Positions 1 through 64,000 of a stretch of 64,000 nucleotides of DNA are shown piece by piece. A program made the translations under genes and the position numbers. Source of the DNA: Minisyncoccota bacterium. GTDB lineage: Bacteria > Patescibacteriota > Minisyncoccia > Phycocordibacterales > DATDSR01. Position 1 is the stretch's first letter. Each line of letters begins with the position of its first letter. The stretch is from assembly GCA_036517655.1 (NCBI GenBank), contig DATDVE010000013.1, positions 28,364-92,363 of the forward strand, in the 5' to 3' direction. The notes beneath the pieces are model-generated. The model was not told the DNA's origin. It saw only the letters and a list, made by a program, of their open reading frames with translations, and did no database searches.

Positions 1-443
1 TTACTAGTAACCGCGACAATACTACTTCAGTAGCTAACGATTTGCGCAAGCAATTCGGTCCGCACTATATTGCCGAGAGTCTCTACGGGCGGGCAAGGGC
101 AGATGGAGTAGATGCGGTGATCGAGTCTCTGCGCGCTCCGGCTGAGGTAGAATACTTGCGCAAGAAGGGCTTCTTCGAATTATGGGCAATTGACGCTCTC
201 CCACGGCGCCGTTATGTGTGGGTGAGCAAGAGGGGGAGCGCACTTGATAATATCTCATACGAGAAGTTCCTGGCTGACGAAGATCGCGAGATGCACTCGA
301 ATGACCCGACCAAACAAAATTTGTCGGCGTGCATTGCGCTTGCAAATGTTGTCTTTCGTAATGACAGCACTAAGGAAGGCCTCTGGCAGAAAGTAGACAA
401 AGAACTAGACAGAATCCGCAATTCGGTATATAATTCAGACTAG
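1..443 (+). CDS. Nucleotide/nucleoside kinase-like protein (P-loop kinase fold), 5' truncated by window edge
   Basis: Frame is open to position 1 and no P-loop lies within the window, so the N-terminus is missing. C-terminal region resembles dNMP/dephospho-CoA kinase-like proteins. GC-elevated. Confidence 0.3.
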   Translation, partial: TSNRDNTTSVANDLRKQFGPHYIAESLYGRARADGVDAVIESLRAPAEVEYLRKKGFFELWAIDALPRRRYVWVSKRGSALDNISYEKFLADEDREMHSNDPTKQNLSACIALANVVFRNDSTKEGLWQKVDKELDRIRNSVYNSD

Positions 444-476
444 AACGCTCGTAAGGGTTCGGGGAGGGCAAAGAAA

Positions 477-863
477 ATGAAGTTCGACCGAGAAGTGAAG
501 GGACCGAAGGGCCTCTTTGATCTGGTTCTCGACGTCGCGGCGGGCCGGATCTTCATCTCGCGAGAGCATCCGCTCACAGTGGCTGTCGATCTCATGGGAA
601 GCAAGAAGAATGTTGTGACTATCAGTCGTTACCACGGGCACCTACAGCCCCATTTCCGCACGCGGGGACAGGACGAGAGCGGAACTGCTCTGGCCGCGGC
701 CGTAAACGGGCTCGTGGGAGAGAGGAAGGGGATCCTAGTCGAGTCGGCGGATCGCCAGGTGTTCGAACTTGTTCACCACTGCTTGGTCGAGGTGACGGAT
801 CTTGGCACGAAAGTGATCGAGGTCAGGGAGCCGGAGTTCGGCCGGCCAGTGGCTGCGCCCTAG
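477..863 (+). CDS. Hypothetical protein (GC-rich island I)
   Basis: ATG preceded by GGGGAGGG SD. About 58% GC against the ~45% backbone. Followed by hairpin terminator 878-918. Confidence 0.4.
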   Translation: MKFDREVKGPKGLFDLVLDVAAGRIFISREHPLTVAVDLMGSKKNVVTISRYHGHLQPHFRTRGQDESGTALAAAVNGLVGERKGILVESADRQVFELVHHCLVEVTDLGTKVIEVREPEFGRPVAAP

Positions 864-877
864 GGCCGGGAGAATAG

Positions 878-930
878 GGGTCGCGTGATGGAGAGAATCT
901 TTCTCCGGAGCGCGACCCTCTTTATTTATT
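878..930. terminator. Bidirectional hairpin terminator between convergent genes
   Basis: GGGTCGCG...CGCGACCC stem followed by T-rich tract. Stop of the minus gene lies at 922-924. Confidence 0.5.
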
Positions 931-2259
931 ACGCCCGTGAGCGCGACCCTTGTCCGGACTTGATTTGTCGAGGGTTGTTGCGGGATTAAAGTATGTGTGG
1001 AGTTTGTCTATTGAGTTTGTGACGTCCGTGAGCGTGCCTACGATTGAGTAACAACGAAAGTTGTGCGTGCTACCGGCGATCACATTTCCACCGCGGAAGA
1101 CGCAATTCCATTTAACCGTGTCTGCGAATTTGAAGCGGCCATAACCGGCGCTTGGGAAGCTTGCTTCGGGCAAGTCTGGCGAGTACACGCCCATGGCGTA
1201 TTTCTTGTCTGGGGTTGAGAGGATCACCGGCAGGTTCTGTTCGCCCCGGCCGTCACTCAATGGAGCAAGTGTTTTCGTCGATGGGTTGTATGAATAGAAG
1301 CTAGAGAATGTTGGCGGCATGTACCCAGTAAGCGTTTCCCACACAGCTGATTTGTGAGCTTCGGGTACAAAAAAGCTTATTTTGTGTTCGATCACGTTTG
1401 GGATTCCGGCGAAGCCAATAGTGACAGTCTTATCAAGATAATGATTGGAAAGGTTAGTTTTGTTCTGGGCAGTGGTAAAGTTAGTATGGCCACAATTCCA
1501 GCCGTAAGGACTAAGAGCCTTGAGCCAGAAGGCCATCTGGGTACTTGCTTGCAACGAGTTGCTAGTTTTTGTGAGCTTGCGTAGCACGCTCGTGCTTACT
1601 AGGCCAGTGCCGTCGGGCGATGAGCCCGCTTCGGTGGGGTTGAAGCATTCACCTAGTCCATCATAAGAAGATGCGCTCTGAAGTTCGCGCCCATGATCGT
1701 AACTGTTGATAAATTCTTGGCCATTCCATTTAAGTGAACCGATTGCGCCTGCTAGGCGTTCGGTTGTTGTGATGGTGATGTTTGAGCCGTTGAATGGCAC
1801 AGAGATGCTTGAGTTGGCCGAGGGTCGTGCGCCAATTGTCTTGGGCGCACCGACTAGGACTGGGTTGCCGTCACCGTTTGTGTCAATAGCGTAAGCGTAA
1901 ATTTGGTGGTAGCCGATCTTGTATCTATCTGGTAGTTGCCACGAGAATCCGTGGTTGCCAGGGTACTTAGTGACCTTGTTCACGTCCGGCCTAGCAATAT
2001 TGGCGGTGGCAGAGCCAATGAGTAAACCAGATCCCGCTGGCCCATTGGCGTAGAAGTGTACAGCGATGCTCTTGGTGGGTGCATCAGGGTCAAGGGCCCA
2101 ACCCCAAACTTTGCCTGTGCCCTGATCTACCCCGTCGAGATGGCCGATAGATTTAGAGCCAGCGCTTGCAGGCAAGGAGACACCTAGTAAGAAAATAAAG
2201 GCGCTGACAAACAAGACTGTTTTTGTCTTTTTCATGTGACCCAAACTACGCTCTTGCAA
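922..2259 (-). CDS. Secreted hypothetical protein
   Basis: N-terminal signal peptide MKKTKTVLFVSAFIFLLGVSLPASA, 445 aa, no recognisable catalytic motif. Confidence 0.55.
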   Translation of the reverse strand: MQERSLGHMKKTKTVLFVSAFIFLLGVSLPASAGSKSIGHLDGVDQGTGKVWGWALDPDAPTKSIAVHFYANGPAGSGLLIGSATANIARPDVNKVTKYPGNHGFSWQLPDRYKIGYHQIYAYAIDTNGDGNPVLVGAPKTIGARPSANSSISVPFNGSNITITTTERLAGAIGSLKWNGQEFINSYDHGRELQSASSYDGLGECFNPTEAGSSPDGTGLVSTSVLRKLTKTSNSLQASTQMAFWLKALSPYGWNCGHTNFTTAQNKTNLSNHYLDKTVTIGFAGIPNVIEHKISFFVPEAHKSAVWETLTGYMPPTFSSFYSYNPSTKTLAPLSDGRGEQNLPVILSTPDKKYAMGVYSPDLPEASFPSAGYGRFKFADTVKWNCVFRGGNVIAGSTHNFRCYSIVGTLTDVTNSIDKLHTYFNPATTLDKSSPDKGRAHGRNK

Positions 2260-2288
2260 AATTTTGTCAAGCGGAGTAGTTTACGAAT

Positions 2289-3350
2289 ATGACAAACAAA
2301 CTAATTCTCACAGGTCTCCTCTCGGGCCTCATTTTAGTGCCTGGCTTAGTTAGCGCCCAGTATTACACTGGTATGTATCCTCAGTACCAGAGCCAGTACC
2401 AGACTTATCCGTACACTTACGGATACAATTACGGTCAGGTTTTGGGAGCTTCCTACTATCCTTATCAGCAATATCAACCTGGTTGCAACTTCACAGTTAA
2501 TCTTTCGCTTGGTTCTACACATCCACAAGTGGCTGATCTAAATAGGATGTTAGGTATAGGAGAGGGATCGTATTTTGGCGCGGCCACTTATAACGCAGTT
2601 GTGCGTTTCCAGAATCAATATGCAAGCGAAGTGCTCTATCCTGCAGGTCTCACGTCTGGGACAGGCTTCGTGGGTTCGTTCACGCGCAACAAATTAAATT
2701 CACTTTGCAACGGACAATCCAGTTTGCAAATGGGAATGAGCATGTACGGCGGCTATCCATATTACGGACAAGTTGCTGGTGCATACTACAATGCGTATCC
2801 GTATTACAACTACCCAACATATCCTACTTACCCCACGTATCCAACTTATGGCACACCTACTCTTAACTTCTACGCCTCAAACACGAATGTTAATTACAAC
2901 GACGTAGTGACATTAAACTGGAACGGCACAAATATTTCGTCATGCAACGCAAGCAGCGGTTGGAGCGGCAGCAAAAGCATAAGTGGCACGGAGTCGCGCA
3001 CTATTAGTTCGGGCACTAACTTTACTCTCACGTGTTATGGCACAAATGGCGAGCAAGTCACGCGCAACGTCTATGTGAGCACAAGCGGTACTAACACTGG
3101 CAATATAAGCATCAACTTCTATGCCAATCCGGCCAACGTTTACTCGGGGGGTAGTACTACACTCTATTGGACTACAACCGGTGCCAATAACTGCACGGCA
3201 TCTGGTATAAACTGGTCAGGTTCAAGGGGGACTTCTGGCAACGAAGTGGTTTACAATCTAACGTCTACTCGCACTTACACTCTCTCTTGTTCCAACTCTT
3301 CTGGTCAGAGTGCAACCCAAAGTGCCACTGTGGGAGTTCTATCCAATTAG
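2289..3350 (+). CDS. Secreted protein with Tyr/Gln/Pro-rich low-complexity segments, putative peptidoglycan-binding-like domain and Ig-like repeats
   Basis: Signal peptide. YPQYQSQYQTYPYTYGYNYG and YPTYPTYPTYPTYG tracts. CNFTVNLSLG...PAGLTSGTGFVGSF domain shared with ORF 42325-45807. Repeated TLNWNGTNISSCNASSGWSGSKS-like Ig-fold modules. Confidence 0.6.
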   Translation: MTNKLILTGLLSGLILVPGLVSAQYYTGMYPQYQSQYQTYPYTYGYNYGQVLGASYYPYQQYQPGCNFTVNLSLGSTHPQVADLNRMLGIGEGSYFGAATYNAVVRFQNQYASEVLYPAGLTSGTGFVGSFTRNKLNSLCNGQSSLQMGMSMYGGYPYYGQVAGAYYNAYPYYNYPTYPTYPTYPTYGTPTLNFYASNTNVNYNDVVTLNWNGTNISSCNASSGWSGSKSISGTESRTISSGTNFTLTCYGTNGEQVTRNVYVSTSGTNTGNISINFYANPANVYSGGSTTLYWTTTGANNCTASGINWSGSRGTSGNEVVYNLTSTRTYTLSCSNSSGQSATQSATVGVLSN

Positions 3351-4285
3351 TGACAAACAAGCGAAGGACGAAACTTAGAATCGCTGTTTTATCCGGCGGA
3401 CCCGGAAGTGAGAGGGAGGTAAGTCTAGATTCTGGAAGGAATGTAGTTAGAGCGCTGGAAACTGGAGAAAACAAGTCTAGGTATATAGTAATACCTCTTA
3501 AGTTTCGCGATCCTCGATTACTTATGTCCAGACTCCAGCGCATCCAGCCTCATGTTGTTTTTCCAGTGTTGCACGGCGAGTTTGGCGAAGATGGCAAAGT
3601 TCAGGCTCTTCTGGAAGTATTCGGCAAGCCATATATCGGCTCGAGAGTGCTTGCCTCGGCGCTTGCGATGGATAAAGTGATTTCATCCAAACTTTTGCAC
3701 GCCGAGGGCGTGCGCGTTCCTAAGGAAATCACCCCGCGAAGCCAAGTAAATTTATTTGGCGGAGTGGGGTCATGTATTGTGAAGCCAAGGAACGGAGGCT
3801 CGAGCGTGGGGGTCTCGATAGTAAGAAATAAAAAAGACTTACAAAAAGCTATTAAGTTAGCCGAAAGAGAGGGCGAACCACTGGTTCAGGAATATCTATC
3901 GGGCAGAGAGTTCACTTGCGGGGTGCTCGAATTTGCGAAGGGCAAACCCAGCGCCCTGCCTGTGACAGAGATTATCCCCAAGAGTAAGTTCTTCGACTAC
4001 AAAGCCAAGTACATGAAGGGCGGTAGCGAAGAGATTACGCCGGCCGGTATATCGAGAAAGTTAACGGAAGAAATTCAACAGAGAGCTTTGCTTGCTCATA
4101 AAGTTTTGGCTTGCCGACATATATCTCGATCAGATTTTATATATTCGCGAGGCAAGCTCTATTATCTCGAGACCAACACCATGCCCGGCATGACGAGCAC
4201 GTCACTCATCCCGCAAGCCGTAAGAGCAGCCAAAATGACGATGCCCGAATTCTGCGATCGCTTAGTCCAAGCTACTCTTCAGTAA
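3350..4285 (+). CDS. ddl: D-alanine--D-alanine ligase (ATP-grasp)
   Basis: IAVLSGGPGSEREVSLDSG N-terminus plus ATP-grasp motifs. Start is probably the GTG at 3350 immediately after the upstream stop; the ORF-track start at 3287 overlaps the previous gene. Confidence 0.8.
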   Translation: MTNKRRTKLRIAVLSGGPGSEREVSLDSGRNVVRALETGENKSRYIVIPLKFRDPRLLMSRLQRIQPHVVFPVLHGEFGEDGKVQALLEVFGKPYIGSRVLASALAMDKVISSKLLHAEGVRVPKEITPRSQVNLFGGVGSCIVKPRNGGSSVGVSIVRNKKDLQKAIKLAEREGEPLVQEYLSGREFTCGVLEFAKGKPSALPVTEIIPKSKFFDYKAKYMKGGSEEITPAGISRKLTEEIQQRALLAHKVLACRHISRSDFIYSRGKLYYLETNTMPGMTSTSLIPQAVRAAKMTMPEFCDRLVQATLQ

Positions 4286-4341
4286 CTCACCCTACCCTCT
4301 CTTATAGATAAGAGAGGGCGAGACAGAGTCCGGGTGAGTTA
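4283..4341. mobile_element. MITE-like palindromic element copy 1
   Basis: TIR TAACTCACCC (4283-4292) / GGGTGAGTTA (4332-4341). Internal 24-bp palindrome CCCTCTCTTATAGATAAGAGAGGG. Its first TAA is the ddl stop codon. Confidence 0.8.
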
Positions 4342-4356
4342 TGTTAAGATACTATA

Positions 4357-5343
4357 ATGAAATCCTTTGATTTTATCGCGGTTGGAGATATTGTGGCGGA
4401 TGCTTTTATACGCCTTTCTGTGGCTGAAGAGCATTTGAATAAGCATGCTCCGGAACTCTGCATGCCCTTTGCCACCAAGATTCCTTACGAATCTGTTGCG
4501 GAAATTTTGGCTGTGGGTAATTGCGCTAACGCGGCTGTGGCCGCCGCCCGCCTTGGCTTATCAAGTGCCCTCGTTTCTAATCAAGGCGACGACGAGATAG
4601 CCAAGAAGCAACGGGAAGTACTTGTGAGTGAGAAAGTGGGAGATGAGTTTGTGATTGATCACTCCGGAATGAAGAGTAATTATCACTACGTTTTGTGGTT
4701 CAAAGATGATCGCACTATCCTAGTCAAACACGAAGATTATCCGTATACGTTGCCGGATATAGGCGAGCCGAAGTGGCTATATATAACTTCTCTTGGTCCT
4801 AAATCTTTGGATTTTCATAAAATTCTTGAATCGTACATCGTGAATCATAATTCTATCCAGCTCGCTTTCCAGCCGGGCACGTTTCAGATCAAAATGAGCA
4901 AGGAGTTGATGGGGTTGTATAAACTTGCCAAAATTTTCTTCTGCAATATCGAAGAGGCCCAGTTAATCCTCAACACAAAAATTGAAGACCCAAAATTACT
5001 TATGCAAAAGTTGCACGAACTGGGGCCCGAGATAGTGTGTCTGACTGATGGACCCAATGGCGCATATGCCTTGGATGGGAAGACGGGCGAAGCTTGGACT
5101 ATAAGCACGTATCCAGATCCCAAGCCCCCCTTTGATCGCACGGGTGCGGGCGATGCGTTTGCCAGCACATTCACATGTGCAATTGCTCTAGGTAAATCTA
5201 TCCCCGAAGCCCTCGCCTGGGCGCCCATTAACTCAATGAATGTTGTGCAATATGTAGGAGCACGCGAAGGACTGCTGACACGAGAGAAACTTGAAGAGTA
5301 TCTGGCAAATGCCCCGAGTGCCTACAAGGCAGCTAAACTTTAA
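4357..5343 (+). CDS. PfkB-family carbohydrate/nucleoside kinase (ribokinase-like)
   Basis: C-terminal GAGDAFASTF anion-hole motif typical of PfkB kinases. 328 aa. Confidence 0.8.
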   Translation: MKSFDFIAVGDIVADAFIRLSVAEEHLNKHAPELCMPFATKIPYESVAEILAVGNCANAAVAAARLGLSSALVSNQGDDEIAKKQREVLVSEKVGDEFVIDHSGMKSNYHYVLWFKDDRTILVKHEDYPYTLPDIGEPKWLYITSLGPKSLDFHKILESYIVNHNSIQLAFQPGTFQIKMSKELMGLYKLAKIFFCNIEEAQLILNTKIEDPKLLMQKLHELGPEIVCLTDGPNGAYALDGKTGEAWTISTYPDPKPPFDRTGAGDAFASTFTCAIALGKSIPEALAWAPINSMNVVQYVGAREGLLTREKLEEYLANAPSAYKAAKL

Positions 5344-5360
5344 TTATCCACTTTGTAGAT

Positions 5361-5400
5361 CAAGTAAAATTAGTGAGCGATCGCTCACTAATTTTACTTG
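5361..5400. terminator. Perfect 40-bp palindrome (20+20) between convergent genes; bidirectional terminator or operator
   Basis: CAAGTAAAATTAGTGAGCGA|TCGCTCACTAATTTTACTTG centred on GCGATCGC. Confidence 0.5.
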
Positions 5401-5407
5401 ATTTATT

Positions 5408-5986
5408 TCACTTGAGATCGAACTCTTCTCGCAACCAGTGATCATTTTCTAGTTTGTCTACTTCTAAATAAAGAACTTCTCTTCCCAACTCGTATTTCCG
5501 TTTGATCAGAGTGATAACATCAGCGCAAGGGTATGGATGAACCCACGCACTTTTTTGTAACGACACAAAGCCGAGGGCAATTAAAGTTGAACGCAGCTCC
5601 TCACGTGTACTTTTTTTAAATTCCGGAATATCAAACATTACGACTCGCCAGTTTCCGTCCCAGTTCCAAGGTTTCTTAATAGAAAGAGTTTTTAACTGAT
5701 ATCCAGTTGCAAGTTTTTCCCCTTTGTCTGTCAGTTCGTATCCTGTGCGATTTCCTTTTTTCACCTTTTTCAACAGTCCTCGATCCACCAGATCTTGCGC
5801 GACACGGTGCATGTACCATTCTTTTCGCTTAGATTCATCTATTCCTAAAATTTGTAACGCGTTTGGAGCCATCACGGCCACAGCAAGGAAACCTACTACG
5901 CCAACAGAATATAGAATTGTTTGTGCAATTTTCCCGATTCTCTTATTGTTTCGATAATCCCTAAGTTCTTTCGAAGTAAACGCCAT
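5408..5986 (-). CDS. PaaX-like/Cas2-fold wHTH regulator with N-terminal TM helix
   Basis: WDGNWRVVMFDIPEFKKSTREELRSTLIALGFVSLQKSAWVHPYP resembles the PaaX C-terminal (Cas2-like) domain. TGYELTDKGEKL wHTH. Hydrophobic stretch near the N-terminus. Confidence 0.4.
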   Translation of the reverse strand: MAFTSKELRDYRNNKRIGKIAQTILYSVGVVGFLAVAVMAPNALQILGIDESKRKEWYMHRVAQDLVDRGLLKKVKKGNRTGYELTDKGEKLATGYQLKTLSIKKPWNWDGNWRVVMFDIPEFKKSTREELRSTLIALGFVSLQKSAWVHPYPCADVITLIKRKYELGREVLYLEVDKLENDHWLREEFDLK

Positions 5987-6000
5987 TATTACAGGTTATT

Positions 6001-6312
6001 TTGTATGGTAAAATTAGTATGCTATCGCTCTCTAATTTTACCATTGGCACTCTTAATTATCCAGATAGTATGGCGGAGGAGGTTCGGATAATGGATAACT
6101 TCGTGCAGCACCCAGACAATGAAGTGCAGCAGGCGATCACGAGACTCGCAGACGCACTCTGTTCGTGGGAGAGGAGTACAGGACTACAATCGGTGTTAAT
6201 TATCCGAGAACAAGGTGATCCAGGGTTCGTTTTTCGAGCAATGTCGGGCAAGCCAGGGATTCCCGATGACATAACGGATCAGCAGATGGTGGATACGATA
6301 CGCCGGGGATAG
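6001..6312 (+). CDS. Hypothetical small protein
   Basis: ORF only. Followed by hairpin GTACCCGGG...CCCGGGTAC (6328-6359). Confidence 0.3.
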   Translation: MYGKISMLSLSNFTIGTLNYPDSMAEEVRIMDNFVQHPDNEVQQAITRLADALCSWERSTGLQSVLIIREQGDPGFVFRAMSGKPGIPDDITDQQMVDTIRRG

Positions 6313-6378
6313 GTGGCCCGTCATGAGTACCCGGGTCTGTGGTAGCAGGCCCGGGTACTTACAATTTTATGATACTAT

Positions 6379-6873
6379 TTGATTCTAATGATTCTACGGG
6401 TAATCAAGAGAGTTTTTGGTGAGACGCGATATTTTTTTATTTCTCTTTTTGCTTTTCTTATTCTGATTGTACTGGCTGCTTGGCTGCCTAATCTTGCACT
6501 CGTCAAAGTTATTCCCTTGGGCTTGATCAGCGCTTTACCCAGCACCCTCGGATTAATTCAGTTTGCATATCTATTAATTGTGAGTATGTTATTTAGCATC
6601 AGCTTGAGCTTCAGCATTTACTATATTAAGCACTCTGGTTTGCTTGCCCGCCGAAGCCTTGGCGTAGGTGGGAGCGGTTTAGTCCTTGCCGTGCTCGGCT
6701 TAGGTTGTGCCTCTTGCGGTTCTCTAGTCCTTACCCCGGTACTGGGACTTGCCGCTGGCGGTTTCCTTGCCTTCTTGCCACTGCGTGGTTTCGAGATTGC
6801 CGGTTTGGGTCTAACCCTGCTTGCATATTCCTTTTACAACTTAGCCAGAAAGATAGATAATCCGTACACATAA
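6379..6873 (+). CDS. Integral membrane protein
   Basis: Multiple hydrophobic helices. Stop overlaps the start of the next ORF (TAAATG). Confidence 0.5.
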   Translation: MILMILRVIKRVFGETRYFFISLFAFLILIVLAAWLPNLALVKVIPLGLISALPSTLGLIQFAYLLIVSMLFSISLSFSIYYIKHSGLLARRSLGVGGSGLVLAVLGLGCASCGSLVLTPVLGLAAGGFLAFLPLRGFEIAGLGLTLLAYSFYNLARKIDNPYT

Positions 6874-7362
6874 ATGGATCAGGTAGAAAATGTAAAAAAT
6901 GAGGAGTTAATTAGGCAAATACAGAAGCCGGAAAGGAAAGTTGCAAGACCTAAGCGATTTAAATTCTTGGCAATTCTGATTGTTTTAATTCTCGCGTTAC
7001 TCGTTACAAATTACGCGTACCAATATTTTGGCTACTACACTATTTCAGAGCAAGCCATCCACTGGCATGCGCACTTAATTATTCGCGATAAGGGGAAGTA
7101 CGTGCCTATTCCGGCGTCTGTCGGGTTGCTTAGGGACACAGCTCATCCGGAGAACTTGCACACTCACAGCGATGACAATATTATCCACATGGAGATAGAA
7201 GGACCAGTACGGGCAAGGCAAGTGATGCTCGGTGCGTTCTTCGGAGTTTGGGGCGAAGATTTCGGCAACCCGGTAAGCCTATTGGTGAACGGCAGCCCGG
7301 TGAGTGCCGGCGAGGATTATGTCATGCACGATGGTGACGAGATCGAGCTTAACTACGAGTAA
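6874..7362 (+). CDS. Membrane-anchored His-rich hypothetical protein
   Basis: N-terminal TM. HWHAHL and HTHSDDNIIHME His clusters suggest possible metal binding. Translationally coupled to the upstream gene. Confidence 0.45.
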   Translation: MDQVENVKNEELIRQIQKPERKVARPKRFKFLAILIVLILALLVTNYAYQYFGYYTISEQAIHWHAHLIIRDKGKYVPIPASVGLLRDTAHPENLHTHSDDNIIHMEIEGPVRARQVMLGAFFGVWGEDFGNPVSLLVNGSPVSAGEDYVMHDGDEIELNYE

Positions 7363-7427
7363 ACTTGTAAGAATTTGATTGCCAAAGCGTCTCCTATCTT
7401 AACAATAGCAATAATTAAATAATCTGT

Positions 7428-8264
7428 ATGGACGACATTCAAAGAGATAGGTCCCGTTTAATGAAGTCAGTAACGGCTTTCGTATGGATACTCTGCGCGG
7501 TGGCTGTGGCCTCCTTCCTTGTTCTGCTCAACTACAACAAAGCCGTGGACTCTTACGATAAGAGTACTATTACAGTGCAGGGCACTGCGGAGCGATTCGT
7601 GACGCCGGATATTGCCACTATATCTTTCGAGGTAAGCGAGACAGCCAAGACTGTATCTGCCGCTCAAGACTTGGCTACACAGAAAATGAACAAAGTGGTT
7701 GCTTACCTTAAAGAAAGTAGCGTAGACGAGAAGGATATTCGCACCACGGGTTATCAAGTTTACCCGGAGTATGAATATTTCTACGAATTCGACGGCGTGC
7801 GTTGTTTGTCCAACTATTGTCCGCCACCGTACGTATACAAAAATGAGATCAAGAGTTATCGGGTAGCGCAATCTGTGCAGGTGAAGGTGCGCAAAATAGA
7901 TGATGCCGGCAAGATTCTATCTGGCATCGGTGGATTCCAGGTGAGCAATGTTTCGGGCCTCTCGTTCGAAGTTGAGGATATTGAGAATGTGCGCGAGGCA
8001 GTCAAGAATGAGGCTATCAAAGATGCCCGAGCCAAGGCCAAAGAACGTGCCAAGTCACTCGGTGTGAGCCTCGGAGATATAGTGTCAGTAAGTGACGACG
8101 GTTACTATCCGATCTATTACGGTAAGGCCGTAGCTATGGACAGTAGCCTTGCCATATCCGAAGGCAGGGGAGGTGGAGGCGACGCCATGCCGGTTCCGCC
8201 AGAAGTGCCAGCCGGAGAGAATCAAATAGTCTCTAACGTAACAATAGTCTTCGAAATCAAATAA
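7428..8264 (+). CDS. SIMPL-domain (DUF541) protein
   Basis: TITVQGTAERFVTPDIATISFEV start and overall pattern typical of the SIMPL/26-kDa periplasmic immunogenic protein family. N-terminal TM. Confidence 0.7.
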   Translation: MDDIQRDRSRLMKSVTAFVWILCAVAVASFLVLLNYNKAVDSYDKSTITVQGTAERFVTPDIATISFEVSETAKTVSAAQDLATQKMNKVVAYLKESSVDEKDIRTTGYQVYPEYEYFYEFDGVRCLSNYCPPPYVYKNEIKSYRVAQSVQVKVRKIDDAGKILSGIGGFQVSNVSGLSFEVEDIENVREAVKNEAIKDARAKAKERAKSLGVSLGDIVSVSDDGYYPIYYGKAVAMDSSLAISEGRGGGGDAMPVPPEVPAGENQIVSNVTIVFEIK

Positions 8265-8442
8265 CACTCAACATTGCGATTGACGCAACATCTCCGTACC
8301 CGCGGTCGGTCCACCACGTTGTTGACTTAGAGAGCGAATAATGTAACTTTGGATACAGAGTAGCTCACTCTCATTGGGGCGACCCGGTGAGAAAATCCAC
8401 CAGCGATGGCTTCCGAGCGATCGGAGGAAAAGGAGAAGCTAG

Positions 8443-8871
8443 ATGATCACTCTGGCGATGATGGTAGCGTTCGTAAAGGGTAGGGATATGCTCGAGGCGG
8501 CGCCTAAGTTGCTCGATCGTATCCTGCGGGGGTTGAACGCTGTTCGCAAGCAGTTGAAACCGGAGACAGCCGATCTTGTTTTTGACATGCATCCTCCGGG
8601 GTGTCATGCGGGGTTTCATTACAGCATAAGCCTTAACTCCGGACAGTTCGGTGGGTACCGACTCTTCAGGTGCCCCTGTGTCTATGAAGGCCAAAACATC
8701 TATCATCCCTGGGTGCGGTTCGATGCTCCGGAAGGTGAGGAAGAGCTTCTGCTCCTGTTCTCCTTCTTTCCCTACGCCTTCGAGCAGATCTCTGAGCACT
8801 GTGGGCCTGGGTTCGACAAGATCTTGGCTGAACGTAGGAGAGCGGTGCTTGACCTCGGTGAGTATTTCTAG
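8443..8871 (+). CDS. Hypothetical Cys/His-containing protein (GC-rich island II)
   Basis: GGAGGAAAAGGAG SD upstream of the ATG. HPPGCHAGFH and CPCVYEG motifs. About 60% GC. Confidence 0.45.
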   Translation: MITLAMMVAFVKGRDMLEAAPKLLDRILRGLNAVRKQLKPETADLVFDMHPPGCHAGFHYSISLNSGQFGGYRLFRCPCVYEGQNIYHPWVRFDAPEGEEELLLLFSFFPYAFEQISEHCGPGFDKILAERRRAVLDLGEYF

Positions 8872-8956
8872 TGTCTGGGCGGCCCTTCGTGGGGCCGCCT
8901 TCGCCATTTGGCAGTTCGACCGCTATGTGCTAGCTTTGGGCCAGAGGAGGATTGCC

Positions 8957-9400
8957 ATGTCGGAACCGAGAATCGTGGACTTCAGAAAGCCAGCCGAGAA
9001 GTACCGAGCAGTTGTGGTGGAATACGACTACGAGGTGGATACAGGAGACGAATGCAAGGGTGTGAGAATCGAGGGACGTACAGGTCGCGGCGTGCTTTTC
9101 GAAGGACCTTCTGGCGTCGGCCGAGTACTTTTTCTCCCGCGCAGGTTCTACGAGAAGGAGCAGGGCGAGTTCTATGCTCTCACTGGCAAGGGTCGCGGGA
9201 GTAGATGGCCTTCGGCTCCTGAACTCGAGTACCATTCGTCAGACGCGTACGATCGGTGTGCGGCTCCCGAAACCGCCTTGCGTGAGATTGAGAAGGTCGA
9301 AGGGGCAGTGCCGGTGGTTGTCGAATTCGTACTACAGATCCCGATCAATCGCCGCAGGCAACAGGAGATCATGAAGACCTGTCTTGGTGTGACGTCGTGA
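8957..9400 (+). CDS. Hypothetical protein (GC-rich island II)
   Basis: Internal ATG at 8957 preceded by GAGGAGG SD. The ORF-track 8651-9400 is an upstream over-extension. Confidence 0.45.
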   Translation: MSEPRIVDFRKPAEKYRAVVVEYDYEVDTGDECKGVRIEGRTGRGVLFEGPSGVGRVLFLPRRFYEKEQGEFYALTGKGRGSRWPSAPELEYHSSDAYDRCAAPETALREIEKVEGAVPVVVEFVLQIPINRRRQQEIMKTCLGVTS

Positions 9401-9503
9401 CAGGGGACATGCCGGGCCCGGGGAAACCTGGGCCTTGCAACTTTTTATAAGTCTGGTAGTATGAGGCTACCCCGGGCAGGGGTTTTTTGCTAAGATTACA
9501 ACA

Positions 9504-9686
9504 ATGGCTAAAGTAACAGAATTCATTAAGGAGACTCGGGCAGAGCTTAAGCATGTGGCTTGGCCCTCCCGCAAGCAGACGGTTCAGGTCACTGCGCTCG
9601 TTATCGCTGTGTCATTATTTGTGGCCCTATTCCTGACACTCTTCGACTGGCTCTTTAGTCTTGGTCTTAAGACTTTAATAAGCTAG
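9504..9686 (+). CDS. secE: Preprotein translocase subunit SecE
   Basis: 60 aa with a single C-terminal TM, immediately upstream of nusG, the conserved secE-nusG-rplK arrangement. Confidence 0.8.
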   Translation: MAKVTEFIKETRAELKHVAWPSRKQTVQVTALVIAVSLFVALFLTLFDWLFSLGLKTLIS

Positions 9687-9718
9687 TACCTATTACCTAA
9701 CATTTAGTACCTACTAAA

Positions 9719-10264
9719 GTGGCTAAGCAAGAACTAAAACAAGAACGCGGTTGGTACGCTATACATACTTATGCCGGCTACGAGAACACTGTGTTGAGAA
9801 ATCTCAAACAGCGCATTGATAGTTTGGGTATGCAAGGCAAAATTTTCGCCGCGATTGTGCCGGTTGAGAAAAAGATCAAGATTAAGGGCGGCAAGCGTGT
9901 GAACACAGAAGAGAAGATCTACCCTGGCTACGTGCTTGTAGATATGATCGTAGATGACGAGAGTTGGTACGTGGTGCGCAATACTCCCAGAGTAACCGGC
10001 TTCGTCGGTTCGGGCACCACGCCCGTGCCCCTATCTGAAGAAGAAATTAAAAAGATTTTCTCGCGCATGGGCGAGGATGTGGCTCGGCACAATATTGATC
10101 TTGAAGTTGGCGAGGAAGTGAAAATTGAAGACGGGCCCTTTAAAGATCTGGAAGGCAAAGTAAACGAAGTAGATGACGTGCGCGGCAAGGTGAAAGTGCT
10201 CGTAAATATGTTCGGTCGCGAGACACCAGTCGAACTAGACTTTTTACAGGTTAAGAAAATCTGA
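9719..10264 (+). CDS. nusG: Transcription termination/antitermination factor NusG
   Basis: GTG start. NGN domain ([11 protein letters not shown]) and C-terminal KOW motif (GKVNEVD...KVLV). Confidence 0.9.
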
Positions 10265-10686
10265 TGGCAAAAAAAATTACAAAGAAAGTGAAGGTGCAGG
10301 CTATGGGTGGTGCAGCTACTCCTGCTCCTCCGCTTGGGCCCACACTTGGTCAGACGGGTATCAATATCGGTGAGTTCATTAAGCGCTTCAACGATGCAAC
10401 TAAAGATATGCGTGGAGAAGTGGTGCCAGCCGAGATTAGTATCTATGAGGATCGCTCATTCGATTTTGTTCTCAAGACGTCTCCCGCCTCACAATTGATT
10501 CTCAAAGCGATTGGCAAGGACAAAGGTTCGGGTACACCCAATACTGCAAAGGTAGGCAAGATCAGTAAAGCGCAGATCAAAGAAATTGCCGAGAAGAAAA
10601 TGGCAGACTTAAATGCTAAAGACTTAGAAGGAGCAATGCGAATCATCGAAGGCTCTGCCAGGAGCATGGGAGTAGACGTCAAGTAA
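10264..10686 (+). CDS. rplK: 50S ribosomal protein L11
   Basis: [28 protein letters not shown] canonical L11 N-terminus. TGATG overlap with the nusG stop. Confidence 0.92.
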
Positions 10687-10710
10687 GACAAGAAAATAGA
10701 GTGAACGAAA

Positions 10711-10755
10711 AGGGGCCCGCTCGCGCGTGGCCCCGGACTCTCGTCTTTCTTGTTC
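10711..10755 (+). terminator. Hairpin after rplK
   Basis: GGGGCC...GGCCCC stem followed by a T-rich run. Confidence 0.4.
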
Positions 10756-10763
10756 AGTGAGCT

Positions 10764-11138
10764 TTAGTTAGCATTCAGGATGAACTGCCGCACGGTGCGC
10801 CTGAACTTGCGTACGAGCTCCGGGTGCATGCCCGGCGAAGTTCGAAGCGTGCCACCGTTCTCGCGTAATTGCTCGAGGAGCGCTGGCAGGTCCTTCTCCT
10901 CAAGCGGGCACATGCTCCTGACCTCGTCCTCCGCAAGCGGACGGCAGTCAATGCCGATGCCGCCTTTGATCGGGTACCAGAGGCGGACCGTGCCGTCGTT
11001 TCCGTCCATGGCCAGGCCCTCATGGACCTTCTTGTTCCCGTACGTCAGGTACGTTACGGCTCGCAGGTTCGTGCCTCGGAAAGCTTGCCATCTTCCGAAA
11101 GCGGCTTTTCCTCTTCTGCCGATTGCCTTTGTCCTCAT
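10764..11138 (-). CDS. Hypothetical protein (GC-rich island III)
   Basis: 124 aa. Shares an AT-rich divergent promoter region (11139-11191, TATAAT-like) with the dUTPase-like gene. Confidence 0.4.
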   Translation of the reverse strand: MRTKAIGRRGKAAFGRWQAFRGTNLRAVTYLTYGNKKVHEGLAMDGNDGTVRLWYPIKGGIGIDCRPLAEDEVRSMCPLEEKDLPALLEQLRENGGTLRTSPGMHPELVRKFRRTVRQFILNAN

Positions 11139-11191
11139 GCTCCACCCCCCGGCTTATTATACGATATAATTAAACAAGGAGGGACTGGCCA
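11139..11191. promoter_or_regulatory. AT-rich divergent promoter region inside GC-rich island III
   Basis: CGGCTTATTATACGATATAATTAAAC with a TATAAT -10 box. Strong AAGGAGG SD for the plus gene. Confidence 0.4.
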
Positions 11192-11845
11192 ATGCCTGAG
11201 TCCAAGCAGCTCTTTTTACGCGCGATTCCGGATATCAAGGACACCGCCGGACAAGTTCCCGCGAGTGCGGAGGAGATACCTGTCCTGGTCCTGCCCGGCG
11301 GTCGGCCGCCAAAGCGACAGAATGAGGACGATGTGGGCTACGATGCCTCAACTAGGGCCATCATCTGCCCCAGTCTCGCCTTCGACGACGTCAATCCCGC
11401 CATGCGCAAGACGCTCTTCGACTTCAAGGAGCCCGCCCACGATCATACGCACCGCGGCAAGATCAAGCTTATTCCTGGTCGCGGAAATCCGGACGAGTGG
11501 GTCTGGATGATGGAGCCGGGTGAGCACGTCTTCCTGGGTCTGGGGGTCGTGCTCGGACTCACCAGTCCGTGGCGCGCCCACACCGTGCCACGAGGCTCGA
11601 CGCCGAATCGTCACTTCCTCATGTTGCTCGACGCCACGGTGCCGATCGATTCCGGTTTCCGCGGCGAGCCAGTTGCGCATCTTTGGCACACGGGGAAGGA
11701 ATCCTTTCCCCTTCGCCACGGCAATCGGTTTGTCCAGTTCGAATTCTGGAAGGCCGAGTTGCCCACGCTCGTGCAACTGCCACCCGGCGAAGTTCTGCCG
11801 GTCGGTATCCGGGGCACAAATTGCAACGGTTCAACCAGGGAGTAG
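11192..11845 (+). CDS. dUTPase/dCTP-deaminase superfamily protein (GC-rich xenolog)
   Basis: Motifs DVGYDAS (~AGYDL), PRGSTP (~RSG) and IDSGFRGEPV (~IDSDYRGE) of the dUTPase fold. A canonical dut exists separately at 16039. Confidence 0.5.
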   Translation: MPESKQLFLRAIPDIKDTAGQVPASAEEIPVLVLPGGRPPKRQNEDDVGYDASTRAIICPSLAFDDVNPAMRKTLFDFKEPAHDHTHRGKIKLIPGRGNPDEWVWMMEPGEHVFLGLGVVLGLTSPWRAHTVPRGSTPNRHFLMLLDATVPIDSGFRGEPVAHLWHTGKESFPLRHGNRFVQFEFWKAELPTLVQLPPGEVLPVGIRGTNCNGSTRE

Positions 11846-12361
11846 TGACCTCGCGCGCTCACGTATCTCGAAGTGGAAGGGGGGATTGTCCGGTCCGGCG
11901 GGCGATCCCTCTTCTTTTTTTACTACTTCAAATTCGTTTTCGTATTCGGGGAAGTAGACATCACCTTCGGCGTTGCTGTCTACGATAGTGAGATACAATC
12001 TGTCCGTATATGGCAGTGCTTGTTTATAAATTTCTCCGCCGCCGATTATGAAAATCTCATCACTATTTTCTGCCCGAGCAATCTCAAGGGCCTGCTCTAA
12101 CGATTCGGCTACTAGGTATCCGAAATTTGAACTTTGCGTTTTGAACTTTGCGCTTTGAGTTAGCACTATATTCGTGCGGCCAGGCAACACTCTCCCTATT
12201 GATTCAAAGGTTTTGCGCCCCATGATTATGGGATGACCCATGGTGAGGCTCTTGAACCGTGGCAGGTCTCCAGGAATGTGCCAAATTAAGCTGCCAGCCT
12301 TGCCTATGGCTCTAGTTTTGGACGATAGGGCGGCGATAATCGATATTCTTGGCTTTGTCAT
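11831..12361 (-). CDS. folA: Dihydrofolate reductase
   Basis: ISIIAALSS...LPW-like...IMGRKTFESIGRVLPGRTNIVLT...IGGGEIY motifs. True start is M171 of the ORF-track frame (CAT at 12359-12361). The upstream extension overlaps the next gene. Confidence 0.8.
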   Translation of the reverse strand: MTKPRISIIAALSSKTRAIGKAGSLIWHIPGDLPRFKSLTMGHPIIMGRKTFESIGRVLPGRTNIVLTQSAKFKTQSSNFGYLVAESLEQALEIARAENSDEIFIIGGGEIYKQALPYTDRLYLTIVDSNAEGDVYFPEYENEFEVVKKEEGSPAGPDNPPFHFEIRERARSLLPG

Positions 12362-12391
12362 GCCCTTCCAGTATACTTCTACCCAAGACTT

Positions 12392-13018
12392 ATGGCCAAA
12401 GTAGCAAAAATAAGTAGCAAGAATGGCAAGATAAGTAATAGGGGGATTTTCGGCTCGGGCTCGAACTTCTCCGATCGCTCTTTCGCCGATTACAAGAAGC
12501 TCAAAGCCTGCATTGATCATTGCAAGGGTCTGGGGCTCAAAATTATTCTCACTCAAGGTTCTTGGGATATGGCCCATATTGGTCACGCGCGATACTTCGA
12601 AGAAGCCAAGAAGCACGGTGATCTCCTCGTCGTGGGTGTAGATAGCGACGATAAGATCAGGAAGCGCAAAGGTCCGGGCAGGCCTGTTGTGCCCCAGGAC
12701 GAGCGTCTCGAGATGCTCTCGCACTTGCGTCACGTAGATATCGTCGTGCTCAAGGAGGCACATTATCCCAAATGGCATCTCATCAAGACAATTAGGCCCG
12801 ATGTCCTCTGGACAGTTAGGGAGACTTATAACGACAAGCAGAGACGCGAGCTCAAGAAATATTGCGGGCAAGTGTTGATTAGCCCGCGCATGGCCACAAC
12901 TTCTACTTCGGCCAAGATAAGACTAATGCAGATTAACACTGCCCAGCACTTGAAGCAGACACTGACACCCAAAGTGATGAGTGTGATCGAGGCGGTGCTC
13001 TCGGGAGAGAAAGCTTAG
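12392..13018 (+). CDS. Cytidylyltransferase-like nucleotidyltransferase (HxGH family)
   Basis: TQGSWDMAHIGHARYF...LLVVGVDSD matches the RfaE-domain-II/TagD-like nucleotidyltransferase signature. Confidence 0.6.
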   Translation: MAKVAKISSKNGKISNRGIFGSGSNFSDRSFADYKKLKACIDHCKGLGLKIILTQGSWDMAHIGHARYFEEAKKHGDLLVVGVDSDDKIRKRKGPGRPVVPQDERLEMLSHLRHVDIVVLKEAHYPKWHLIKTIRPDVLWTVRETYNDKQRRELKKYCGQVLISPRMATTSTSAKIRLMQINTAQHLKQTLTPKVMSVIEAVLSGEKA

Positions 13019-13026
13019 AAAGATTA

Positions 13027-13857
13027 ATGAAACTTGTCGCCTATATTCCTGTCTTGCACAAAGGCTATCTTGATCTATTCTCCCGGCACAAAGATTGCCG
13101 CGAACTTGCCATAATCGGCGAAGAAATTTTAGCCGACTTTGATCACGTAATTCGCAAAGACATCCGTCGCATTCCATCTGAACAAATGAAGCAAGCAATT
13201 GAAGCACTAGAACTATTTGATAAAGTAGAAATTCTCGACAAAAAGTTTGCAACTTCACTTGGCGCCCAGGGCGCCAAGTTAGTGATGTCAGATGATGAGA
13301 TTACTCGCACGCTTGCCAGTAGTGAGCTTAAGAAATGCGAGATAGAGTGGGACAAGGCATTCTTGCGTTGGCATCGCGACAACACGCTCGAAGAGCAAGC
13401 TACTGATCCAGACGAAACTGTCTCTCTCAAAGAAGTAGATCGGGAGCTTATGGGTAAAGCGAGAGAGAAGGGAAGTGAGAGTCTCGATTGGTATCGGCAG
13501 GTGGGGGCTTTGCTTGTGCGTGATGGGGAAATTCTGCTTAGTGCCGTAAACACTCATATGCCAAGTCCCACACAGGCTTATCAAGTCGGTGATCCAAGGA
13601 GTGTGTATAAGCGCAATTTGAATATAGAAATTTCGAGCGCTATGCACTCGGAGGCGGCAATAATTTCTGAAGCAGCCAGGCGGGGGATCAAAACAGAAGG
13701 CTGCTCTGTCTACGTCACAGATTTCCCCTGCCCGCCATGTGCCAAAGTATTATCGCACTCCGGTATAAAAAAATTATACTACGCCGGAGGCTACGCGGTC
13801 TTAGATGGGGGAATAGTCTTGAAAGATGCGGGGATCAAACTAATCAGAGTTAAATAG
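13027..13857 (+). CDS. dCMP/cytidine deaminase with ~145-aa N-terminal extension (degenerate nucleotidyltransferase-like)
   Basis: C-terminal HSEAAIISEAARRG...PCPPCAKVL zinc-binding deaminase motif. N-terminus AYIPVLHKGYLDLF resembles an HxGH motif. Confidence 0.75.
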   Translation: MKLVAYIPVLHKGYLDLFSRHKDCRELAIIGEEILADFDHVIRKDIRRIPSEQMKQAIEALELFDKVEILDKKFATSLGAQGAKLVMSDDEITRTLASSELKKCEIEWDKAFLRWHRDNTLEEQATDPDETVSLKEVDRELMGKAREKGSESLDWYRQVGALLVRDGEILLSAVNTHMPSPTQAYQVGDPRSVYKRNLNIEISSAMHSEAAIISEAARRGIKTEGCSVYVTDFPCPPCAKVLSHSGIKKLYYAGGYAVLDGGIVLKDAGIKLIRVK

Positions 13858-13868
13858 TAGCTCGCGAT

Positions 13869-13904
13869 CGGAGAGCAAAACCCCGAAGGGTATTTGCTTC
13901 TCCG
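13869..13904. terminator. Strong bidirectional hairpin between dCMP deaminase and HIT gene
   Basis: CGGAGAGCAAA...TTTGCTTCTCCG, 11-bp stem with one mismatch. Confidence 0.5.
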
Positions 13905-13927
13905 ACCGCTCGCTTTATGTGTGAGAC

Positions 13928-14485
13928 CTAGCCTTCGGTGGCGACTGCGTTCGGTCGCGGCTTTTCCGAGAAGCCCTTGCCGTCCCAGTCGCGCGGCATC
14001 TCGGTGTTGAAGCGATCAGATAGGAAAGCTTCGAGATGTCCCTCGTCGCGAAGTCGCTCGTAGATCGCCGCGAAGCGCCCGGCCCGTGCCGCGCTCTCGG
14101 CGTTCTCTTCGGGTTCCTTGGCGAGCGTCATCTGCACCCGCCCCGTCCCATCTGGTTCCCAGAGGTTCCAGTGGAAGTGCTCGATCGAGCCGGCGTTGAA
14201 CATCGGGTCGCCGAAGCGCAGTCCCAGGCCACCGCCCTTCATGTCGTACTCGTCAAGGGCCCAGCAGAAGAAGTGGAGGAACTCCAACCACTCCTCGTTC
14301 ATGAAGTCGTTCGGCGTAGTGATGTGGTTCTTGGGCACGATGAGCAGGTGCTTCTTGGTGTGCTTGTGTGGCGGATTGCACCACAGGAGCCTGACGTGGT
14401 TGCCCTCGATGATGATCTTGGTCGGATCGACTTTGCAGAAGGGGCAAGCGCTCCCGCCCGCCTCCATGCTCGCCCGGGTCTTCAC
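13928..14485 (-). CDS. HIT-superfamily (GalT-like branch) nucleotide transferase/hydrolase, GC-rich xenolog
   Basis: CPFC zinc motif and HFHWN histidine triad. About 62% GC. Paralog of 14606-15079. Confidence 0.5.
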   Translation of the reverse strand: MKTRASMEAGGSACPFCKVDPTKIIIEGNHVRLLWCNPPHKHTKKHLLIVPKNHITTPNDFMNEEWLEFLHFFCWALDEYDMKGGGLGLRFGDPMFNAGSIEHFHWNLWEPDGTGRVQMTLAKEPEENAESAARAGRFAAIYERLRDEGHLEAFLSDRFNTEMPRDWDGKGFSEKPRPNAVATEG

Positions 14486-14605
14486 GTACTGCTCGAGCTG
14501 GCGGCAGCCTTTAAGGCGCTGCAGATCGAATGCTGTGAGTTCCCTCGTGACGCACCTCCCTGTCCCACTTTTGCGGGACTCTTTCTTGGGTTAAGCTAGC
14601 ACAAA

Positions 14606-15079
14606 TTAGGCAGAAGGCAAGTTTGTTTTGTAGGCAAGTTTTACTTTCAGTTTTTCGTTCTCTTTGCCAAGAGAGTCAAGACGAGGAACGCCCGAGATTA
14701 GTTGAGCATGGATATGTTTGACTGTTGAACCGGTGTATTCCATGTCGCCGAAGCGCATGAAGACCGAACCTCCCGCAATTGCAAATTCTCTCTCCGCCCA
14801 CTGCATGAGACTGATTAGTTCTTCGCCCGCCTTACTTGGCAACTCGCTTAATTTCTCGTAATGAGATTTTGCAATAGCAAGCAAGTGTATGCGCGTGCCT
14901 TCGTATGGCCACTGATTCTTGGTTAGGATCCAATAGTCGCTTTCTTTGAGCACTGGCTCTTTGTGATACTTAGTTAAATTTTCTAAGCAGAAGGGACAAT
15001 GTCCTTCGGCTACGATCGTCTCCATCACCCGACGTTGTTCGTCGAGGCGGGAATTATCAAGATTTACGAAATAGCTCAT
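14606..15079 (-). CDS. HIT-superfamily (GalT/Ap4A-phosphorylase branch) protein
   Basis: CPFC zinc motif and KHIHAQL (HxHxQ) triad. Backbone GC. Confidence 0.6.
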   Translation of the reverse strand: MSYFVNLDNSRLDEQRRVMETIVAEGHCPFCLENLTKYHKEPVLKESDYWILTKNQWPYEGTRIHLLAIAKSHYEKLSELPSKAGEELISLMQWAEREFAIAGGSVFMRFGDMEYTGSTVKHIHAQLISGVPRLDSLGKENEKLKVKLAYKTNLPSA

Positions 15080-15095
15080 GATCTAGATTGTCATA

Positions 15096-16013
15096 TTAAA
15101 TAGCCACGGGTATACCCTTTATCCCTGGGTGCGGATTATAGTCGCTTAACTCGAAATCATCTTTCCTGAATTCAAATAAATCTTTTTTGGCCGTATTAAT
15201 AGTCATGGTAGGCAGGGCTCTCGGTTCGCGAGCGAGCATTGTCTCCACGGCCGGCACTTGATTAACGAATATGTGCGCGTCAGATATCGTGTGCACATAT
15301 TCGTACGGCTCAAGATCAAGCACTTGAGCGAGGGCAAGTGTGAGCGCGCCGTATTGGATCATATTCGAGGGGACACCCACGGGTACGTCGCCAGATCTCT
15401 GGAACATGTGCAGGGTGAGTTTGCCATTCATGACACGCAAGTGGATCCAACCATGACAGGGTGCCACTACCACTTTCTGCACTTTGCCACCGCCTCTGTA
15501 TGTGTACTGTGGAATCCAGGGAGTGATGAGATGAGTTTTCAAATGAGGTAGTTCTCGTATTTGTTTTATTATCTCGGCAAACTGATTTACTCCCTTGCCA
15601 TCGCTTGTGGGAAAGTCATGAAAGGCGGCGCCGTATGAACCCGGGCCCAAGTCACCAGTCGCAAGGCCGCGCTTAGAACACTTGGCTTCAGTAACCCAAT
15701 CCTTCCACCAGAAGCAGCCAAATTTCTCTAATTCTTCTTGGGTGTGAGCGCCGTTGATAAAGCCGAAGATTTCGCCGATTGCTTGACGCCAGACAGTTAC
15801 TGGCAAATGTTCAGATTCTTTGGGCGCCATATTTCGCTCGGTGATCATGGGGAAGCCGTTTGAGAGTTTGAAGTGCATCTGCACTCCGATCTTGCTGATC
15901 GTGTCTACTTCCTGCTGGCTCTTATCGCGCTGCCCCTCGGCGAGAATTGTCTTGAGAACATTCCTGTACTGCTCATCCGGTGTGCGCTCTGTGAGAGGGT
16001 GGGGCTTATACAT
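15096..16013 (-). CDS. thyA: Thymidylate synthase family enzyme (ThyA-like, divergent)
   Basis: VAPCHG (catalytic Cys), QRSGDVPVGVPSNMIQYGAL (Asn retained, uracil specificity), C-terminal YNPHPGIKGIPVAI almost identical to the E. coli ThyA end. Start is probably M22 of the ORF-track frame, which avoids overlap with dut. Confidence 0.75.
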   Translation of the reverse strand: MYKPHPLTERTPDEQYRNVLKTILAEGQRDKSQQEVDTISKIGVQMHFKLSNGFPMITERNMAPKESEHLPVTVWRQAIGEIFGFINGAHTQEELEKFGCFWWKDWVTEAKCSKRGLATGDLGPGSYGAAFHDFPTSDGKGVNQFAEIIKQIRELPHLKTHLITPWIPQYTYRGGGKVQKVVVAPCHGWIHLRVMNGKLTLHMFQRSGDVPVGVPSNMIQYGALTLALAQVLDLEPYEYVHTISDAHIFVNQVPAVETMLAREPRALPTMTINTAKKDLFEFRKDDFELSDYNPHPGIKGIPVAI

Positions 16014-16038
16014 GTCTAGTATTGTATAATGTCCGGGC

Positions 16039-16461
16039 ATGGAGATAAAGGTGCGCAAATTATCACCCGAGGCCAAATTGCCGGCTTATAGTCACGCGGG
16101 TGACGCGGGCCTAGATCTCTTTGCCCTAGAGAACACAGAACTTGAACCGGGCGTACGGGCGCAAGTCAAAACTGGCATTGCTCTGGAGATTCCTGATGGC
16201 CACGTGGGTCTAATCTGGGACAAGAGCGGCTTGGCCCAGAAATTTGGACTCAAGACGCTCGGCGGTGTAGTGGACGCTACGTATAGAGGCGAAGTGTTGG
16301 TGGGAATTGCTAATATCAGCAAAGAGCGATATGTGGTAGAAGCGGGGCACAAAGTTGCCCAGATGTTGATCCAGAAAGTTGAACAAGTGACTGTAGTAGA
16401 AGTGAAAGAATTAACGCAAACGAATAGAGGCCAAAGCGGCTTCGGCAGCACCGGCAAATGA
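16039..16461 (+). CDS. dut: dUTP diphosphatase
   Basis: GDAGLDL, GVVDATYRGEV and RGQSGFGSTG canonical dUTPase motifs. Confidence 0.9.
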   Translation: MEIKVRKLSPEAKLPAYSHAGDAGLDLFALENTELEPGVRAQVKTGIALEIPDGHVGLIWDKSGLAQKFGLKTLGGVVDATYRGEVLVGIANISKERYVVEAGHKVAQMLIQKVEQVTVVEVKELTQTNRGQSGFGSTGK

Positions 16462-18188
16462 CTTCGGAAATTATACACAAACAAATAGTCGAGGCGCTAA
16501 AGCGAGCTAACTTGCCCGAGAGCGATTTCGACGTTGAACTTGCGCGCGATTTTGCGCATGGCGATTATGCTAGCAACGTCGCCCTAATAGTAGGTAAGTC
16601 TACAGCGGTTGAACCGCTGGGAATAGCTGAAAAGTTACTGCCATATTTGGGTAATGATGGCGATGGATATATTGAGAAAGTTGAGATTGCCGGACCGGGC
16701 TTCCTGAACTTCTGGTTGTCAGAAAAGTATCATTCTAATGTTTTGCAAAAAGCTGCAATAGACCCCACTTCGCCAAGGCTTCGCGGGGCAAGGTGGGGCT
16801 GGAATGATAGTTTGCGCGGGAAGAAAGTGATGGTCGAGTACACGGATCCGAATGTTATGAAGCCATTTCATATTGGACACTTAATGTCTAACGCAATTGG
16901 CGAAAGTTTGTCGAGACTGTATGAAGCAAGCGGAGCCCAGGTGTCACGAACTAATTATTTTTCCGATGTTGGACTTGCTATCGCTAGAGCTGTTTGGGGC
17001 ATGAAAGAAATGAAGCAAACAATGCCCGCCGAGACGGTCGATGTGCGAGAGCGCACAGACTTTCTAGGTAAAGCTTATGCTTTTGGGGTGAAACAGGCAG
17101 AAGAAGACGAAAGCGTAATGAGCGAGGCGAAAGAAATAAATAGGCAGATTTACGTTAAGCAAGAAGGTGAATACCTTGAGCTTTACAACATTGGTAGACG
17201 TTGGTCTCTTGAGCATTTTGATTTGCTCTACAAGAAGTTGGGGAGCAATTTTGATCATTTGATTGCCGAGAGCGAAGTATCTAAACCGGGGCTCGAGATG
17301 AGTTGGCAAGCCCTCAAGCAAGGAATATTCACCGAGAGTGAGGGAGCAGTTGTTTTTCCCGAAGAGAAGTCCGGCCTGCACACTCGTGTGTTTGTGACCA
17401 AAGAGCAGTTGCCAACTTACGAGGCCAAAGAACTAGCACTCGTTGGGAAGAAACATGAACTCTTCCCGTTCGACTCATCTATTACTATCACAGCCAACGA
17501 GCAGAATGATTACTTCAAAGTTGTACTCAAAGCTGTAGATATTATCTTACCCGAGCTTGCGGGTAAAACTCGGCACGTCTCGCACGGCATGTTGCGTCTG
17601 CCTTCTGGCAAAATGAGCTCGCGCACGGGCAATGTTATTACTGGCGAGGCGCTCATAAATGATGTGGTTCTGAAAGCAAAAGAAAAGAATCCGGATGAGA
17701 AAATTGCCGAGGGTGTTGCAATCGGTGCGATTAAGTACTCTATACTCAAGCAGCAGCCGGGCAAAGATATTATTTTTGACTTCGAGAAGTCACTTTCGCT
17801 TGAGGGGGATAGTGGACCATATTTGCAATATGCTTATGCCCGAGCACGTTCGGTGCTAGAAAAATCCCAAAGTTCAAATCCCAAAGCTCAACCAAATCCC
17901 AATTTCCAAAATCTCAAACTCGGAGAACGGGAAAAGAAACTTGTGCGGGTGATTGCTAGATTTCCGGAGATTATCAAGAATGCGCAGGTACATCTTGCGC
18001 CGCAGAATATTTGCACTTACTTGATAGAGCTCGCTAGTGAGTTCAATAGCTTCTACGCAAGTAATCAGATAATTAATCCAGAAGATAAAGAGACTACGCA
18101 ACTGCGGCTAGTACTTACAGCGGCCGTTGCCCAGACGCTCTCGAACGGGTTATACACATTGGGTATCCCGGTGCTTGAGCATATGTAG
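16458..18188 (+). CDS. argS: Arginine--tRNA ligase
   Basis: Class I HIGH motif (PFHIGHLMSNAIGESL), ArgRS N-terminal domain, 576 aa. Confidence 0.9.
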   Translation: MTSEIIHKQIVEALKRANLPESDFDVELARDFAHGDYASNVALIVGKSTAVEPLGIAEKLLPYLGNDGDGYIEKVEIAGPGFLNFWLSEKYHSNVLQKAAIDPTSPRLRGARWGWNDSLRGKKVMVEYTDPNVMKPFHIGHLMSNAIGESLSRLYEASGAQVSRTNYFSDVGLAIARAVWGMKEMKQTMPAETVDVRERTDFLGKAYAFGVKQAEEDESVMSEAKEINRQIYVKQEGEYLELYNIGRRWSLEHFDLLYKKLGSNFDHLIAESEVSKPGLEMSWQALKQGIFTESEGAVVFPEEKSGLHTRVFVTKEQLPTYEAKELALVGKKHELFPFDSSITITANEQNDYFKVVLKAVDIILPELAGKTRHVSHGMLRLPSGKMSSRTGNVITGEALINDVVLKAKEKNPDEKIAEGVAIGAIKYSILKQQPGKDIIFDFEKSLSLEGDSGPYLQYAYARARSVLEKSQSSNPKAQPNPNFQNLKLGEREKKLVRVIARFPEIIKNAQVHLAPQNICTYLIELASEFNSFYASNQIINPEDKETTQLRLVLTAAVAQTLSNGLYTLGIPVLEHM

Positions 18189-18205
18189 TAGAATATGAGG
18201 GCAAA

Positions 18206-18751
18206 ATGCAGAGTTCAAAAATCAAAATTTCAGTTCAAAAATCAAAATTTTTAATTTTGCCTTTTACTTTTGCCCTTTGCCTTTTGAACTTTAACTTGGC
18301 ATTCGCGGCTCCTTGGTCTCTTGACCTTGTGAGTGCCGTGGATGGCACTGATCAGACCATAACTGTTACTCCGGGCGCGACAGTCAATCTGCGCGGTATT
18401 ATCTACGGTACACCGGGTGGGCAAACCTTCTTTACTTTTAGCTGTGGCAGTACTGTTGTGAAGAAGGGAGAGGTTATGGGGAAGCTTATCAATGACTTAG
18501 CTTGCACGTTGCCCGTAGCAGGCGTGCTTAACCCGAAACTTTCAGTCACGAGAGAGAGCGACGAGCAAACGCTGACAGAAGCTATTACGATCAATTTCAC
18601 CTACGGCAATCCTGGGTCGGATGCTGCGAAGGGTAATGAGGCAGATAATACAGAGAGGGGACGACTTGCCTGGTACGTTGTGGGTATCTTGTTGACAACC
18701 CTGGCTGGAATCATTTATTACACAAGGCAAAGCAGAGGAAGTCAATATTGA
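18206..18751 (+). CDS. Secreted protein with C-terminal TM anchor
   Basis: Signal peptide encoded partly by tandem TCAAAAATCAAAATTT repeats. C-terminal hydrophobic helix plus basic tail. Confidence 0.5.
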   Translation: MQSSKIKISVQKSKFLILPFTFALCLLNFNLAFAAPWSLDLVSAVDGTDQTITVTPGATVNLRGIIYGTPGGQTFFTFSCGSTVVKKGEVMGKLINDLACTLPVAGVLNPKLSVTRESDEQTLTEAITINFTYGNPGSDAAKGNEADNTERGRLAWYVVGILLTTLAGIIYYTRQSRGSQY

Positions 18752-18883
18752 CGCAAATTTGCTTTGAGGCATACTTGTAAGTAGCATCGGCGAGTTCCGT
18801 CAATAGTGGCGGACTTCGCAAGGTCTCATCTTTAACCTTCTTCCCGCGCGAGCAATCGTTGCGGCGGCCCGAAAGGAGCCAGC

Positions 18884-19303
18884 ATGCAAATCACGCGCAG
18901 CCGATTCTTGGCGGCCCTCTCGGCCGCCGCCCTCACCTTCGTCATCGCCTGCAGCAGCGGTGGTGGTCCGACCAGCAAGGAGCCGCCCGACCCGCACGGT
19001 GGCTTCGTGGTCACCTCCACGAGCTTCTGCTACTGCCCGATGCCCGACGGGGCCAACGTGGCCCATGCGAGCCTCGCGTGGGACAAGGCCGATCGCGTCG
19101 ATCCCGACGCGTTCGCCCGGATCATCGGGTTCTACGAGGTCGCGCGCTTCTCCTGCGCCGTCACCCAGACCAGCGGGGCGTGTGGGAGCGTGGTGAACAT
19201 CGGCGATGCCGTCGCGACCCAATACGAGCTCGAGCTCGTTTCGCAGGGGCTGCACCTGTCCACCGGCGGATTCCCGCCCGCGGTCTGTAGTACCTGCCCC
19301 TAG
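18884..19303 (+). CDS. Putative lipoprotein (GC-rich island V, about 67% GC)
   Basis: AAAGGAG SD. Signal peptide with lipobox LTFVIAC. Followed by GGGGGCGAGG...CCTCGCCCCC terminator. Confidence 0.5.
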   Translation: MQITRSRFLAALSAAALTFVIACSSGGGPTSKEPPDPHGGFVVTSTSFCYCPMPDGANVAHASLAWDKADRVDPDAFARIIGFYEVARFSCAVTQTSGACGSVVNIGDAVATQYELELVSQGLHLSTGGFPPAVCSTCP

Positions 19304-19326
19304 GGGCAGGCCGAAGGTTGAAGGTC

Positions 19327-19375
19327 GGGGGCGAGGTATGCACAGTTGTGCTCCTCGCCCCCTTCTCCGTTTGAT
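19327..19375 (+). terminator. Rho-independent-like terminator after lipoprotein gene
   Basis: 10-bp GC stem followed by a T-containing tract. A TATAAT for the next gene follows. Confidence 0.5.
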
Positions 19376-19398
19376 ACTGGCGTACTATAATTTAAGGT

Positions 19399-22095
19399 AT
19401 GCAAAAGGTGCTCTCATTGTCGAAGCTTTCTTTAATATTTACAATCCTGTTCCTTGGACTTGTTGTGACGAATAAAGCGTATGCCCAAAGTGCAGGGTCG
19501 CTCGAGATAATCCCAGAAAACCATGCACTAGTTGGCTTCGGCTACGGCTCAGACGACAAGAATTGTACTCTATATTGGAAGGAGGGCAGAATGTACGCAG
19601 ATGGCACAATAGGTGAGATAGATACCAATTGGCATGAGAAGGGTTGCTATTATGGCAATGCAAATCACTATGGAGATGACACGATCCCGAGTTCGGCTCG
19701 TCAAAAGCAAGCTCCAAGTAACGAGTATCTAACAGCATGGAGTTGGGATTCTGACACAGATGGAGGCAGGAAATTGGGTATTCCCCCAAACGAATATACG
19801 GATATAGATTATCCAGGTAACGAATGTTTCTATCAGATATACCAACAATTTGACCCTAACACTAAGGCATTTATAGGTTCACCTAAGGCTTTCGGCTCGC
19901 CGTATGATGGTAGTTGTAACGAACGCCAATATGAGTTTGCTTGGTTGCAGCGATTCGCTGTCGCAAACCCGGGCAAGGTACTTGTGGCTGTGGGTTTGAG
20001 TCTCGGTGGGGACGGCGACGTTAATTATGTTTCTATTGCTTCGCGCAAACCACCCCCAGCTGCACCTAGCTGTACAACGCCCGGACCGGGGACTAATCAG
20101 ATGATAGGCTGCAAGTTCTACGATGTTCCGTATACCGAGAAGCTCACATATATTGGTGGCAATGCTCCTGCGGGACCAAGTACAGGTAGCCCTGCGCCGA
20201 CGTCATTTACTGCCATTGATCAAATTTTTTCTGGAGGACTTTTAGACGGCTATAAAGATTTTTCTTTACGTTGGCAGGGAACATTCAATTTCTCAAGTGG
20301 CGATTACGATTTTATTCTCGAGAATCCGGATGATGGCGTTAGGTTATATATCGACGGGGCATTAGTCACAGACAAGTGGGTAGTGCAATGCTGCAACAAC
20401 TTTACTACCCGAAGGAGCGGGTTCAGTGGGTCTCATACGATCAAGCTTGAGTACTTCAATCAAGGCGGCCCCGCGCAGGTCAAATTGCGCTGGCAGAAAG
20501 TTGGAGATCCGCCTCCACCCCAACCTACACCCACGCTCACATTCACCGCTAGCCCGCCGAATATTACCTCTCCTGGGCAAGCCTTATTAGAGTGGTCAAG
20601 TTCGAATGTGACATCTTGCACAGCAAGTGCTTCGCCAGCGAATTCCCAATGGACTGGAAGCAAAGCAGTTGGACCTGATAAACAGCAGGATGTCACAAAT
20701 TTAACTCAAACCACAACTTTCTATCTCGAATGCGATGGACCTTATGGCAAAACTCCCAAACGCGAGCAAACTGTTACTGTGAGCCCACCGTCACCCGTAG
20801 AGCCTTACGGTTTCCACGATGGAGTTGAAGCCGACTGCTCGATCACTTGGGGATGGACATGCGATTCTGACGACTTTGCCACGCCACTTAATGTCCGCTT
20901 CTATACTCACGATAACAATGCCTGGCAATTCCGCGGCGAGATGACTGCGGATGGCAATCGGCCCGACGTGGCAAGTAGTTGTGGCGGTAACCCCAATCAC
21001 GGATTCATCTGGACTCTGCCAGAGAGCCTCAAGGACGGTTTTCAGCACGAACTCTCCGCATGGCCTTGCGGCATCCCTGACGACCCCAATATCCCGGGTT
21101 GCGATTATTCGGTGAATCCGCTACCAATACCCAAGATCATTACTTGTGGGGCGCCACCACCACCACCCGCTGTTGATATATCAGCCTCGCCTACTACTGT
21201 GCCCTATAACACAGCGAGCACACTTAGCTGGACGTCGCAAAGCGTAGTTTCCTGTTCCGCCTCCGCCGATCCTATTAACACAAACTGGACAGGCGATAAA
21301 CCGATCTCGAGTTCTGGCTACAGCACCGGCCCGCTCACCGAGACAACCGTGTTCACAATCACCTGTCTCGATGCGGGTAATCAGCCGTACACGGATCGAG
21401 TAACAGTGACTGTGGGACAGCCCGTGGCCAATATTAATCTTACCGCGTCGCCTCAAGCAATCACGCCTGGGGATACGTCGACGCTCAACTGGGATACCTC
21501 TAATATTATCTCCGGATCTTGTGTGGCAAGTGGCGGTTGGTCTGGGACCAAATCGGATTCGGGCAGTCAAGTTGTGGGTCCACTTAATGTGACAACGACT
21601 TTCACTCTCACTTGCAAGGATCTCAATAATCAAGATGTTGTGAAGTCTGTTACGGTGACAGTGGGTTCGGGCACATTGGGAGTGACGCTCTTCATAAATG
21701 CGGGTGGTGGTTGGCAGGAAGATACGCAAGCGGCGCTGCCCGCCAACAATGTTGACCTGCGAGGTGATGTATCTGGAACAGTGCTTGGCCCAATCACATA
21801 CAAATTCTGGTGCGATGCGTCGCAAACAAATCCCACCATCACCGAAACAAGCAATCTTGATCCAAAGGATTACATAGATCTCTGCGATTACACAACGCAG
21901 GGTATATATACAGCTAAAGTGACAATAACTCGGGCAGGCCTGGATGCTTCTGACACGGGTAGAATTACTGTGGCGAGAAGTTGCGCCTTGGGCGCGGCTC
22001 CGAATAATCGCCACTTCGCTCGTCTTGAGTTGGTTGAACCAAGTTTTGACTTACCCGGGCTTATTCAGAGCATTATTCTCGCCATCTCGCATTAA
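19399..22095 (+). CDS. Large secreted surface protein with PA14 domain and Ig-like repeats
   Basis: Signal peptide. PA14 signature FSLRWQGTFNFSSGDYDFILENPDDGVRLYIDGALV. Repeated SCTASASPANSQWTG-like Ig modules. Confidence 0.7.
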   Translation: MQKVLSLSKLSLIFTILFLGLVVTNKAYAQSAGSLEIIPENHALVGFGYGSDDKNCTLYWKEGRMYADGTIGEIDTNWHEKGCYYGNANHYGDDTIPSSARQKQAPSNEYLTAWSWDSDTDGGRKLGIPPNEYTDIDYPGNECFYQIYQQFDPNTKAFIGSPKAFGSPYDGSCNERQYEFAWLQRFAVANPGKVLVAVGLSLGGDGDVNYVSIASRKPPPAAPSCTTPGPGTNQMIGCKFYDVPYTEKLTYIGGNAPAGPSTGSPAPTSFTAIDQIFSGGLLDGYKDFSLRWQGTFNFSSGDYDFILENPDDGVRLYIDGALVTDKWVVQCCNNFTTRRSGFSGSHTIKLEYFNQGGPAQVKLRWQKVGDPPPPQPTPTLTFTASPPNITSPGQALLEWSSSNVTSCTASASPANSQWTGSKAVGPDKQQDVTNLTQTTTFYLECDGPYGKTPKREQTVTVSPPSPVEPYGFHDGVEADCSITWGWTCDSDDFATPLNVRFYTHDNNAWQFRGEMTADGNRPDVASSCGGNPNHGFIWTLPESLKDGFQHELSAWPCGIPDDPNIPGCDYSVNPLPIPKIITCGAPPPPPAVDISASPTTVPYNTASTLSWTSQSVVSCSASADPINTNWTGDKPISSSGYSTGPLTETTVFTITCLDAGNQPYTDRVTVTVGQPVANINLTASPQAITPGDTSTLNWDTSNIISGSCVASGGWSGTKSDSGSQVVGPLNVTTTFTLTCKDLNNQDVVKSVTVTVGSGTLGVTLFINAGGGWQEDTQAALPANNVDLRGDVSGTVLGPITYKFWCDASQTNPTITETSNLDPKDYIDLCDYTTQGIYTAKVTITRAGLDASDTGRITVARSCALGAAPNNRHFARLELVEPSFDLPGLIQSIILAISH

Positions 22096-22122
22096 GAGCC
22101 AGTCTAAGCTATATTTACACTT

Positions 22123-25100
22123 ATGACTGGCCCCACACCGGCTAATTTGCCAGAGAAGTCTGACGCTGCCAAGAGAGAAGAAGAAACTCTCAAGTTTTGG
22201 CAGGAAAACAAAATCTTCGAGAAGTCCCTCAAGTTAAGAGAGGGCAAAGAAGAGTTTGTCTTTTATGATGGCCCACCGTTTGCTACCGGCTTGCCCCACC
22301 ATGGCACATTACTTTCCTCTGTGGCTAAAGATGTTATTCCGCGATACAAAACAATGCGCGGGTTTTATGTACGCAGGCGCTGGGGCTGGGATACTCACGG
22401 TTTACCTATAGAGAATATGATCGAGAAGGATTTGGGGCTAAAGTCAAAAAAAGATATTTTGGCATTGGGGATTGAGCAGTTTAACGAAGCTTGCCGGGCT
22501 AAAGTTATGCAATACGCGCATGATTGGCAGAAATACGTTGATCGAGTTGGGCGCTGGGTTGAGTTTGAGAGCGCATACAAGACAATGGACGCAACGTACA
22601 CAGAGAGCGTGTGGTGGGCGCTCAAACAAATGCACGAGAAAGGCTTGCTATATGAGGGCAGGAAAGTGCTCATGTACTGTCCACATTGCGAGACGCCCCT
22701 GGCCAAAGCCGAGATTGCCATGGATAACTCATATAAAGATGTTACAGAAGAAGCCGTCACAGTGAAGTTTAGGTTGAAAATTGAAAATTGGAAATTGAAA
22801 ATTGCAGATACGCCCACGTATCTGCTGGCCTGGACTACCACGCCATGGACACTCCCTGCCAATGTGGCACTAGCTGTTGGGCCGGAGATCGAGTACTCGT
22901 TAGTAACTCACCCGGACTCCGTCTCGCCCTCTCTTATTAATAAGAGAGGGGTAGGGGTGAGTTATATTGTGGCTTCCGCATTAGTTGAGAAGCATTTTGG
23001 CAAAGATGCAAAAGTTGAGAAAACTTTTTTTGGCAAAGATTTAGAGGGGATAGAGTACGAGCCGCTCTTCCAGATTCCAGCTGTCCAGCAATCTGGTAAG
23101 CCAGCGTACTATGTTGCTCTGGCAGACTTTGTGAGTACAGAAGAAGGCACAGGCATTGTGCACACGGCTGTGATATATGGCGAGGACGACTACCAGCTAG
23201 GACTGAAAAATGATTTGCCCATGGTTCCCATATTAAATTCAAATGGCACTTACAATGATTTAGTGCCGGAGTTTTTGCAGGGGCAATACATCAAGAAAGC
23301 AGATAAGTTAGTGATAGAGGATCTCGAGAAGAGGGGTTTACTTTTCTCCAAAGCGCCAAACACGCATAGTTATCCGCATTGTTATCGTTGTGGCACGGCG
23401 CTCATATATAACGCGCTCTCCAGTTGGTTTGTCAACATTCAGAAGATCAAAGCGCGCATGATTGAGCTCAATGAGAAGATAAACTGGGTGCCAGAGCACC
23501 TGAAGCACGGCAGATTCTTGAACATTGTCGAGAACGCCCCCGATTGGACAATCTCGCGTAACAGATTCTGGGCAAGTCCATTGCCGATCTGGAAATGTAG
23601 TGAATGCGATTTAGTTAAAGTTGTGGGATCCCTCTCGGATTTGGAAGATAACCGCTCCACCAAACCGAATAAGTACATTTTGGTTCGTCATGGTCAGAGC
23701 GAAAAGAATAGTGGCAACGGAGAGCAGGGGGTCATCGCCACTACTCGCGAGGGTGATAGGTACCACTTAACAGAAGAAGGTCGAGAGCAGAGCAGGAAAA
23801 TTGCCTCTGAACTCAAATCACAAAACATTGACCTAATTGTGACCTCGCCTTATCTGCGCACTAAGGAGACGGCAGAGGCAATAGGAAGCCTTCTGGGCGT
23901 GAAGGTAGAAGAGGACGAAAGATTGAAGGAACTCCAGCTGGGTCAGACGCTCGAGGGCAAGACATGGGATGCTTTCAGAGAATTCGAGGGGAAGCGCGGT
24001 TTCGATGATCACTTAGGAGAGGGAGAGAGTTGTCGCGAGATGTTGGAACGTATGAGAGCCGTTGTTGTTGACCTAGATAAGAAGTACCAAGGGAAAAGCA
24101 TTGTTCTTGTGAGCCATGGTGATCCACTTTGGCTTCTGCGTTCTTATCTTATGAATCTCTCTCCTCAAGAAACACTCAAGCAGCATGATTCTCTGTATCC
24201 TAAGCGGGGGGAATTTTATGTTTTATCTCACAGCAATTACCCAAGGAACAAAAACATGGAGCTTGATTTTCACCGGCCCTACATTGATGCGATTAAGCTT
24301 GCTTGTTCATGTGGGGGCGAAATGGTGCGCATACCGGAGGTGGTTGATTGCTGGGTGGAATCTGGCTCGATGCCCTTCGCCGAGTATCATTACCCCACAG
24401 AAAACAAAAAAGAATTTGAAGGCCGATTTCCGGGAGACTACATAGCCGAGTACATTTCCCAGACCAGGACTTGGTTCTATTACATGCTCGCTGTTTCGAC
24501 AGCACTCTTTGATCGCGAGCCATTCAAGAATGTTGTAACAACTGGCAACTTACTTGCAGCGGATGGAGCCAAGATAAGTAAGTCTAAAGGCAACTATACG
24601 GACCCGCTTCTTCTGATTGATAAATATGGAGCAGATGCATATCGCTACTACGAAATGGTATCTGTTGTTATGCAGGGGGAAGATGCGCTCTTCAAAGACG
24701 ACGAGGTGAAAGAAGTGTATCAGCGCATGATAAACATTCTCTGGAATGTTGTTCAATTTTATACGACGTATAAAATTGAAGGGCAAAGTGCAAAGGTCAA
24801 AAATCAAAATTACACTTCAAAATTTGAAAATGTGCTGGATCGGTGGATACTCGCAAGATTGGCAGAACTCAATCGTGATGTGACAGAGAATCTAGATAAA
24901 TTTGATACAGTCAAAGCCGGTCGGCCAATCAGGGACTTTGTCACGGATCTATCAACCTGGTATATTCGCCGGTCGCGCGATCGCTTTAAATCAGATAATG
25001 CGCAAGATAGAGACAGTGCTATTGGGACGACTAGATTTGTGCTGCTGGAGCTCTCTAAACTAATAGCGCCGTTTATGCCATTCCTTGCCGAACAAGTATA

Positions 25101-25605
25101 CAAAGCCGTAGGTGGTGAACTCGAGTCAGTCCATCTGGAGAACTGGACTGAAATAAAGTCCGAGCCAGAGCATTCTGATGTTCTTGAGAACACCAGAATA
25201 ACGCGCGACATAGTGTCGCTAGCGCTCGAGGCACGCCAGAAGGAGGGGATCAAAGTGCGCCAGCCGCTTGCAAGTTTACAAACTAGCGCAAAGCTTGCTC
25301 CAGAATATCTGGAGTTGATAAAAGACGAGGTGAATGTCAAAGAAGTAAAGTTTGGCCCAGAGCTCCTTCTCGACACAAACATAACGCCTGAACTCGAACT
25401 CGAAGGCAAGATGCGCGATCTAGTAAGATCTGTGCAAGAGAAGCGCAAGGACTTGGGTCTCCAGCCCACTGATCAGGTCAATCTCACTCTCCCAACTTCA
25501 CTTGGGGATCTGATCCCTAAGTTTGAAAGCGAAATCAAAAAATCTGTGCATGCACAAAATGTGTCATTAGCAGACACACAAGAAATAAAGATAGAAAAAG
25601 TATGA
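22123..25605 (+). CDS. ileS: Isoleucine--tRNA ligase with in-frame MITE insertion and inserted histidine-phosphatase domain
   Basis: PFATGLPHHGT (HIGH), WTTTPWTLPAN, KISKSKGN (KMSKS). 1160 aa. MITE at 22904-22964. PGAM-like domain (LVRHGQSEKN, TSPYLRTKETAEAI, LVSHGDP) at about 23632-24255, between the CxxC and CxC zinc-finger halves. Confidence 0.9.
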   Translation: MTGPTPANLPEKSDAAKREEETLKFWQENKIFEKSLKLREGKEEFVFYDGPPFATGLPHHGTLLSSVAKDVIPRYKTMRGFYVRRRWGWDTHGLPIENMIEKDLGLKSKKDILALGIEQFNEACRAKVMQYAHDWQKYVDRVGRWVEFESAYKTMDATYTESVWWALKQMHEKGLLYEGRKVLMYCPHCETPLAKAEIAMDNSYKDVTEEAVTVKFRLKIENWKLKIADTPTYLLAWTTTPWTLPANVALAVGPEIEYSLVTHPDSVSPSLINKRGVGVSYIVASALVEKHFGKDAKVEKTFFGKDLEGIEYEPLFQIPAVQQSGKPAYYVALADFVSTEEGTGIVHTAVIYGEDDYQLGLKNDLPMVPILNSNGTYNDLVPEFLQGQYIKKADKLVIEDLEKRGLLFSKAPNTHSYPHCYRCGTALIYNALSSWFVNIQKIKARMIELNEKINWVPEHLKHGRFLNIVENAPDWTISRNRFWASPLPIWKCSECDLVKVVGSLSDLEDNRSTKPNKYILVRHGQSEKNSGNGEQGVIATTREGDRYHLTEEGREQSRKIASELKSQNIDLIVTSPYLRTKETAEAIGSLLGVKVEEDERLKELQLGQTLEGKTWDAFREFEGKRGFDDHLGEGESCREMLERMRAVVVDLDKKYQGKSIVLVSHGDPLWLLRSYLMNLSPQETLKQHDSLYPKRGEFYVLSHSNYPRNKNMELDFHRPYIDAIKLACSCGGEMVRIPEVVDCWVESGSMPFAEYHYPTENKKEFEGRFPGDYIAEYISQTRTWFYYMLAVSTALFDREPFKNVVTTGNLLAADGAKISKSKGNYTDPLLLIDKYGADAYRYYEMVSVVMQGEDALFKDDEVKEVYQRMINILWNVVQFYTTYKIEGQSAKVKNQNYTSKFENVLDRWILARLAELNRDVTENLDKFDTVKAGRPIRDFVTDLSTWYIRRSRDRFKSDNAQDRDSAIGTTRFVLLELSKLIAPFMPFLAEQVYKAVGGELESVHLENWTEIKSEPEHSDVLENTRITRDIVSLALEARQKEGIKVRQPLASLQTSAKLAPEYLELIKDEVNVKEVKFGPELLLDTNITPELELEGKMRDLVRSVQEKRKDLGLQPTDQVNLTLPTSLGDLIPKFESEIKKSVHAQNVSLADTQEIKIEKV
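22904..22964. mobile_element. MITE-like palindromic element copy 2, in frame within ileS
   Basis: TAACTCACCC...GGGGTGAGTTA with internal CCCTCTCTTATTAATAAGAGAGGG. Translated as VTHPDSVSPSLINKRGVGVSY inside IleRS. Confidence 0.8.
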
Positions 25606-26198
25606 GGCGGGTAATTATTGTGCATTGTTGGGAAGGGACTCCTGATTTTTGTTGGTATTCTTATGCCAAGCGCGAACTGGAGAAATTGGGTTTCGAAGTT
25701 AATGTTCCGGCTATGCCGGACACCAGTACTCCCCGATTTATTCCATGGCTCACTAAACTGCAGGAGGAGATTGGGTCAGCAAGTGAGGAGCTGTATCTTA
25801 TTGGTCATAGTTTGGGCGGACCAACTATAATGAAGTATTTGGGAACTCTCGCAGAAGGTACAAAAGTGGGTGGGGTTGTGTTTGTTGCCGTACCCACAGA
25901 TACACTAGATGAAGTTGCTGCAATTCAAGACAAATCCGTTTTGCCAGAATTCTTTGGTGACGGGATAAATTGGAATAAAGTTAAAGAAAGCTCAAAGGCA
26001 TTTATCGGCATTTATTCTGACGACGATCCATATATAGACTCAAGACACGCGGAAGTGATTAAAGAAAAACTTGGAGCAGAAATTATCACAAAACATGGTT
26101 TGGGGCACATGTCTGAACCAGACGGTGAGGGTGACATAATGGTAGTCAAAGAACTGCCCGACGTTGTCGAAGCAATTAAAAAGCTAGCGCATGTCTGA
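25602..26198 (+). CDS. Alpha/beta hydrolase (YdeN/RBBP9-like serine hydrolase)
   Basis: GHSLGG nucleophile elbow, about 200 aa, 4-nt overlap with the ileS stop. Confidence 0.7.
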   Translation: MRRVIIVHCWEGTPDFCWYSYAKRELEKLGFEVNVPAMPDTSTPRFIPWLTKLQEEIGSASEELYLIGHSLGGPTIMKYLGTLAEGTKVGGVVFVAVPTDTLDEVAAIQDKSVLPEFFGDGINWNKVKESSKAFIGIYSDDDPYIDSRHAEVIKEKLGAEIITKHGLGHMSEPDGEGDIMVVKELPDVVEAIKKLAHV

Positions 26199-26658
26199 AC
26201 GTATTTACACAACTAGGGCTTTAGTTTTGAGTGAGCGAGCTAGTGGGGAGGCTAGTAAAGTTTTTACACTTTTTACTCGGGAGTTGGGTTTGGTCTATGC
26301 TTATGCGCGATCTGTTAGAGAAGTACGTTCTAAGTTGCGCTACAACTTGCCGCTCTACTCGCATACTCTTGTTTCGCTTGTGCCAGGCAGGGAATACTGG
26401 CGATTGGTGGGAGCGGAGAATTCTGAAAGGGGGATATCAGCCGAACTTTGCAGGTTTATTTGTCGTTTCATGGGCGAGCACGAGCCTCACGTTGATATTT
26501 TTGACATGCTTACTGTCGGGGTAACTGGACAAGACGGAAACGAGAGAGAACTTAAACTTAACATATTAGATAAGCTTGGTTATGTGGGCGTACGGGCAGA
26601 ATCGGACAAGCATAGGGAGCAACTGATAGAGCAGGGTATATACGCCAGCCATTTATAA
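26191..26658 (+). CDS. recO: Short RecO-like protein (N-terminal OB-fold)
   Basis: ALVLSERASGEASKVFTLFTRELGLVYAYARS resembles the RecO N-terminal domain. Only 155 aa. Confidence 0.4.
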   Translation: MSERIYTTRALVLSERASGEASKVFTLFTRELGLVYAYARSVREVRSKLRYNLPLYSHTLVSLVPGREYWRLVGAENSERGISAELCRFICRFMGEHEPHVDIFDMLTVGVTGQDGNERELKLNILDKLGYVGVRAESDKHREQLIEQGIYASHL

Positions 26659-26677
26659 GTTCGTGTTATAATAAGTC

Positions 26678-28585
26678 ATGGCTGAACATGACAAGGGTCT
26701 AGTCGAAGACCTTAAGCAGAAATTATACAAAAGGGGCACATTCAAGGCTGATATCAGCCGAGCGCAGCAATCTTTGCCACGAACTGAAGTGGCTCCAGAC
26801 TGGGATAAAGAAGAAGAACCAGTGACCAGAGGTTTGCTAAACCCATCTTTCCTCAAGAAATTCTTTTTAGTTGCATTGCTTTTCTTCGTTCTCGCTGTTG
26901 CTGCTTCAGCTTTCATAATTTGGAGCGGTTCGAATGTTGTCTCGGCAGATAATCTCGAGATTACGCTCAAGGGTCCGACTTCGCTTAAGGGTGGCGACGA
27001 GCTTGGTCTTTCCGTTGCGGTTGCGAATAACAATGCTACTTCCTTAGAATTTGTTGACCTTATCGTTACATTCCCGCCTGGCACGCGCGAGGCGGATAAC
27101 CTGGAGAAGGAGTTGGTCCGTTACCGAAAGAACTTGGGCACTCTTAACAAGGGAGACGTTGCGAACGAATCTGTTAAGGCAGTTTTATTCGGTGAGGCCG
27201 GTAAGGAGCAGGAAGTTAAGGTCACGGTAGAGTATAGGACCACCGGTTCTAATGCTATCTTCGAGAAGAATAAAACCTACACAGTTCTTATCTCTTCATC
27301 GCCGCTTGATTTGTCACTCTCTTTGCCAGATGAAGTGAATGCTGGTAATCAAGTGCAACTTGTAATTGATGTTGCTTCGCGTGCGACAAGCGAACTCTCC
27401 GATATATTGGTAAACGCGAGCTATCCTTCCGGGTTTAGATTCAAGGATGCAAGTCCTAAGCCAATTTTTGGCAATAATGTTTGGCGGATTGGTGATATGC
27501 AAGGAGATATCAGGAGACGTATAACTATTACTGGGGTCCTTGACGGTGAGGATAATGAGAAGAAACTTTTCAAGGTTGTTGCCGGCCGAGCCAAGGAGAC
27601 TAGCGACAATGAGGTCGGAGTTCCGTATGGATCCACTTTCGCAACTGTCGTGATGCGTCGATCATTCGTTGATCTTGCTGCAAGCTTCTCTGGCCAAGCT
27701 GCATCAGAAATTATCTCTGCGCCCAGTCAGACTTTGCGCGGTAGCATAGCGTGGACTAATAATCTGGGTGACAAGCTTATAAATGGTACCGTAAGCGTGC
27801 GTCTATCTGGGAACGCTCTAGATCAAAGTAGTGTATCAGTTGGATCTGGTTCATACCGGTCTCTCGACAATACGATAACTTGGAAAGAGCAACACGACCA
27901 GTCGCTCGCACTCATCGAGCCTGGCAGTTCTGGGCAGATCAGTTTCGATATCTCTACGCTCTCAAGTGACAAATTGGGGGCTTCGGGTATACGTAACCCT
28001 TTTATCCAGGCTGACGTAACCTTCGAGGCGACTCGCGTAACCGAGGATGGTTCCGGAGATATTGTTCGGACTTCTGTTTCGAGACTGATCCGTCTCAATT
28101 CTGCTCTTGATCTTGGAGCGAAGGCGGTGTACACGGTTGGTCCATTCGCAAACTCTGGGCCGATGCCGCCCAAGGTGAACGTCGAGACCACTTATACTCT
28201 CGTTTGGTCTGTTCTGAGCGCTTCCAATGACCTTAACGGAGTAACGGTAAGGGGACTCCTGCCTTCGCATACTCGTTTTTTGGGCAATGTATCACCTTCA
28301 GGTGCTGACCTACGTTTCGAAGCCACGACTGGTATTGTTTCTTGGAATGTGGGGAGACTAGAGGCGTCTCCGTCGAGTGTTTCCCCTCGCGAGGTTGCTT
28401 TCCAAATTGCTCTCTTGCCCAGCTTGCCCCAGGCGGATCAGACCTTGCCACTTATGACGAATATGAATGCGAGCGGCCGGGATCTATTTACGGGAGAGAC
28501 GATTTCTGATAGCGTGCCACTTATTGACACGCGCATATCCGAAGACCCTAATTTCCAAGAATCATGGAGCAAAATAGCAAATTAG
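26678..28585 (+). CDS. Membrane-anchored large hypothetical protein with extracytoplasmic beta-rich repeats
   Basis: Cytoplasmic N-terminus, one TM helix (FFLVALLFFVLAVAASAFIIW), then about 550 aa of repeated beta-strand-rich sequence. Confidence 0.55.
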   Translation: MAEHDKGLVEDLKQKLYKRGTFKADISRAQQSLPRTEVAPDWDKEEEPVTRGLLNPSFLKKFFLVALLFFVLAVAASAFIIWSGSNVVSADNLEITLKGPTSLKGGDELGLSVAVANNNATSLEFVDLIVTFPPGTREADNLEKELVRYRKNLGTLNKGDVANESVKAVLFGEAGKEQEVKVTVEYRTTGSNAIFEKNKTYTVLISSSPLDLSLSLPDEVNAGNQVQLVIDVASRATSELSDILVNASYPSGFRFKDASPKPIFGNNVWRIGDMQGDIRRRITITGVLDGEDNEKKLFKVVAGRAKETSDNEVGVPYGSTFATVVMRRSFVDLAASFSGQAASEIISAPSQTLRGSIAWTNNLGDKLINGTVSVRLSGNALDQSSVSVGSGSYRSLDNTITWKEQHDQSLALIEPGSSGQISFDISTLSSDKLGASGIRNPFIQADVTFEATRVTEDGSGDIVRTSVSRLIRLNSALDLGAKAVYTVGPFANSGPMPPKVNVETTYTLVWSVLSASNDLNGVTVRGLLPSHTRFLGNVSPSGADLRFEATTGIVSWNVGRLEASPSSVSPREVAFQIALLPSLPQADQTLPLMTNMNASGRDLFTGETISDSVPLIDTRISEDPNFQESWSKIAN

Positions 28586-29790
28586 AAAAAATAGTCAGTC
28601 TCTGCAAAAGAAGGGGCTTCGTCTTCCCAGACTCGGAAATTTACGGCGGGCTTTCTGGTTTCTACTCTTACGGTCACCTAGGTAACGAGCTTTTACACAA
28701 CATTAAGAATCTTTGGTGGCAGAAGTTTGTTTACGGCAGAGAAGATGTATTTGGAGTACGAACACCCATCGTCATGAATCCCAAGGTTTGGGAAGCGGCT
28801 GGACACGTACAAAATTTTACTGATCCACTTGAGGGTGGCAAGTTTAATACTATGTTCAAGACAGAAGTAGGTGCGCGCAAAGATGAGACCACCACGGCAT
28901 ACCTACGACCAGAGACAGCTCAAGGCATGTTTGCCAACTTTAAAACCCTGCTCGATACAACCAGAGGCAGTTTGCCCATGGGGGTGGCCCAAATCGGAAA
29001 GGCTTTTAGGAACGAGATATCGCCCAGAGACTTTATTTTCAGACTGCGCGAATTTGAGCAGATGGAAATTGAATACTTTATCAAGCCAAATGATTGGCAG
29101 AGTATATTTGAGCAGTGGCGCGTGGCCATGCACGAATTCTTCACTTTACTTGGTTTGCCTAAGGTGCATGAGCTTGAAGTTCCAGATGGTGATAGAGCTC
29201 ACTACTCGAAGCGCACAATTGATTTCGAGTTCGAGTATTCTATCGGCAGACGCGAGATTGCTGGCCTTGCGTATCGTACAGATTTTGATCTCTCATCGCA
29301 CGCCAAGTATTCTGGCGCTGACTTGAGCTTCTATGACGAAGAGACGAAAGAACGATTTATTCCCCATGTTATTGAACCATCGTTCGGCGTTGAGAGGATA
29401 TTACTTGCAATACTCGATTGTGCCTATACAGAAGATGAGTTAGGTGGCGAGAAAAGGATTTACTTAAAACTTGCGCCCAAGATCGCTCCCATTAAAGTTG
29501 CTGTGTTCCCCCTGCTCAAGAATAAGCCAGAGCTAGTTGCTAAAGCCCGCGAAATTTATAAAAACCTAAAAACCTATAACCTATCACCTATAACCTGCAT
29601 CTTTGACGACAATGGCAATATCGGCAAACGATATCGCCGGCAAGACGAGATCGGCACGCCTTTCTGCGTCACTGTAGATTTCCAAACCCTGGACGATCAA
29701 ACCATAACAGTCAGGCATCGCGACAGCGGTATACAGGATCGTCTCGCTTCGGCCGAACTCCCCGCTTTTATTCTCGAGAAAATAAAATGA
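28564..29790 (+). CDS. glyS: Glycine--tRNA ligase (alpha2 type)
   Basis: RRGFVFPDSEIYGG N-terminus and FRNEISPR class II motifs. Confidence 0.9.
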   Translation: MEQNSKLEKIVSLCKRRGFVFPDSEIYGGLSGFYSYGHLGNELLHNIKNLWWQKFVYGREDVFGVRTPIVMNPKVWEAAGHVQNFTDPLEGGKFNTMFKTEVGARKDETTTAYLRPETAQGMFANFKTLLDTTRGSLPMGVAQIGKAFRNEISPRDFIFRLREFEQMEIEYFIKPNDWQSIFEQWRVAMHEFFTLLGLPKVHELEVPDGDRAHYSKRTIDFEFEYSIGRREIAGLAYRTDFDLSSHAKYSGADLSFYDEETKERFIPHVIEPSFGVERILLAILDCAYTEDELGGEKRIYLKLAPKIAPIKVAVFPLLKNKPELVAKAREIYKNLKTYNLSPITCIFDDNGNIGKRYRRQDEIGTPFCVTVDFQTLDDQTITVRHRDSGIQDRLASAELPAFILEKIK

Positions 29791-30848
29791 ACGAACCACA
29801 GAGAATAATAGTTACCCCCAGTCTTTCCGGCATCATCAAAGTGGCGGTTGTCGCTCTTTGTATTGTGGCTCTCTTTCTCGTCCGCAACGTAATTCTTATC
29901 ATGCTTACTTCTCTTGTCATAGCTTCTGCCATCGAGCCCGGGGTTAAGGGACTTACCAAGAAGGGGTTGCCCCGTGTGGTATCAGTCCTACTCATATATC
30001 TGCTCTTTGCCCTTATCTTCTTCATCTTCACACTCATCTTCATCCCACCGATGCTGTCGGAAGTTTCTAATCTTTCTGTTGTCTTGCCGGGGTATCTTGA
30101 GAGTGTGAATGTTTCCGATGTTATCCCGGACATTATCCCCGGAGGGGACTTAGTCGGCGGTGAGTTGGTAGATACTTTCTCGATCAGATCCGGTATCGAG
30201 CAGTTGCAGAGTGCTCTTGCTGGGTTGTCCAAAGGATTTCTCCACACAGCTTCGACTATCTTCGGTGGTGCGCTCTCGGCCATGCTTGTATTGGTGATCT
30301 CATTTTATCTTGCTGTGGAAGAACGGGGGATAGAGACATTCTTGCGCGTAGTTACTCCAATACAGAAAGAGAATTATGCCATCAATCTCTGGAAGCGGAC
30401 ACAGGAGAAAATTGGTCTCTGGCTCCAGGGGCAGCTCTTGCTCGCTGTCATTGTGGGCGTGCTTGTCTACTTGGGCCTCTTCATATTGCAAGTGCCGTAC
30501 GCTACTTCGCTTGCAGCTCTTGCCGCTCTGCTCGAGATTATTCCGATTTTTGGCCCGATCATAGCGGCCATACCGGCTATCATAATCGCTTTCTCGATTA
30601 GCCCCACTCTTGGTCTAATGGTCGTGGGCCTCTATGTCATAATCCAGCAATTCGAGAATCACCTTATCTATCCCTTAGTTGTGACCAAGATCGTAGGTAT
30701 ACCACCTATCATCGTAATTGTGGCTCTGCTTGCTGGCGGTCAGCTTGCCGGGATATTGGGCTTCTTGCTTGCTATCCCGCTTACAACCGTCTTGGTCGAA
30801 CTTTTCAACGATCTAGAGAAGCACAAGTTGGCTGCACAAAAGACTTAA
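29787..30848 (+). CDS. AI-2E family transporter (PerM/UPF0118)
   Basis: Eight predicted TM helices. LLEIIPIFGPIIAAIPAII signature. Confidence 0.75.
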   Translation: MNEPQRIIVTPSLSGIIKVAVVALCIVALFLVRNVILIMLTSLVIASAIEPGVKGLTKKGLPRVVSVLLIYLLFALIFFIFTLIFIPPMLSEVSNLSVVLPGYLESVNVSDVIPDIIPGGDLVGGELVDTFSIRSGIEQLQSALAGLSKGFLHTASTIFGGALSAMLVLVISFYLAVEERGIETFLRVVTPIQKENYAINLWKRTQEKIGLWLQGQLLLAVIVGVLVYLGLFILQVPYATSLAALAALLEIIPIFGPIIAAIPAIIIAFSISPTLGLMVVGLYVIIQQFENHLIYPLVVTKIVGIPPIIVIVALLAGGQLAGILGFLLAIPLTTVLVELFNDLEKHKLAAQKT

Positions 30849-32269
30849 TGTCCGATAAGTTCTACATCACAACTACTACGCCATATGTAAACGGCGACCC
30901 GCATATTGGGTTCGCGCGTGAGATTGTTGTAGCAGACGCTATCGCTCGCTTCAGGAAAATTATGGGCGACGAAGTGCGCTTCAACACTGGCACTGACGAG
31001 CACGGACAGAAAATATTTGAGAAGGCTCGAGAAGAAGGTCTAGAGCCCAGAGATTATGTAGATAAACTTGCGCCCAGATTCGCGGCGCTCAAGAGTCCGC
31101 TTGATCTCTCGTTTACTGATTTCTCGCGCACATCAAGTGAGCAACACAAGGTGGCTGCACAGGAGATGTGGAAGCGGTGCAATAAGAACGGTTATATCTA
31201 TAAAGGCAAGCACAAAATTAAATATTGCATAGGCTGTGAGCTAGAGAAGACAGATTCAGAACTTGACAGTGACAAGTGCCCAATTCATCCCAATCGCGAA
31301 TTAGAAAAAAGAGAAGAAGAAAACTACTTTTTCAAGTTTTCTAAACTTGCTCCCAAATTGCTTGAGCTGTACAAAGATAATCCAGAATTTGTGAGGCCAG
31401 ATTTCAGGATGACAGAGATCAGAACTTTCGTAGAGCGAGGCTTGCAAGATTTCTCTATCTCGCGACTTAAGTCAAAAATGAGTTGGGGAGTGCCAGTGCC
31501 CGACGATCCAGAACATGTTATGTACGTATGGTTCGACGCCCTCGTAATATATATTTCTCCCTTGGGTTGGCCAGAAGATGAGAATATGGGTGGCTGGTGG
31601 CCCGGCATGCAAGTCTGTGGCAAGGACAATCTTCGCCAGCAGACGGCCATGTGGCAAGCTATGCTCATAGCAGCCGGACTACCTGCTTCAACCCAGGTGC
31701 TTGTTTTTGGTTTTATAACTGGCGATGGGGGTATCAAAATGAGTAAGAGCTTGGGTAATGTTGTTGATCCCGTGGCTTTGGTAAATGATTGGGGGACAGA
31801 TGCTGTTCGCTATTTCCTGTTGCGCGAGCTTAGTTTGTGGGAAGATAGCCCGTTTACGCCCGAGCGCTTCAAAGAAGCATATAACGCTAACCTGGCAAAC
31901 GGCCTGGGGAATCTTGCGTCGAGAATTATGAAAATGGCGGAGGTAAATCTAGATACGCCGGTTAAAATTCCCGATAACTCTCTACCAGACGATTATAAAA
32001 AGTTAATGGACGAGTTTGGATTGCAGAAGGCAGCTGATTATATCTGGACTGAAATTGGCAGACTAGACACTCTCATCCAATCAAGTGAGCCATTCAAGTT
32101 AGTTAAGAGCGACCCAGAGAAGGGAAAAGAATTAATTCAAGAGTTGGTGGTGGACCTCTATACAATTGCCAGCATGTTAAACCCGTTCATACCAGAAACA
32201 GCGCAAGCGATCAAAGACGCAGTGAAGGGAAACAAGAGTTTTACTAAGCCACTTTTCCCTCGTAAATAA
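30848..32269 (+). CDS. metG: Methionine--tRNA ligase (short form)
   Basis: PYVNGDPHIGFA (HIGH region) and KMSKSLGN. The stop TAA is the first 3 nt of the composite element. Confidence 0.9.
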   Translation: MSDKFYITTTTPYVNGDPHIGFAREIVVADAIARFRKIMGDEVRFNTGTDEHGQKIFEKAREEGLEPRDYVDKLAPRFAALKSPLDLSFTDFSRTSSEQHKVAAQEMWKRCNKNGYIYKGKHKIKYCIGCELEKTDSELDSDKCPIHPNRELEKREEENYFFKFSKLAPKLLELYKDNPEFVRPDFRMTEIRTFVERGLQDFSISRLKSKMSWGVPVPDDPEHVMYVWFDALVIYISPLGWPEDENMGGWWPGMQVCGKDNLRQQTAMWQAMLIAAGLPASTQVLVFGFITGDGGIKMSKSLGNVVDPVALVNDWGTDAVRYFLLRELSLWEDSPFTPERFKEAYNANLANGLGNLASRIMKMAEVNLDTPVKIPDNSLPDDYKKLMDEFGLQKAADYIWTEIGRLDTLIQSSEPFKLVKSDPEKGKELIQELVVDLYTIASMLNPFIPETAQAIKDAVKGNKSFTKPLFPRK

Positions 32270-32716
32270 CTCACCCGGACTAAAGTCTCGACCTCTCTTA
32301 TAAACAAGAGAGGTAAAAAACAGAATCGTGAACAAATTTTTGGCGAACAATAAAATTCTGAAGAACCGCAGAAGGGAATTGCGCAGGAATCAGACTGAGG
32401 CCGAAAAGATTATGTGGGCATACCTTAGGGGTAAACAAATTGGGGTCCGTTTCTTGCGTCAATACAGTCTGGGTCCTTACATTATTGACTTCTATTGTCC
32501 TAGGATCAAACTTGCTGTAGAGTTAGATGGTCCCGTCCACGATTTACCAGTAAGTCAGGAGTATGATAGAGAAAGAGGATTATATTTAGGTAGTCTAGGG
32601 GTGAGGACAGTTAGGTTTAAGAATGCCACAGTAATGAATAATCCAACTAAAATTACAAATAAACTTAAACCTCTCTTATCTATAAGAGAGGTCGAGGCTT
32701 AGGCCCGGGTGAGTTA
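32267..32716. mobile_element. Composite TA-flanked element carrying a DUF559 endonuclease gene (probable full-length relative of the MITEs)
   Basis: Left end: TAACTCACCC+GGACTAAAGTCTCG+hairpin ACCTCTCTTATAAACAAGAGAGGT. Right end: hairpin ACCTCTCTTATCTATAAGAGAGGT+CGAGGCTTAGGCC+CGGGTGAGTTA. Ends are about 85% identical to the MITE ends. Confidence 0.75.
32328..32702 (+). CDS. DUF559 (Vsr-like PD-(D/E)xK) endonuclease-domain protein
   Basis: RRELRRNQTEAEKIMWAYLR...FLRQYSLGPYIIDFYCP..LAVELDG.VH...D.R...L...G..RF matches the DUF559 consensus. The C-terminal 10 aa are encoded by the right-end hairpin. Confidence 0.75.
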   Translation: MNKFLANNKILKNRRRELRRNQTEAEKIMWAYLRGKQIGVRFLRQYSLGPYIIDFYCPRIKLAVELDGPVHDLPVSQEYDRERGLYLGSLGVRTVRFKNATVMNNPTKITNKLKPLLSIREVEA

Positions 32717-33477
32717 TGATCATCGACGTACATAGTCACTTAAACGACGAGCAGTTTGAGTCTGATCTGCCCGAAACTGTGGCCCGCATGAAGGGGGCGG
32801 GGGTGTCTACTATTGTGGTAGGCACTGATCTTGCCACCTCACGCAGAGCCCTCGATGTGGCTAAGATGTACGGCCTATGGGCGACTATCGGCCAGCATCC
32901 AACGGATAACGTGGAAGAGAACTTCGACGAGGCGGCTTATGCTGAACTTGCTAAAAATAAGGAAGTGGTTGCCATCGGTGAGTGTGGACTCGACTTTTTC
33001 CTAGACAAGAGTGATGAGGGGCATGCAAGACAAGAGAAACTTTTTCATCTTCATCTTGAACTTTCTGCCAAAACAGGTAAGCCCTTAATGATTCACTCAC
33101 GAGGCGCGTACGAAAAAATATCCGTTAATCTGGCCACCAACATTCGCTTGCTCCCGTCCACCCCCGGCAATGTGCACTTTTTCACCGGTTCGTGGGTAGA
33201 TGCAAAAAGATTACTGGACCTTGGATTCACAATTTCATTCCCTGGAGTTATTACTTTTACCAGTGATTATGACGAAGTCATAAAGAATGTGCCTAAGGAT
33301 ATGTTCATGGTTGAGACAGATTCTCCCTTTGCTGCTCCGGTGCCCTATAGAGGTAAGCGCAACGAACCGGCCTATGTGGTGGAAATTGTTAAAAAGATCG
33401 CCGAATTGCGTGGCATGAGCCCAGAGAAAGTAGCCGAGCTAAGTTTGGCTACTGCCAAACGCGTATTTGCCTTGTAG
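32716..33477 (+). CDS. tatD: TatD-family metal-dependent DNase/hydrolase
   Basis: MIIDVHSHLN start, GECGLD motif. 253 aa. Confidence 0.85.
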   Translation: MIIDVHSHLNDEQFESDLPETVARMKGAGVSTIVVGTDLATSRRALDVAKMYGLWATIGQHPTDNVEENFDEAAYAELAKNKEVVAIGECGLDFFLDKSDEGHARQEKLFHLHLELSAKTGKPLMIHSRGAYEKISVNLATNIRLLPSTPGNVHFFTGSWVDAKRLLDLGFTISFPGVITFTSDYDEVIKNVPKDMFMVETDSPFAAPVPYRGKRNEPAYVVEIVKKIAELRGMSPEKVAELSLATAKRVFAL

Positions 33478-33505
33478 AGGGCGATCTGCTAATATTGCCC
33501 CACGT

Positions 33506-33976
33506 ATGGATGATAAGGATTTGGATAACGAAAGGGAGAAGAGCTTGTACGAACTTGCCTATATTCTCGAGCCAGAATTGGACGAGCAGGCTTCCCAACA
33601 GGAACTAGCCAGGATTAGCTCGGTCATCGAGAAGCACGGTGGCGCGACTGTGCTATCAGAAAGTCCTAAGCTACGAGGGCTAGCCTACACCATAGAGCGA
33701 TCGGGGGGCGACAAGAAAAGGAAGTTTAATCAGGGTTATTTCGGTTGGATGAAGTTTAATATCGTAGGTTCTATCCTGCCGGAATTGGAGAAGGATCTTG
33801 CGCATGATTCGCATATAATTCGGCATCTAGTAATGCACGCCACTCTGGCTTCTGCTTCTCCCATCCGCAGGGTTCCTCGCAAAATTACACCTGACGTGCC
33901 AGTTGAAAAAGCGAGTGAGGCTGAAATAGATAAGGAAGTAGAGAAACTAATCGAGAGTACAACTGTGGCCATATAA
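33506..33976 (+). CDS. rpsF: 30S ribosomal protein S6 with C-terminal extension
   Basis: YELAYILEPEL...LRGLAYTI...GYFGWMKF S6 core. In an operon with ssb and rpsR. Confidence 0.75.
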   Translation: MDDKDLDNEREKSLYELAYILEPELDEQASQQELARISSVIEKHGGATVLSESPKLRGLAYTIERSGGDKKRKFNQGYFGWMKFNIVGSILPELEKDLAHDSHIIRHLVMHATLASASPIRRVPRKITPDVPVEKASEAEIDKEVEKLIESTTVAI

Positions 33977-34062
33977 TTATGTATCCCATTAGAAGTCTAT
34001 CTAAATAATGTCACTTAACATGTCGAACCCATTTGCTATAATCGTAAGTAACTTCTAACGGG

Positions 34063-34524
34063 ATGTACCTGAACAAAGCAATTGTAATAGGCAATCTCAC
34101 TCGCGATCCAGAATTGCGGGCACTGCCATCTGGTGTCGCAGTAGTTACGATGGCCGTGGCCACAAATAGGGTTTGGAAGGATCGTGATGGCAACAAGAAA
34201 GAAGATACCCAATATCACAATATAGTTGTCTTTGGCAAACAGGCCGAGACGGCTGCCCAATATCTCAAGAAGGGTCAATCTGTTCTCGTCGAGGGCCGAA
34301 TGCAGACCCGCAGTTGGGATGATAAGAGTTCCGGCGAAAAAAAGTATCGCACTGAGATCGTGGCCGACCGTGTGCAATTCGGTCCCAAATCAGGCGCCGG
34401 TGGTGCGGGAGGTGGGACCGGTCAGAGTGCGAGCGCGCCTAGTTCTGTGAAGGGCGCACAGGAGCCAATGGGCGAGATAGATTATCCAAATGAGAACATT
34501 AACCCTGAAGACATCCCATTTTAA
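34063..34524 (+). CDS. ssb: Single-stranded DNA-binding protein
   Basis: OB-fold N-terminus, Gly-rich linker, acidic C-terminal DIPF tail. Confidence 0.9.
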   Translation: MYLNKAIVIGNLTRDPELRALPSGVAVVTMAVATNRVWKDRDGNKKEDTQYHNIVVFGKQAETAAQYLKKGQSVLVEGRMQTRSWDDKSSGEKKYRTEIVADRVQFGPKSGAGGAGGGTGQSASAPSSVKGAQEPMGEIDYPNENINPEDIPF

Positions 34525-34527
34525 TTT

Positions 34528-34725
34528 ATGCAATGCTATTTCTGTACAAATAACGCTACCCACATAGATTACAAGGACCTGGAGACTCTCAAGAAGTTTC
34601 TAGATCAATACGCGCGAATCTCTCGCAAGCGCACAACCGGAGTCTGTTCCCTCCACCAGAGGAAACTAGCCCGAGCAATCAAACACGCCCGCTTCATGGC
34701 ACTCCTACCATTTGTGGCATCATAA
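34528..34725 (+). CDS. rpsR: 30S ribosomal protein S18
   Basis: CYFCTNN...IDYKD...ISRKRTTGV...QRKLARAIKHARFMALLPF. Confidence 0.88.
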   Translation: MQCYFCTNNATHIDYKDLETLKKFLDQYARISRKRTTGVCSLHQRKLARAIKHARFMALLPFVAS

Positions 34726-34781
34726 CTCACCCAACCCTCTCTCATAGATAAGAGAGGGCGAGACGGAGTCCGGGTGAGTTA
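34723..34781. mobile_element. MITE-like palindromic element copy 4 between convergent rpsR and efp
   Basis: TAACTCACCC (34723-34732), CCCTCTCTCATAGATAAGAGAGGG, GGGTGAGTTA (34772-34781). Its TAA is the rpsR stop and its TTA is the efp stop on the minus strand. Confidence 0.8.
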
Positions 34782-35339
34782 GACCCTCGAAACATACTCA
34801 CCAGTTTCAGTGTTGATCACGATAATATCATTCTCATTGACAAACAATGGCGCGTTCACCTGTGCTCCTGTTTCTAGAACTACTACTTTAGTGCCGCCCT
34901 GAGCTGTGTTGCCGCGGGTAGATGGCGGCGCTTCGGTTACTTTGAGCTCTACTTTGATGGGCATCTTTACTCCCAGCAACTTTTCTTCAAACTCTATCAA
35001 ATCTACCAGCATATTCGCCTTCAAGAATTTGCCCGAGTCGCCGATTTTATCAGAGGGGAGCTCAAATCTTTGGGCAGGGTTATTGGGCTCACAGAACCAA
35101 TATTCACCTTTATTCTCGTAGATAAACTTGGCGGGACGAGTTTCTATCTCTGCCTCTTCGACCTTCTCACTTTGATGAAAAGAATTTTCGGCTACTTTGC
35201 CCGTCATTAAATTGCGCAATTTAGTGTCATTAACAGGCTTGCGCTGTTGCTTGCGAAAGACGTGGCTTGAGAGCACTTCGTATGGGGTGCCACCCAAGAC
35301 GATGAACTTGCCTGGTTTGACTTCGTTATATTCAAGCAT
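34779..35339 (-). CDS. efp: Elongation factor P
   Basis: MLEYNEVKPGKFIVLGGTPYEVLSSHVFRKQQRKP; 186 aa; KOW-like plus two OB domains. Confidence 0.9.
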   Translation of the reverse strand: MLEYNEVKPGKFIVLGGTPYEVLSSHVFRKQQRKPVNDTKLRNLMTGKVAENSFHQSEKVEEAEIETRPAKFIYENKGEYWFCEPNNPAQRFELPSDKIGDSGKFLKANMLVDLIEFEEKLLGVKMPIKVELKVTEAPPSTRGNTAQGGTKVVVLETGAQVNAPLFVNENDIIVINTETGEYVSRV

Positions 35340-35413
35340 GCGATTATTTTAGCCCTGTAACTTTATATGTTTAACCACCAGTTGTAAAGGGGGCAAGGAC
35401 GCGATAAAGTAAC

Positions 35414-36004
35414 ATGATAGTGCAATATTTAGGCGATGAGATAAAGCAAGAAGAGATGGCGGACGAGGTAATCCTTTCTCGTTCTATGGCGCGCCCCGAA
35501 CTTTTCGGCCTCCTTGTTGACAAGTACCAGGAAGCCTTCGTGCGCAAAGCCAAGCGCATTTTGGGTGATCGACCCGAAGTAGAAGATGTAGTCCAAGAGA
35601 CTTTCACTAAGATCTATCTCTATGGCTCTAAGTTCGAGACACAGGAGGGCGCAAGTTTCTCTTCCTGGGCGTACAAGATTCTTATGAATACAACCTTTAC
35701 CTACTATCAGAAGTTAAAGAAGAGGGGAGAGGCACAAGCGAACGTAGACGAAGAGATACTTGCTCTGGCGCCTGATCACTCACACAGGCAATCAGAGAAA
35801 GATAATTATAAGGACGTAGTCGCCTCCGTCCTCTCCCGTATGCCCGAACCTTTAGCCCGCGTTCTCTCGCTACACTTCCTGGACGACAAACCTCAAGAGC
35901 AAATTGCAGATGAGCTGGGAGTAAGCGTATCGGCAGTCAAGACGCGAGTACATAGGGCCAAGAAAGAGTTCAAAAAGATTAGCGACAGCTTCCAAGTTTT
36001 ATAA
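35414..36004 (+). CDS. RNA polymerase sigma-70 family (ECF-type) sigma factor
   Basis: Region 2 (VQETFTKIY...SWAYKIL) and region 4 HTH (QIADELGVSVSAVKTRVHRAKKEF). Confidence 0.7.
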   Translation: MIVQYLGDEIKQEEMADEVILSRSMARPELFGLLVDKYQEAFVRKAKRILGDRPEVEDVVQETFTKIYLYGSKFETQEGASFSSWAYKILMNTTFTYYQKLKKRGEAQANVDEEILALAPDHSHRQSEKDNYKDVVASVLSRMPEPLARVLSLHFLDDKPQEQIADELGVSVSAVKTRVHRAKKEFKKISDSFQVL

Positions 36005-36009
36005 AAATT

Positions 36010-36327
36010 ATGATGCAACTCAAAAACAAAATTATGCGCAGGATCTATATTATTTCCTACTTGCGCACGATTCTAGCGCCTCTGCCACTTAAGATATACG
36101 CAAGCGCGCTCATCCTCTGGTCAATAGGAAGGCAAGTCTGGGTCTCAAGAGTCCTTGAGAACGCCCCCGGCACAGATGTCTCGAGTAATCTAAGCTTCTT
36201 CGCGAGCGCCGTCTGGCACGCAGAATTCCTTGTCCAAACTCTGGTCTTAGGTCTCCTAGTCTTAGGCCTCTGGCTCATCAAAGATCTTTTCTCAACCCGA
36301 AGATTAAGTTTTTATCAAAACTTCTAG
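36010..36327 (+). CDS. Small membrane protein, possible anti-sigma factor
   Basis: Position immediately downstream of the ECF sigma gene. Two or three TM helices. No motif. Confidence 0.3.
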   Translation: MMQLKNKIMRRIYIISYLRTILAPLPLKIYASALILWSIGRQVWVSRVLENAPGTDVSSNLSFFASAVWHAEFLVQTLVLGLLVLGLWLIKDLFSTRRLSFYQNF

Positions 36328-36398
36328 CAAATTTGGTTACCTGGTAACCAAGTCCGACCGTATAGGGTTAGTTTGGGTTTACCTGCTATAATTGAGGC

Positions 36399-36986
36399 AT
36401 GAAAAAGAACCTTGTTTTATTGCTTGTAGTTATTGTGCTAATCGTGGGTGCGTTCCTGCTAAACAAGGCAGACAGCACTTCTAGTAAAGACAACAGTTTG
36501 CCTGTACAAGAAATTTCTTACGAGAACACAACCGAATATCAGTGTTATTTCCCCGGCGTGCCGTGTTCCTTCAGATATCCAAGCGACTACGATGTAAGTG
36601 TAGATATTGGTTCGATAATGATTTACAAAGATTCTCCCGAGAGGGCCCTAGGCATTGTTATTGTTGATTCAATCGGATTTATTGACGAAGATACTCCAGC
36701 CCGGACGACCGAGGAGTGGATTCGCTCAGAAGAATTTAAAGACTTCACAATTACGAGTGAAAAAAGAACAATAGGCGGTTACGAAGCCACCAAGTTATTG
36801 GCTATTAGTGATCCAGTACACGCATGGGTATTCCTAACAGATTATGAAATGGAAGTTGAACTAGAATTGCCCGAAGAATTCCCCCCGGTAAAAATCGGCA
36901 TCACAATTTACTCATCATTGGGAGACAGCCAAGAAGAGCATCTAGCAGAAGAGATAGTCCTCTCAAGTTTCAAATTCACCAAGTAA
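36399..36986 (+). CDS. Hypothetical protein with N-terminal TM anchor
   Basis: MKKNLVLLLVVIVLIVGAFLL signal/anchor. Acidic C-terminus. Confidence 0.45.
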   Translation: MKKNLVLLLVVIVLIVGAFLLNKADSTSSKDNSLPVQEISYENTTEYQCYFPGVPCSFRYPSDYDVSVDIGSIMIYKDSPERALGIVIVDSIGFIDEDTPARTTEEWIRSEEFKDFTITSEKRTIGGYEATKLLAISDPVHAWVFLTDYEMEVELELPEEFPPVKIGITIYSSLGDSQEEHLAEEIVLSSFKFTK

Positions 36987-37025
36987 CTGTTTGATCTTTT
37001 TGATCAGTGATATATACTATTTGGT

Positions 37026-37265
37026 ATGTCAGGAAAGAAACAATTTAAGGTTGTTATAAGGCAGGATGAAGATGGTTTTTTTGTTGGGTCAGTTCCTGCT
37101 TTGCCGGGTTGTCATACTCAAGCCAAAACTCTTCCGGAATTACGCAGGCGGGTGCGTGAGGCTATAAGTCTATGTCTTGAGGTTGCAAAAATTGACAGCA
37201 CGTATCGGCGTAGGATTTCGCTTGGTGAACCATCCTTTGTAGGTCTGGACCTGGTCGAAGTATGA
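37026..37265 (+). CDS. hicB: HicB-family antitoxin
   Basis: FKVVIRQDEDGFFVGSVPALPGCHTQAKTLPEL typical HicB/UPF0150 N-terminal domain. ATGA overlap with hicA. Confidence 0.7.
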   Translation: MSGKKQFKVVIRQDEDGFFVGSVPALPGCHTQAKTLPELRRRVREAISLCLEVAKIDSTYRRRISLGEPSFVGLDLVEV

Positions 37266-37486
37266 GCCATTTGCCCTCGCTTAGATCGAGAGACGTTATT
37301 CGCTTTCTCCACAAACTCGGTTTCGAAGAAGTAAGACAGAAAGGTTCGCACAAATTTTTTAAACATCCGGATGGAAGAACAACTTCTGTACCCGTCCACG
37401 CCGGCGAGAATATTGGTCGAGGATTGTTAAGTGACATTCTCGAAGACATAAGAATGTCTCACGACGAGTTCCTAGATCTCTATTAG
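37262..37486 (+). CDS. hicA: HicA-family mRNA interferase toxin
   Basis: [27 protein letters not shown] matches the YcfA/HicA signature (GSH...H). Confidence 0.75.
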
Positions 37487-38532
37487 GCCGTAGTTAGTTT
37501 CTCTTTGATCTTTTTGATTAGCTCACTCTTCACTTTGGGATTTTCTATTAAGTACTGCCTTGCTGCGTCGTAACCTCGGCCCATTTTGTGCGCTTCGCCT
37601 GCTTTGCCATCCTTGCCTACCGGCTCATACTCGTATGAGCCGCCACTAGATTTACTGATTATCTTGTACTTCTCGCCCAAGGCTAGCACCTCGCCTTCTG
37701 GTGAGATCCCTTCGTTATAGAGAATATCAAATTCGGCTTGCTTGAATGGCGCAGCTACTTTGTTCTTCACAACTTTCACTCTATGTCTGCCGCCAACAGT
37801 TTCTTCGCCTTTCTTGATCTGCGCAATACGTCTGATATCGAGGCGCACACTTGCATAAAACTTGAGCGCTTTGCCGCCCGGAGTTGTCTCGGGGTTACCG
37901 AACATTACCCCAATCTGCATCCTAATTTGGTTGATGAAAATTACTACGCACTTACTTTTAGCAACTATGGGCGTGAGCTTGCGCAGGGCTTGGCTCATGA
38001 GCCTGGCCTGCTTGCCAACGTGCATCGCTCCCATGTCGCCCTCTATTTCGTCTTTAGGCGTGAGAGCTGCCACAGAGTCGATCACTATTACATCAATCTT
38101 GCCAGATCGCACCAAACTTTCAGCGATGTCTAGCGCCTGCTCGCCATAATCTGGTTGGGATATGAGCAGTTGATCGATGTTTACTCCCAGCTTGCGGGTG
38201 TATTCCGGATCCATAGCATGTTCAGAATCTATATACGCGCACACGCCGCCCTTCTTCTGTGCTTGTGCAACTATATGTAAACTCAAGGTTGTCTTACCAC
38301 TGGACTCGGGTCCAAATATTTCGATAATCCTGCCCCGCGGTACGCCGCCAACACCGAGCGCAATATCAAGTCCCAATGAGCCTGTAGGGATAGCATCAAC
38401 GCCGACTTTGGGTCGCTCGCCGAGCATAAGTATCGAGCCTTCGCCGAATTTGGTTTGGATGGCGCGCAATGTGTCGTCGATGCTTGCGCCTGATGTTTTC
38501 TCTGCCTTCTCTGCTTTTCCTTTTCTGACCAT
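37483..38532 (-). CDS. recA: Recombinase RecA
   Basis: [20 protein letters not shown] Walker [24 protein letters not shown]2 region. 349 aa. Confidence 0.95.
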
Positions 38533-38540
38533 GATGATTT

Positions 38541-38924
38541 TTAGTTTCCTAATAGGGCGACTTCTTCGATATTGTTCTCACGCGGCTTGTACACCAGCTC
38601 AAGAGTTTTCGATTCCGCACGATTGAAGCGATCAAGCACTTTAATCTCTATGACATTATACCCCAATCCGAGCAGCAGTTCTTTCTCAAAGCGGCCCGCC
38701 GCATCAGTCAGGACCTTAGCCCCGTTTAGGGTGACCATAGTGTTGCCGGGAGCCGTGCCTATGATAGTGACAAAGGCGCTCGAGAGTGTCTCGCCATTCT
38801 TCGGAGATTCTATGGCGATAGAGACGCCAAATAACAGATCGTGAGCCTTAAAGTAGGCGAAGACCAGCGTTACCAATACAAGGCCGCCCACTAATCCTAT
38901 TTTTAAAATGTTCCCGGGTCTCAT
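38541..38924 (-). CDS. Membrane-anchored hypothetical protein (beta-sandwich-like)
   Basis: N-terminal TM plus about 90-aa extracytoplasmic domain. No motif. Confidence 0.45.
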
Positions 38925-39003
38925 CCCGTTAGAAGTTACTTCGTTTAATATTGCAAGTCATAATAATTTGTGTGACATTATTTTGTTAAACTTCTAATGG
39001 GAC

Positions 39004-41298
39004 TCATAATTGTGTGTCTGACTGCTTATCGAACTCTTCAGCGTATTCATCAGTTGCCGTGGTGCTTGATCCGAACACTTCACGAGGCTTAGCCCCCGAT
39101 CCCGGACCAACTACGCCTCGTTCTTCGAGCATATCCAGCAGTCTTGCCCCGCGAGCATAGCCAACTTTGAGCTTGCGCTGGAGAAGAGAAGAGGAAGCCC
39201 TACCGGATTTCTGCACAGTTTCCCTTGCCTGTTCGTATAAGTCATCGTCATCTCCAGAGGCTTCGTCAGAAAAGTTGCCATCACTTGCCCCTTCTCCCTG
39301 GTTTGGTCCGGTGATCTCCACAATCGGAGCCTCCACTTCGTTGTTGCCATTGATGAAGCTCACCACTTTCTTCACCTCAGTTTCAGAAACGTAAGCTGAC
39401 TGGAGACGTGTAGGTTTAGAAGTTTCGCCAGACAGATACAACATGTCGCCGGCACCCAAGAGTTTCTCTGCGCCGGGCATATCGATGATTGTACGCGAAT
39501 CAATCTGGGAGGGTACCTGGAGAGCGACACGCGAAGGCACGTTTGCTTTGATCAATCCCGTAATCACTTCCGTAGATGGCCTCTGCGTTGAGAGCACTAA
39601 GTGGATGCCAACGGCCCGTGACATTTGGGCCAGACGCACTATTGCCGCCTCGAGTTCTCTGGGGTAGCTCGACATAATGTCGGCCAGTTCATCAATGACT
39701 ATTAATATGTACGGCATTGGTTCAGGCAGTTCGGCCTGCAGCCTGGCCTTCTCCTCCTCATCAATTCCGTCACCCAATTTCTTGTTGTAGACTTCAAGTG
39801 CCGGTCGGTAGACGTTGTCGTGGTAACTCTTGATGTCCCGGGCCTGCTCGGCTTCGAGAATATCGTAGCGCCTGTCCATCTCTTTGGCTGCCCACTTAAG
39901 TGCCAGGATTGCCTTCTTGGGATTGGTTATAACCGGCGTGAGCAGATGTGGGATATTGTTGTATAGCGTGAGTTCTACTCGCTTGGGGTCAATCATGATG
40001 AAGCGCATGCTCTCTGGGCCGTTCCTGTACAGGAGTGCCAGGATGAGGGCGTGAATGGTGACAGATTTGCCCGAACCGGTCGTACCAGCTATGAGCAGGT
40101 GGGGCATCTTGGCAAGGTCAGCAAATTGCACAGTTCCGGCGATATTCTTGCCGAGGGCAACGAGCAGTGACTTATCAGAAGTTTTGAAATCGTCTTCAGC
40201 CAAAATAGTTCCCAATCTAACCGTTGTCTTCACGCTGTTGGGCACCTCGATCCCTACGAGTGATTTACCCGGGATGGGCGCTTCTACGCGCAGAGGGTGT
40301 GCGGCCAGGGCAAGAGAAAGATCATTTTGCAGTGCTACTATCTTCGATAGCTTGACTCCCTCTGCGGGCTTGAGTGCGTAACGGGTTATGGACGGACCGA
40401 TAGATATTTCGTCCATCTCTACTTCTATACCGAAGTTTGCAAGTGTACGTTTAATAATGTTTGAGTTCGCCTTGATGTCGCCAGCAGCTGGTTTGCCGCT
40501 ATCTTTGCCGAGTAGTTCTAGTGGCGGAGGGACATAGGGCGCCGCGTCGGCTCTCGATGAGGGTGTGAATTCTTCGGCAATCTGACTACTTGCCCCAGAG
40601 TTTCTGGCAAAAATTTTCTCTACTATATTTTGCTTGCGCGGTTCATTCTGATTGGCGCCTGCCTCTGCCTCTTCCTGCTCTTCAGTTCCTTGGTCGTCCA
40701 GAAGTCCCTGTGTTTGCTCCAGATCTTCTTCGTCTGTTGTCTGCTCACGTTTCCTCCGAATGCGTGCCCAGAGATTTGGCAAAGAGAATGAAGTCTCGAA
40801 GAACAGCACAAGAGAAATGATCAACATAACGACAAAGATAAGCCAGCTTGCCACGCCGAAGAGGCGAGTAGCTGTGCCTGACACAGCCCACCCGATAATT
40901 CCTGCTGTCTTGTCGTGGAAACCAAGCTCAATGAGCCCCAGTCCAGATACTACAAAGAGCAAAACTCCCAGAAGTCGAGTACTAACTATGCGTGGTCGCG
41001 AGAATTTGAAAAATGATATAGACAGAAGTAGTGATACGAGGGGCACAAGATAATAGCCTGACCCCAAGAGATAGTGGAGTGACCTATAGATGTAATCTCC
41101 CACTGGACCGGCGTACTTAAGGCCGGCAAGACAGAGGAATACTGCAAGGGCCAGGAGGATGATCCCTATGATAGTGTGCTTGGCCTCGTCCTTTAAACCC
41201 CTCCTCTCTGACAGCGAAGATTCTTCAAGGGCTCCCTTTTTGTCCTTAGACTTATTTCGTCCCATATACAGTCTTATTGTAGCAGAGAAAGCAAGCAT
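39004..41298 (-). CDS. ftsK: DNA translocase FtsK/SpoIIIE
   Basis: Four or five N-terminal TM helices. Walker A GTTGSGKSV. C-terminal gamma wHTH (LYEQARETV...SSLLQRKLKVGYARGARLLDMLEE). Confidence 0.9.
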   Translation of the reverse strand: MLAFSATIRLYMGRNKSKDKKGALEESSLSERRGLKDEAKHTIIGIILLALAVFLCLAGLKYAGPVGDYIYRSLHYLLGSGYYLVPLVSLLLSISFFKFSRPRIVSTRLLGVLLFVVSGLGLIELGFHDKTAGIIGWAVSGTATRLFGVASWLIFVVMLIISLVLFFETSFSLPNLWARIRRKREQTTDEEDLEQTQGLLDDQGTEEQEEAEAGANQNEPRKQNIVEKIFARNSGASSQIAEEFTPSSRADAAPYVPPPLELLGKDSGKPAAGDIKANSNIIKRTLANFGIEVEMDEISIGPSITRYALKPAEGVKLSKIVALQNDLSLALAAHPLRVEAPIPGKSLVGIEVPNSVKTTVRLGTILAEDDFKTSDKSLLVALGKNIAGTVQFADLAKMPHLLIAGTTGSGKSVTIHALILALLYRNGPESMRFIMIDPKRVELTLYNNIPHLLTPVITNPKKAILALKWAAKEMDRRYDILEAEQARDIKSYHDNVYRPALEVYNKKLGDGIDEEEKARLQAELPEPMPYILIVIDELADIMSSYPRELEAAIVRLAQMSRAVGIHLVLSTQRPSTEVITGLIKANVPSRVALQVPSQIDSRTIIDMPGAEKLLGAGDMLYLSGETSKPTRLQSAYVSETEVKKVVSFINGNNEVEAPIVEITGPNQGEGASDGNFSDEASGDDDDLYEQARETVQKSGRASSSLLQRKLKVGYARGARLLDMLEERGVVGPGSGAKPREVFGSSTTATDEYAEEFDKQSDTQL

Positions 41299-41349
41299 TC
41301 TGGGGCTATTTATCTACACATTTACAATTAGTCCCTAAGGGGTATAGAA

Positions 41350-42021
41350 TTGACCTTAATGGCAGGTGAAAGAGACACGGCAAAAGATTCTTTAGGACCT
41401 CTCCTTTACAAGAGGACCTCAAGGCTGTGCATTGCTGTGTACAGGCTTAGTGACTTCTTCGAAACCGAGGAACCGCTACGGCAAGCCTTACGAGAGTCGG
41501 CTGTTGCCATCTTGCGTAGCGTTATGTCCTTTACATCTCAAAATCCGGAAAGACCGGGTGAATTGTTAAAGGACATAACGGACAAGCTAAATCTCTTATC
41601 CTCGTATTTTGATGTCCTTTTGGCCGCTGGTTATGTCTCTTTAGAAAACTCGCAGATTGTAAAGGACGAATTATTGTCCCTTATGGATATGACTGAGAAA
41701 TATTTCCACTCCCATTTCGGCTATGTGGCTGCACTGCGTGAGTTTCTTGGAACTGTCGAGGAATCCCTGCCATTGCCAAGGGCATCTAATCCTATTCCTG
41801 AACCTGGGGGATCTAGAAACATTGCCCCTGTCCAGAATGATAGGAGGGCCAAGATTATTGAGTATATTAAGAAGCATGGCCCTTCGACTATCAAGGATAT
41901 AGGGTCCGTAATTCGGGGCTGTAGCGAGAAAACTATCCAAAGGGAGCTCTCCACCCTCGTTCTTGCCAATATTGTGCGACGGGAGGGGGAGAGGCGCTGG
42001 AGCAAGTACATGGTAACTTAG
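41350..42021 (+). CDS. Hypothetical protein with C-terminal winged-HTH
   Basis: C-terminus KKHGPSTIKDIGSVIRGCSEKTIQRELSTLVLANIV looks like a wHTH. N-terminal helical domain. Confidence 0.35.
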   Translation: MTLMAGERDTAKDSLGPLLYKRTSRLCIAVYRLSDFFETEEPLRQALRESAVAILRSVMSFTSQNPERPGELLKDITDKLNLLSSYFDVLLAAGYVSLENSQIVKDELLSLMDMTEKYFHSHFGYVAALREFLGTVEESLPLPRASNPIPEPGGSRNIAPVQNDRRAKIIEYIKKHGPSTIKDIGSVIRGCSEKTIQRELSTLVLANIVRREGERRWSKYMVT

Positions 42022-42084
42022 TCAATTGACTGGCGTCTTCTACTATGTTAGCCTTAGTTCCGGGGCTTATCCACATGCCTAATT

Positions 42085-42112
42085 TTGTGGAGAGCCTAAA
42101 GGGCTATATAAT
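42085..42112 (+). promoter_or_regulatory. Sigma70-like promoter (TTGTGG-16-TATAAT) with about 210-nt leader before the giant surface-protein gene
   Basis: -35 at 42085-42090 and -10 at 42107-42112. Confidence 0.4.
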
Positions 42113-42324
42113 CAGTCACAGGATTTCCCAAATGCCGTTTTCCTCTGTGAACTCGCTCTTTGACAACTAAATATAACTAGACAGACGCACAGTAAGTTTT
42201 GCAGAAAGTTCTTACTGTTTTATTCTCGTATCTCCAAATTAGTTAACAACCGCCTACCCGTTTGTATGAGTAGGTGAATTGTGATGAAAGTAGTTAATAG
42301 AGAATTATTATTAAACGCGAAATT

Positions 42325-45300
42325 ATGAAATCATACCTCCAAAGTGGAGTTGTAAGATTCGCAAGTGTTGCGGTAGGCGTAGCTATGCTTCTTAGCGTGG
42401 CGACACCAGTTGCAGCCCAGACGCAGTCACAGATTGATGCGCTCTTGGCTCAGATCGCTGCACTTCAGGCTCAACTTCTAGCCTTGCAGGCTGGTAGCTC
42501 GACCTCGATGTCTTGCAACTTCACAGTTAACCTTAAGTTGGGCATGTCCCATGCTGAGGTTAGAACACTTCAACAGTTCTTGAACACGCATGGTGCTCAA
42601 GTCGCTGCTTCGGGCGCAGGATCGCCTGGTAACGAGACTATGTACTTCGGTGCGCTTACACGCGCTGCAGTCATCAACTGGCAGAATGCAAATGCCGCTT
42701 CAGTCTTGACTCCAGCTGGTCTTACCGCCGGAACAGGATTCTGGGGGGCCTTCTCCAGAGCACATGCCAACAGCCAGTGCACAGTAGCTGGTCCTGGCCC
42801 GGTCACACCTCCTACAACAGGTGGTATGGCAACGGTCACCGCCGCCGCTCAACCAGCTAACGGGCTCGCTGTACAAGGCGCGGCTCGTATCCCATTCACC
42901 AAGTTCACAGTTACAGCAGGAGCTTCTGCGGTCACCATCAACTCGGTTGAAGTGGAGCGCACCGGCCTTGCTGATGACGATGCTTTCTCCGACGTTGTTC
43001 TACTTGACAGTAATGGCATGCAGATTGGCATCGGCAGGACGCTCAACAGTAATCACCGCGCAACTATCGGTGAAGCCGTGACAGTACCTGCTGGTACTTC
43101 CATGACCTTCACTGTGGCTGCCAACACGGCTGCTGACAACGGTACCAACGCGGGTCAGGTGGCCTCGTTCTCTGTGGTTGGTCTTAACACCAACGGTACA
43201 GTGGCAGGTTCCTTCCCGATCACTGGCGCTTCTCACACCATCAACGCCTCACTTGTGATTGGCAGTGTAACAATCAACACGAGTGGCTTGGTCAACACGG
43301 CCGCCACGATTGATATTGGCGAAGCTGATATCATTCACTCCGGTGTTCGCCTTACGGCGGGTTCGTCTGAGAACCTTCGCCTCTGGTCAATTCGTTGGAA
43401 CAACGCCGGTTCTGCTGCACCTTCGGATCTTGGCAATGTAGTTGTCAAGGTTGACGGCACAAGCTACCCGACGACTGTTTCTTCGGATGGTAAGTACTAC
43501 ACAGCAACCTTCGGTAACGGTATCGTAGTCGCCAAGGGTAACACCGTGGAGATTACGATTAGCGCTGTAGCCCTCGGTGGTCCTAATCGCACCATCAAGT
43601 TCGACCTTTATCGTCGTACTGATGTGGCCTTCACGGGCGAGCTCTTCGGTTACGGCATCACGCCTCCAGCCGGTTCCGGCACGGCGGCTGCTACGACCCA
43701 GGAATTCACTTCCGGTACGCCTTGGTACGACGGTATAACTAAGACCATCAACGCCGGTACCATCACGACTGTTTCGAAGTCCAACTCCGTTCCTGCCCAG
43801 AACATTGCCGAGAACCTCTCGGATCAACCCTTGGGCGGCTTCGAGATTGACGTAAAGGGTGAGGCAATCACTGTTCAGTCGTCCATCTTCCACTTCGCAA
43901 TCAGCGGATCTGGAGGTGACGTGGCTGACATTGACAACATCACTCTTACCAACCTCACCACTGGTCTCATTGTGGCCGGTCCCAAGGATGCCACGGCTGG
44001 GGCAACCAACGCGGTGACCTTCACGGACTCGATCACTTACCCGACAGGCAAGAGCACTTACGTGCTTAAGGGCAAGCTCGGGACTGATTTCACCTCTGAT
44101 CAGACGGTCATTGCTTCCACCACCCCAGACACTGACAACGACTGGACAACCGTCACGGGTCAGATCACTGGCAACTCTATTACCCTGTCGAACACTATCG
44201 TGACCATGAACACCATGACGGTGAAGGTCGCGACTGCTACGATCAGCGTGAATAGCTTGCCTGCAGCCCAGAACGTTGTAGTTGGTACAACTGGCTTCAC
44301 ATTCGCCAAGTTCAACGTAGACGCTACAGCTTCTGGTGAGGATATCCGCCTCAACAGCTTCGAGATCACGGCTGACACACCAACGGAAGTTACTGCCGAC
44401 AGCCTTCCAGTGAACTGCTTCGCTTATAGTTCAGCCGGTACACGCCTGAATTCAAGCGCGGTCAATCCTACGGAGGCCGAACAGAGCTTCACTCTGGCCA
44501 CAGCCCTCGTTGTTAAGAAGGGGACAATTGAGGCCATCGAGATCAAATGCGATGTGCCTTCTAACCTGACCTCTGACAACTCGTTCCGCTGGACACTCAC
44601 AGCAGGTACTAATGCTTGGAGTGGTACTGGCGCAACCTCGGGTCAGACTGTAACCTTCGGCTTCAATACAGCCAACGGCAACACCATGACCTTCAAGGGT
44701 GCTGGTACGTTCACAGTCATCAAGGATTCTTCGAGCCCGTCGTACATCATTATGGCGGCTAATCAGAGCAACGCGATCAACGGTGTTCTTCGCTTCTCTG
44801 GTTCAAACGAGGAGGTCACACTCAAGAAAGTAGCCTTGCAACTTACCAACACGGCTTCGTCCACGAACGCCACCGTCACTGGTGTCTCGCTCTGGGATGG
44901 TGCAACTAAGGTAGGTTCGGGTCTCTTCACTGGTTCCGCTACCACAACCCAAATCACACTTGACCAGACTGTCACTATTCCTAAGGATGGCGACAAGAAG
45001 TTAACCGTCAAGTTCGATATTGCGGCCATTGGTACTGGTCAATCCGGTGTCCAGGGCGCCTTGGTCGCTGTTGACTACGATGCCAACGGTCAAGCTGGGA
45101 CCACGGAGGGCACTGGCGCTCAATCGGGCACCACAGTCCTCTCAAGCAGCACAAGCACCTCGGCTGATACAGCCTTCGACGGTGTACGTGTCTTCAAGGG
45201 TTATCCAACCTTCGCCAAGGTGTCGATGTCGCCTATCTTGAGCAACGGTTCTGACAAACCACTGATGCGCTACTCGATTACCGCCAACGGCAACGATGTC

Positions 45301-45807
45301 GGTATCGCCAAGTTCACAGTGCGCTTTGCCACTACTACCGCTACAGTTTCGGCCTCAAGCGTTAACATTCACTGCTTCACCAACTCGTCATTCACCTCTG
45401 CTTGCAGCGGTCTCTCCGCTGACGGCCAGGTGGATGATACAGACAAGACGTCGCAGGGTGTTAACCTCGCCGAGATCTACGCGGAGAATAGTGCTGGCAC
45501 TGCTTCGGCTTTGCAGATCCCAGTCGGTCAGACCTACTACTTCGAAGTTCGCGGTACTGTGTCCGGCGCAGCTGCTGGTACATCTATAGCGACCTACGTA
45601 GAGGGTGATGCCGCCTATCCGCTCTTCACCACCGATATTCTGATGGCTTCGTCCACAGGTATCGACAACGATCAGGGTGGTAACGACGACTTCATCTGGT
45701 CACCAAACGCGGCTACTACTTCGGCTCTGTACGCCGAAGACTGGACGAACGGTTACCAGGTGGTCGGCCTGCCTTCTGGTGGTATCTCTGACTCTCTCTC
45801 ACTCTAA
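42325..45807 (+). CDS. Giant secreted surface protein (coiled-coil, peptidoglycan-binding-like domain, Thr/Ser/Gly-rich beta repeats)
   Basis: Signal peptide. QIDALLAQIAALQAQLLALQA coiled coil. CNFTVNLKLGMSHAEVRTLQQFLN...PAGLTAGTGFWGAF domain paralogous to 2289-3350. Then about 1000 aa of T/S/G/A/V-rich repeats. Confidence 0.7.
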   Translation: MKSYLQSGVVRFASVAVGVAMLLSVATPVAAQTQSQIDALLAQIAALQAQLLALQAGSSTSMSCNFTVNLKLGMSHAEVRTLQQFLNTHGAQVAASGAGSPGNETMYFGALTRAAVINWQNANAASVLTPAGLTAGTGFWGAFSRAHANSQCTVAGPGPVTPPTTGGMATVTAAAQPANGLAVQGAARIPFTKFTVTAGASAVTINSVEVERTGLADDDAFSDVVLLDSNGMQIGIGRTLNSNHRATIGEAVTVPAGTSMTFTVAANTAADNGTNAGQVASFSVVGLNTNGTVAGSFPITGASHTINASLVIGSVTINTSGLVNTAATIDIGEADIIHSGVRLTAGSSENLRLWSIRWNNAGSAAPSDLGNVVVKVDGTSYPTTVSSDGKYYTATFGNGIVVAKGNTVEITISAVALGGPNRTIKFDLYRRTDVAFTGELFGYGITPPAGSGTAAATTQEFTSGTPWYDGITKTINAGTITTVSKSNSVPAQNIAENLSDQPLGGFEIDVKGEAITVQSSIFHFAISGSGGDVADIDNITLTNLTTGLIVAGPKDATAGATNAVTFTDSITYPTGKSTYVLKGKLGTDFTSDQTVIASTTPDTDNDWTTVTGQITGNSITLSNTIVTMNTMTVKVATATISVNSLPAAQNVVVGTTGFTFAKFNVDATASGEDIRLNSFEITADTPTEVTADSLPVNCFAYSSAGTRLNSSAVNPTEAEQSFTLATALVVKKGTIEAIEIKCDVPSNLTSDNSFRWTLTAGTNAWSGTGATSGQTVTFGFNTANGNTMTFKGAGTFTVIKDSSSPSYIIMAANQSNAINGVLRFSGSNEEVTLKKVALQLTNTASSTNATVTGVSLWDGATKVGSGLFTGSATTTQITLDQTVTIPKDGDKKLTVKFDIAAIGTGQSGVQGALVAVDYDANGQAGTTEGTGAQSGTTVLSSSTSTSADTAFDGVRVFKGYPTFAKVSMSPILSNGSDKPLMRYSITANGNDVGIAKFTVRFATTTATVSASSVNIHCFTNSSFTSACSGLSADGQVDDTDKTSQGVNLAEIYAENSAGTASALQIPVGQTYYFEVRGTVSGAAAGTSIATYVEGDAAYPLFTTDILMASSTGIDNDQGGNDDFIWSPNAATTSALYAEDWTNGYQVVGLPSGGISDSLSL

Positions 45808-45830
45808 GCAAATTAAAAGTCGAACAAATC

Positions 45831-45857
45831 GGCCCCCTCACGGGGGCCTTTTTGTTT
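45831..45857 (+). terminator. Rho-independent terminator
   Basis: GGCCCCCTCACGGGGGCC followed by TTTTTGTTTG. Confidence 0.7.
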
Positions 45858-45873
45858 GTGCTATAATATTTAT

Positions 45874-46437
45874 ATGTCCAAGAGAGTCATTCTGCCCATA
45901 CTTGTCTTGGTGGCGATTTTCGGCGGTCTTTATGTCTACGAACAATATTTGAAATTTCCTCCACCGCCGGGGTATCATCGTGAGATTAGTTACCCTGATA
46001 AGATAAAGGAGGCAGACAGAGTCGCCCTGGGGGAAGCTTTTGGGAAGACTCTTGCTACTATCGACAAGGATAAGCACGACAAATCGGCTTGGATGGATCT
46101 GGGCGCTCTCTACAACATCATCGGGGACTACCAAGGGGCCCGGCTTTCGTGGGAGTATGCGGCAATTCTGGATCCAAATAGTTTCGTCCCACTATATAAT
46201 TTGGGCACTCTGTACTTGTCTGATCTGAAAGATTACGCTCTTTCCGAGAAATACTTCCGACAAGCGCTAGTTCTTGATCCAAGCCAGATCGGTGTTTATC
46301 AAAGTCTTTATGATCTGTATCGTTATGGGCTCTTGGATGATACTAGAGCCAAAGCGATTCTCGAGGAGGGTATCGAAGCTAACCCATTCGCCTCTCCGAA
46401 TCTAAAGTATCTCCTCGAGCATTACGATGAAGCTTAG
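45874..46437 (+). CDS. TPR-repeat protein with N-terminal TM
   Basis: ATG at 45874 preceded by TATAAT (45862-45867). TPR-like LGALYNIIGDYQGA / LYNLGTLYLSDLKDYALSEKYFRQAL repeats. Confidence 0.65.
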   Translation: MSKRVILPILVLVAIFGGLYVYEQYLKFPPPPGYHREISYPDKIKEADRVALGEAFGKTLATIDKDKHDKSAWMDLGALYNIIGDYQGARLSWEYAAILDPNSFVPLYNLGTLYLSDLKDYALSEKYFRQALVLDPSQIGVYQSLYDLYRYGLLDDTRAKAILEEGIEANPFASPNLKYLLEHYDEA

Positions 46438-46443
46438 TCCTTA

Positions 46444-47688
46444 ATGATTTACAAGAAACGCATTCTAGTACTCGGTGGCGGTTATGGCGGCACTTACACC
46501 TTCAAACATCTCCACAAAAGTTTTAAGAATAATTCAGGTGTTGAGCTACGTTTAATTAGCAAGACTAATTATTTTGTCTCCACGCCCTTCTTGCACGAAG
46601 TGGCCACGGGCAACATTGACCCCGAGCATGTGGCCGAACCTCTGCGCAAGATTTTCCCCGGACCGGAAGAATTCCAGCTTGCCGATGTTAAAGCTATTTC
46701 GTTAAAAGATAAAAAAGTAGAAACAAATGAAGGAGTAATAGCTTACGATTATCTTATTATGGCTTTGGGCGCTGAGACTAATTATAGGAACACGCCAGGT
46801 GCGCGCGAACACACGCTTGCCCTCAAAACACTCGAAGATGCTATCAAACTCAAGAACCATTTTATCTCAACGTTTGATCAAGCTGCTAATCTGCATAACG
46901 AGGAAGAAATAAGAAAGAAATTGCGTTTTGTAGTGATTGGGGGCGGGGCAACGGGAGTAGAACTTGTTTCCGAAATGTCTGATTTCCTATACTCTTCGCT
47001 GGGGACGTATTACACCAAAAATTTCATAGCACATATTTCTATTATTTTAGTGCATGCAGGGGACGACCTACTTCCCAACTTTAGCCACAATATCAGGCTT
47101 GCCAGCAAAAAAGTATTGCGCAAAAAGAAAATAGAAATCAAATTCGGTCTGCAAGTGATCGAAGTGCGCCCCGGAGCTTTGGTGTTAAATAACGGCGAAG
47201 TGATAGAATCAGACACAATTATTTGGGCCGCTGGCGTAAGTCCCTCCAGTGTGTCAGTTACCCCGAGCGTAGAAAGAGAGAGGGGCAGAATAATTGTGAA
47301 TCAATTTTTCCAGATCCCATCTTATCCAGAGGTGTTTGTGCTCGGCGACCAGGCGGCTTTTAGGAATGTTGGTGATAGCGCGGCTCTACCCATGCTCGCT
47401 CAAGTGGCACACAAACAAGCTGACGCAGTGGCTCGCAATGTAGCGAGAATAGTAGAAGGCAAATTACCCATGCCATATACCTACAAGCACTTGGGCGACT
47501 TAGTAAGCTTGGGTGAGTGGGTGGCGGCGGGCGAACTATTTGGCATCAAGATATTTGGCCACGTGGCTTGGTTCTTCTGGCGCGGAGTCTACCTCTCTAA
47601 ACTCCTGTCTCCCACAAAAAAAGTGAAGGTTCTCCTAGATTGGCTCCTAAATCTTTTCGCCCCTCGCGACATCTCCGCCATCAACTAA
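46444..47688 (+). CDS. ndh: Type II NADH dehydrogenase (NDH-2)/FAD-dependent pyridine nucleotide-disulfide oxidoreductase
   Basis: Two Rossmann GxGxxG motifs (ILVLGGGYGG; VVIGGGATGVE). 414 aa. Confidence 0.75.
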   Translation: MIYKKRILVLGGGYGGTYTFKHLHKSFKNNSGVELRLISKTNYFVSTPFLHEVATGNIDPEHVAEPLRKIFPGPEEFQLADVKAISLKDKKVETNEGVIAYDYLIMALGAETNYRNTPGAREHTLALKTLEDAIKLKNHFISTFDQAANLHNEEEIRKKLRFVVIGGGATGVELVSEMSDFLYSSLGTYYTKNFIAHISIILVHAGDDLLPNFSHNIRLASKKVLRKKKIEIKFGLQVIEVRPGALVLNNGEVIESDTIIWAAGVSPSSVSVTPSVERERGRIIVNQFFQIPSYPEVFVLGDQAAFRNVGDSAALPMLAQVAHKQADAVARNVARIVEGKLPMPYTYKHLGDLVSLGEWVAAGELFGIKIFGHVAWFFWRGVYLSKLLSPTKKVKVLLDWLLNLFAPRDISAIN

Positions 47689-48417
47689 CTTGGAGGCCTT
47701 GCCTCCAAGTTATAAGGGTGATGATTAGATGTCTCCAATAGCAAAACTATCTAATTTTTTTGATTTTTTTACTTCTAACATGAGTTGCAAAGAATCTAAA
47801 GCAAATTTCCTGTAGTCATTCGTGTTCTTAAACTGGTCAAGTATGATTTTTTTCTCACAAATAGACAAGGTACTTTCTTTCATATATTCGTCCCAACTAC
47901 TTCGCACCAACTTAGAGGCCTTGCCTCCAAGTTGGTGAACTTCTGGGTTCAGGTTCACATAAGCACTACAGTGCAGCAGGTCGTCATTGCTGAGTATTCG
48001 TCTTGCTTTAAATTTTCCTTGGTACAAAGACCCAGATCGTTTATATCTATTATTTATGTAATAGGCAAAACCTCCAGATAGTCTTCCAAGGAACATACTG
48101 ATACCGTTTTCCACTAGTTGTTTCAATATCAGATGGAAATGATTCGGATTTAAGCAATACGCGACTATTTCCACGAGTTTTTTCTTGGGTCGTTTTTTAT
48201 CAGGTTTAGCAAAAGACTGTTCATAAATGCTACCTATTGGCTCAACAACGTTAAAAAGTATTAGGCTTTCCACAAACCGATTTGAATCTAAAGGATCTCG
48301 AGTGATATCGCACCCTTCAGCCCCGCGATTACAAATGTGGTAGTACTCATCGTGAGCGAAGGGCTCCTTTCGTGATGACATTGGTTTAATCTAACACTTG
48401 GAGGCAAGGCCTCCAAG
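47689..48417. mobile_element. IS200/IS605-like or REPtron-like element: Y1 (HUH) transposase flanked by inverted REP hairpins
   Basis: Hairpins CTTGGAGGC-CTT-GCCTCCAAG (47689-47709) and CTTGGAGGC-AAG-GCCTCCAAG (48397-48417) in opposite orientation. A third copy (47911-47931) lies inside the transposase ORF. Confidence 0.65.
47725..48381 (-). CDS. Y1 HUH transposase (IS200/IS605 TnpA or RAYT)
   Basis: YYHICNRG (~YHV.NRG), NPNHFHLIL (HUH motif), SLYQGKF (catalytic Tyr region). Confidence 0.7.
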   Translation of the reverse strand: MSSRKEPFAHDEYYHICNRGAEGCDITRDPLDSNRFVESLILFNVVEPIGSIYEQSFAKPDKKRPKKKLVEIVAYCLNPNHFHLILKQLVENGISMFLGRLSGGFAYYINNRYKRSGSLYQGKFKARRILSNDDLLHCSAYVNLNPEVHQLGGKASKLVRSSWDEYMKESTLSICEKKIILDQFKNTNDYRKFALDSLQLMLEVKKSKKLDSFAIGDI

Positions 48418-48476
48418 TGAGCTATGCACATGTTGTCCACAGCAACTTGCATGTCGCTAGATGATAAACTAACTGT

Positions 48477-49805
48477 ATGAAATGGAGGTTCTTGCTGCTC
48501 CTGCCACTACTCCTCTCGCCAATTTTTATCACCTCTGCTGTATCTGACTCTATCACTAAACTCGTATTCACGAGTGAACCTATCACAGTTGCTCCGAATG
48601 AACTTTCTTCGCAAATTACTGTACAACTTCAGAACAGTTTGGGCGCGAGCGAGGAGACTTCCGAGACAGTAGATGTTCTCTTCACAAGTTCATCCGCCAC
48701 CGGAGAATTCTTGAATAGTTCAGGTAGCACTGTGACCAAGACGATGTCCACGGGCACAGCCAACAAGAATTTCTATTATCGAGATTCAAGTGCCGGCACG
48801 CACACAATTACTATTATGGCCACTGGCCGGGTGAGCGGATTTAGCGTGAGCACAAGCCAGAGTATTGTGGTCGGGAACAACACAGGTAGCCAAGTCCAAG
48901 GAACGTCAACTTCGAACTCGGTAACCCCAGTCCAGATAGGCGGGTCCTCTGGCGGGGTCTGGGGCAGCGGCGAAGAAGAGACAGACGATTTCTCTGTGAG
49001 TATTGGCAAGAATCGGACCGGCTTGGTGGGCGTGCCAATCTATTTCACCGCCACTTTATCCCCGCGCTCTTACGAGGGCGAGGCGGAGATTATTTGGTCC
49101 TTTGGGGACGGCGTTGGTGCTCTCGGCGCCGCCTCTCACCATAGTTTCTTGTTTCCAGGCGACTATGTTGTTGTCGCCCGAGCTCGTGTGGGCAGCGAGT
49201 TTGCCACTGCAAGAATTATCGTCAGAGTTCAACCCCTGGGCGTCTCTATTAGTGAGGTTACGCCGGGCTCCGAAGGTTACATTCTTATTTCGAACAATTC
49301 TCCCACGGATGCACATCTGGGTAACTTCTCTCTCAATAAGAGTGCTCAAGTCTTCAGGTTGCCACAGGACTTCGTGATTATGCAGGGGGCAAGTTTGCGT
49401 CTGTCTGCGCTGGTGTCTGGCATTAATCCCAAAGGAGGCGATATGGTGGAGTTGCGTAACCCATCGGGCGAAGTTATGTCTACGTATATACTCGATGAGC
49501 CTCAAGTAGAACTCACAGACACTGCGAGTATTAGTGGCGAAGAGACGAATATAGATTTGCAAGAATTGCAGGTTTCGCTTGCGTTACTAGAGCAGACGGC
49601 CCTTGCAATGAAATCTGTCAGTAAGCAAGTTCCACTCACGATTTCTGCAAAACCCGCAGATCCTGTTGGCCAAGCCCGGGAAGTTGAAAAACTATTTGAG
49701 CCAAAGAGTGCTACCATTGTGATAGAGCGAAAACAGAATTTCTTCGCCAGATTCCTTGCTCTCCCAAGACTAATTATTGGTAACGTGGTCGAGGCCTTCA
49801 AATAA
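48477..49805 (+). CDS. Secreted protein with PKD domain
   Basis: Signal peptide. PKD signature VPIYFTATLSP...IIWSFGDGVGALGAASHHSFLFPGDYVVVARA. Confidence 0.6.
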   Translation: MKWRFLLLLPLLLSPIFITSAVSDSITKLVFTSEPITVAPNELSSQITVQLQNSLGASEETSETVDVLFTSSSATGEFLNSSGSTVTKTMSTGTANKNFYYRDSSAGTHTITIMATGRVSGFSVSTSQSIVVGNNTGSQVQGTSTSNSVTPVQIGGSSGGVWGSGEEETDDFSVSIGKNRTGLVGVPIYFTATLSPRSYEGEAEIIWSFGDGVGALGAASHHSFLFPGDYVVVARARVGSEFATARIIVRVQPLGVSISEVTPGSEGYILISNNSPTDAHLGNFSLNKSAQVFRLPQDFVIMQGASLRLSALVSGINPKGGDMVELRNPSGEVMSTYILDEPQVELTDTASISGEETNIDLQELQVSLALLEQTALAMKSVSKQVPLTISAKPADPVGQAREVEKLFEPKSATIVIERKQNFFARFLALPRLIIGNVVEAFK

Positions 49806-49909
49806 TTATGAAATATTTTGACGAAACTTTCTGGAAGATGGCCTTAGGCTTCCTGGGACTAATTATCCTCGGCGTTGTCTTTGTAGTTGCGGCCGGAGCC
49901 AGTTTCTGA

Positions 49910-50032
49910 TATACTTCTCTTGTTGCAAAGACGATAGGCATCCATAAGTCCTATCCAGCGGTCGATTGCGGCTTCAAGCTGCATTTTGCATTTAACCTAA
50001 AACCTAGTACCTATAACCTAATACCTAAGTTA
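49910..50032 (+). promoter_or_regulatory. rplJ leader with ACCTA-array motif (candidate L10(L12)4 autoregulatory leader)
   Basis: Long untranslated leader. AACCTAAAACCTAGTACCTATAACCTAATACCTAAG immediately upstream of the rplJ ATG. Confidence 0.35.
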
Positions 50033-50521
50033 ATGCCAAAGACACGAAAACAGAAAGAAGAGAACGTAGAATCTCTGACGCAGGCTCTCAAGAGCGCAAG
50101 TAATGTGACCTTCACCACTTTCAATAAACTGAAAGTCGTAGACGAACGAGCCTTACGCAAGAACTTGCGAGAATCTGGATCAAACTACACTGTAGCCAAG
50201 AAATCACTCTTAGCTCGAGCCCTCAAAGTTCTGGGTTTCGAGACGCCAGAATACGAAGGCCAGGTAGCCCTTGCTTATGGAGCTGATGCTGTGGCTCCGG
50301 CCAAGAGTGTTGCCGAGTTTGCAAAGAAACACGAAGGTGTAATGAGCATTCTGGGGGGCATCTTCGAAGGCAAACTAGTTGACGCTGTGAAGATGAAAGA
50401 GATTGCAGCAATCCCACCGCGGGAGACGCTACTTGCCATGCTTGCCAATGTTCTCAATTCGCCAATGCAACGCATAGCTATTGCTATTGATGCAGTAGCC
50501 AAGGAAAAAATGAAAAAATGA
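50033..50521 (+). CDS. rplJ: 50S ribosomal protein L10
   Basis: Typical L10 N-terminus and length, upstream of rplL. Confidence 0.88.
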   Translation: MPKTRKQKEENVESLTQALKSASNVTFTTFNKLKVVDERALRKNLRESGSNYTVAKKSLLARALKVLGFETPEYEGQVALAYGADAVAPAKSVAEFAKKHEGVMSILGGIFEGKLVDAVKMKEIAAIPPRETLLAMLANVLNSPMQRIAIAIDAVAKEKMKK

Positions 50522-50571
50522 GCAAATGTGCAATTTGCAAACAATGAATTAAATGAATTAATTACAAAAAC

Positions 50572-50931
50572 ATGGATGACATACTAAACAAAATAGAGAA
50601 AATGAGTGTGCTCGAGCTCAATGACTTGGTCAAGGCAATCGAGACTAAATTTGGAGTTAGTGCCCAAGCAATAGCAGCTCCCGCCGCCGCTGGAAGCTCC
50701 GGCGAGGTAATAGAGGAGAAAACAGCTTTCAACGTGCACTTAGCAAGCGCCGGTGCCAACAAGATTGCGATTATTAAAGTGATTAAAGAGGTCCTTAATT
50801 TGGGGCTTAAAGAAGCCAAAGACTTAGTTGATGCCGCGCCCTCTGTCGTCAAAGAAGGCATGAAGAAAGAAGAAGCCGAAACCTTGAAAGCGAAAATCGA
50901 AACCGCCGGGGGTAAGGTTGAGCTGAAATAG
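50572..50931 (+). CDS. rplL: 50S ribosomal protein L7/L12
   Basis: [14 protein letters not shown]...Ala-rich hinge...[24 protein letters not shown]...KAKIE.AG.KVELK. Confidence 0.92.
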
Positions 50932-50980
50932 CCTCCGTACGGAGGCTTAACCTTCGCGAAGGTTAAGCCTTCGGAAAGGA
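50931..50980 (+). terminator. Tandem hairpins after rplL
   Basis: GCCTCCGTACGGAGGC and CTTAACCTTCGCGAAGGTTAAG stems. Confidence 0.5.
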
Positions 50981-51047
50981 AGAGATATAGAGGGTCCCGT
51001 GGATAGACGCGCAAGCGTGCCATGGAGCTCTCTGCTATAATTCTCGC

Positions 51048-51614
51048 ATGTCTGCAAACGGGGTGCTTGATAAGCTTTTGGGAGGGCCCGCAAGAGTGCG
51101 TCTCTTGCGGCTTTTCCTTCTCAATCCGGATACCACTTTTGGGTCCAATGTTATAGGTAGCAAAACTAAGGTCAAGGGAGCTATACTCCGGCGCGAGCTG
51201 CTGGCTCTTCGGGCGATTGGTTATGTCAGGAAATCTGGCAAAGGGCTCAAGCTCTCACGCTCCTTCGAATTCCTATCGCCTATGCGCGAGCTCTTGCTTT
51301 CTACGGAGCCTTTCCGCGATGATGAGATTATAAACAGATTCAAGAAGGGTGGTTCTATTAAGTGCATCGTTGTCTCCGGACTCTTCACCCAGCAACCAGA
51401 GTCTAGGGTAGACATATTACTTGTAGGAGATAGGCTCAAACGCAAGAAGATTGAGCGTGCTCTCAAGGATATGGAGAGCGAGGTTGGCCACGAGCTCTCG
51501 TATGCCATCTTCGAAACGCAAGAATTTAAGTACAGATTAGAGGTTTACGACAAGTTTATCCGCGACATCTTCGATTATCCCCATAGGGTCCTTATTGACA
51601 AAGTAGGGCTCTAA
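51048..51614 (+). CDS. Hypothetical protein (N-terminal wHTH-like)
   Basis: Occupies the position normally taken by rpoB after rplL. No catalytic motif. Confidence 0.4.
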   Translation: MSANGVLDKLLGGPARVRLLRLFLLNPDTTFGSNVIGSKTKVKGAILRRELLALRAIGYVRKSGKGLKLSRSFEFLSPMRELLLSTEPFRDDEIINRFKKGGSIKCIVVSGLFTQQPESRVDILLVGDRLKRKKIERALKDMESEVGHELSYAIFETQEFKYRLEVYDKFIRDIFDYPHRVLIDKVGL

Positions 51615-51634
51615 AATCTTGTTATAATAATAGA

Positions 51635-54600
51635 ATGAAGAGGCTCTTACTTTTTTCGGCCTTTACTGTCTTTGCTGTTGCTCTATTTGCTGGCAGAGCT
51701 TATGCCTTGCCCACCGCTTATCTTGGCTATGAAGGCCAGCTCACCAACTCCTCCGATACAGCCCTGACGGGGAGTTACGATATTACCTTTAAGCTTTATT
51801 ATGTTTTGTCTGGAGGCACAGCTATCTGGACAGAGACCCACACTGATCTATCTGTCTCAAGCGGTTATTTTGCCGCCACTTTAGGTTCCACAACGCCCTT
51901 TTCGAATATAGATTTCCGCAACCCTCTTTACCTTGGTATCACTGTCGAGTCTGATTCGGAAATGTCACCCAGACAATTGATCCATTCAAGTGCCTATAGT
52001 CAAACTGCTTCTACCACGCTCTCTGTTTACGCCACTACCACCCAACCCACCAGCGCCTCGGGTGGTAGCGTCTACTACAACGCCACTGACGGCCGGGCCT
52101 TCATATACGACGCGGTCAATTCTGCCTGGCGACGTCTTGGCCTTTGGGCCACCACTACCACCGGTGCCGCATATTATAACGACGGTCGTGTTGGTGTGGG
52201 CACAACTTCTCCGGGTGCGACTTTCTCGGTGCAAGGTGACGAACTAATCTCTGGCACAAGTACCGTTGGCAACCTAGTCGCCACAAGTTCACTAAAAATT
52301 CTTGGCACAGCTACGTCAACCGGAGCGAACGGTTGGGATATAACGGGCGGCTGCTTCGCAATAAACGGCGTCTGTATCACCGGTAGTTCCGCCACTGACA
52401 TCACTTTCTCCACAACCTCAGCCGACTACTGGAAGACCGTTAACAATTTCTTTTCCACTACTTCGGCTGATTATAATTTTGAGATAGCTGTCTCTGCCAC
52501 AAGCTCCTTGCCCAAACTTTCCACTCTTGCAGGCCTTGTTACCCTCGGCTCAAGTACAGCAACCACCACTGCCCTAGGTCACTTCGGCATCACGTCTAAT
52601 TTCTTGGTCAGTGGTTTCAGTTCCCTAACCAAATTTGGCGCCACAAACGGCACAAGTACTACCTTCCAAACCTCCAATCTGGGTGTGGGTACTGATTACC
52701 TGACCGACATCACCGGTACTGGTCTCTCGATCGTGGGTGGAGTCCTCAACTGCGCCACCGCTTCTCCCCTTACAATTGGCTGCCTCTCTACCACCGACTG
52801 GACTCTATTCAACAACAAAGTCTCCTCCACTTCTATAGATACTTCTGCTGAACTTGCTGCACTTCTTACTGACGAATCCGGCAGTGGCGCTTTTATCCTT
52901 GATTCTTCGAACCTTCCTTCTAAATGGGCCACCTCGACCGGTTCGACTACTGCGATTATCCCAAGTGGCGGTGATTCTATCAGTTTGGGTATTGGCACAA
53001 GCACTCCCGGCTCACGCCTGTCAGTGGGTGGAGTTGCTAACTTCAGTGCAGCAACTTCGTCATTTTATTCTAGTGGCGGTATTGATCTTGCAGCCGGCTG
53101 CTTCGCTATAAACGGCACTTGCCTCACTGCCGGTGGTATCACGGCGAGTCAGATTGCGCAGAGCAAGTGGGCTACGTCGACTACAGACTCGAGTGCTATC
53201 TACTCTGCCGAAGCAACCAAAGTTGGTATTGGTACTAGCTCGCCATACGCTGCTCTCTCCGTAGTGGGCGCATCGGGCGTAGTGGCTGATCGCTACACGG
53301 CCACAAGCACGGCTACGTCGTCAGACTTCCAGGGTTTGTTTGCCACCTTTGCCACTACCACTTCACTCTTTAGTACCACTGCTTCAACTACCAATTTGTA
53401 TGCTGATACCGCAAGTCTTGCTTCATCTACAATATATTCTCTCAACCTGCTCGGTAGTGGCACAACTACAGCTTTCAACGGCATCAATCTCACTAATGGC
53501 TGTTTCTCGATCAGGGGGACTTGCGTGGGTGGGTCCTCATCATCTGGCGCCCCTTCTAATTCCAAGTGGTCAACTTCAACAGACAACGTTTCGATTTATG
53601 TTAATGCTGCGACTAACGTGGGTATTGGCACAAGTTCGCCATATACTACCCTTGCCGTCTCCGGTTCTGTCATTCTTGATTCAAATTCGATTACGTTCGC
53701 ATCAAGCTCTGCTACGTCGCTCACCATCAACTACGGTGTTTCCTCAACGTCAACTATTCCGGTAACTAAGTGGAACGCTTGGTCTATTGCAACCTCCACT
53801 ACAGCTCTCTCTATTTTTAGCATTGATACTATAGGTCCGTATGCAAGTTCAAGCTTCGCTGGTAACTTCGTAATTGACGGCGGCAGATTAAGTCATGATG
53901 CAAGCACTGGCGAAACCTCGATCGTTAACTTGAGCACCGGACCGCTTAACTTTGAAGACGGGGCTGGCTGGGTCTCGTGGACTAATATTGCCGCCACGAG
54001 CTCAGCCACGGCTGATAACGACGTACAGGCCTACACTGCCCAACTGGGGAGCAACGACGTGCTCACTATCTACGGCCAAGCTGATGGCCCGAGTAACGGC
54101 GCCATTGATACCTTGCGCACAATTATTGGCACCACCACGGCCACACTCATGAGTTCGACTAACATTCCCTATAACTCTCTTATAGTCTCAAACTCTGCCT
54201 TGTGCGTGGGCAATACTTCCGCTGGTAACTGCACGGAATTTGCCATGAAGCGTGGTCAGATTGTGGGTTGGGGTGGAGGCATCTTTATGGCAAGCTCCAC
54301 GGGCATAGTAGGTGTCGGTACCACTTCTCCATACGCCACACTTTCTGTGGTGGGAGCATCGGGTGTTGTGGCAGATAAATACTTTGCCACATCTACGCGC
54401 GCCACAAGCACCTTCATGGGTGGTGTAGAGATCGGCACAAGTACGGCACCCAAAAATTGGAAGCTTACAGTCCAGGGCGGCGTGTGCATCACGAGTGGTA
54501 ATACTTGTCCCGACGTTGAATCTCCCGGCGGCCTGACTGTTGATACGGCTGATGCAACACCGGACGCAGATGACATAGGCGAAGTCTTCGACGTGGCCGA

Positions 54601-55363
54601 GCGCTACCTAGCCAGCGAAGAAGTGAGCGCTGGCGAAATAGTAGCTCTTGATCTTGAGGCAGAAAAGAGCGCAACAGTTAAGCGAGCGACCGAGGGAGAT
54701 GTGCTGATAGGCGTAATGTCCACTGCACCCGCGATTGCTTTCAACGGTCCAAGCTTGACCCTCGGTCCTGACAGAGAAGCGACAAGCACTAAACCCCTAG
54801 TTGCCCTAGTTGGTCGCGTGCCGGTCAAAGTAAACGTTGAGGGCGGCGAAATCAGAAAAGGTGACAGGATATCAGCGAGCAGTGAACTTGGGATAGGAAA
54901 AAAAGCTTTGCCAAGCGAGCAATCTGTCGGCTTTGCTCTTGAGAACTGGCCAAACGTAGACGATCCAGAGGATGACACGGTGCTTGTGTATGTTAAGTTA
55001 TCAGATACCGATACTCACAGAAACTCAATTGAAACTAGTGGAAACTCGTTGTCGGGAGATAAGGGAAGTAGATTAGATATGTCCGGTTGGGGCATAAACA
55101 GCGAAGGCGAACTGGTAGTTAAGAGAATAAGGGCCAAAGAATTGTGCCTGGGTAGTACATGTATTACAGAATCTGATTTGAAAGAGATCCTGAATAACCG
55201 ATCAACTGAAACTGATGGAAGTTTATTGCCGGAACCAGAAGTAACTCCCGAACCAGAGCCGGAAGTAATTCCTGAACCGGAGCAAATTGAACCGATTGAG
55301 GAAGTCGCATCTCTGCCTGAACCCGAAGAACTCACCGAGACAGTAGAGCCAATAGTAGAATAG
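51635..55363 (+). CDS. Giant secreted surface/fibre-like protein with internal repeats and acidic C-terminal PEPE repeats
   Basis: Signal peptide. 1242 aa rich in S/T/A/G. Near-duplicate modules GIGTSSPYAALSVVGASGVVADRYTATST / GVGTTSPYATLSVVGASGVVADKYFATST. C-terminus PEPEVTPEPEPEVIPEPEQIEPIEE. Confidence 0.65.
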   Translation: MKRLLLFSAFTVFAVALFAGRAYALPTAYLGYEGQLTNSSDTALTGSYDITFKLYYVLSGGTAIWTETHTDLSVSSGYFAATLGSTTPFSNIDFRNPLYLGITVESDSEMSPRQLIHSSAYSQTASTTLSVYATTTQPTSASGGSVYYNATDGRAFIYDAVNSAWRRLGLWATTTTGAAYYNDGRVGVGTTSPGATFSVQGDELISGTSTVGNLVATSSLKILGTATSTGANGWDITGGCFAINGVCITGSSATDITFSTTSADYWKTVNNFFSTTSADYNFEIAVSATSSLPKLSTLAGLVTLGSSTATTTALGHFGITSNFLVSGFSSLTKFGATNGTSTTFQTSNLGVGTDYLTDITGTGLSIVGGVLNCATASPLTIGCLSTTDWTLFNNKVSSTSIDTSAELAALLTDESGSGAFILDSSNLPSKWATSTGSTTAIIPSGGDSISLGIGTSTPGSRLSVGGVANFSAATSSFYSSGGIDLAAGCFAINGTCLTAGGITASQIAQSKWATSTTDSSAIYSAEATKVGIGTSSPYAALSVVGASGVVADRYTATSTATSSDFQGLFATFATTTSLFSTTASTTNLYADTASLASSTIYSLNLLGSGTTTAFNGINLTNGCFSIRGTCVGGSSSSGAPSNSKWSTSTDNVSIYVNAATNVGIGTSSPYTTLAVSGSVILDSNSITFASSSATSLTINYGVSSTSTIPVTKWNAWSIATSTTALSIFSIDTIGPYASSSFAGNFVIDGGRLSHDASTGETSIVNLSTGPLNFEDGAGWVSWTNIAATSSATADNDVQAYTAQLGSNDVLTIYGQADGPSNGAIDTLRTIIGTTTATLMSSTNIPYNSLIVSNSALCVGNTSAGNCTEFAMKRGQIVGWGGGIFMASSTGIVGVGTTSPYATLSVVGASGVVADKYFATSTRATSTFMGGVEIGTSTAPKNWKLTVQGGVCITSGNTCPDVESPGGLTVDTADATPDADDIGEVFDVAERYLASEEVSAGEIVALDLEAEKSATVKRATEGDVLIGVMSTAPAIAFNGPSLTLGPDREATSTKPLVALVGRVPVKVNVEGGEIRKGDRISASSELGIGKKALPSEQSVGFALENWPNVDDPEDDTVLVYVKLSDTDTHRNSIETSGNSLSGDKGSRLDMSGWGINSEGELVVKRIRAKELCLGSTCITESDLKEILNNRSTETDGSLLPEPEVTPEPEPEVIPEPEQIEPIEEVASLPEPEELTETVEPIVE

Positions 55364-55397
55364 TCCTCAGAAGAATGATAAACAAAGTATTTAATAA

Positions 55398-55427
55398 TTC
55401 GATTTCCCCCTTGCGGGGGAAATCGAA
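55398..55427 (+). terminator. Strong hairpin (13-bp stem)
   Basis: TTCGATTTCCCCC-TTGC-GGGGGAAATCGAA. Confidence 0.55.
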
Positions 55428-55617
55428 ATTCAATATCACTCACACGCCCTTGTTGATTGACTGTCTAATCCTAAAGGATTTTGACCAAGGCTTTTGTGGT
55501 GTGAGTGTCTGCGTGGACTGTCACGAAACGTGGCGATCCCATTTCGGCATGAGCCCTTGGCAGAACGGTTCCTCAATGCCTATCGGACCTACAATCATGT
55601 CCGAATTGTATTGATAC

Positions 55618-56181
55618 ATGATATCAAACCCAAAACCGATGTCAAACCCAACAATCAAAGATAAAAAACCAATCAGGCTTAGGGGTAAGACCATTGTCTA
55701 CGTTGATTGGGCAAATGTTTATGGCTGGAGCAAATCGCTTAAGAAAGAAATAAGTTTAGAAAAGTTATTCGCTTATTTCAGGATTTACGATGGGGTCGAG
55801 GATATTCGTCTCTATTTTGGCGAGGATGTTAATCCTAAGTCAAAAAAGTTTTTGGTTGATGCCAGAAATATCGGATACACTGTTGTTAGTAAAGAAGTAA
55901 AATATATTGCCTCCGGCAAGATCGAAGGACAGGTGATACATAGAAGAAAATGCGATTTTGACATGGAAGTTAGTATTGACGTCCACAAGGCTTTGGCCGG
56001 AGGAGTTGAGGGCTTCGTCTTTTTGACCGGGGACGGTGACTTCGCGCCTCTCTACGAGATGTTAATTGCCTTACGTAAACAAGTGGTGGTGATATATACT
56101 AAAGGTCATATTGGGAGAGAAGTGTGGGCTATTAGTAAGGGCATTTTTAAGGCGCAATTAAAGAATATAGTGGATCTATAA
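55618..56181 (+). CDS. NYN-domain (LabA/YacP-like PIN-fold) ribonuclease
   Basis: GKTIVYVDWANVYG...FDMEVSIDV...FLTGDGDFAPL typical NYN signature. Confidence 0.7.
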   Translation: MISNPKPMSNPTIKDKKPIRLRGKTIVYVDWANVYGWSKSLKKEISLEKLFAYFRIYDGVEDIRLYFGEDVNPKSKKFLVDARNIGYTVVSKEVKYIASGKIEGQVIHRRKCDFDMEVSIDVHKALAGGVEGFVFLTGDGDFAPLYEMLIALRKQVVVIYTKGHIGREVWAISKGIFKAQLKNIVDL

Positions 56182-56189
56182 AAGATCAT

Positions 56190-56209
56190 CCCCCCGATTT
56201 CTCGGGGGG
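56190..56209 (+). terminator. GC hairpin after NYN gene
   Basis: CCCCCCGA-TTTC-TCGGGGGG. Confidence 0.45.
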
Positions 56210-56259
56210 CGTGATTAGATAAAGCATATCATTCCCAAAACCCATGTCAAGCCCTAAAA

Positions 56260-56333
56260 ACACAGAAATATCAGGATACTACGATATCAAGATATTGAGA
56301 TACTAATAAAAACTGCGATACTTAGATACTATG
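56260..56333. repeat. Left arm of about 75-nt GATACT-rich inverted repeat flanking the four-helix-bundle gene
   Basis: GATACTACGATATCAAGATATTGAGATACTAATAAAAACTGCGATACTTAGATACT pairs with the reverse complement of 56721-56815. Confidence 0.6.
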
Positions 56334-56720
56334 GCGGAGAAGAAAAGATATATACAGCTAAAAGATCTAGAGGTTTATAAACACGCAAGAGAGCTCTCGA
56401 GACTTGGTTGGGAGATGTATAAATCCTTCGACTGGCAGACAAAGAAGGTGATCGGAGATCAATTTATCACAGCAACTGATTCTGTGGGAGCTAATATTGC
56501 AGAAGGCTACAGCCGTTACCATTATCTAGACAGAATAAAGTTTTTCTACAATTCCCGAGGCTCGCTTGCCGAGGCGGCTGACCACTGGTTGGCCATTCTC
56601 CATGAACGAGGTAAAATAGATGATAAGCAACACGAAGCATTTGCTTTGATTGCCAGCAGGGTGTCGTTAAAACTCCAGAACTTCATCAATGCAATATATA
56701 AAACCAAAAACAGCGAGTAA
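56331..56720 (+). CDS. Four-helix-bundle protein (family usually found in 23S rRNA intervening sequences)
   Basis: EVYKHARELSRLGWEMYKSF...IGDQFITATDSVGANIAEGYSRYHY...YNSRGSLAEAADHWLAILHERG matches the TIGR02436-type four-helix-bundle family. Confidence 0.75.
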   Translation: MAEKKRYIQLKDLEVYKHARELSRLGWEMYKSFDWQTKKVIGDQFITATDSVGANIAEGYSRYHYLDRIKFFYNSRGSLAEAADHWLAILHERGKIDDKQHEAFALIASRVSLKLQNFINAIYKTKNSE

Positions 56721-58929
56721 AGTATCTAAGTATCGTAGTATCCCAGTATCTATTAGTATCGGTTTTATTTTCCTAGTATCTATAAGTATCTTGATATCAA
56801 CTAATATCGCCTCCATCGTCTCCGCTTTCACTATTCAAAAGACCCTGCCCACTCAACCCGACCTGCAAAACGGCCTAGTGGGCCACTGGACATTTGATGG
56901 CAAGGATATTTCCGGTACCAGCGCCACAGACCGAAGCGGCAACAACAACACCGGCACCCTCACCAACGGCCCACTTGCCACTGTCGGCAAAATCGGCCAG
57001 GCCCTGAACTTTGATGGGAGTGATGATTATGTAAGTATTGCGGACAATAATTCTCTTGACCTTACATCTGCGGTCACTATTAGCTTATGGTTTAAAGCTG
57101 ATGGGTGGACTGCCGCATACCAAGGGCTCGTTGCGAAAAGAATTGGCAATTCGTCCAATTACGGTTTGAATGTAAGTAGCACAGGAAGTGCATTTCAGTG
57201 GTTCTTCCATGACGGGGATTATCAGATAGTTGATATAAATGCAAGTACCGTTTCTACAGGCCAGTGGCATCATTTTGTGGGGACTTTTAGTGATACTGGC
57301 GATGTAGTGGGGTCTATCTATATTGATGGAACTTTGAAAAAGACAGAAACATTTACGGCTAGAAATCTTGTCGCAAATACCAATACTCTTCGTATCGGTG
57401 AGAGTAATAATCCGGCAAGTGGCCCCGAACATTTCAATGGCTCCGTCGACGACGTGCGCGTGTACAGCCGGGCGCTTAGTGCGGCCGAGATTACTAAACT
57501 GTACAAACTCGGGGCCACCAGTCACGTCAATGTCACCCTCCCCACCCAACCCGACCTGCAATCTGGTCTGGTCGGCCACTGGACGTTTGACGGCAAAGAT
57601 ATGGGCCCGAATGTACTTGATAAATCAGGCAACGCAAACCACGGCAATGCTGTTTACGGCACCACTGGCAATACGAGCACGACTACAGTCGCGGGCCGGA
57701 TCGGCCAGGCACTTGTCTTTGATGGATTTCCTGTGCTCAATGGATTAGCTGACAGCGTTCTTCTCCCTGGTGTTTCAGTGACGGGGACCAGCCATAGCGT
57801 TTCCATGTGGCTCAATGTTACCGGGCTTCCAGCCGACACATACGGTACCCTTTTCAGTGATGCGTTTGGGAACACTGGACTTTATTATTATAACGATGGG
57901 GCGACAGAAAAGATTACTTATTTCTATAGTCTTGCCGATAATTTCGCCTCAACTACAATAAAAGTTGATAACAAGTGGCACCATTTTGCAGCTGTTTCCG
58001 GTACTGGCGGAGTTACTTTCTATGTCGACGGAGTTAGAAGTGGCGCAGTGTTTGGTCAAGTCCCGGATTATTCGGCAACAAGAATCGGAGGTGACATTTT
58101 TAACGATGAGTTTAAGGGTGCCCTCGACGACATCCGTCTCTACAATCGTCCACTTAGCGCGGCAGAAGTAACTAAACTATACAAACTCGGGGCCACCAGC
58201 CACGTCAACACAACCCTCCGCACCCAACCCGATCTGCAAAATGGCCTAGTGGGCCACTGGACATTCGACGGAAAGGACGTGGGGCCGAATGTACTTGATA
58301 AATCAGGCAACGCAAACCACGGCAATGCTGTTTACGGCACCACTGGCAATACGAGCACGACTACTGTGCCAGGCCGCATCGGCCAAGCTTTGAGCTTTGA
58401 TGGCGTGAACGACTATGTTCTGGTAAATAATAGTGCAAGTCTCACTATGACCACTGGTGATATAAGTATGGGAGGGTGGTTATATCGAAATGCGTCATTC
58501 TCGGTCAATCCCAATATCTTCCACAAAAAGAGTGGTACAAATGATATTAATAGTGGATACGCTATGGGAGTATTAAGAAGCACCCATTCATTGGGTGGCC
58601 ACAAGCCAGCTTTCAGTTTCGCCGATGGTACAAATGCCGCTTATTTCTACCCCACATCAATAACATACGCAACACCTTTCAGAAAGTGGGTCCATGCTTT
58701 CGTAGTTTTCAATTCTACTACCGATACGGCGCAAATATATATCAACGGACAACCAGTCGATACAACTAACGTTTATGCCAGCGCGATTGGTTCAGTAACT
58801 AACACCACAGCGCCAAATATAGGCAGGATATCCACATCCTACTTTGGTGGAAATATTGATGATTATCGCGTCTACAGCCGGGCGCTTAGCGCGGGGGAGG
58901 TGAGGAAATTGTATGAGATGGGAAGATAG
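56689..58929 (+). CDS. Secreted protein with three tandem LamG/concanavalin-A-like lectin domains
   Basis: Each about 228-aa repeat begins TQPDLQ.GLVGHWTFDGKD and ends DD.R.Y.RALSA.E..KLY.LG. Start uncertain: the N-terminal hydrophobic segment is encoded by the right inverted repeat and overlaps the four-helix-bundle gene. Confidence 0.65.
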   Translation: MQYIKPKTASKVSKYRSIPVSISIGFIFLVSISILISTNIASIVSAFTIQKTLPTQPDLQNGLVGHWTFDGKDISGTSATDRSGNNNTGTLTNGPLATVGKIGQALNFDGSDDYVSIADNNSLDLTSAVTISLWFKADGWTAAYQGLVAKRIGNSSNYGLNVSSTGSAFQWFFHDGDYQIVDINASTVSTGQWHHFVGTFSDTGDVVGSIYIDGTLKKTETFTARNLVANTNTLRIGESNNPASGPEHFNGSVDDVRVYSRALSAAEITKLYKLGATSHVNVTLPTQPDLQSGLVGHWTFDGKDMGPNVLDKSGNANHGNAVYGTTGNTSTTTVAGRIGQALVFDGFPVLNGLADSVLLPGVSVTGTSHSVSMWLNVTGLPADTYGTLFSDAFGNTGLYYYNDGATEKITYFYSLADNFASTTIKVDNKWHHFAAVSGTGGVTFYVDGVRSGAVFGQVPDYSATRIGGDIFNDEFKGALDDIRLYNRPLSAAEVTKLYKLGATSHVNTTLRTQPDLQNGLVGHWTFDGKDVGPNVLDKSGNANHGNAVYGTTGNTSTTTVPGRIGQALSFDGVNDYVLVNNSASLTMTTGDISMGGWLYRNASFSVNPNIFHKKSGTNDINSGYAMGVLRSTHSLGGHKPAFSFADGTNAAYFYPTSITYATPFRKWVHAFVVFNSTTDTAQIYINGQPVDTTNVYASAIGSVTNTTAPNIGRISTSYFGGNIDDYRVYSRALSAGEVRKLYEMGR
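56721..56815. repeat. Right arm of GATACT-rich inverted repeat
   Basis: AGTATCTAAGTATCGTAGTATCCCAGTATCTATTAGTATCGG...CTAGTATCTATAAGTATCTTGATATC. Confidence 0.6.
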
Positions 58930-59019
58930 GGCGAAATTGGCCATGCTTTTTCATCAAGCCCTGCATAGGTTTATCACATGTCTTGACTAGTTTAAAGTTG
59001 TAGCTTAAACTGGCCATAT

Positions 59020-60246
59020 ATGAAGGGATACATACATAGATACTTGGAATCGGCTGTTTTGAGGATTTCGAAGACATTTCCGGTTCTTTTATTGACCGGA
59101 CCTCGGCAGGTGGGGAAGACTACGCTTCTGCAGTATCTTATTGCGCAAGAAGGGAAAAAGCGCGGGTATGTCAGTTTGGATGATTTTAAAACGCGCACAC
59201 TGGCCAATGAGGATCCGGCGCTGTTTCTCCAGCAAAATCCTTCTCCCTTGCTCATTGATGAAGTTCAATATGCTCCCAAGCTTTTTACCTACATTAAGAT
59301 TGCTGTGGATCGAGATCGCAACAATGGCATGTATTGGCTTACCGGATCGCAGCAATTCCACATGATGAAAGGAGTATCAGAATCACTCGCTGGGCGCGTG
59401 GGCATATTGTCGCTCCTGGGCCTCTCGCAGGCAGAAATTGATGGTATGCCGCAAAAAGAGGAGCCGTGGATGCCAGGCGCCGCTGCCAAAGCAGAGGGTA
59501 CGAGCACCACAGCCATATTCAGTAAAATTATCAAAGGATCGTTTCCCGCGCTTTTTCAGGATCAAGCTCCCAAACTTGACGAATACTATGGCGCTTATCT
59601 CCGTACCTATGTTGATCGCGATGTGCGGGACATCATCAAAGTTACCTCTCTTGCCTCATTTGAAAAATTTGTTTCCGTTTGCGCGGCAAGGACAGCATCA
59701 CTTTTGAATTATTCTGATCTGGCCCGGGATGCCGATATCAGTGTTCCTACCGCAAAAGAGTGGATGAGCATTCTCGAGGCCGGACACCATGTGTTTCTAC
59801 TCCGTCCCTATTATCGTAATCTCACCAAGCGTCTCATCAAGGCCCCAAAGCTTTATTTTCTTGATACCGGACTTGCGGCGTATCTTACAGGCTGGCGCGA
59901 TCCTGGAACGGCACTTCGCGGGGCCTATGCCGGCCAGTTGTTTGAAACATTGATCATCAGTGAGATTATCAAAAGCTATGTGCATCGTGGCAAGGATCCG
60001 CGTTTCTTTTCATATTTTCGAACCAAAGAGCAAGAGGAGGTCGACTTTCTCATTGATCAAAATGGAATACTCACGCCTGTTGAGGTTAAACTTGGAATGC
60101 AAGTGAACAAGGCTGATCTCCGCGGTGTTGAAGCGCTTAAAGCTACCAAGACAAAGGTCGGGCTTGGCGCAGTCATTGCGCCCGTGGAGGCGCCGTATCA
60201 TCTAAACCAAGATGTTATCGTTGAGCCGCCAAGCGCGATTTCATGA
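59020..60246 (+). CDS. AAA+ ATPase with DUF4143 domain
   Basis: Walker A LLLTGPRQVGKTT. 408 aa. Arrangement typical of the DUF4143 ATP-binding protein family. Confidence 0.75.
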   Translation: MKGYIHRYLESAVLRISKTFPVLLLTGPRQVGKTTLLQYLIAQEGKKRGYVSLDDFKTRTLANEDPALFLQQNPSPLLIDEVQYAPKLFTYIKIAVDRDRNNGMYWLTGSQQFHMMKGVSESLAGRVGILSLLGLSQAEIDGMPQKEEPWMPGAAAKAEGTSTTAIFSKIIKGSFPALFQDQAPKLDEYYGAYLRTYVDRDVRDIIKVTSLASFEKFVSVCAARTASLLNYSDLARDADISVPTAKEWMSILEAGHHVFLLRPYYRNLTKRLIKAPKLYFLDTGLAAYLTGWRDPGTALRGAYAGQLFETLIISEIIKSYVHRGKDPRFFSYFRTKEQEEVDFLIDQNGILTPVEVKLGMQVNKADLRGVEALKATKTKVGLGAVIAPVEAPYHLNQDVIVEPPSAIS

Positions 60247-60316
60247 CGACGTGCGCATCTACAACCGGGCGTTGAGTGCGGGGGAGGTATTAAAATTGTA
60301 CGAGATGGGGAGGTAA
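60244..60316 (+). pseudogene. Orphan duplicate of the LamG-protein 3' end (encodes DDVRIYNRALSAGEVLKLYEMGR*)
   Basis: About 78% nt identity to 58853-58929. Begins exactly at the ATPase stop codon. Confidence 0.6.
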
Positions 60317-60344
60317 TTTGACCCTATTTCTTTAATAATATACA

Positions 60345-60956
60345 ATGGAAGGGTGGAGATATCACCTTTCCATCAGACACATGTCCACAGATAATCTCAT
60401 TGCCAAGCTATATCAGTCCCCCAAAACAATCCTAACCACAAAGGATATTGCTTTAACTTGGGGGGAAACTAACCCCATCAATCTTTTCTCAAAGATCAAA
60501 TATTATGCCAAACAAGGATCGCTGATCCGCCTATCTAGGGGGATTTTTGCCAAAGATAAAAATTATAATCCTAAAGAACTAGCCACGAGTATTTATACTC
60601 CATCATACATCAGTTTTGAAACAGTCCTAAGGGAAGCCGGTATAATTTTCCAGTACCACGATTCGATCTTTGTGGCCGGTCCCTATCCCACGATAAAAAA
60701 GTTTGGAGATCAAACGATTACATTTAGGAAATTGAAAGATAGCCTTCTCTATAATGCCAAGGGTGTTAAAAGTGAAAAGAATTACAGCATCGCCACACCG
60801 GAACGAGCCCTCCTCGATACCATGTATTTATCTCCTAAATTTTATTTTGACAATCTGCGACCTATTAACTGGGAGATATGCTTCGAACTTGCAAAAATTT
60901 ATGGCAACAAGCAGTTAATTAAACGAGTCGCAGAATACCAAAAGCATGCTCAATAA
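60345..60956 (+). CDS. AbiEi-family antitoxin/transcriptional regulator (type IV TA)
   Basis: N-terminal wHTH-like region (...GSLIRLSRGIF...) and position immediately upstream of, and overlapping, the AbiEii gene. Confidence 0.65.
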   Translation: MEGWRYHLSIRHMSTDNLIAKLYQSPKTILTTKDIALTWGETNPINLFSKIKYYAKQGSLIRLSRGIFAKDKNYNPKELATSIYTPSYISFETVLREAGIIFQYHDSIFVAGPYPTIKKFGDQTITFRKLKDSLLYNAKGVKSEKNYSIATPERALLDTMYLSPKFYFDNLRPINWEICFELAKIYGNKQLIKRVAEYQKHAQ

Positions 60957-61659
60957 AGAGAAACATCAACTAATCATGGGGCAGATTCTGCGAGATATTT
61001 ACTCGGATACTTCTATCTCATCTTTGCTCGGATTCAAGGGCGGTTCCTGCGCCTACTTTTTCTATGGTCTATCAAGATTTTCTGTCGATCTTGATTTCGA
61101 CCTATTTTCTAGCGACGAAGCTACTCAAAAATTGGTGTATGAAAAAATTGGTAGCATGTTGGGGAGATACGGAGAAATCAAGAATAATTATATAAAACGC
61201 AACACTATTTTTTTCCTGCTCTCATACGGAGACGCAGAGCACAATGTCAAAATTGAAGTTAATGTGAGAATCTTGATGCCCGATCTCAAAGAGCATTACA
61301 AAGTGGAAGAATATCTTGGAATTTCTATGCTTGTGGGCAAAAAGGATTATCTCTTCGCAAGTAAGCTCGCGGCACTCACTGACCGAAGATTGCTTGCTAT
61401 GCGCGATATTTACGATATTTGGTTCTTTGCCAAAAGCAACTGGGATATCGATGCCGAGGTACTCAAGACGAGAACCGGCAAAACTATCAAAGAACGCATG
61501 GCTGATTGCATTGCAGTCATTGAAACGGTTAAAGACAATGAAATTTTGCGAGGACTGGCCGAATTGTTATCGGGCGAAAAAGAAAAGGCGTGGGTCAAAG
61601 TTCACTTAAGAAAAGAGGTTATCTTCCTGCTCAAGAACTACCAGTCGGTATTAAAATAA
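60946..61659 (+). CDS. AbiEii/AbiGii-family nucleotidyltransferase toxin (DUF1814)
   Basis: GFKGGSCAYFFYGLSRFSVDLDFD matches the GG(T/S)...RFSEDLDF signature of AbiEii. Confidence 0.7.
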   Translation: MLNKEKHQLIMGQILRDIYSDTSISSLLGFKGGSCAYFFYGLSRFSVDLDFDLFSSDEATQKLVYEKIGSMLGRYGEIKNNYIKRNTIFFLLSYGDAEHNVKIEVNVRILMPDLKEHYKVEEYLGISMLVGKKDYLFASKLAALTDRRLLAMRDIYDIWFFAKSNWDIDAEVLKTRTGKTIKERMADCIAVIETVKDNEILRGLAELLSGEKEKAWVKVHLRKEVIFLLKNYQSVLK

Positions 61660-61735
61660 AACTTATGATAAAATTACGAGGCAGAACTGCTGCGAACATG
61701 CCTAAAGTATATTGATGGCACTGAAAATTGAATAA

Positions 61736-63289
61736 ATGGAACATTTATTGAAAATCATAACCCTCATATTTGTTTTTTACGTAGCCTTGCCAACTTACGC
61801 CGCTAATCTCGAGAGTACCAATTACAAAATCTATGGCGGTCAAGTTAACGAGATCATCGGAGAACCGGCTTCTACTAACTATAATCTCAATTCTGGTGGC
61901 AATCCGATAGAAGGGGATACTTCAAGCGCTAATTATAAACTACAATCCGGTTCGGCACTTTCTTTTCCCGGCGCAAGCAGTAGTCCCAGCCCATCTCCCA
62001 GCCCCAGCCCTTCACTCAGCTCCGGTTCCGGTGCTAACGGACCGCCTGATATGCCTAATCTCTTTGTTGTCTCGCCAGGCATTCCTTTACTATCGCCTTA
62101 TCTCCCCCCGCTTCACGAACTTCTGCCAAATCTGCCTGACGACTTCCTCACCCCGCCCACTATTCCGGACTATTCTATCGTAACCGAGGCGGATCTCGCC
62201 GAGTTTGCCAATTTGCCTAGTAGTCTGCGCTTACTCACTCGCAAGTTTCCGAGCCTGGCTGGTACTTTTAGGTCTATCGGGGTCAAAGACTTTTCTGACT
62301 TGGATAGACTTTCGCGAGGTACATTTATTTTGCCCGGTTTTGACGAGCTCGATAAGATTCCCACCGAAGTTGTCTTTGCCCGCTCCGGTGATAAGCTGAT
62401 AAATTTCAACACCCAACTAAAGATTGCCAAATCCGGCCTGGTTACCCAGCTCATCCACGTAATCTCTGGTCACCCGGTTAATCTGGCTATCAGGCCAAAC
62501 GGACAAGTGAAGGAGATTACTGGATACCTTGTCCTGCGAGAGAGCAACTTCTCGCAAGACGCCGATGATAGCGAGAATATTTCTATCGATGTTTCAAGTC
62601 TAACTGCGTCACTCATTCTCGCACAAGCGGGGCAAGTGAAAGTTGACACCGGTCCTAAAAAAATCGAGCTAGAACCGGATCCTAATGTGAATGTGAGTGA
62701 TGAGTTCTTGCTAAATAAATTTACATATTCTGATCCGGACGGGGATGGCATATTTACCACTACTATTACCGCGCCATTTGTAGCCTCAACTTATGAAGTT
62801 ATCACTAATATTACTTACGCTGATGGTAGTACCGGTTCATCTGGCATTAGGCTGATCCTAGTAGTTGACCCAGAAGGTTACGTCTATACAGTTAAGGCCG
62901 GCCTTGAGGCGCGCGTGCCGGATGCTGTTGTCACTATCTTCTGGCGTGATCCGCAGGCAAATGATGGGAAAGGGGAATACGTGCCATGGCCGGCTCGCGA
63001 GTACAGCCAGCGCAATCCGCAGGTTACAGAGAAGGCCGGCGAGTATTCATTCCTAGTGCCGCCTGGCGAATACTACTTAACAGTTGCATCTGCTAAGTAT
63101 CACCCGTACACAAGCGAGCCCTTTATTGTCACAGAAGGCTCGGGTGTGCACATGAATATCGAACTTGCGCCGGTCAGATCCTTTGGTCAAATTCTGCTCT
63201 GGATTGGCTTCTTTATTCTATTCCTGCTACTTCTGCTTATTCTCTTGTTCTTGATAAAGCGCAGGAAGCAAAATAATTATTATCAATAG
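61736..63289 (+). CDS. Secreted protein with SP-repeat linker, carboxypeptidase-regulatory-like domain and C-terminal TM anchor
   Basis: Signal peptide. SPSPSPSPSPS linker. YVYTVKAG...YYLTVASAKYHP beta-sandwich. C-terminal ILLWIGFFILFLLLLLILLFLIKRRKQ. Confidence 0.55.
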   Translation: MEHLLKIITLIFVFYVALPTYAANLESTNYKIYGGQVNEIIGEPASTNYNLNSGGNPIEGDTSSANYKLQSGSALSFPGASSSPSPSPSPSPSLSSGSGANGPPDMPNLFVVSPGIPLLSPYLPPLHELLPNLPDDFLTPPTIPDYSIVTEADLAEFANLPSSLRLLTRKFPSLAGTFRSIGVKDFSDLDRLSRGTFILPGFDELDKIPTEVVFARSGDKLINFNTQLKIAKSGLVTQLIHVISGHPVNLAIRPNGQVKEITGYLVLRESNFSQDADDSENISIDVSSLTASLILAQAGQVKVDTGPKKIELEPDPNVNVSDEFLLNKFTYSDPDGDGIFTTTITAPFVASTYEVITNITYADGSTGSSGIRLILVVDPEGYVYTVKAGLEARVPDAVVTIFWRDPQANDGKGEYVPWPAREYSQRNPQVTEKAGEYSFLVPPGEYYLTVASAKYHPYTSEPFIVTEGSGVHMNIELAPVRSFGQILLWIGFFILFLLLLLILLFLIKRRKQNNYYQ

Positions 63290-63326
63290 TTTATTAGTAA
63301 TTTTTAGTCACAATAATTTAAAAGCC

Positions 63327-63725
63327 ATGGAGTCAAACACAAATACAACTAGTCCACATTCTAAGTTCGTCCACTCTGTTCTCGCTGTTGTCGTGCTTGC
63401 GCTCCTGGCTCTCTCTTCCGCCCTTATCTTCCAGTACAAAGATCTGAAAGAGCAGCTATCTGGCACAAACGGGACAGAGTATGCTCCCGAGAACACCCGA
63501 GTCCTGCTCTTTCTGGATGATTTCGTAAACCTTGTGCTTGGTTCAACTACTGAAATCAGCCTTGAAGACAGGTTACGCTTAGAGAATGAAGTACGAGCCT
63601 TGGGGGATAAAGAAATCCTAGCCACTTGGCAGGCCTTCACCGAGGCCCCTGACGATATGGTGGCTCAAGGACAGGTCATCAAGCTCCTGCGCCTTCTGGT
63701 GGCCAAGCTTAAAGAAGCCCAATAG
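63327..63725 (+). CDS. Small membrane-anchored hypothetical protein
   Basis: One TM (VLAVVVLALLALSSALIF) plus a helical C-terminal region. Confidence 0.4.
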   Translation: MESNTNTTSPHSKFVHSVLAVVVLALLALSSALIFQYKDLKEQLSGTNGTEYAPENTRVLLFLDDFVNLVLGSTTEISLEDRLRLENEVRALGDKEILATWQAFTEAPDDMVAQGQVIKLLRLLVAKLKEAQ

Positions 63726-63887
63726 TGGTGCGCGCACCGCGTAGCCCCGCTCGTAGCGGGGCGGAGTGGTGTGGATATCAAAATAGGGCCTAGATCATAA
63801 GGGGAGTATAATTTCCCATAGGTAATTAGCCGTGGCGGGAGGTCGAATACCAGCCTTGGCGCATGCTTTATTAATCAAATTATACTT

Positions 63888-64000
63888 ATGCAAAACGAAC
63901 TAGTAGACACATTGAGCACTTCGCTCAATAACGTCTGGAGCGGGGTAATCGCATTCCTGCCGAAGTTTATCATTGCTCTCATTATCTTTATTATCGGCTG
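63888..64000 (+). CDS. Membrane protein, 3' truncated by window edge
   Basis: ATG at 63888 after a TATACT-like box. MQNELVDTLSTSLNNVWSGVIAFLPKFIIALIIFIIG. Confidence 0.3.
   Translation, partial: MQNELVDTLSTSLNNVWSGVIAFLPKFIIALIIFIIG

What the first reader, a model, noticed from the sequence alone, without database searches (positions are those of the whole stretch)
23632..24255. Histidine-phosphatase (phosphoglycerate-mutase-like) domain inserted between the zinc-finger halves of IleRS
The normally ~20-40-aa spacer between the IWKCSEC and ACSCGGEMVR Cys pairs is ~215 aa here. This segment carries the hallmark motifs of the histidine phosphatase superfamily: LVRHGQSEKN (catalytic RHG), TSPYLRTKETAEAI, and LVSHGDPLW (second His). 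An enzymatic domain fused inside an aminoacyl-tRNA synthetase is unusual.
Basis: partly seen in the sequence, partly recalled or inferred. Interest (0 to 1): 0.6.

Follow-up and report, generated by a model that had tools for sequence, protein, structure and literature searches.

The report
Active phosphatase nested inside IleRS
A complete and apparently active histidine-phosphatase enzyme is built into a surface loop of the isoleucyl-tRNA synthetase of this candidate-phyla-radiation (CPR) bacterium; this two-enzymes-in-one design is conserved in well over a hundred related species, and I found no paper that describes it.

Summary
Window 22123-25605 (+) is one uninterrupted 1160-aa type-2 IleRS. 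Its CP3 zinc-knuckle hairpin (C492/C495 ... C728/C730) carries a 198-aa branch-1 histidine-phosphatase domain (PF00300, E=2e-33; aa 516-713, nt 23668-24261). It is not an artefact: the identical protein occurs on 7 contigs, and at least 125 GTDB Patescibacteria species show the same architecture. The phosphatase catalytic residues (R522, H523, N529, R579, E603, H665) are 97-100% conserved, although the insert evolves faster than the IleRS core. Fold and sequence place it among small PhoE/PspA/CobC-type phosphomonoesterases, not canonical phosphoglycerate mutases.

New findings:
- In insert-less relatives, the closest free-standing homologues lie in the argS-ileS gap. Insert-bearing genomes have argS directly abutting ileS.
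- Other CPR IleRS carry the domain at two further loops and in 2-4 copies, all catalytically intact.
- Some relatives combine it with GNAT, Ser-hydrolase, DUF559 or P-loop-kinase domains. One carries a HAD phosphatase instead.

Best reading: a bifunctional enzyme formed by capture of the neighbouring phosphatase gene, with both activities under selection. The substrate is unknown. Rivals are tRNA end-healing, a cryptic PGM, and a protein phosphatase. No publication describing it was found.

The parts
22123..25605 (+). Bifunctional gene: type-2 isoleucyl-tRNA synthetase (1160 aa) with a nested histidine phosphatase
   Evidence: Single ORF. TIGR00392 ileS 835.9 bits, cutoff 621.4. Pfam tRNA-synt_1 + His_Phos_1 + Anticodon_1 + DUF5915. 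AF2 pLDDT 88.2, pTM 0.83. Foldseek TMt 0.80-0.90 to IleRS 8C8V, 8WND, 1ILE.
23668..24261 (+). Inserted histidine-phosphatase module (aa 516-713), including its return linker to CP3
   Evidence: Gap relative to 1ILE. PF00300 at aa 519-684. Domain model pLDDT 91.9. Foldseek probability 1.00 to GpgP, HFP, PspA, PhoE. Median insert length 198 aa in 111 homologues.
23596..23607 (+). CP3 zinc-knuckle first half, C492-S-E-C495
   Evidence: Aligns with Tth C461/C464. Translation checked. Not conserved in the family.
24304..24312 (+). CP3 zinc-knuckle second half, C728-S-C730
   Evidence: Aligns with Tth C502/C504. Translation checked.
23686..23694 (+). Phosphatase R522-H523-G524 (H523 = predicted phospho-accepting nucleophile)
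   Evidence: R and H are invariant in 111 of 111, G in 109 of 111. Translation checked.
23857..23859 (+). Phosphatase R579 (second phosphate-pocket Arg)
   Evidence: 111 of 111.
23929..23931 (+). Phosphatase E603 (predicted general acid, equivalent to PhoE E83 / dPGM E89)
   Evidence: 109 E + 2 D of 111. The equivalence rests on the motif alignment 'RLKELQLG' vs PhoE 'LREIHLG' and on my own knowledge of the family.
24115..24117 (+). Phosphatase H665 (second catalytic His)
   Evidence: 111 of 111.
22297..22308 (+). IleRS HIGH signature, here H-H-G-T
24571..24585 (+). IleRS KMSKS signature, here K-I-S-K-S
   Evidence: K817, K820 and S821 are invariant.
16458..18188 (+). argS (ArgRS), the conserved upstream synteny partner
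   Evidence: Pfam Arg_tRNA_synt_N + tRNA-synt_1d + DALR_1. argS lies upstream of ileS in 57 of 80 insert-bearing loci.
25602..26198 (+). Ser_hydrolase (YdeN/RBBP9-like) gene overlapping the ileS stop codon (ATGA)
   Evidence: PF06821, E=7e-19. PDB 1UXO and 2QS9. Overlap seen. The same family is nested inside IleRS in P0393.
26191..26658 (+). recO (N-terminal domain), the conserved downstream synteny partner
   Evidence: PF11967. recO follows ileS in 56 of 68 loci with enough downstream sequence.

Best explanation
The gene encodes one polypeptide with two working enzymes. The body is a normal type-2 IleRS with synthetic site, CP1 editing domain, anticodon-binding domain and C-terminal domains. 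A self-contained, roughly 198-aa branch-1 histidine phosphatase of the small PhoE/PspA/CobC type grows out of the tip of the CP3 hairpin. It enters and leaves through adjacent strands, so the IleRS fold is undisturbed.

The phosphatase should work as its relatives do. Substrate phosphate is bound by R522, R579, N529 and H665, transferred to H523 with E603 as the acid, and then hydrolysed.

The module came from the neighbouring gene. In insert-less relatives its closest homologue is a free-standing gene in the argS-ileS gap. In insert-bearing genomes that gap is empty and the domain is inside ileS. The direction of the move is unresolved; tandem duplication plus two deletions is a plausible route (inferred).

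My best guess at function is a small-molecule phosphomonoesterase. It would be linked to IleRS through obligatory 1:1 co-expression and tethering, and through protection from gene loss, rather than through substrate channelling. The insertion geometry is not conserved across lineages, which argues against channelling. The substrate is unknown.

Shown: identity, integrity, conservation, distribution and synteny. Inferred: catalytic competence, origin by neighbour capture, and small-molecule substrate.
For: Identity and integrity.

Not an artefact: the identical protein is on 7 contigs. At least 125 GTDB species genomes have it; 68 of the 80 loci fetched hold complete ORFs of 1088-1291 codons (stop to stop), and RHG lies 186-200 aa before D[LF]HRPYID in all 80. 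All of the best 120 full-length homologues carry PF00300.

Selection on catalysis: R522, H523, R579, R643 and H665 are 111 of 111; N529 is 108; E603 is 109. This holds although the insert has 41% mean pairwise identity against 65% for the core.

Neighbour origin: five of the six closest free-standing homologues were looked up (P0022, P0033, P0029, P0024, P0019). Each lies next to argS, to a class I synthetase gene, or between the two, and full-length insert-less IleRS of 954-990 aa follow in three of them. More distant homologues are not linked to ileS. Insert-bearing loci have argS abutting ileS (57 of 80) and recO after it (56 of 68). Inserted and ileS-adjacent free forms make one clade.

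Autonomy and permissive geometry: there are three different insertion sites (CP3 hairpin; after ESGSMPYA; before the anticodon-binding domain) and 1-4 copies, all catalytically intact.

Small-molecule type: the nearest solved relatives are GpgP, the riboflavin-pathway HFP, PspA, PhoE and CobC. The modules are mostly acidic, median pI 5.85.
Against: No substrate can be assigned. No NCBIfam equivalog cutoff is reached by any member.

Repeated independent nesting in IleRS, and only IleRS among the top 150 relatives, suggests a more specific functional tie to IleRS than mere co-expression. So does a non-homologous HAD phosphatase in the same slot in P0403.

In relatives the phosphatase is accompanied by a P-loop kinase whose best solved match is the RNA-repair enzyme Pnkp1 and by GNAT domains. 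These hint at a tRNA-directed or inhibitor-directed role.

The model coordinates could not be read, so the orientation of the phosphatase pocket relative to the tRNA path is untested.
Confidence: 0.6

Rival explanations
1. tRNA-directed end-healing. The phosphatase removes a 3'-phosphate or 2',3'-cyclic phosphate (or 2'-phosphate) from damaged tRNA while the tRNA is held by IleRS. This would couple repair to recharging, in the manner of polynucleotide kinase-phosphatases.
For: The domain is fused to a tRNA-binding enzyme and, when free, is encoded between two tRNA synthetase genes. In related CPR IleRS a P-loop kinase sits in the adjacent slot (P0404), and its best solved match is the kinase domain of the RNA-repair enzyme Pnkp1, 4XRP, E=1.5e-5. 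A HAD phosphatase, the superfamily that includes the T4 PNKP phosphatase, replaces His_Phos_1 in P0403. DUF559 nuclease-like and GNAT domains also occur; ItaT-type GNATs act on Ile-tRNAIle (PMC7367177).
Against: I know of no RNA-end phosphatase in the histidine-phosphatase superfamily (own knowledge). The nearest relatives are all small-molecule enzymes. The modules are mostly acidic. The window protein has no kinase. Up to four tandem copies and three different sites argue against a precisely positioned RNA-end site. The Pnkp1 match is weak at 28 bits. CP3 is not reported to contact tRNA.
Confidence: 0.17
2. Cryptic glycolytic enzyme. The domain is a divergent cofactor-dependent phosphoglycerate mutase that supplies the PGM step reported missing in some Parcubacteria.
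For: NF038349 dPGM_arch is the best or near-best NCBIfam match for inserted and free forms, at 78-113 bits. Jaffe et al. [quoted passage not shown] Their dPGM model TIGR01258 used a 67.1-bit threshold. These domains score only about 24-46 bits where that model matches at all, so the screen would have missed them.
Against: All scores are far below the equivalog cutoffs (225 and 81.7). CobC-type and acid-phosphatase models score almost as well. The dPGM substrate motif E-R-H-Y-G reads E603-L-Q-L-G here, which is PhoE-like ('EIHLG...EGKT'), and no K100/R116/R117 equivalents are evident (sequence; dPGM residues from my own knowledge). The insert is very widespread in Parcubacteria, whereas PGM is missing only from a few shallow clades. 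Tandem 2-4 copies are odd for a mutase.
Confidence: 0.1
3. Phosphoprotein phosphatase acting on IleRS itself or on a partner. One example is reversal of inhibitory phosphorylation of the KMSKS loop by Hip-type kinase toxins; another is a regulatory switch.
For: The superfamily includes protein phosphatases such as SixA, PGAM5 and Sts-1 (own knowledge). SixA is a consistent weak hit at 26-38 bits. All three insertion sites flank the KMSKS region in sequence. KMSKS Ser/Lys residues are invariant. HipA and HipT are known to phosphorylate the KMSKS-loop Ser of GltX and TrpS (own knowledge, not checked here).
Against: No kinase that targets IleRS is known. There is no evidence of such a kinase in the window. 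Multiple tandem copies are unnecessary for a reaction in cis. The SixA score is below its cutoff of 74.5.
Confidence: 0.06
4. Built-in resistance module. The phosphatase, like the GNAT, kinase and hydrolase modules in relatives, inactivates an IleRS-directed inhibitor at its target.
For: GNATs detoxify aaRS-directed Trojan-horse warheads (microcin C, tiarins; bioRxiv 10.64898/2025.12.02.691738). Acetyltransferase, kinase and esterase are the classic antibiotic-modifying activities, and all occur in the IleRS slots of relatives. GxHH signature variants occur in 19 of the 80 insert-bearing loci. To my knowledge that variant has been linked to mupirocin hyper-resistance (own knowledge; cf. PDB 8C8W).
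Against: No known IleRS inhibitor carries a phosphomonoester (own knowledge). The window protein carries only the phosphatase.
Confidence: 0.05
5. Artefact or dead passenger: a frameshift, a chimeric assembly, or a catalytically inert spacer.
For: One related long-read contig (L001) shows the gene broken into four calls.
Against: The window ORF is continuous. The identical protein is on 7 contigs. Dozens of independent assemblies hold complete ORFs with the insert. The catalytic residues are invariant. The AF2 models are confident.
Confidence: 0.01

Closest known systems
Small branch-1 histidine phosphatases: PhoE (1EBB/1H2E), PspA phosphoserine phosphatase (4IJ5), GpgP Rv2419c (4PZ9), riboflavin-pathway HFP (9MMH), CobC (6E4B)
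   Same: Same fold (Foldseek probability 1.00, TM about 0.70-0.75). Same size, about 200 aa. Same catalytic set R-H-G...N...R...E...H. Same PhoE-like 'E-x-x-x-G-x-x-E-G-K-T' segment.
   Different: Only 19-27% identical. It is not free-standing but nested in another enzyme, with a conserved return linker (F703, P707, then ELD-HRPYID). Substrate unknown. No equivalog cutoff is met.
Type-2 IleRS (T. thermophilus 1ILE; P. megaterium IleRS2 8C8V; yeast 8WND)
   Same: Full domain set, with TMt 0.80-0.90. CP-core zinc cysteines are invariant. The CP3 zinc knuckle is of the T. thermophilus type. KMSKS is present.
   Different: CP3 hairpin expanded by 198 aa. HIGH reads HHGT. The CP3 cysteines are often lost in the family.
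NCBIfam NF040702 'ileS_w_GNAT' (IleRS containing an N-acetyltransferase domain)
   Same: The same idea: a foreign catalytic domain inside a CPR-type IleRS. GNAT occupies site B in Gracilibacteria- and Peregrinibacteria-type IleRS, which also carry His_Phos_1.
   Different: The window protein has no GNAT and scores 334 bits against a cutoff of 1999. Its insert is at a different site (CP3) and belongs to a different enzyme class.
Bifunctional RNase H / acid phosphatase (Rv2228c / SCO2299 type; NF005567)
   Same: A His_Phos_1 (CobC-like) domain fused to a nucleic-acid enzyme. It is the second-best NCBIfam match for this subfamily at 73-101 bits.
   Different: That is an end-to-end fusion, not a nested insertion. 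The partner enzyme is different. The match is below the cutoff of 326.
Domain insertions in class I aaRS: the CP1 editing domain, and the CAAD membrane anchor of cyanobacterial ValRS/LeuRS/IleRS (PMC4893482)
   Same: Class I synthetase loops accept whole inserted domains without loss of aminoacylation.
   Different: Those inserts serve the synthetase itself (editing, localisation). Here the insert is an unrelated catalytic enzyme with its own active site.
Polynucleotide kinase-phosphatases (T4 Pnkp; bacterial Pnkp1, 4XRP)
   Same: In relatives such as P0404, the IleRS carries a phosphatase plus a P-loop kinase whose best solved match is Pnkp1.
   Different: The window has no kinase. PNKP phosphatases are HAD-type or metallophosphoesterases, not histidine phosphatases.

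Membership tests
Histidine phosphatase superfamily, branch 1 (PF00300) | Profile match above the curated threshold | tested here: met
   116.2 bits in the whole protein and 121.1 bits for the segment alone, against a cutoff of 21.7.
Histidine phosphatase superfamily, branch 1 (PF00300) | RHG motif with nucleophilic His, plus second Arg, second His and an acidic proton donor | tested here: met
   R522, H523, R579 and H665 in 111 of 111; E603 in 109 of 111; N529 in 108 of 111. 155 of 167 domains are intact in the wider set.
Histidine phosphatase superfamily, branch 1 (PF00300) | Alpha/beta/alpha sandwich fold shared with PhoE and dPGM | tested here: met
   AF2 domain model pLDDT 91.9. Foldseek probability 1.00, TM 0.70-0.75 to 6S2Q, 9MMH, 4PZ9, 4IJ6, 1H2E.
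Histidine phosphatase superfamily, branch 1 (PF00300) | Phosphatase activity through a phospho-histidine intermediate | not testable with these tools
   Needs an enzyme assay.
Cofactor-dependent phosphoglycerate mutase (TIGR01258 / NF038349) | Score at or above the equivalog or subfamily cutoff | tested here: not met
   TIGR01258: 23.7 bits against 81.7. NF038349: 96.7 bits against 225. No family member reaches a cutoff.
Cofactor-dependent phosphoglycerate mutase (TIGR01258 / NF038349) | dPGM substrate-binding residues (E-R-H-Y-G segment, K100, R116/R117 in E. coli GpmA numbering) | tested here: not met
   The segment reads E603-L-Q-L-G-Q-T-L-E-G-K-T, which is PhoE-like. The dPGM residue list comes from my own knowledge.
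Isoleucyl-tRNA synthetase (TIGR00392) | Equivalog score above cutoff | tested here: met
   835.9 bits against 621.4.
Isoleucyl-tRNA synthetase (TIGR00392) | Class I signatures HIGH and KMSKS | tested here: met
   KISKS at 817-821, with K817, K820 and S821 invariant. HIGH is present as the variant HHGT, with the fourth His replaced.
Isoleucyl-tRNA synthetase (TIGR00392) | CP1 editing domain and type-2 C-terminal domains | tested here: met
   The editing domain aligns with 1WK8 and 1UE0. WTTTPWT and GTGIVH are present. Anticodon_1 + DUF5915. Fold match to IleRS2 8C8V.
IleRS with GNAT domain (NF040702) | GNAT domain present and score above cutoff | tested here: not met
   334.5 bits against 1999. 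No GNAT Pfam hit in the window protein.
SixA phosphohistidine phosphatase (TIGR00249) | Equivalog score above cutoff | tested here: not met
   37.6 bits against 74.5, and only the N-terminal half matches.
PNKP-type RNA end-healing enzyme | Polynucleotide 5'-kinase domain together with a 3'-phosphatase | tested here: not met
   There is no P-loop kinase in the window protein. One is present only in relatives such as P0404.

The most novel reading that the evidence does not exclude
CPR IleRS is a modular scaffold with three defined surface slots: the CP3 hairpin, the loop after ESGSMPYA, and the loop before the anticodon-binding domain. It has repeatedly recruited accessory enzymes: histidine or HAD phosphatase, P-loop (Pnkp1-like) kinase, GNAT, Ser-hydrolase and DUF559 nuclease. 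In this reading those enzymes act on what IleRS binds, either damaged or mis-modified tRNAIle (end-healing, deacylation or acetylation) or IleRS-directed inhibitors. The window's phosphatase would then be the core component of a built-in tRNA-repair or target-protection system, not an unrelated metabolic passenger.
Probability: 0.2. Interest if true: 0.85.

Novelty: new variant of a known kind. Interest (0 to 1): 0.62.

Why it matters
Aminoacyl-tRNA synthetases are known to acquire editing, tRNA-binding or localisation domains. A second, unrelated catalytic enzyme nested inside the catalytic core is much rarer. Rarer still is one conserved across a large bacterial radiation, duplicated up to four times, inserted at three different loops, and interchangeable with a gene in the adjacent intergenic position.

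- It gives a natural map of permissive insertion sites in a class I synthetase.
- It is a clear example of the same phosphatase family alternating between a neighbouring-gene position and a nested position.
- It provides a concrete handle on CPR biology. If the phosphatase acts on tRNA or inhibitors, it defines a new kind of synthetase-embedded repair or defence. If it is metabolic, it flags activities that genome-scale metabolic reconstructions of Parcubacteria miss because they are hidden inside 'IleRS' annotations. The same holds for the free-standing argS-ileS gene.

The sequences are already public but labelled only 'class I tRNA ligase family protein'. I found no paper that describes them.

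Tried and rejected
- **Frameshift or assembly join:** rejected.
- **Relic of a free-standing phosphatase gene in the window's argS-ileS interval:** the 181-aa ORF at 18206-18751 is an unrelated membrane or secreted protein (hhalign probability 0.3%).
- **Link between the insert and the unusual HIGH motif:** rejected. Insert-bearing IleRS carry HYGH, GxHH, HxGS and other variants, and insert-less hosts carry HYGH or GLHH.
- **Ser_hydrolase as a conserved operon partner:** it lies downstream of ileS in only 4 of 68 loci.
- **Linkage of more distant free-standing homologues to ileS:** absent.
- **Per-genome PGM presence/absence from Jaffe et al. 2020:** not in the held supplements.
- **Literature:** seven searches plus targeted reads found no description of a phosphatase-containing IleRS. 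That includes a 2026 preprint that built a database of 96,219 IleRS sequences with annotated domain architectures.
- **Organism names for the multi-copy variants:** none in the cluster tables.
- **Rfam and tRNA scans of the window:** empty.
Full report
**1. Observation**

The region lies inside one continuous ORF, window 22123-25605 (+), 1160 aa.
- Pfam finds tRNA-synt_1 in two stretches, His_Phos_1 (PF00300, aa 519-684, E=2e-33), Anticodon_1 and DUF5915.
- NCBIfam names the protein ileS (TIGR00392, 835.9 bits, cutoff 621.4).
- Against T. thermophilus IleRS (1ILE), residues 16-515 align with Tth 11-483 and residues 714-1043 with Tth 488-821. So 198 residues (516-713; nt 23668-24261) stand where Tth has four.
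- The flanking cysteines C492/C495 and C728/C730 align with Tth C461/C464 and C502/C504. That element is the zinc motif of the CP3 subdomain (PMC7191050).
- GC content is flat across the borders, and there are no repeats at the borders.

**2. Not an artefact; distribution**

- The identical protein (P0069) is on 7 contigs up to 157 kb. NCBI labels it 'class I tRNA ligase family protein [Candidatus Paceibacterota bacterium]'. All of the best 120 full-length homologues (52-69% identity) carry PF00300.
The 80 loci kept come from records labelled Yanofsky-, Zambryski-, Taylor-, Nomura-, Adler-, Wildermuth-, Colwell- and Nealsonbacteria and other Patescibacteria records.
- 68 of the 80 loci hold complete ORFs of 1088-1291 codons (stop to stop), and the rest run off contig ends. 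In all 80, RHG lies 186-200 aa before D[LF]HRPYID, which means the same site.

**3. Is the phosphatase alive?**

- In 111 aligned full-length proteins, R522, H523, R579, R643 and H665 are invariant. G524 is 109, N529 is 108, E603 is 109 (plus 2 Asp) and E635 is 103. Meanwhile mean pairwise identity is 41% in the insert against 65% in the IleRS core. That is purifying selection on catalysis.
- The CP3 cysteines are all present in only 38 of 111, whereas the CP-core zinc cysteines are invariant.
- AF2 models are confident: full length pLDDT 88.2 and pTM 0.83; the domain alone 91.9 and 0.89.
- The body matches type-2 IleRS structures with TMt 0.80-0.90.
- The insert matches small histidine phosphatases with probability 1.00 at 19-27% identity: GpgP, a riboflavin-pathway HFP, PspA, PhoE, E. 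histolytica PSP and CobC. The sequence search agrees.
- No NCBIfam equivalog cutoff is met. dPGM_arch, RNase H/acid phosphatase and CobC models all score 70-113 bits.
- The dPGM-specific E-R-H-Y-G segment reads E-L-Q-L-G with a PhoE-like EGKT (the dPGM residues are from my own knowledge).
- Conclusion: an active PhoE-type phosphomonoesterase with unknown substrate.

**4. Origin**

- Six free-standing proteins of 188-204 aa are the closest free relatives of the insert (33-42% identity). Five were looked up. All five lie next to argS, to a class I synthetase gene, or between the two.
  - P0022 ends 3 bp before a 976-aa ileS.
  - P0029 ends 8 bp before a 954-aa ileS.
  - P0033 lies after argS, with ileS 3 kb downstream.
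  - P0024 precedes a class I synthetase gene, on a contig too short to show what lies upstream.
  - P0019 directly follows argS.
- The L082 IleRS has the ordinary short CP3 hairpin.
- More distant homologues (about 31% identity) and an archaeal one are not near ileS.
- Conversely, in insert-bearing loci argS ends just before ileS (57 of 80) and recO follows (56 of 68). The window keeps this order: argS 16458-18188, ileS, recO_N 26191-26658. Extra genes sit between argS and ileS, and a Ser_hydrolase gene sits between ileS and recO.
- Inserted and ileS-adjacent free domains form one clade apart from other His_Phos_1 proteins. The NJ tree is star-like and the polarity is unresolved.
- The host IleRS cores of insert-less genomes are 50-62% identical to some insert-bearing ones.
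- Inference: the same gene alternates between 'upstream neighbour' and 'nested' positions. Tandem duplication of phosphatase-ileS followed by two deletions would do it.

**5. A wider pattern**

- An exhaustive phmmer of the insert against 1.84 billion cluster representatives gave 718 hits at E<=1e-10. Of the top 150, about 89 are IleRS-embedded, 49 are free-standing and the rest are fragments or didomain proteins.
- Some IleRS carry tandem copies in CP3 (P0251, P0249, P0204; four copies in P0211).
- Others carry one copy directly after ESGSMPYA (site B, with a normal four-Cys CP3) and another between 'F.STYA' and 'LDRWIL' (site C). Examples are P0278 and P0262. P0209 and P0292 combine sites A and C.
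- Every complete copy keeps the catalytic set. P0278 comes from six assemblies.
- Its relatives, where named, are labelled Gracilibacteria, Peregrinibacteria or Peribacteria. They show site C usually filled by His_Phos_1. Site B is filled by His_Phos_1, GNAT, DUF559, Ser_hydrolase, a P-loop kinase, or, in P0403, two tandem HAD phosphatases with intact DxD motifs and no His_Phos_1.
- The kinase's best solved match is the RNA-repair enzyme Pnkp1 (E=1.5e-5, weak).
- NCBIfam already has an 'ileS_w_GNAT' exception model.

**6. Mechanism and rivals**

- *Shown:* a bifunctional polypeptide, with both parts under selection and with a neighbour-gene relationship.
- *Inferred as most likely (0.6):* an autonomous small-molecule phosphomonoesterase tethered to IleRS. 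The variable site and copy number, the acidic surface (median pI 5.85) and the small-molecule relatives argue against a precisely positioned macromolecular site.
- *Against that:* recurrence in IleRS only, the HAD analogue, and the kinase and GNAT companions keep a tRNA-directed end-healing role alive (0.17).
- *Cryptic PGM (0.10):* motivated by Jaffe et al. 2020, who report PGM missing in some shallow Parcubacteria clades. Their TIGR01258 threshold of 67.1 bits would miss these domains, which score about 24-46 bits where that model matches at all. However, the mutase residues are absent, and the insert is far more widespread than the PGM gap.
- *Protein phosphatase (0.06), inhibitor inactivation (0.05), artefact or inert spacer (0.01):* less likely.

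**7. Novelty**

The sequences and their automatic Pfam labels are public. One JGI product name even reads 'isoleucyl-tRNA synthetase/phosphohistidine phosphatase SixA/...GNAT'. Seven literature searches and targeted reads found no description. One of the papers read is a 2026 preprint that built a database of 96,219 IleRS sequences with annotated domain architectures; its main text mentions neither a phosphatase nor Patescibacteria. I rate this a new variant of a known kind (a synthetase with accreted domains), with a real chance of something more interesting.

Noticed in passing
window 18800-19300: A 65% GC islet in a genome of about 46% GC. It holds a 139-aa lipoprotein-like ORF (18884-19303, signal peptide with lipobox 'VIAC') followed by GC-rich hairpins. 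It lies between argS and ileS next to an 898-aa PA14-domain protein (19399-22095). It looks like foreign DNA, or possibly a chimeric stretch.
   Followed up: partly
window 22297-22308; loci L002-L081: The IleRS HIGH signature is H-H-G-T here and H-x-G-S in 89 of its 111 closest homologues, so the fourth His is lost. Across the 80 species loci the motif varies: HYGH 28, GxHH 19 (plus one AIHH) and others. To my knowledge the GxHH form has been linked to mupirocin hyper-resistance in IleRS2 (own knowledge). There is no correlation with the insert.
   Followed up: partly
window 25602-26198: A YdeN/RBBP9-type Ser_hydrolase gene starts inside the ileS stop codon (ATGA overlap). The same family is nested inside IleRS at site B in P0393. 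It is downstream of ileS in only 4 of 68 related loci.
   Followed up: yes
proteins P0343-P0427; P0403, P0404, P0393, P0355, P0354: Gracilibacteria-, Peregrinibacteria- and Peribacteria-type IleRS of 1200-1860 aa carry further nested domains in addition to His_Phos_1: GNAT, DUF559, Ser_hydrolase, AAA_33 / Zeta-toxin-like kinases, an IS200-like Y1 transposase domain (P0425), or tandem HAD phosphatases in place of His_Phos_1 (P0403). P0403 also repeats an 'NPHPNPLPEGEG' linker three times.
   Followed up: partly
window 16458-32269: A synthetase-rich stretch: ArgRS (16458-18188), IleRS, a class II synthetase with an HGTP anticodon domain (28564-29790) and MetRS (30848-32269).
   Followed up: no
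L001 4470-8047: In a long-read metagenome contig the orthologous IleRS-phosphatase gene is split into four adjacent gene calls. This is probably indel errors rather than a real split gene.
   Followed up: no
window 42325-45807 and 51635-55363: Two very large ORFs (1160 and 1242 aa) with almost no recognisable domains. The first has only a weak PG_binding_1 hit and the second has none.
   Followed up: no
window 11831-16076: A thymidylate-cycle cluster: DHFR (domain only in the C-terminal half of a 345-aa ORF), dCMP deaminase (domain in the C-terminal half of a 276-aa ORF) and thymidylate synthase. The long N-terminal regions may be real extensions, or they may be artefacts of the ORF-start rule.
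   Followed up: no

Follow-up and report, generated by a model that had tools for sequence, protein, structure and literature searches.

Between metG and tatD, at positions 32267-32716 of the window (the whole 64-kb stretch of DNA analysed), we found an inserted cassette of 450 bases whose sole ORF is a DUF559 nuclease gene. Tentatively, and with confidence somewhat short of even, we read it as a non-autonomous mobile cassette that depends on an enzyme acting in trans and carries the nuclease as conserved cargo; the repeats are probably what the nuclease acts on. Its one gene, of predicted Vsr fold, lies between two structured repeat units in inverted orientation. In this interpretation the cassette would be moved rarely, as a whole, by a putative transposase whose gene lies elsewhere and which would recognise the outer ends of the cassette. 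The nuclease would be retained cargo, most likely binding or cutting the palindromic or otherwise structured units.

The cassette ends form an imperfect inverted repeat of 49 nt (88% complementary, with 354 nt separating the arms in a repeat search), the longest within 3 kb spacing in the whole window. From the outside in, each 49-nt repeat consists of a terminal block, an arm and a 24-nt hairpin, all described here on the forward strand. The left terminal block TAACTCACCCGG (32267-32278) contributes the TAA stop codon of metG, whose ORF ends at 32269. It is followed by the left arm ACTAAAGTCTCG (32279-32290), with a small internal stem-loop in the single-stranded DNA fold, and by the left pyrimidine/purine hairpin ACCTCTCTTATAAACAAGAGAGGT (32291-32314), identified by reading the sequence and from the inverted repeat. 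The 3' arm of this hairpin is Shine-Dalgarno-like and lies 13 nt upstream of the GTG start of the DUF559 gene (32328-32702, 124 aa), which encodes the predicted Vsr-fold PD-(D/E)xK nuclease. The right hairpin ACCTCTCTTATCTATAAGAGAGGT (32669-32692) codes for the C-terminal residues PLLSIREV, and the right arm CGAGGCTTAGGC (32693-32704) holds the TAG stop, so that the last ten residues, PLLSIREVEA, come from hairpin and arm together. The last A of the right terminal block CCGGGTGAGTTA (32705-32716) is the A of the tatD ATG, which starts at 32716. Direct reading of the sequence thus bore out the layout claimed in the earlier note (terminal repeat, arm and hairpin on both sides of a lone DUF559 ORF), along with the overlap with the metG stop and tatD start and the hairpin-encoded C-terminal residues. 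Chance does not account for the cassette repeats: the hairpin pattern CCTCTCTN8AGAGAGG occurred five times in the window against 0.2 expected, with five reached in 0 of 100 shuffles, and GGGTGAGTTA occurred nine times at ≤1 mismatch against 2.7 expected. No Rfam family matched in the window. With terminal repeats around a passenger gene and no transposase inside, the cassette has the form of a mobile insertion cassette.

The cassette between metG and tatD is an insertion. In three syntenic relatives metG adjoins tatD with neither repeat nor DUF559 gene, and in these empty-site relatives (MetRS 74-80% identical) the distance from the metG stop to the tatD ATG is 1-12 nt. The proposal of a discrete element therefore holds, as the cassette is bounded exactly by its inverted repeat and syntenic relatives have empty sites. 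Gene and ends travel and evolve together. One locus with a 62% identical protein (L004) has a 46-nt inverted repeat of the same sequence, with one mismatch, in an unrelated genomic context, and a second (L006, protein 60% identical) has ends as in the window cassette. With synonymous divergence at saturation (dS ~1.5), the ends still match at about 44 of 48 positions. The cargo-element idea was to fail if DUF559 genes in relatives never occurred with these repeats; the 60-62% identical copies keep almost the same ends, and the idea thus withstood this test. No recent movement was seen in the window's population (11 contigs, single context), and a search for recent multi-locus copies found P0001 (11 contigs) and P0087 (nine contigs) each in one context. 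Copy numbers are low, and the paralogues in CPR genomes are old (65-75% nt identity). Viral contigs and plasmids gave no match and nothing useful. Elsewhere in the window there is a RAYT-like gene (47755-48381), which was rejected as a mobiliser since its own hairpins (ACTTGGAGGC...GCCTCCAAGT) are unrelated to those of the cassette.

The DUF559 family is very large and has no assigned function. The 124-aa ORF matched its profile PF04480 with E = 2.9e-28 (98.4 bits against a cutoff of 20.6), and the protein matched 3HRL by sequence with E = 6e-14. A Foldseek search with the predicted structure (pLDDT 82, pTM 0.75) returned 3HRL (E = 3e-7), 3R3P (E = 1e-3), and 1CW0 and 1VSR (probability 0.94-0.99), the top structural matches being 3HRL, the catalytic domain of I-Bth0305I, and Vsr. 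Residues D54, E65, D67 and H71 were invariant in 56 relatives and are assigned to the putative active site by this conservation. The structure check suggested in the earlier note thus came out in its favour: the model indicates a Vsr-like fold with conserved active-site residues. Values of dN/dS were 0.07-0.31 in all measurably diverged DUF559 pairs, and the ORF appears to be an intact, functional gene under purifying selection. A defence-system assignment was dropped because PADLOC gave only weak, partial matches (DpdF and mREase_II). The model resembles the EDxHD/Vsr-like homing endonuclease I-Bth0305I (PMC3239194) in catalytic fold (Foldseek E = 1e-3; TM-score 0.63 query-normalised, 0.79 target-normalised) and in selfish context. 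It differs in that the cassette gene is free-standing and repeat-bounded rather than located in an intron or intein, the protein is without an extra DNA-binding domain, and the putative flanking targets are intact on both sides. Homing had been offered as one mechanism for the cassette; its classical form is unlikely, as complete hairpins stand on both sides of the gene and there is no repeat at the empty metG-tatD sites that could serve as a homing target.

The pairing of nuclease and hairpin is specific to DUF559 genes and occurs in several phyla. Among 76 related DUF559 loci from several phyla, a pyrimidine/purine hairpin was present at the start of the gene in 66 and at the stop in 54, as against 7/247 and 9/247, respectively, for control ORFs in the same loci. 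Hairpin density was 19-fold higher near the DUF559 ORF. Conservation across phyla extended beyond mere hairpin structure to the sequence itself, and the hairpin stayed tied to the gene whatever the outer ends were. A survey of DUF559 genes beside such repeats had been called for, and it found the association to be general across these phyla. The hairpin sequence has variants, namely CCTCTCTTAT, CCCCCTCTTA and CCTCCCCTTA. Long "DUF559" ORFs of ~300-400 aa were considered as transposase fusions and proved to be read-through into downstream pilin or LigD-phosphoesterase genes. We did not find the arrangement described in the literature on DUF559, these repeat sequences, Vsr-like homing, or BoxC. 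Among genes that inverted repeats overlap, DUF559 was recently reported at 14-fold enrichment, without explanation (PMC9881135), and a Legionella precedent exists in a repeated segment with a transposase and a DUF559 gene (PMC12308824).

Three solo units of 59-61 nt, each with one hairpin, one arm and no ORF, are dispersed in the window. The first (4283-4341, 59 nt; terminal block, hairpin, arm, terminal block) lies between ddl and a pfkB-family kinase gene, and its TAA is the ddl stop. The second (22904-22964, 61 nt) lies in frame within ileS, where it codes for THPDSVSPSLINKRGVGVSY; relatives are occupied at the identical codon position, with the arm on either side. The third (34723-34781, 59 nt) lies between the convergent genes rpsR and efp, both of which take their stop codons from it; two relatives have the unit with the arm on the opposite side and a third is without it. 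Between species with synonymous differences in the flanking codons, the ileS and rpsR-efp units have hardly changed. An orientation flip of these two units between species was considered and dropped; a better explanation of the apparent flips is that a two-arm ancestor lost one arm in some species and the other arm elsewhere, or else conversion. The window family has ORF-less relatives at 24 metagenome loci, none with DUF559 or other cargo, and these include two-arm copies of 70-72 nt (L108 and L114). Other cargo was also sought in four half units (L097, L109, L110 and L119); beyond them lay a tatD fragment, rplL or terminators, and no cargo gene with a matching far end. Being short, ORF-less, present in several copies and bounded by terminal repeats of 10-12 nt, the solo units agree with the definition of MITEs. 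The ORF-less copies called MITEs in the earlier note are present, each with one hairpin and one arm as described there; the in-frame location in ileS had been overlooked. Their proposed origin as internal-deletion derivatives fits the ORF-less forms, including the two-arm copies and a 228-bp derivative in the sister lineage described below. Nearly all window-type copies have TA at both ends, which may belong to the repeat; a TA-duplication model of cassette insertion would keep the tatD ATG intact. No 8-bp duplication was found in the window family at any reasonable boundary.

A sister lineage of cassettes carries a clear insertion signature. Two of its loci in one MAG (L033 and L040) have in common a 477-bp unit, 98% identical and with sharp ends, and perfect 8-bp target duplications bracket six copies (L013, L019, L033, L040, L056 and L061). 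In the 228-bp ORF-less derivative, the duplication matches at 7/8 positions. Insertion in this lineage involves whole units of ~480 bp, which are bounded by terminal inverted repeats and flanked by 8-bp target duplications. MAGs with recently moved cassettes include VGRY01 and MGQQ01. The sister-lineage ends, GGTTCTTCCGG... and GGCTCTTCAGG..., resemble the inverted repeats of ISL3 elements, which start GGCTCTTCG and are accompanied by 8-bp duplications (PMC6305408, PMC11448079). Fixed 8-bp duplication, terminal repeat and ISL3-like ends together point to a DDE transposase acting in trans, which would be ISL3-like for this lineage. The ISL3-derived combination of GGCTCTTC-type repeats and 8-bp duplication was present in the sister lineage only, the window cassette having neither and ending in TAACTCACCCGG; its terminus (TAAC-TCACCCGG) weakly resembles the sister terminus (GGT-TCATCCGG). 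Like MITEs and mobile insertion cassettes, such as the ISL3-derived MITEs of Microcystis (PMC11448079), the cassettes have terminal inverted repeats, no internal transposase and short ORF-less derivatives, and in the sister lineage also 8-bp duplications and GG(C/T)TCTTC-type ends. They differ in that the cargo is always a DUF559 nuclease, across phyla and under purifying selection, with an internal hairpin linked to the gene under any outer ends.

The terminal inverted repeat is a mirror copy of the purine arm of the hairpin, a relation missed by the earlier reading, and this gives the units the three-block design of BoxC/PIT/TM triplex repeats. The three blocks are predicted from their sequence to be able to form an intrastrand purine-motif triplex. 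A generic three-block scan of the 64 kb gave 10 matches, all at the three solo units and both cassette ends, and none in 10 shuffles. The block order is that of BoxC/PIT/TMECO (Hoyne and Maher 2000; Holder et al. 2015, PMC4666352), with a pyrimidine arm, a complementary purine arm, a short TA/TTA linker and the mirror purine block GGGTGAG common to both; E. coli BoxC (...AGAGGGTTAGGGTGAGGGG) and the window unit (...AGAGGGGTAGGGGTGAGTTA) run in parallel. Both kinds of unit are dispersed, highly conserved, often arranged as inverted pairs, and associated with no known enzyme. The window units differ in being AT-richer (CCCTCTCTTAT...) and in having an extra arm and a TAAC...GTTA outer stem that closes the unit, while BoxC has never been tied to a protein, terminal repeats or target duplications. 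The strict TMECO pattern, CCCTCNCCC N3-6 GGGNGAGGG N3 GGGNGAGGG (PMC4666352), had no match in the window, one in an E. coli control locus, and five in four of the DUF559 loci (L039, L046, L054 and L086). Catalogues of BoxC/PIT/TM repeats go back to the 1990s and cover E. coli and >260 genomes; the repeats have been linked to genome instability, with no enzyme, origin or spreading mechanism assigned (PMC4666352). Salmonella is reported to lack TMECO.

In E. coli, the DUF559 gene ycjD ends in a BoxC-like unit, and TMECO #9 lies ~170 bp away. The sampled genomes contained 13-29 BoxC-like places (median 20) when ycjD-positive and 1-22 (median 7) when ycjD-negative, a contrast that is confounded by phylogroup, with ycjD-negative O157 strains retaining 12 copies. 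Comparison of filled and empty ycjD sites was uninformative because an efflux operon occupies the place of ycjD in negative strains. It is conceivable, if unlikely, that the cognate enzymes so far missing for BoxC/PIT/TM repeats are the DUF559 nucleases, with YcjD serving the 23 BoxC units of E. coli K-12, and that a PD-(D/E)xK protein of ~125 aa drives a mobile or self-maintaining system.

Movement in trans was weighed against three other accounts. A resident, mostly vertical DUF559 nuclease might maintain and occasionally copy the units by cleavage and gene conversion, as in a REPIN/RAYT-like partnership, with the gene itself not transposing. We regard this as a serious contender that is nonetheless unlikely. 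The layout is that of a REPtron (RAYT, Y1/HUH enzyme with REP/REPIN repeats), a small nuclease gene set between two hairpin repeats in inverted orientation, with further copies of the repeat dispersed, and both systems show long persistence at orthologous sites, here across species with nearly identical DNA. One or few gene copies per genome, loci that are stable within populations, and the larger number of BoxC-like places in ycjD-positive E. coli fit the same picture, and the RAYT-like gene of the window shows that this lifestyle is present in the genome. The cassette enzyme, however, has a predicted PD-(D/E)xK (Vsr) fold rather than HUH/Y1, its repeats carry the triplex-type mirror block, and its gene-bearing unit shows insertion polymorphism: the DUF559 gene was itself inserted at metG-tatD and moves with target duplications in the sister lineage, while the E. 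coli contrast carries the phylogroup confounding noted above. Rickettsia palindromic and Correia elements are likewise short palindromes without a known transposase that supply stops or are tolerated in frame, as in the ileS copy, with TA at both ends; the cassette family differs in having a protein-coding member. A purely regulatory account is very improbable. Here the hairpins would be ordinary expression signals, one a stem that sequesters the Shine-Dalgarno sequence and the other a terminator, with a housekeeping repair gene of Vsr type between them; the dispersed copies would be unrelated terminators. The Shine-Dalgarno-like arm upstream of the start, a terminator-like site overlapping the right hairpin on the minus strand, and the location of units at gene ends where they supply stop codons would suit it. 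It is already contradicted by insertion polymorphism and target duplications, namely the empty sites in relatives and the sharp ends and perfect 8-bp duplications of the sister lineage. The same ends in the different context of L004, the in-frame unit within ileS, the cross-phylum conservation of the sequence itself and the absence of a T-run after the hairpins on the coding strand also count against it, as does the reported lack of promoter or terminator activity in PIT/BoxC units (PMC4666352).

The element might instead be autonomous, with the DUF559 nuclease cutting the structured ends and/or the target, host repair and replication finishing the move, and the solo units as non-autonomous derivatives. 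An element that combines terminal repeats and target duplications with one conserved ORF and internally deleted derivatives is normally taken to be autonomous, which favours DUF559 as the mobiliser: it is the lone ORF in elements with just these features. Purifying selection on the ORF in every lineage, the hairpin-gene linkage across phyla and differing outer ends, and the match of the fold to a true homing endonuclease, I-Bth0305I, point the same way. So does the lack of a transposase adjoining any copy in the gene tables, or in the vicinity of BoxC units in E. coli (Holder et al. 2015, PMC4666352). PD-(D/E)xK nucleases hydrolyse DNA, however; TnsA of Tn7 needs TnsB, and no PD-(D/E)xK nuclease is known to perform strand transfer alone. 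The fixed 8-bp duplication with ISL3-like ends is the known DDE transposase signature (PMC6305408, PMC11448079). Both hairpins are intact beside the gene, unlike a homing target, and copy numbers are low and the CPR paralogues old. On balance we consider an autonomous element quite improbable. Nothing was found to show that the nuclease moves the element; mobilisation in trans, listed in the earlier note as one option only, is favoured by the sister-lineage signature. Against our preferred reading of a cassette moved in trans stand the TA ends and missing 8-bp duplication of the window family and the weak likeness of its terminus to the sister terminus, as do the lack of recent movement in the window's population and the fact that, with annotation covering part of the window, no transposase with matching ends turned up for either lineage. 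Because the hairpin is kept with the gene under any outer ends, the nuclease most likely acts on the repeat units, as judged from this association. Cuts at the units would provoke repair and gene conversion among copies, which would explain the near-identity of old copies.

DUF559 and BoxC-type repeats are tied by a phylum-spanning physical association and, in one lineage, by insertion signatures, and BoxC/triplex repeats thereby gain a candidate protein partner. Compact CPR genomes tolerate the units at stop and start codons, even in frame within ileS. If the element were autonomous, it would represent a kind of transposase or homing system that consists of a small PD-(D/E)xK nuclease alone. 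If DUF559 nucleases were the cognate enzymes of these repeats, the autonomous members would be the 450-480-bp cassettes, and no smaller protein-coding transposable unit would be known, in a system running on a PD-(D/E)xK nuclease instead of a DDE, HUH or serine enzyme. The question can now be tested in E. coli through ycjD and its adjoining BoxC units.

The 450-bp insertion at 32267–32716 opens with the terminal block TAACTCACCCGG, followed by the arm ACTAAAGTCTCG and a 24-nt hairpin, and closes with the block CCGGGTGAGTTA, as read from the sequence. The DUF559 ORF (32328–32702; GTG start, 124 codons) follows the left hairpin after a 13-nt spacer, and its final ten codons lie across the right-hand hairpin copy and reach into the second arm. 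The earlier note had attributed these ten residues to the right hairpin; the run also extends into the arm. A repeat search paired the ends of the element as a 49-nt inverted repeat (88% complementary), the longest within 3 kb anywhere in the 64-kb window, bearing out that note's description of inverted ends enclosing the ORF. The first TAA of the element is the metG stop and its last base opens the tatD ATG, exactly where that note had placed them. The hairpin motif occurs five times in the window versus 0.2 expected, and every unit of terminal block, arm, and hairpin folds as a long hairpin (z-scores −5.8 to −7.1). We take the hairpin arms, at 32291–32314 and in all hairpin copies, to resemble an anti-Shine–Dalgarno/Shine–Dalgarno pair, the 5′ arm ACCTCTCTTA being like the 16S 3′ end ACCTCCTTA and the 3′ arm AAGAGAGGT like AAGGAGGT. 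The ribosome-binding site of the DUF559 gene could be masked by the left hairpin.

The element is a discrete cassette inserted between metG and tatD. Syntenic relatives (MetRS 74–80% identical) share the order glyS, AI-2E transporter, metG, tatD, rpsF, ssb, rpsR, efp; only 1–12 nt separate their metG stop from the tatD ATG (GAGTAGTATGATC, GACTGATATGGTT, AATTAAAAAAGATTGAATATGATC), with neither repeat nor DUF559 at that junction. Two homologues of 60–62% protein identity terminate in PLLFIREVETKSG and PLLSIREAETKSE, the translated hairpin, arm, and terminal block. The association of repeat and gene in relatives, on which the earlier note had staked its cargo hypothesis, was found in the DNA of two loci that keep the same ends: L004, with a 46-nt inverted repeat with one mismatch (TAACTCACCCGGACTTCGTCTCGACCTCTCTTATAAACAAGAGAGGT) in a context unrelated to that of the window, and L006, where the element again follows metG and the downstream neighbour differs. 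The ends of the window and L004 copies are ~44/48 identical despite saturated synonymous sites in the ORF (dS ~1.5), which argues that the ends are functional cis elements.

The ORF was identified as DUF559 by profile match (PF04480, 98 bits) and has the structural-genomics protein 3HRL as a sequence relative. An AlphaFold model based on 56 homologues (pLDDT 82, pTM 0.75) was structurally closest to 3HRL, to Vsr, and to the homing endonuclease I-Bth0305I, whose catalytic domain shares its fold, in agreement with the Vsr-like assignment made from the sequence; D54, E65, D67, and H71 are invariant. Among cassette copies, dN/dS was 0.07–0.31, apart from the nearly identical L033/L040 pair, for which the value of 0.80 on four differences is uninformative. 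Judged by these ratios, the nuclease gene is kept functional by selection across cassette copies.

The survey for DUF559 genes with repeat flanks that had been proposed was made by scanning a single genome for each species. All data in this work derive from MAGs and metagenome contigs, in which repeats often collapse; the window itself belongs to a Candidatus Paceibacterota (CPR) MAG. The scan returned 80 loci, spanning Desulfobacterota, Nitrospirota, Saccharibacteria, other Patescibacteria, Myxococcota, and others. Most of the DUF559 ORFs are bracketed by inverted repeats of one theme, TAAC(T/C)CCCCC, a hairpin, and then GGGGGAGTTA; the hairpin is CCCCCTCTTA-nnn-TAAGAGGGGG or CCTCCCCTTA-nnn-TAAGGGGAGG and usually contains the ORF stop. 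A pyrimidine/purine hairpin lies ≤90 nt upstream of 66/76 DUF559 starts versus 7/247 control ORFs drawn from the same loci (Fisher p ~1e-49), and at 54/76 DUF559 stops versus 9/247 controls (Fisher p ~1e-34). Hairpin motif density is 19-fold higher at DUF559 ORF boundaries. The gene–repeat association is specific and ancient, and the pairing explains the reported 14-fold enrichment of DUF559 proteins among genes that inverted repeats overlap (PMC9881135). The two "arrangement types" of DUF559 loci are descriptive labels. In several genomes (L010, L012, L016, L073), the DUF559 ORF is without its stop and continues into a downstream host gene (PilW-like pilin, T4SS pilin, or LigD 3′-phosphoesterase), giving fusion ORFs of 300–400 aa.

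Classical insertion signatures were found in a sister lineage of cassettes. Two copies from one MAG (L033 and L040) share a 477-bp stretch at 98% identity, beyond which their sequences are unrelated; the outer inverted repeat of this unit is G(A/G)TTC(A/T)TCCGGCTTTT.TGTGGGTGC, and perfect 8-bp direct repeats flank the copies (CGAATTTG, ATAATTCA). Such perfect repeats are also present in L013, L019, L056, and L061 (AAGTATCA, TTAAAAAG, AATTATAA, AAAAATCA). A 228-bp derivative with the ORF deleted (L039:352–579), sharing its MAG with full copies, keeps the two outer ends as well as the inner repeat units and has a target duplication matching at 7/8 positions. ISL3-family inverted repeats begin GGCTCTTCG, with 8-bp duplications and known MITE mobilisation (PMC6305408; PMC11448079); one sister-lineage right end is GGCTCTTCAGGG. 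The lineage resembles ISL3 in duplication length and, in part, in its ends. The 8-bp duplication was absent from the inspected copies of the window family, nearly all of which have TA at both ends. A TA duplication, if assumed, would leave the tatD ATG intact in the ancestral sequence.

Conserved structured ends are common to the cassette and to dispersed short units. Three solo ORF-less units of the 59–61 nt class, at 4283–4341, at 22904–22964 in frame inside ileS (22123–25605), and at 34723–34781 (rpsR–efp), share the terminal blocks and hairpin of the element, with one arm each. An exact-pattern scan matched 24 metagenome loci, mostly one-arm units and a few half units; DUF559 was encoded in 0/24, and no other cargo was found among them. 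Two-arm units of 70–72 nt (terminal block, arm, hairpin, arm, terminal block) occur in L108 and L114 and, by their layout, are the composite minus its ORF. This form fits the proposal that the short units are internal-deletion derivatives. The ileS unit adds ~20 residues to an essential aminoacyl-tRNA synthetase. IleRS orthologues of 61–69% identity have the insert at an identical codon position, its arm lying on one side or the other, and more distant orthologues lack it; the unit DNA is almost identical in three species, with flanking codons differing at synonymous sites. The rpsR–efp unit is present with the other arm in two relatives and missing from a third. We explain these apparent flips in orientation by a two-arm ancestor that lost one arm or the other, or by inter-copy conversion; on both readings, old copies are being kept alike. 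Precomputed annotation also shows a histidine-phosphatase domain (PF00300) inserted in the IleRS of the window lineage and of all listed relatives.

The terminal block mirrors the purine arm of the hairpin (e.g., AAGAGAGGGG-TA-GGGGTGAGTTA). A generic scan of the 64 kb for a pyrimidine arm, the purine arm that complements it, and a mirror block hit the three solo units and both element ends and nothing else, and the same scan of shuffles gave no match. This three-block architecture is common to the BoxC/PIT/TMECO intrastrand-triplex motifs, which adopt triplex structures in vitro, show an association with rearrangements, and are reported without a nearby transposase or integrase (PMC4666352). 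The E. coli consensus reads CCCTCGCCCCTTTGGGGAGAGGGTTAGGGTGAGGGG; MG1655 has 23 copies, and 262 genomes together have 3610 (PMC4666352). The strict published pattern had 0 matches in the window and five in four DUF559 loci (L039, L046, L054, L086). E. coli K-12 ycjD, a DUF559 gene, terminates (...RRSPSP*) in a BoxC-like unit (L130, 1351204–1351830), and a duplicated ycjD 3′ fragment and TMECO #9 lie within ~200 bp past it. The ycjD start is inside the 3′ arm of a hairpin with a 17-bp stem. The gene was found in 3378/5426 complete E. coli genomes, and the adjacent BoxC segment in 3374; the 38% without ycjD have an efflux operon between sapF and fabI. In an evenly spaced genome sample, BoxC-like places numbered 13–29 (median 20) in ycjD+ genomes versus 1–22 (median 7) in ycjD− genomes (Mann–Whitney p 1e-8), a comparison confounded by phylogroup. 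No DUF559–BoxC link was found in the literature searched.

Four small genes in the window each lie in their own inverted repeat, the DUF559 gene being one. A RAYT-like Y1 gene (47755–48381, minus strand; Pfam Y1_Tnp E = 1.5e-6; NCBIfam REP_Tyr_transpos E = 4e-9, below cutoff) has its own hairpin ACTTGGAGGC...GCCTCCAAGT at 47686–47712 and 48394–48420, with a third copy inside the ORF (47911–47931); its place in relatives, with glyS on one side and the AI-2E transporter gene on the other, shows that it has moved. A PaaX_M (Cas2-like domain) gene (192 aa, 5408–5986, minus strand) lies between copies of the 34-nt palindrome GTAAAATTAGTGAGCGATCGCTCACTAATTTTAC, perfect on the left (5364–5397) and differing at four positions on the right (6008–6041); its homologue in a relative (L090) is at a different position. 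A 23S rRNA-intervening-sequence protein gene (129 aa, 56331–56720, plus strand; PF05635, E = 1e-20) lies within a 32-nt inverted repeat (56299–56330/56729–56760).

Among the mobilisation options raised in the earlier note, we favour movement of the cassette by a transposase in trans, which would act on the outer ends. One main rival, also raised there, is that the DUF559 nuclease is itself the mobilising enzyme; the other is a resident partnership of nuclease and repeats like that of REPIN and RAYT. The hairpin accompanies the DUF559 gene under all outer ends (TAAC-type, ISL3-like, or none), and its staying with the gene whatever these ends suggests that this hairpin, or the triplex unit, is what the putative nuclease acts on. 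It is plausible that a homodimeric Vsr-fold enzyme works on a 22–24-bp palindrome. If such cuts were repaired with other copies as templates, the family would be homogenised and the gene could occasionally be copied.

Follow-up and report, generated by a model that had tools for sequence, protein, structure and literature searches.

The 64,000-nucleotide window, by which we mean the whole stretch of DNA analysed here, raises the question of how one short palindrome can end two convergent genes at once. The unit between rpsR and efp reads TAACTCACCC AA CCCTCTCTCATAGATAAGAGAGGG CGA GACGGAGTC C GGGTGAGTTA, the plus-strand order being terminus, big hairpin, small hairpin and terminus (Table 1). 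The first-pass annotation had assigned its first three bases to the rpsR stop codon and its terminal TTA, in reverse complement, to that of efp, and both assignments proved correct. The window comes from a groundwater member of Candidatus Paceibacterota (Patescibacteria/CPR), and its EF-P is 100% identical to one Candidatus Paceibacterota EF-P. At the level of structure, the unit folds with −27.9 kcal/mol (z = −5.2 against shuffles), the folds of the element are stabler than those of shuffled sequence on both strands (z about −5 to −6), and the full element pattern is expected 0.00 times in shuffles. The building block of the family is a 48-nt arm consisting of the terminus TAACTCACCC, a 3-bp small hairpin and a 10–11-bp big hairpin, and the 59–61-nt form is a single arm plus the opposite 10-nt terminus. 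The small hairpin has the consensus GAC-nnn-GTC, with a compensatory change to GGC..GCC in the right arm of the composite unit described below.

Table 1. Coordinates in the window of the palindromic element, its parts and the adjoining genes
Feature	Coordinates	Strand	Remarks
Second 59-nt copy, 95% identical	4283–4341	+	its TAA is the stop of ddl (3287–4285)
61-nt copy, opposite orientation	22904–22964	-	inside ileS (22123–25605)
metG	30848–32269		ends at TAACTCACCC at 32267
Composite unit, 450 bp	32267–32716	+	two inverted arms around DUF559 gene, between metG and tatD
Left arm: terminus, small hairpin, big hairpin	32267–32314	+	TAA 32267–32269 is the metG stop
DUF559/Vsr-like PD-(D/E)xK endonuclease gene (predicted), 124 aa	32328–32702	+	Pfam PF04480, E = 3e-28
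Right arm	32669–32716	+	last base A (32716) is the A of the tatD ATG
tatD	32716–33477		A of start codon is the final base of the composite
rpsR, ribosomal protein S18, 65 aa	34528–34725	+	Pfam PF01084 Ribosomal_S18, E = 9e-21
Palindromic element, 59 nt	34723–34781	+	between convergent rpsR and efp
Left terminal inverted repeat, 10 nt, TAACTCACCC	34723–34732	+	TAA 34723–34725 is the rpsR stop
Big hairpin CCCTCTCTCATAGATAAGAGAGGG	34735–34758	+	
Small hairpin GACGGAGTC	34762–34770	+	GAC-GGA-GTC
Right terminal inverted repeat GGGTGAGTTA	34772–34781	+	TTA 34779–34781 is the efp stop, minus strand
efp, elongation factor P, 186 aa	34779–35339	-	Pfam PF08207/PF01132/PF09285 (EFP_N/EFP/Elong-fact-P_C)

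The assignment of the ddl stop to a further copy was likewise upheld, the TAA at 4283 being the terminus of a 95%-identical unit, and pfkB starts 15 nt past the end of this copy. Pfam profiles run to the C-termini of the window genes that end on the element. A fourth window copy, which the first-pass annotation had missed, lies within ileS and is translated in frame as VTHPDSVSPSLINKRGVGVSY (21 aa). IleS has a further feature: its residues 519–684 form a His_Phos_1 histidine phosphatase domain (E = 2e-33) inserted within the synthetase, an insertion common to many Paceibacterota IleS database homologs, of which many are annotated as partial or split.

At metG, the earlier description stood in part. 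The stop codon does lie on an element terminus, but the supposed copy at 32267 is really the left arm of the DUF559 composite, whose arms form an inverted pair of 48–49 nt with 88% complementarity. The enclosed protein scores 98.4 bits against PF04480 (curated cutoff 20.6), has further matches to PDB 3HRL (E = 6e-14) and NCBIfam PRK09767 and shares the stretch IDFYCP..AVELDG..H with the homologs compared, and is a predicted endonuclease; the final codons and the stop of its gene lie inside the right arm. A filing as a defence system was dropped, as PADLOC gave marginal matches only. In the ortholog L130, which is distant (67% MetG identity), the metG–tatD junction is empty and holds a 12-nt spacer. 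DUF559 genes sit between inverted arms in three further contexts: L149, between a 515-aa ORF and yidC; L161, where arms of 46 nt are 98% complementary; and L141, where the unit follows a gspE-like gene, has a broken methyltransferase as additional cargo and shows compensatory changes in its left hairpin. Because the gene is found between arms in four different contexts and the L130 junction is empty, we conclude that arms and nuclease gene travel together. The DUF559 proteins of the composites are 47–62% identical, as against about 90% for the arms, and about 35 of 40 arm loci have no DUF559 gene nearby.

Outside the window, an arm-pattern scan of metagenomes returned 27 groundwater loci. Of the 118 loci matched by the 15-mer AGKCCGGGTGAGTTA in genome contigs, nearly all were chance hits, and L021, L048 and L118 were the real ones; neither the viral contig scan for the element nor the Rfam search of the window at gathering threshold returned a match. 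The family occurs in four forms, namely solo arms, 59–61-nt units, a 97-nt two-hairpin unit (L118) and DUF559 composites. With four window sites and arms in the 27 metagenome and 3 genome loci, the element is a short non-coding unit with terminal inverted repeats and multiple dispersed copies, as expected of a MITE. The MITE label of the first-pass annotation is nevertheless incomplete, since the gene linked to the element encodes a DUF559 endonuclease and the supposed copy at metG is an arm of that gene-bearing unit. No relative with a DDE transposase was found: between arms, the search for an autonomous relative met only DUF559 and, once, the broken methyltransferase. The same 15-mer scan also yielded a look-alike in Mucilaginibacter (L067, L084, L106), in which a hairpin CCCTCTTT..AAGAGAGGG is followed by a spacer and then GGCCGGGTGAGTTA, with no DUF559 gene nearby. 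Short-read assemblies break at the repeat: the contigs L120, L122, L123 and L132 stop within the element, just past efp.

That the TAA/TTA termini sit on stop codons was the central claim of the first-pass annotation. For each unique outer terminus, we measured the length of the open frame closed by its TAA. As background, an open frame of 60 codons or more precedes 6.2% of all TAA triplets in the same DNA. Of the 8 termini in the window, 4 close real genes (binomial P = 8e-4). Among the 27 metagenome loci, the stop of a Pfam-verified gene coincides with 16 of 37 independent ends (P = 1.7e-10), the other 21 lying away from gene ends, and with orthologous sites collapsed the count is 10 of 30 (P = 8e-6). 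Ten new genes are stopped in this way (PheS, L20, exonuclease III, an NYN protein, FtsW/RodA, L10, L7/L12, YidC, Fmt and TrpS), all of them Pfam-verified to their C-termini, for example PheS FDX-ACB over 94/94 and L12_C over 67/67 positions. The non-random placement holds family-wide. Moreover, a second convergent pair, xth/rplT, receives both stops from the element in three lineages, as does rpsR/efp, and where one xth/rplT terminus has mutated from TAA to TAG the stop is preserved. The comparison of orthologous 3′ ends lacking the element, which the first-pass annotation had proposed, revealed stops that are reused and not displaced, since EF-P and S18 have the same C-terminal lengths in the element-free L127 (..SRI-TAG and ..FVAY-TAA) and Pfam profiles reach the last residue; for MetG, the empty L130 differs by one residue. 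Displaced ancestral stops, which the first-pass annotation had named as a refutation, were not observed.

Comparison of orthologous sites showed that the element can lie in either direction at the same place. At efp/rpsR, L124 (EF-P 80–83% identical) and L130 (76–80%) carry the element with both stops supplied, and its asymmetric interior runs the opposite way from that in the window. Flips between lineages were also observed in ileS (the window versus P0241, P0242, L145 and L138, all in frame) and at xth/rplT (L148 versus L135 and L140), giving three such sites. An apparent truncation of ileS at the element in L145 was traced to a spurious alternative frame, and the true frame reads through. 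After flipping, the element is 90–95% identical between lineages, compared with 70–73% for efp DNA, the third codon positions of which are saturated at about 40%. The spacer variant RGAGTCC is found in the three 59–61-nt copies of the window, whereas GATAGTCC occurs in two of three Hainich H51 contigs, possibly from more than one genome; overall, copies from the same source tend toward one spacer variant. Given this high identity next to saturated third positions and the sharing of spacer variants within sources, the element is no decaying relic, being either strongly constrained or repeatedly homogenised or re-installed. The strong conservation may equally stem from a role that the RNA or DNA hairpins have in the host.

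How copies enter a site can be approached from their junctions, with orthologs serving as empty sites that are 60–80% identical, a distance at which the exact pre-insertion sequence is not recoverable. In-frame copies in tatD add to the one in ileS, with 18 residues encoded in L158 and 32 in L118. The left terminus of the tatD copy coincides in part with a conserved GAT AAY that was already there, and four codons of the native gene are replaced; at the ileS junction, the native GVEY resembles the terminus-encoded GVSY, the empty-site ortholog L167 being too divergent for exact boundaries. A T follows the terminus directly at 29 of 45 ends. In the flanks of 13 full copies, no target-site duplication was found outside the termini, and the sole possible duplication is the TA within the palindromic TAAC/GTTA. 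Models with TA duplication, with no duplication and with a TAA|TTA target all fail to restore both convergent stops or the tatD frame. Strain-level empty sites were sought by exact-protein look-ups of efp and tatD, and all contigs retrieved carry the element or the DUF559 gene. As no simple insertion model regenerates the ancestral state, the junctions may point to a repair-type replacement with microhomology rather than classical cut-and-paste. A preference for TAA, as suggested in the first-pass annotation, or for TA would be compatible with the T after 29 ends and with GAT AAY at tatD, but no simple insertion model gives back both ancestral stops of a convergent pair.

The window contains several other repeats that are distinct from the element. 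A Y1_Tnp/IS200-like protein of 218 aa (PF01797, E = 1.7e-6) is encoded by the ORF 47725–48381 on the minus strand, within a unit at 47684–48421. Its gene is flanked by inverted palindromes ACTTGGAGGCCTTGCCTCCAAGT at 47688–47710 and 48396–48418; a third copy lies in frame inside the Y1 ORF (47910–47932) and a covarying copy at 13257–13279. This unit is REPtron/TIRtron-like, belongs to a different palindrome family and is abutted by the TAA stop of the ORF 46444–47688 (AAC TAA CTTGGAGG). A perfect 25+25-nt palindrome at 5356–5405 and a 34-nt inverted partner at 6008–6041 flank a minus-strand ORF (5408–5986) with a PaaX_M/Cas2-like domain, an arrangement that may be a cassette or an operator pair. 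The two members of a 45-nt inverted pair (33970–34014 and 38972–39016), 84% complementary, are separated by 5 kb: one precedes ssb, and the other covers the 5′ end (start codon plus upstream region) of a 764-aa minus-strand ORF, 39004–41298; the ssb copy is directly upstream of a near-consensus promoter-like site at 34015–34042, and the pair may be a shared regulatory motif. Repeats also occur within genes: a 746-aa protein (56689–58929) with three Laminin_G_3 domains has internal DNA repeats of about 680 nt that are 82–85% identical, and a 62-nt C-terminal motif is found again where neighbouring genes end, at 58867 and 60254 (58867–60315). Related loci add two observations from the ribosomal rplJ/rplL region, where L147 (9235–9320) has a different palindrome, CCTCACCCCCGACCCCTCTCCTTGCGAAGGAGAGGGG, between the two genes, and the rplL stop of L146 reads TAACTCACC, directly followed by a canonical terminator, and looks like a remnant terminus. 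No tRNA genes were found in the 64-kb window (1–64000).

We favour the reading, with a probability of about 55%, that this is a REP/MITE-like palindromic element of Patescibacteria, the gene-bearing form of which encodes a DUF559 endonuclease, and that its termini replace spacers while leaving the proteins unaltered. Both termini read TAA when entered from outside, such that an element abutting the last sense codon terminates the gene with its protein unchanged, and in very compact genomes such placements on stop codons would be the ones to persist. Between convergent genes, the whole spacer becomes element, and both stops are element bases. As to how copies spread, we infer that the DUF559 nuclease breaks DNA at or near element copies and that repair copies in another element, the short palindromic termini (TAAC...GTTA) serving as microhomology. 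A break-repair process of this kind would explain, all together, junctions exactly on TAA/TTA, no clear target duplication, either orientation and homogenisation within a genome. A PD-(D/E)xK nuclease alone is incapable of strand transfer, and mobility would, speculatively, need host repair.

Other explanations have to be weighed against this reading. A chance coincidence with stop codons, or an artefact of ORF calling, might be considered, as TAA occurs often in an AT-leaning genome and some short ORFs are spurious, such as the discounted 72-codon open frame ending at 4341. However, the Pfam domains of all genes involved reach their C-termini, and the enrichment in both window and family, together with two convergent pairs that take both stops from the element in three lineages each, leaves this view effectively refuted, with hardly any probability. 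More substance attaches to the view that the element is kept mainly as a host 3′-end RNA element, with selection setting the exact placement on stop codons, be it as a bidirectional terminator, as an mRNA-stabilising hairpin or as a coupling device based on pairing of the stop codon and CUCACCC with a Shine-Dalgarno-like GGGUGAG just before the downstream AUG. Such a role would fit the stable hairpins on both strands, the conservation far above that of synonymous sites, the terminus GGGTGAGTTATG that supplies the tatD start, termini 4–17 nt upstream of start codons (for example of prfB-like, groES and other genes) and the known capacity of REPs to stabilise mRNA or terminate transcription (PMC3733652). 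Furthermore, at the element-free efp/rpsR junction, L118 carries an A-tract/GC-hairpin/T-tract and L127 a GC hairpin. Because these orthologs have terminator-like hairpins where the window has the element, the latter occupies the place of a terminator, and a function there is possible. The terminator function proposed in the first-pass annotation nevertheless finds no support in the anatomy: the 59-nt copies have a GC hairpin, but neither of their strands shows a T run behind the hairpins, and the consensus terminator scan does not call them, which led us to reject a canonical intrinsic terminator. The copies within ileS and tatD, genes in which a terminator would do harm, argue that termination is no intrinsic property of the element. 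Considering also the 21 ends away from gene ends, and the association with a nuclease gene in four different contexts as an indication of mobility, we regard upkeep mainly by the host as unlikely, although host function and mobility are not mutually exclusive.

Less probable still, in our view, is that these elements are REP-type repeats of the ordinary kind, moved in trans by a Y1 (IS200/RAYT-like) transposase, with DUF559 as a passenger or a trapped solitary Vsr-type repair gene. The window does encode a Y1_Tnp protein flanked by its own inverted palindromes, one of which starts with the same four-base terminus TAAC and directly adjoins the stop codon of the ORF upstream; stop codons from GTAG REP termini are documented (PMC3733652), and the second cargo gene of L141 shows that arms can flank passengers. 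The hairpin flanking the window Y1 gene (ACTTGGAGGCC...) is, however, a different one, and Y1 elements have asymmetric ends instead of inverted arms. Near TAACTCACCC arms, no Y1 gene was found in any of about 45 loci, as opposed to four cases of DUF559 between arms, and we rejected the Y1 transposase as a partner on this absence of linkage. The passenger view is further at odds with the DUF559 stop codon, which is embedded in an arm in distant homologs too. Returning to the DUF559 reading, both the mobilising role of the nuclease and microhomology repair are what we infer from sequence comparison.

The link between DUF559 genes and palindromes extends to the database. The nearest homologs, P0123 and P0124, end in ..PLLFIREVETKSG, which is translated arm, and among the 120 nearest DUF559 homologs, which come mostly from other phyla, a crude regular-expression match counts 75 with hairpin-encoded tails such as TPPxLPFxKGEG. 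Two independent findings fit the link: a screen of inversions between inverted repeats showed "DUF559 domain-containing protein" to be enriched among the genes affected (odds ratio 14; PMC9881135), and a Caulobacter DUF559 protein damages DNA in vivo (PMC12907096). Our literature search retrieved no description linking DUF559 to palindromic repeats or mobile elements, nor of MITEs in Patescibacteria, and the DUF559–palindrome link appears to be undescribed before. A bolder and distinctly tentative proposal is that DUF559 endonucleases are the dedicated nucleases of a widespread, so far unassigned class of palindromic repeats, a second REPtron-like system with a restriction-fold nuclease replacing Y1 and with spread by break repair. 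Its hosts would include Patescibacteria, Desulfobacterota/Geobacter, Nitrospirota and others. If true, such spread would explain the junctions on TAA stops, the in-situ flips, the in-frame genic copies and the concerted evolution. Among individual loci from other phyla, the DUF559 genes of Geotalea uraniireducens (L160; CP000698, 4775609–4778986) and of a deltaproteobacterial locus (L164, 9734–10770) lie among CCTCCCCTTAAnnTAAGGGGAGG hairpins and GGGGGAGTTATG-type motifs, with the DUF559 stop codon in a hairpin loop. These two loci suggest that the DUF559–palindrome partnership may be ancient and widespread, reaching other phyla. The repeats bounding DUF559 in Geotalea are direct and about 105 nt long, and in L164 the hairpin cluster with DUF559 lies between type III mod and res genes.

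For the extremely compact CPR genomes, the element indicates how selfish palindromic repeats may be accommodated by replacing whole intergenic spacers, with the repeats providing stop codons, and in some cases also a start codon or ribosome-binding site, for essential genes such as rpsR, efp, metG, ddl, rplJ/L, pheS and trpS. It also suggests a testable role for DUF559, a very large and uncharacterised endonuclease family whose genes very often end inside a conserved hairpin, and a candidate enzyme type for RAYT-less REP-like families, a question left by the 2013 work on CGTC REPs. One practical consequence is that hairpin-encoded tails get added to predicted DUF559 proteins.

Several known systems share part of this picture. 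Rickettsia palindromic elements (RPE) are, like the present element, tolerated in frame in essential genes (here 21 aa in ileS and 18–32 aa in tatD), whereas most copies described here lie at gene ends; no RPE-like sequence emerged in the searches that were run. Bacterial MITEs, such as Correia of Neisseria, Nezha and QMITE of Coxiella, are likewise small, non-coding and dispersed, have terminal inverted repeats and are transcribed with neighbouring genes. Correia termini are TA-ended, as are those of the present element. Bacterial MITEs can also alter or supply ORF ends (PMC5896051). They differ in that no parent IS with a DDE transposase was found here, that 59 nt is much shorter and that the associated gene is an endonuclease. 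The free-standing or intron-borne Vsr/PD-(D/E)xK homing endonucleases (for example I-Bth0305I, PDB 3R3P) belong to the same nuclease clan, I-Bth0305I being listed together with DUF559 (PMC3424549), and may resemble the composite, a small, selfish-looking gene that would be present or absent between conserved neighbours, to judge from the empty metG–tatD junction of the distant ortholog L130. In contrast to them, the DUF559 gene lies outside any intron or intein and is bounded by palindromic arms that also occur in many gene-free copies.

The closest parallels are found among REP sequences. CGTC-tagged REPs, including Rickettsia RPE-4 and RPE-6, are palindromic, have no known dedicated transposase (PMC3733652) and lie in some cases in frame within genes, and most arms of the present family have CGTC beside the big hairpin (CCGTCTCG-CCCTCTC). 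CGTC families have 8–9-bp stems starting with A-T pairs, 4–5-nt loops and CCA tails, and the five phyla listed for them exclude Patescibacteria (PMC3733652). Membership in CGTC families 1–4 was rejected, as the stems here have 10–11 bp, open with C-G pairs and lack a CCA tail; the present element also has a second hairpin and a 10-nt terminus. REP/REPIN–RAYT systems (REPtrons) share short imperfect palindromes located mostly downstream of genes or between convergent genes, some copies inside genes and an enzyme gene flanked by two inverted repeats. GTAG REP termini often provide the TAG stop of the flanking ORF (Di Nocera et al., 2013, PMC3733652), and stop codons from REP termini are accordingly already known as a phenomenon. 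Here, by contrast, the termini are TAAC/GTTA with no GTAG tag and present TAA on both sides, in the 59-nt form two hairpins lie between terminal inverted repeats of 10 nt, and the flanked gene encodes a predicted PF04480 DUF559 PD-(D/E)xK endonuclease in place of a Y1 HUH transposase.
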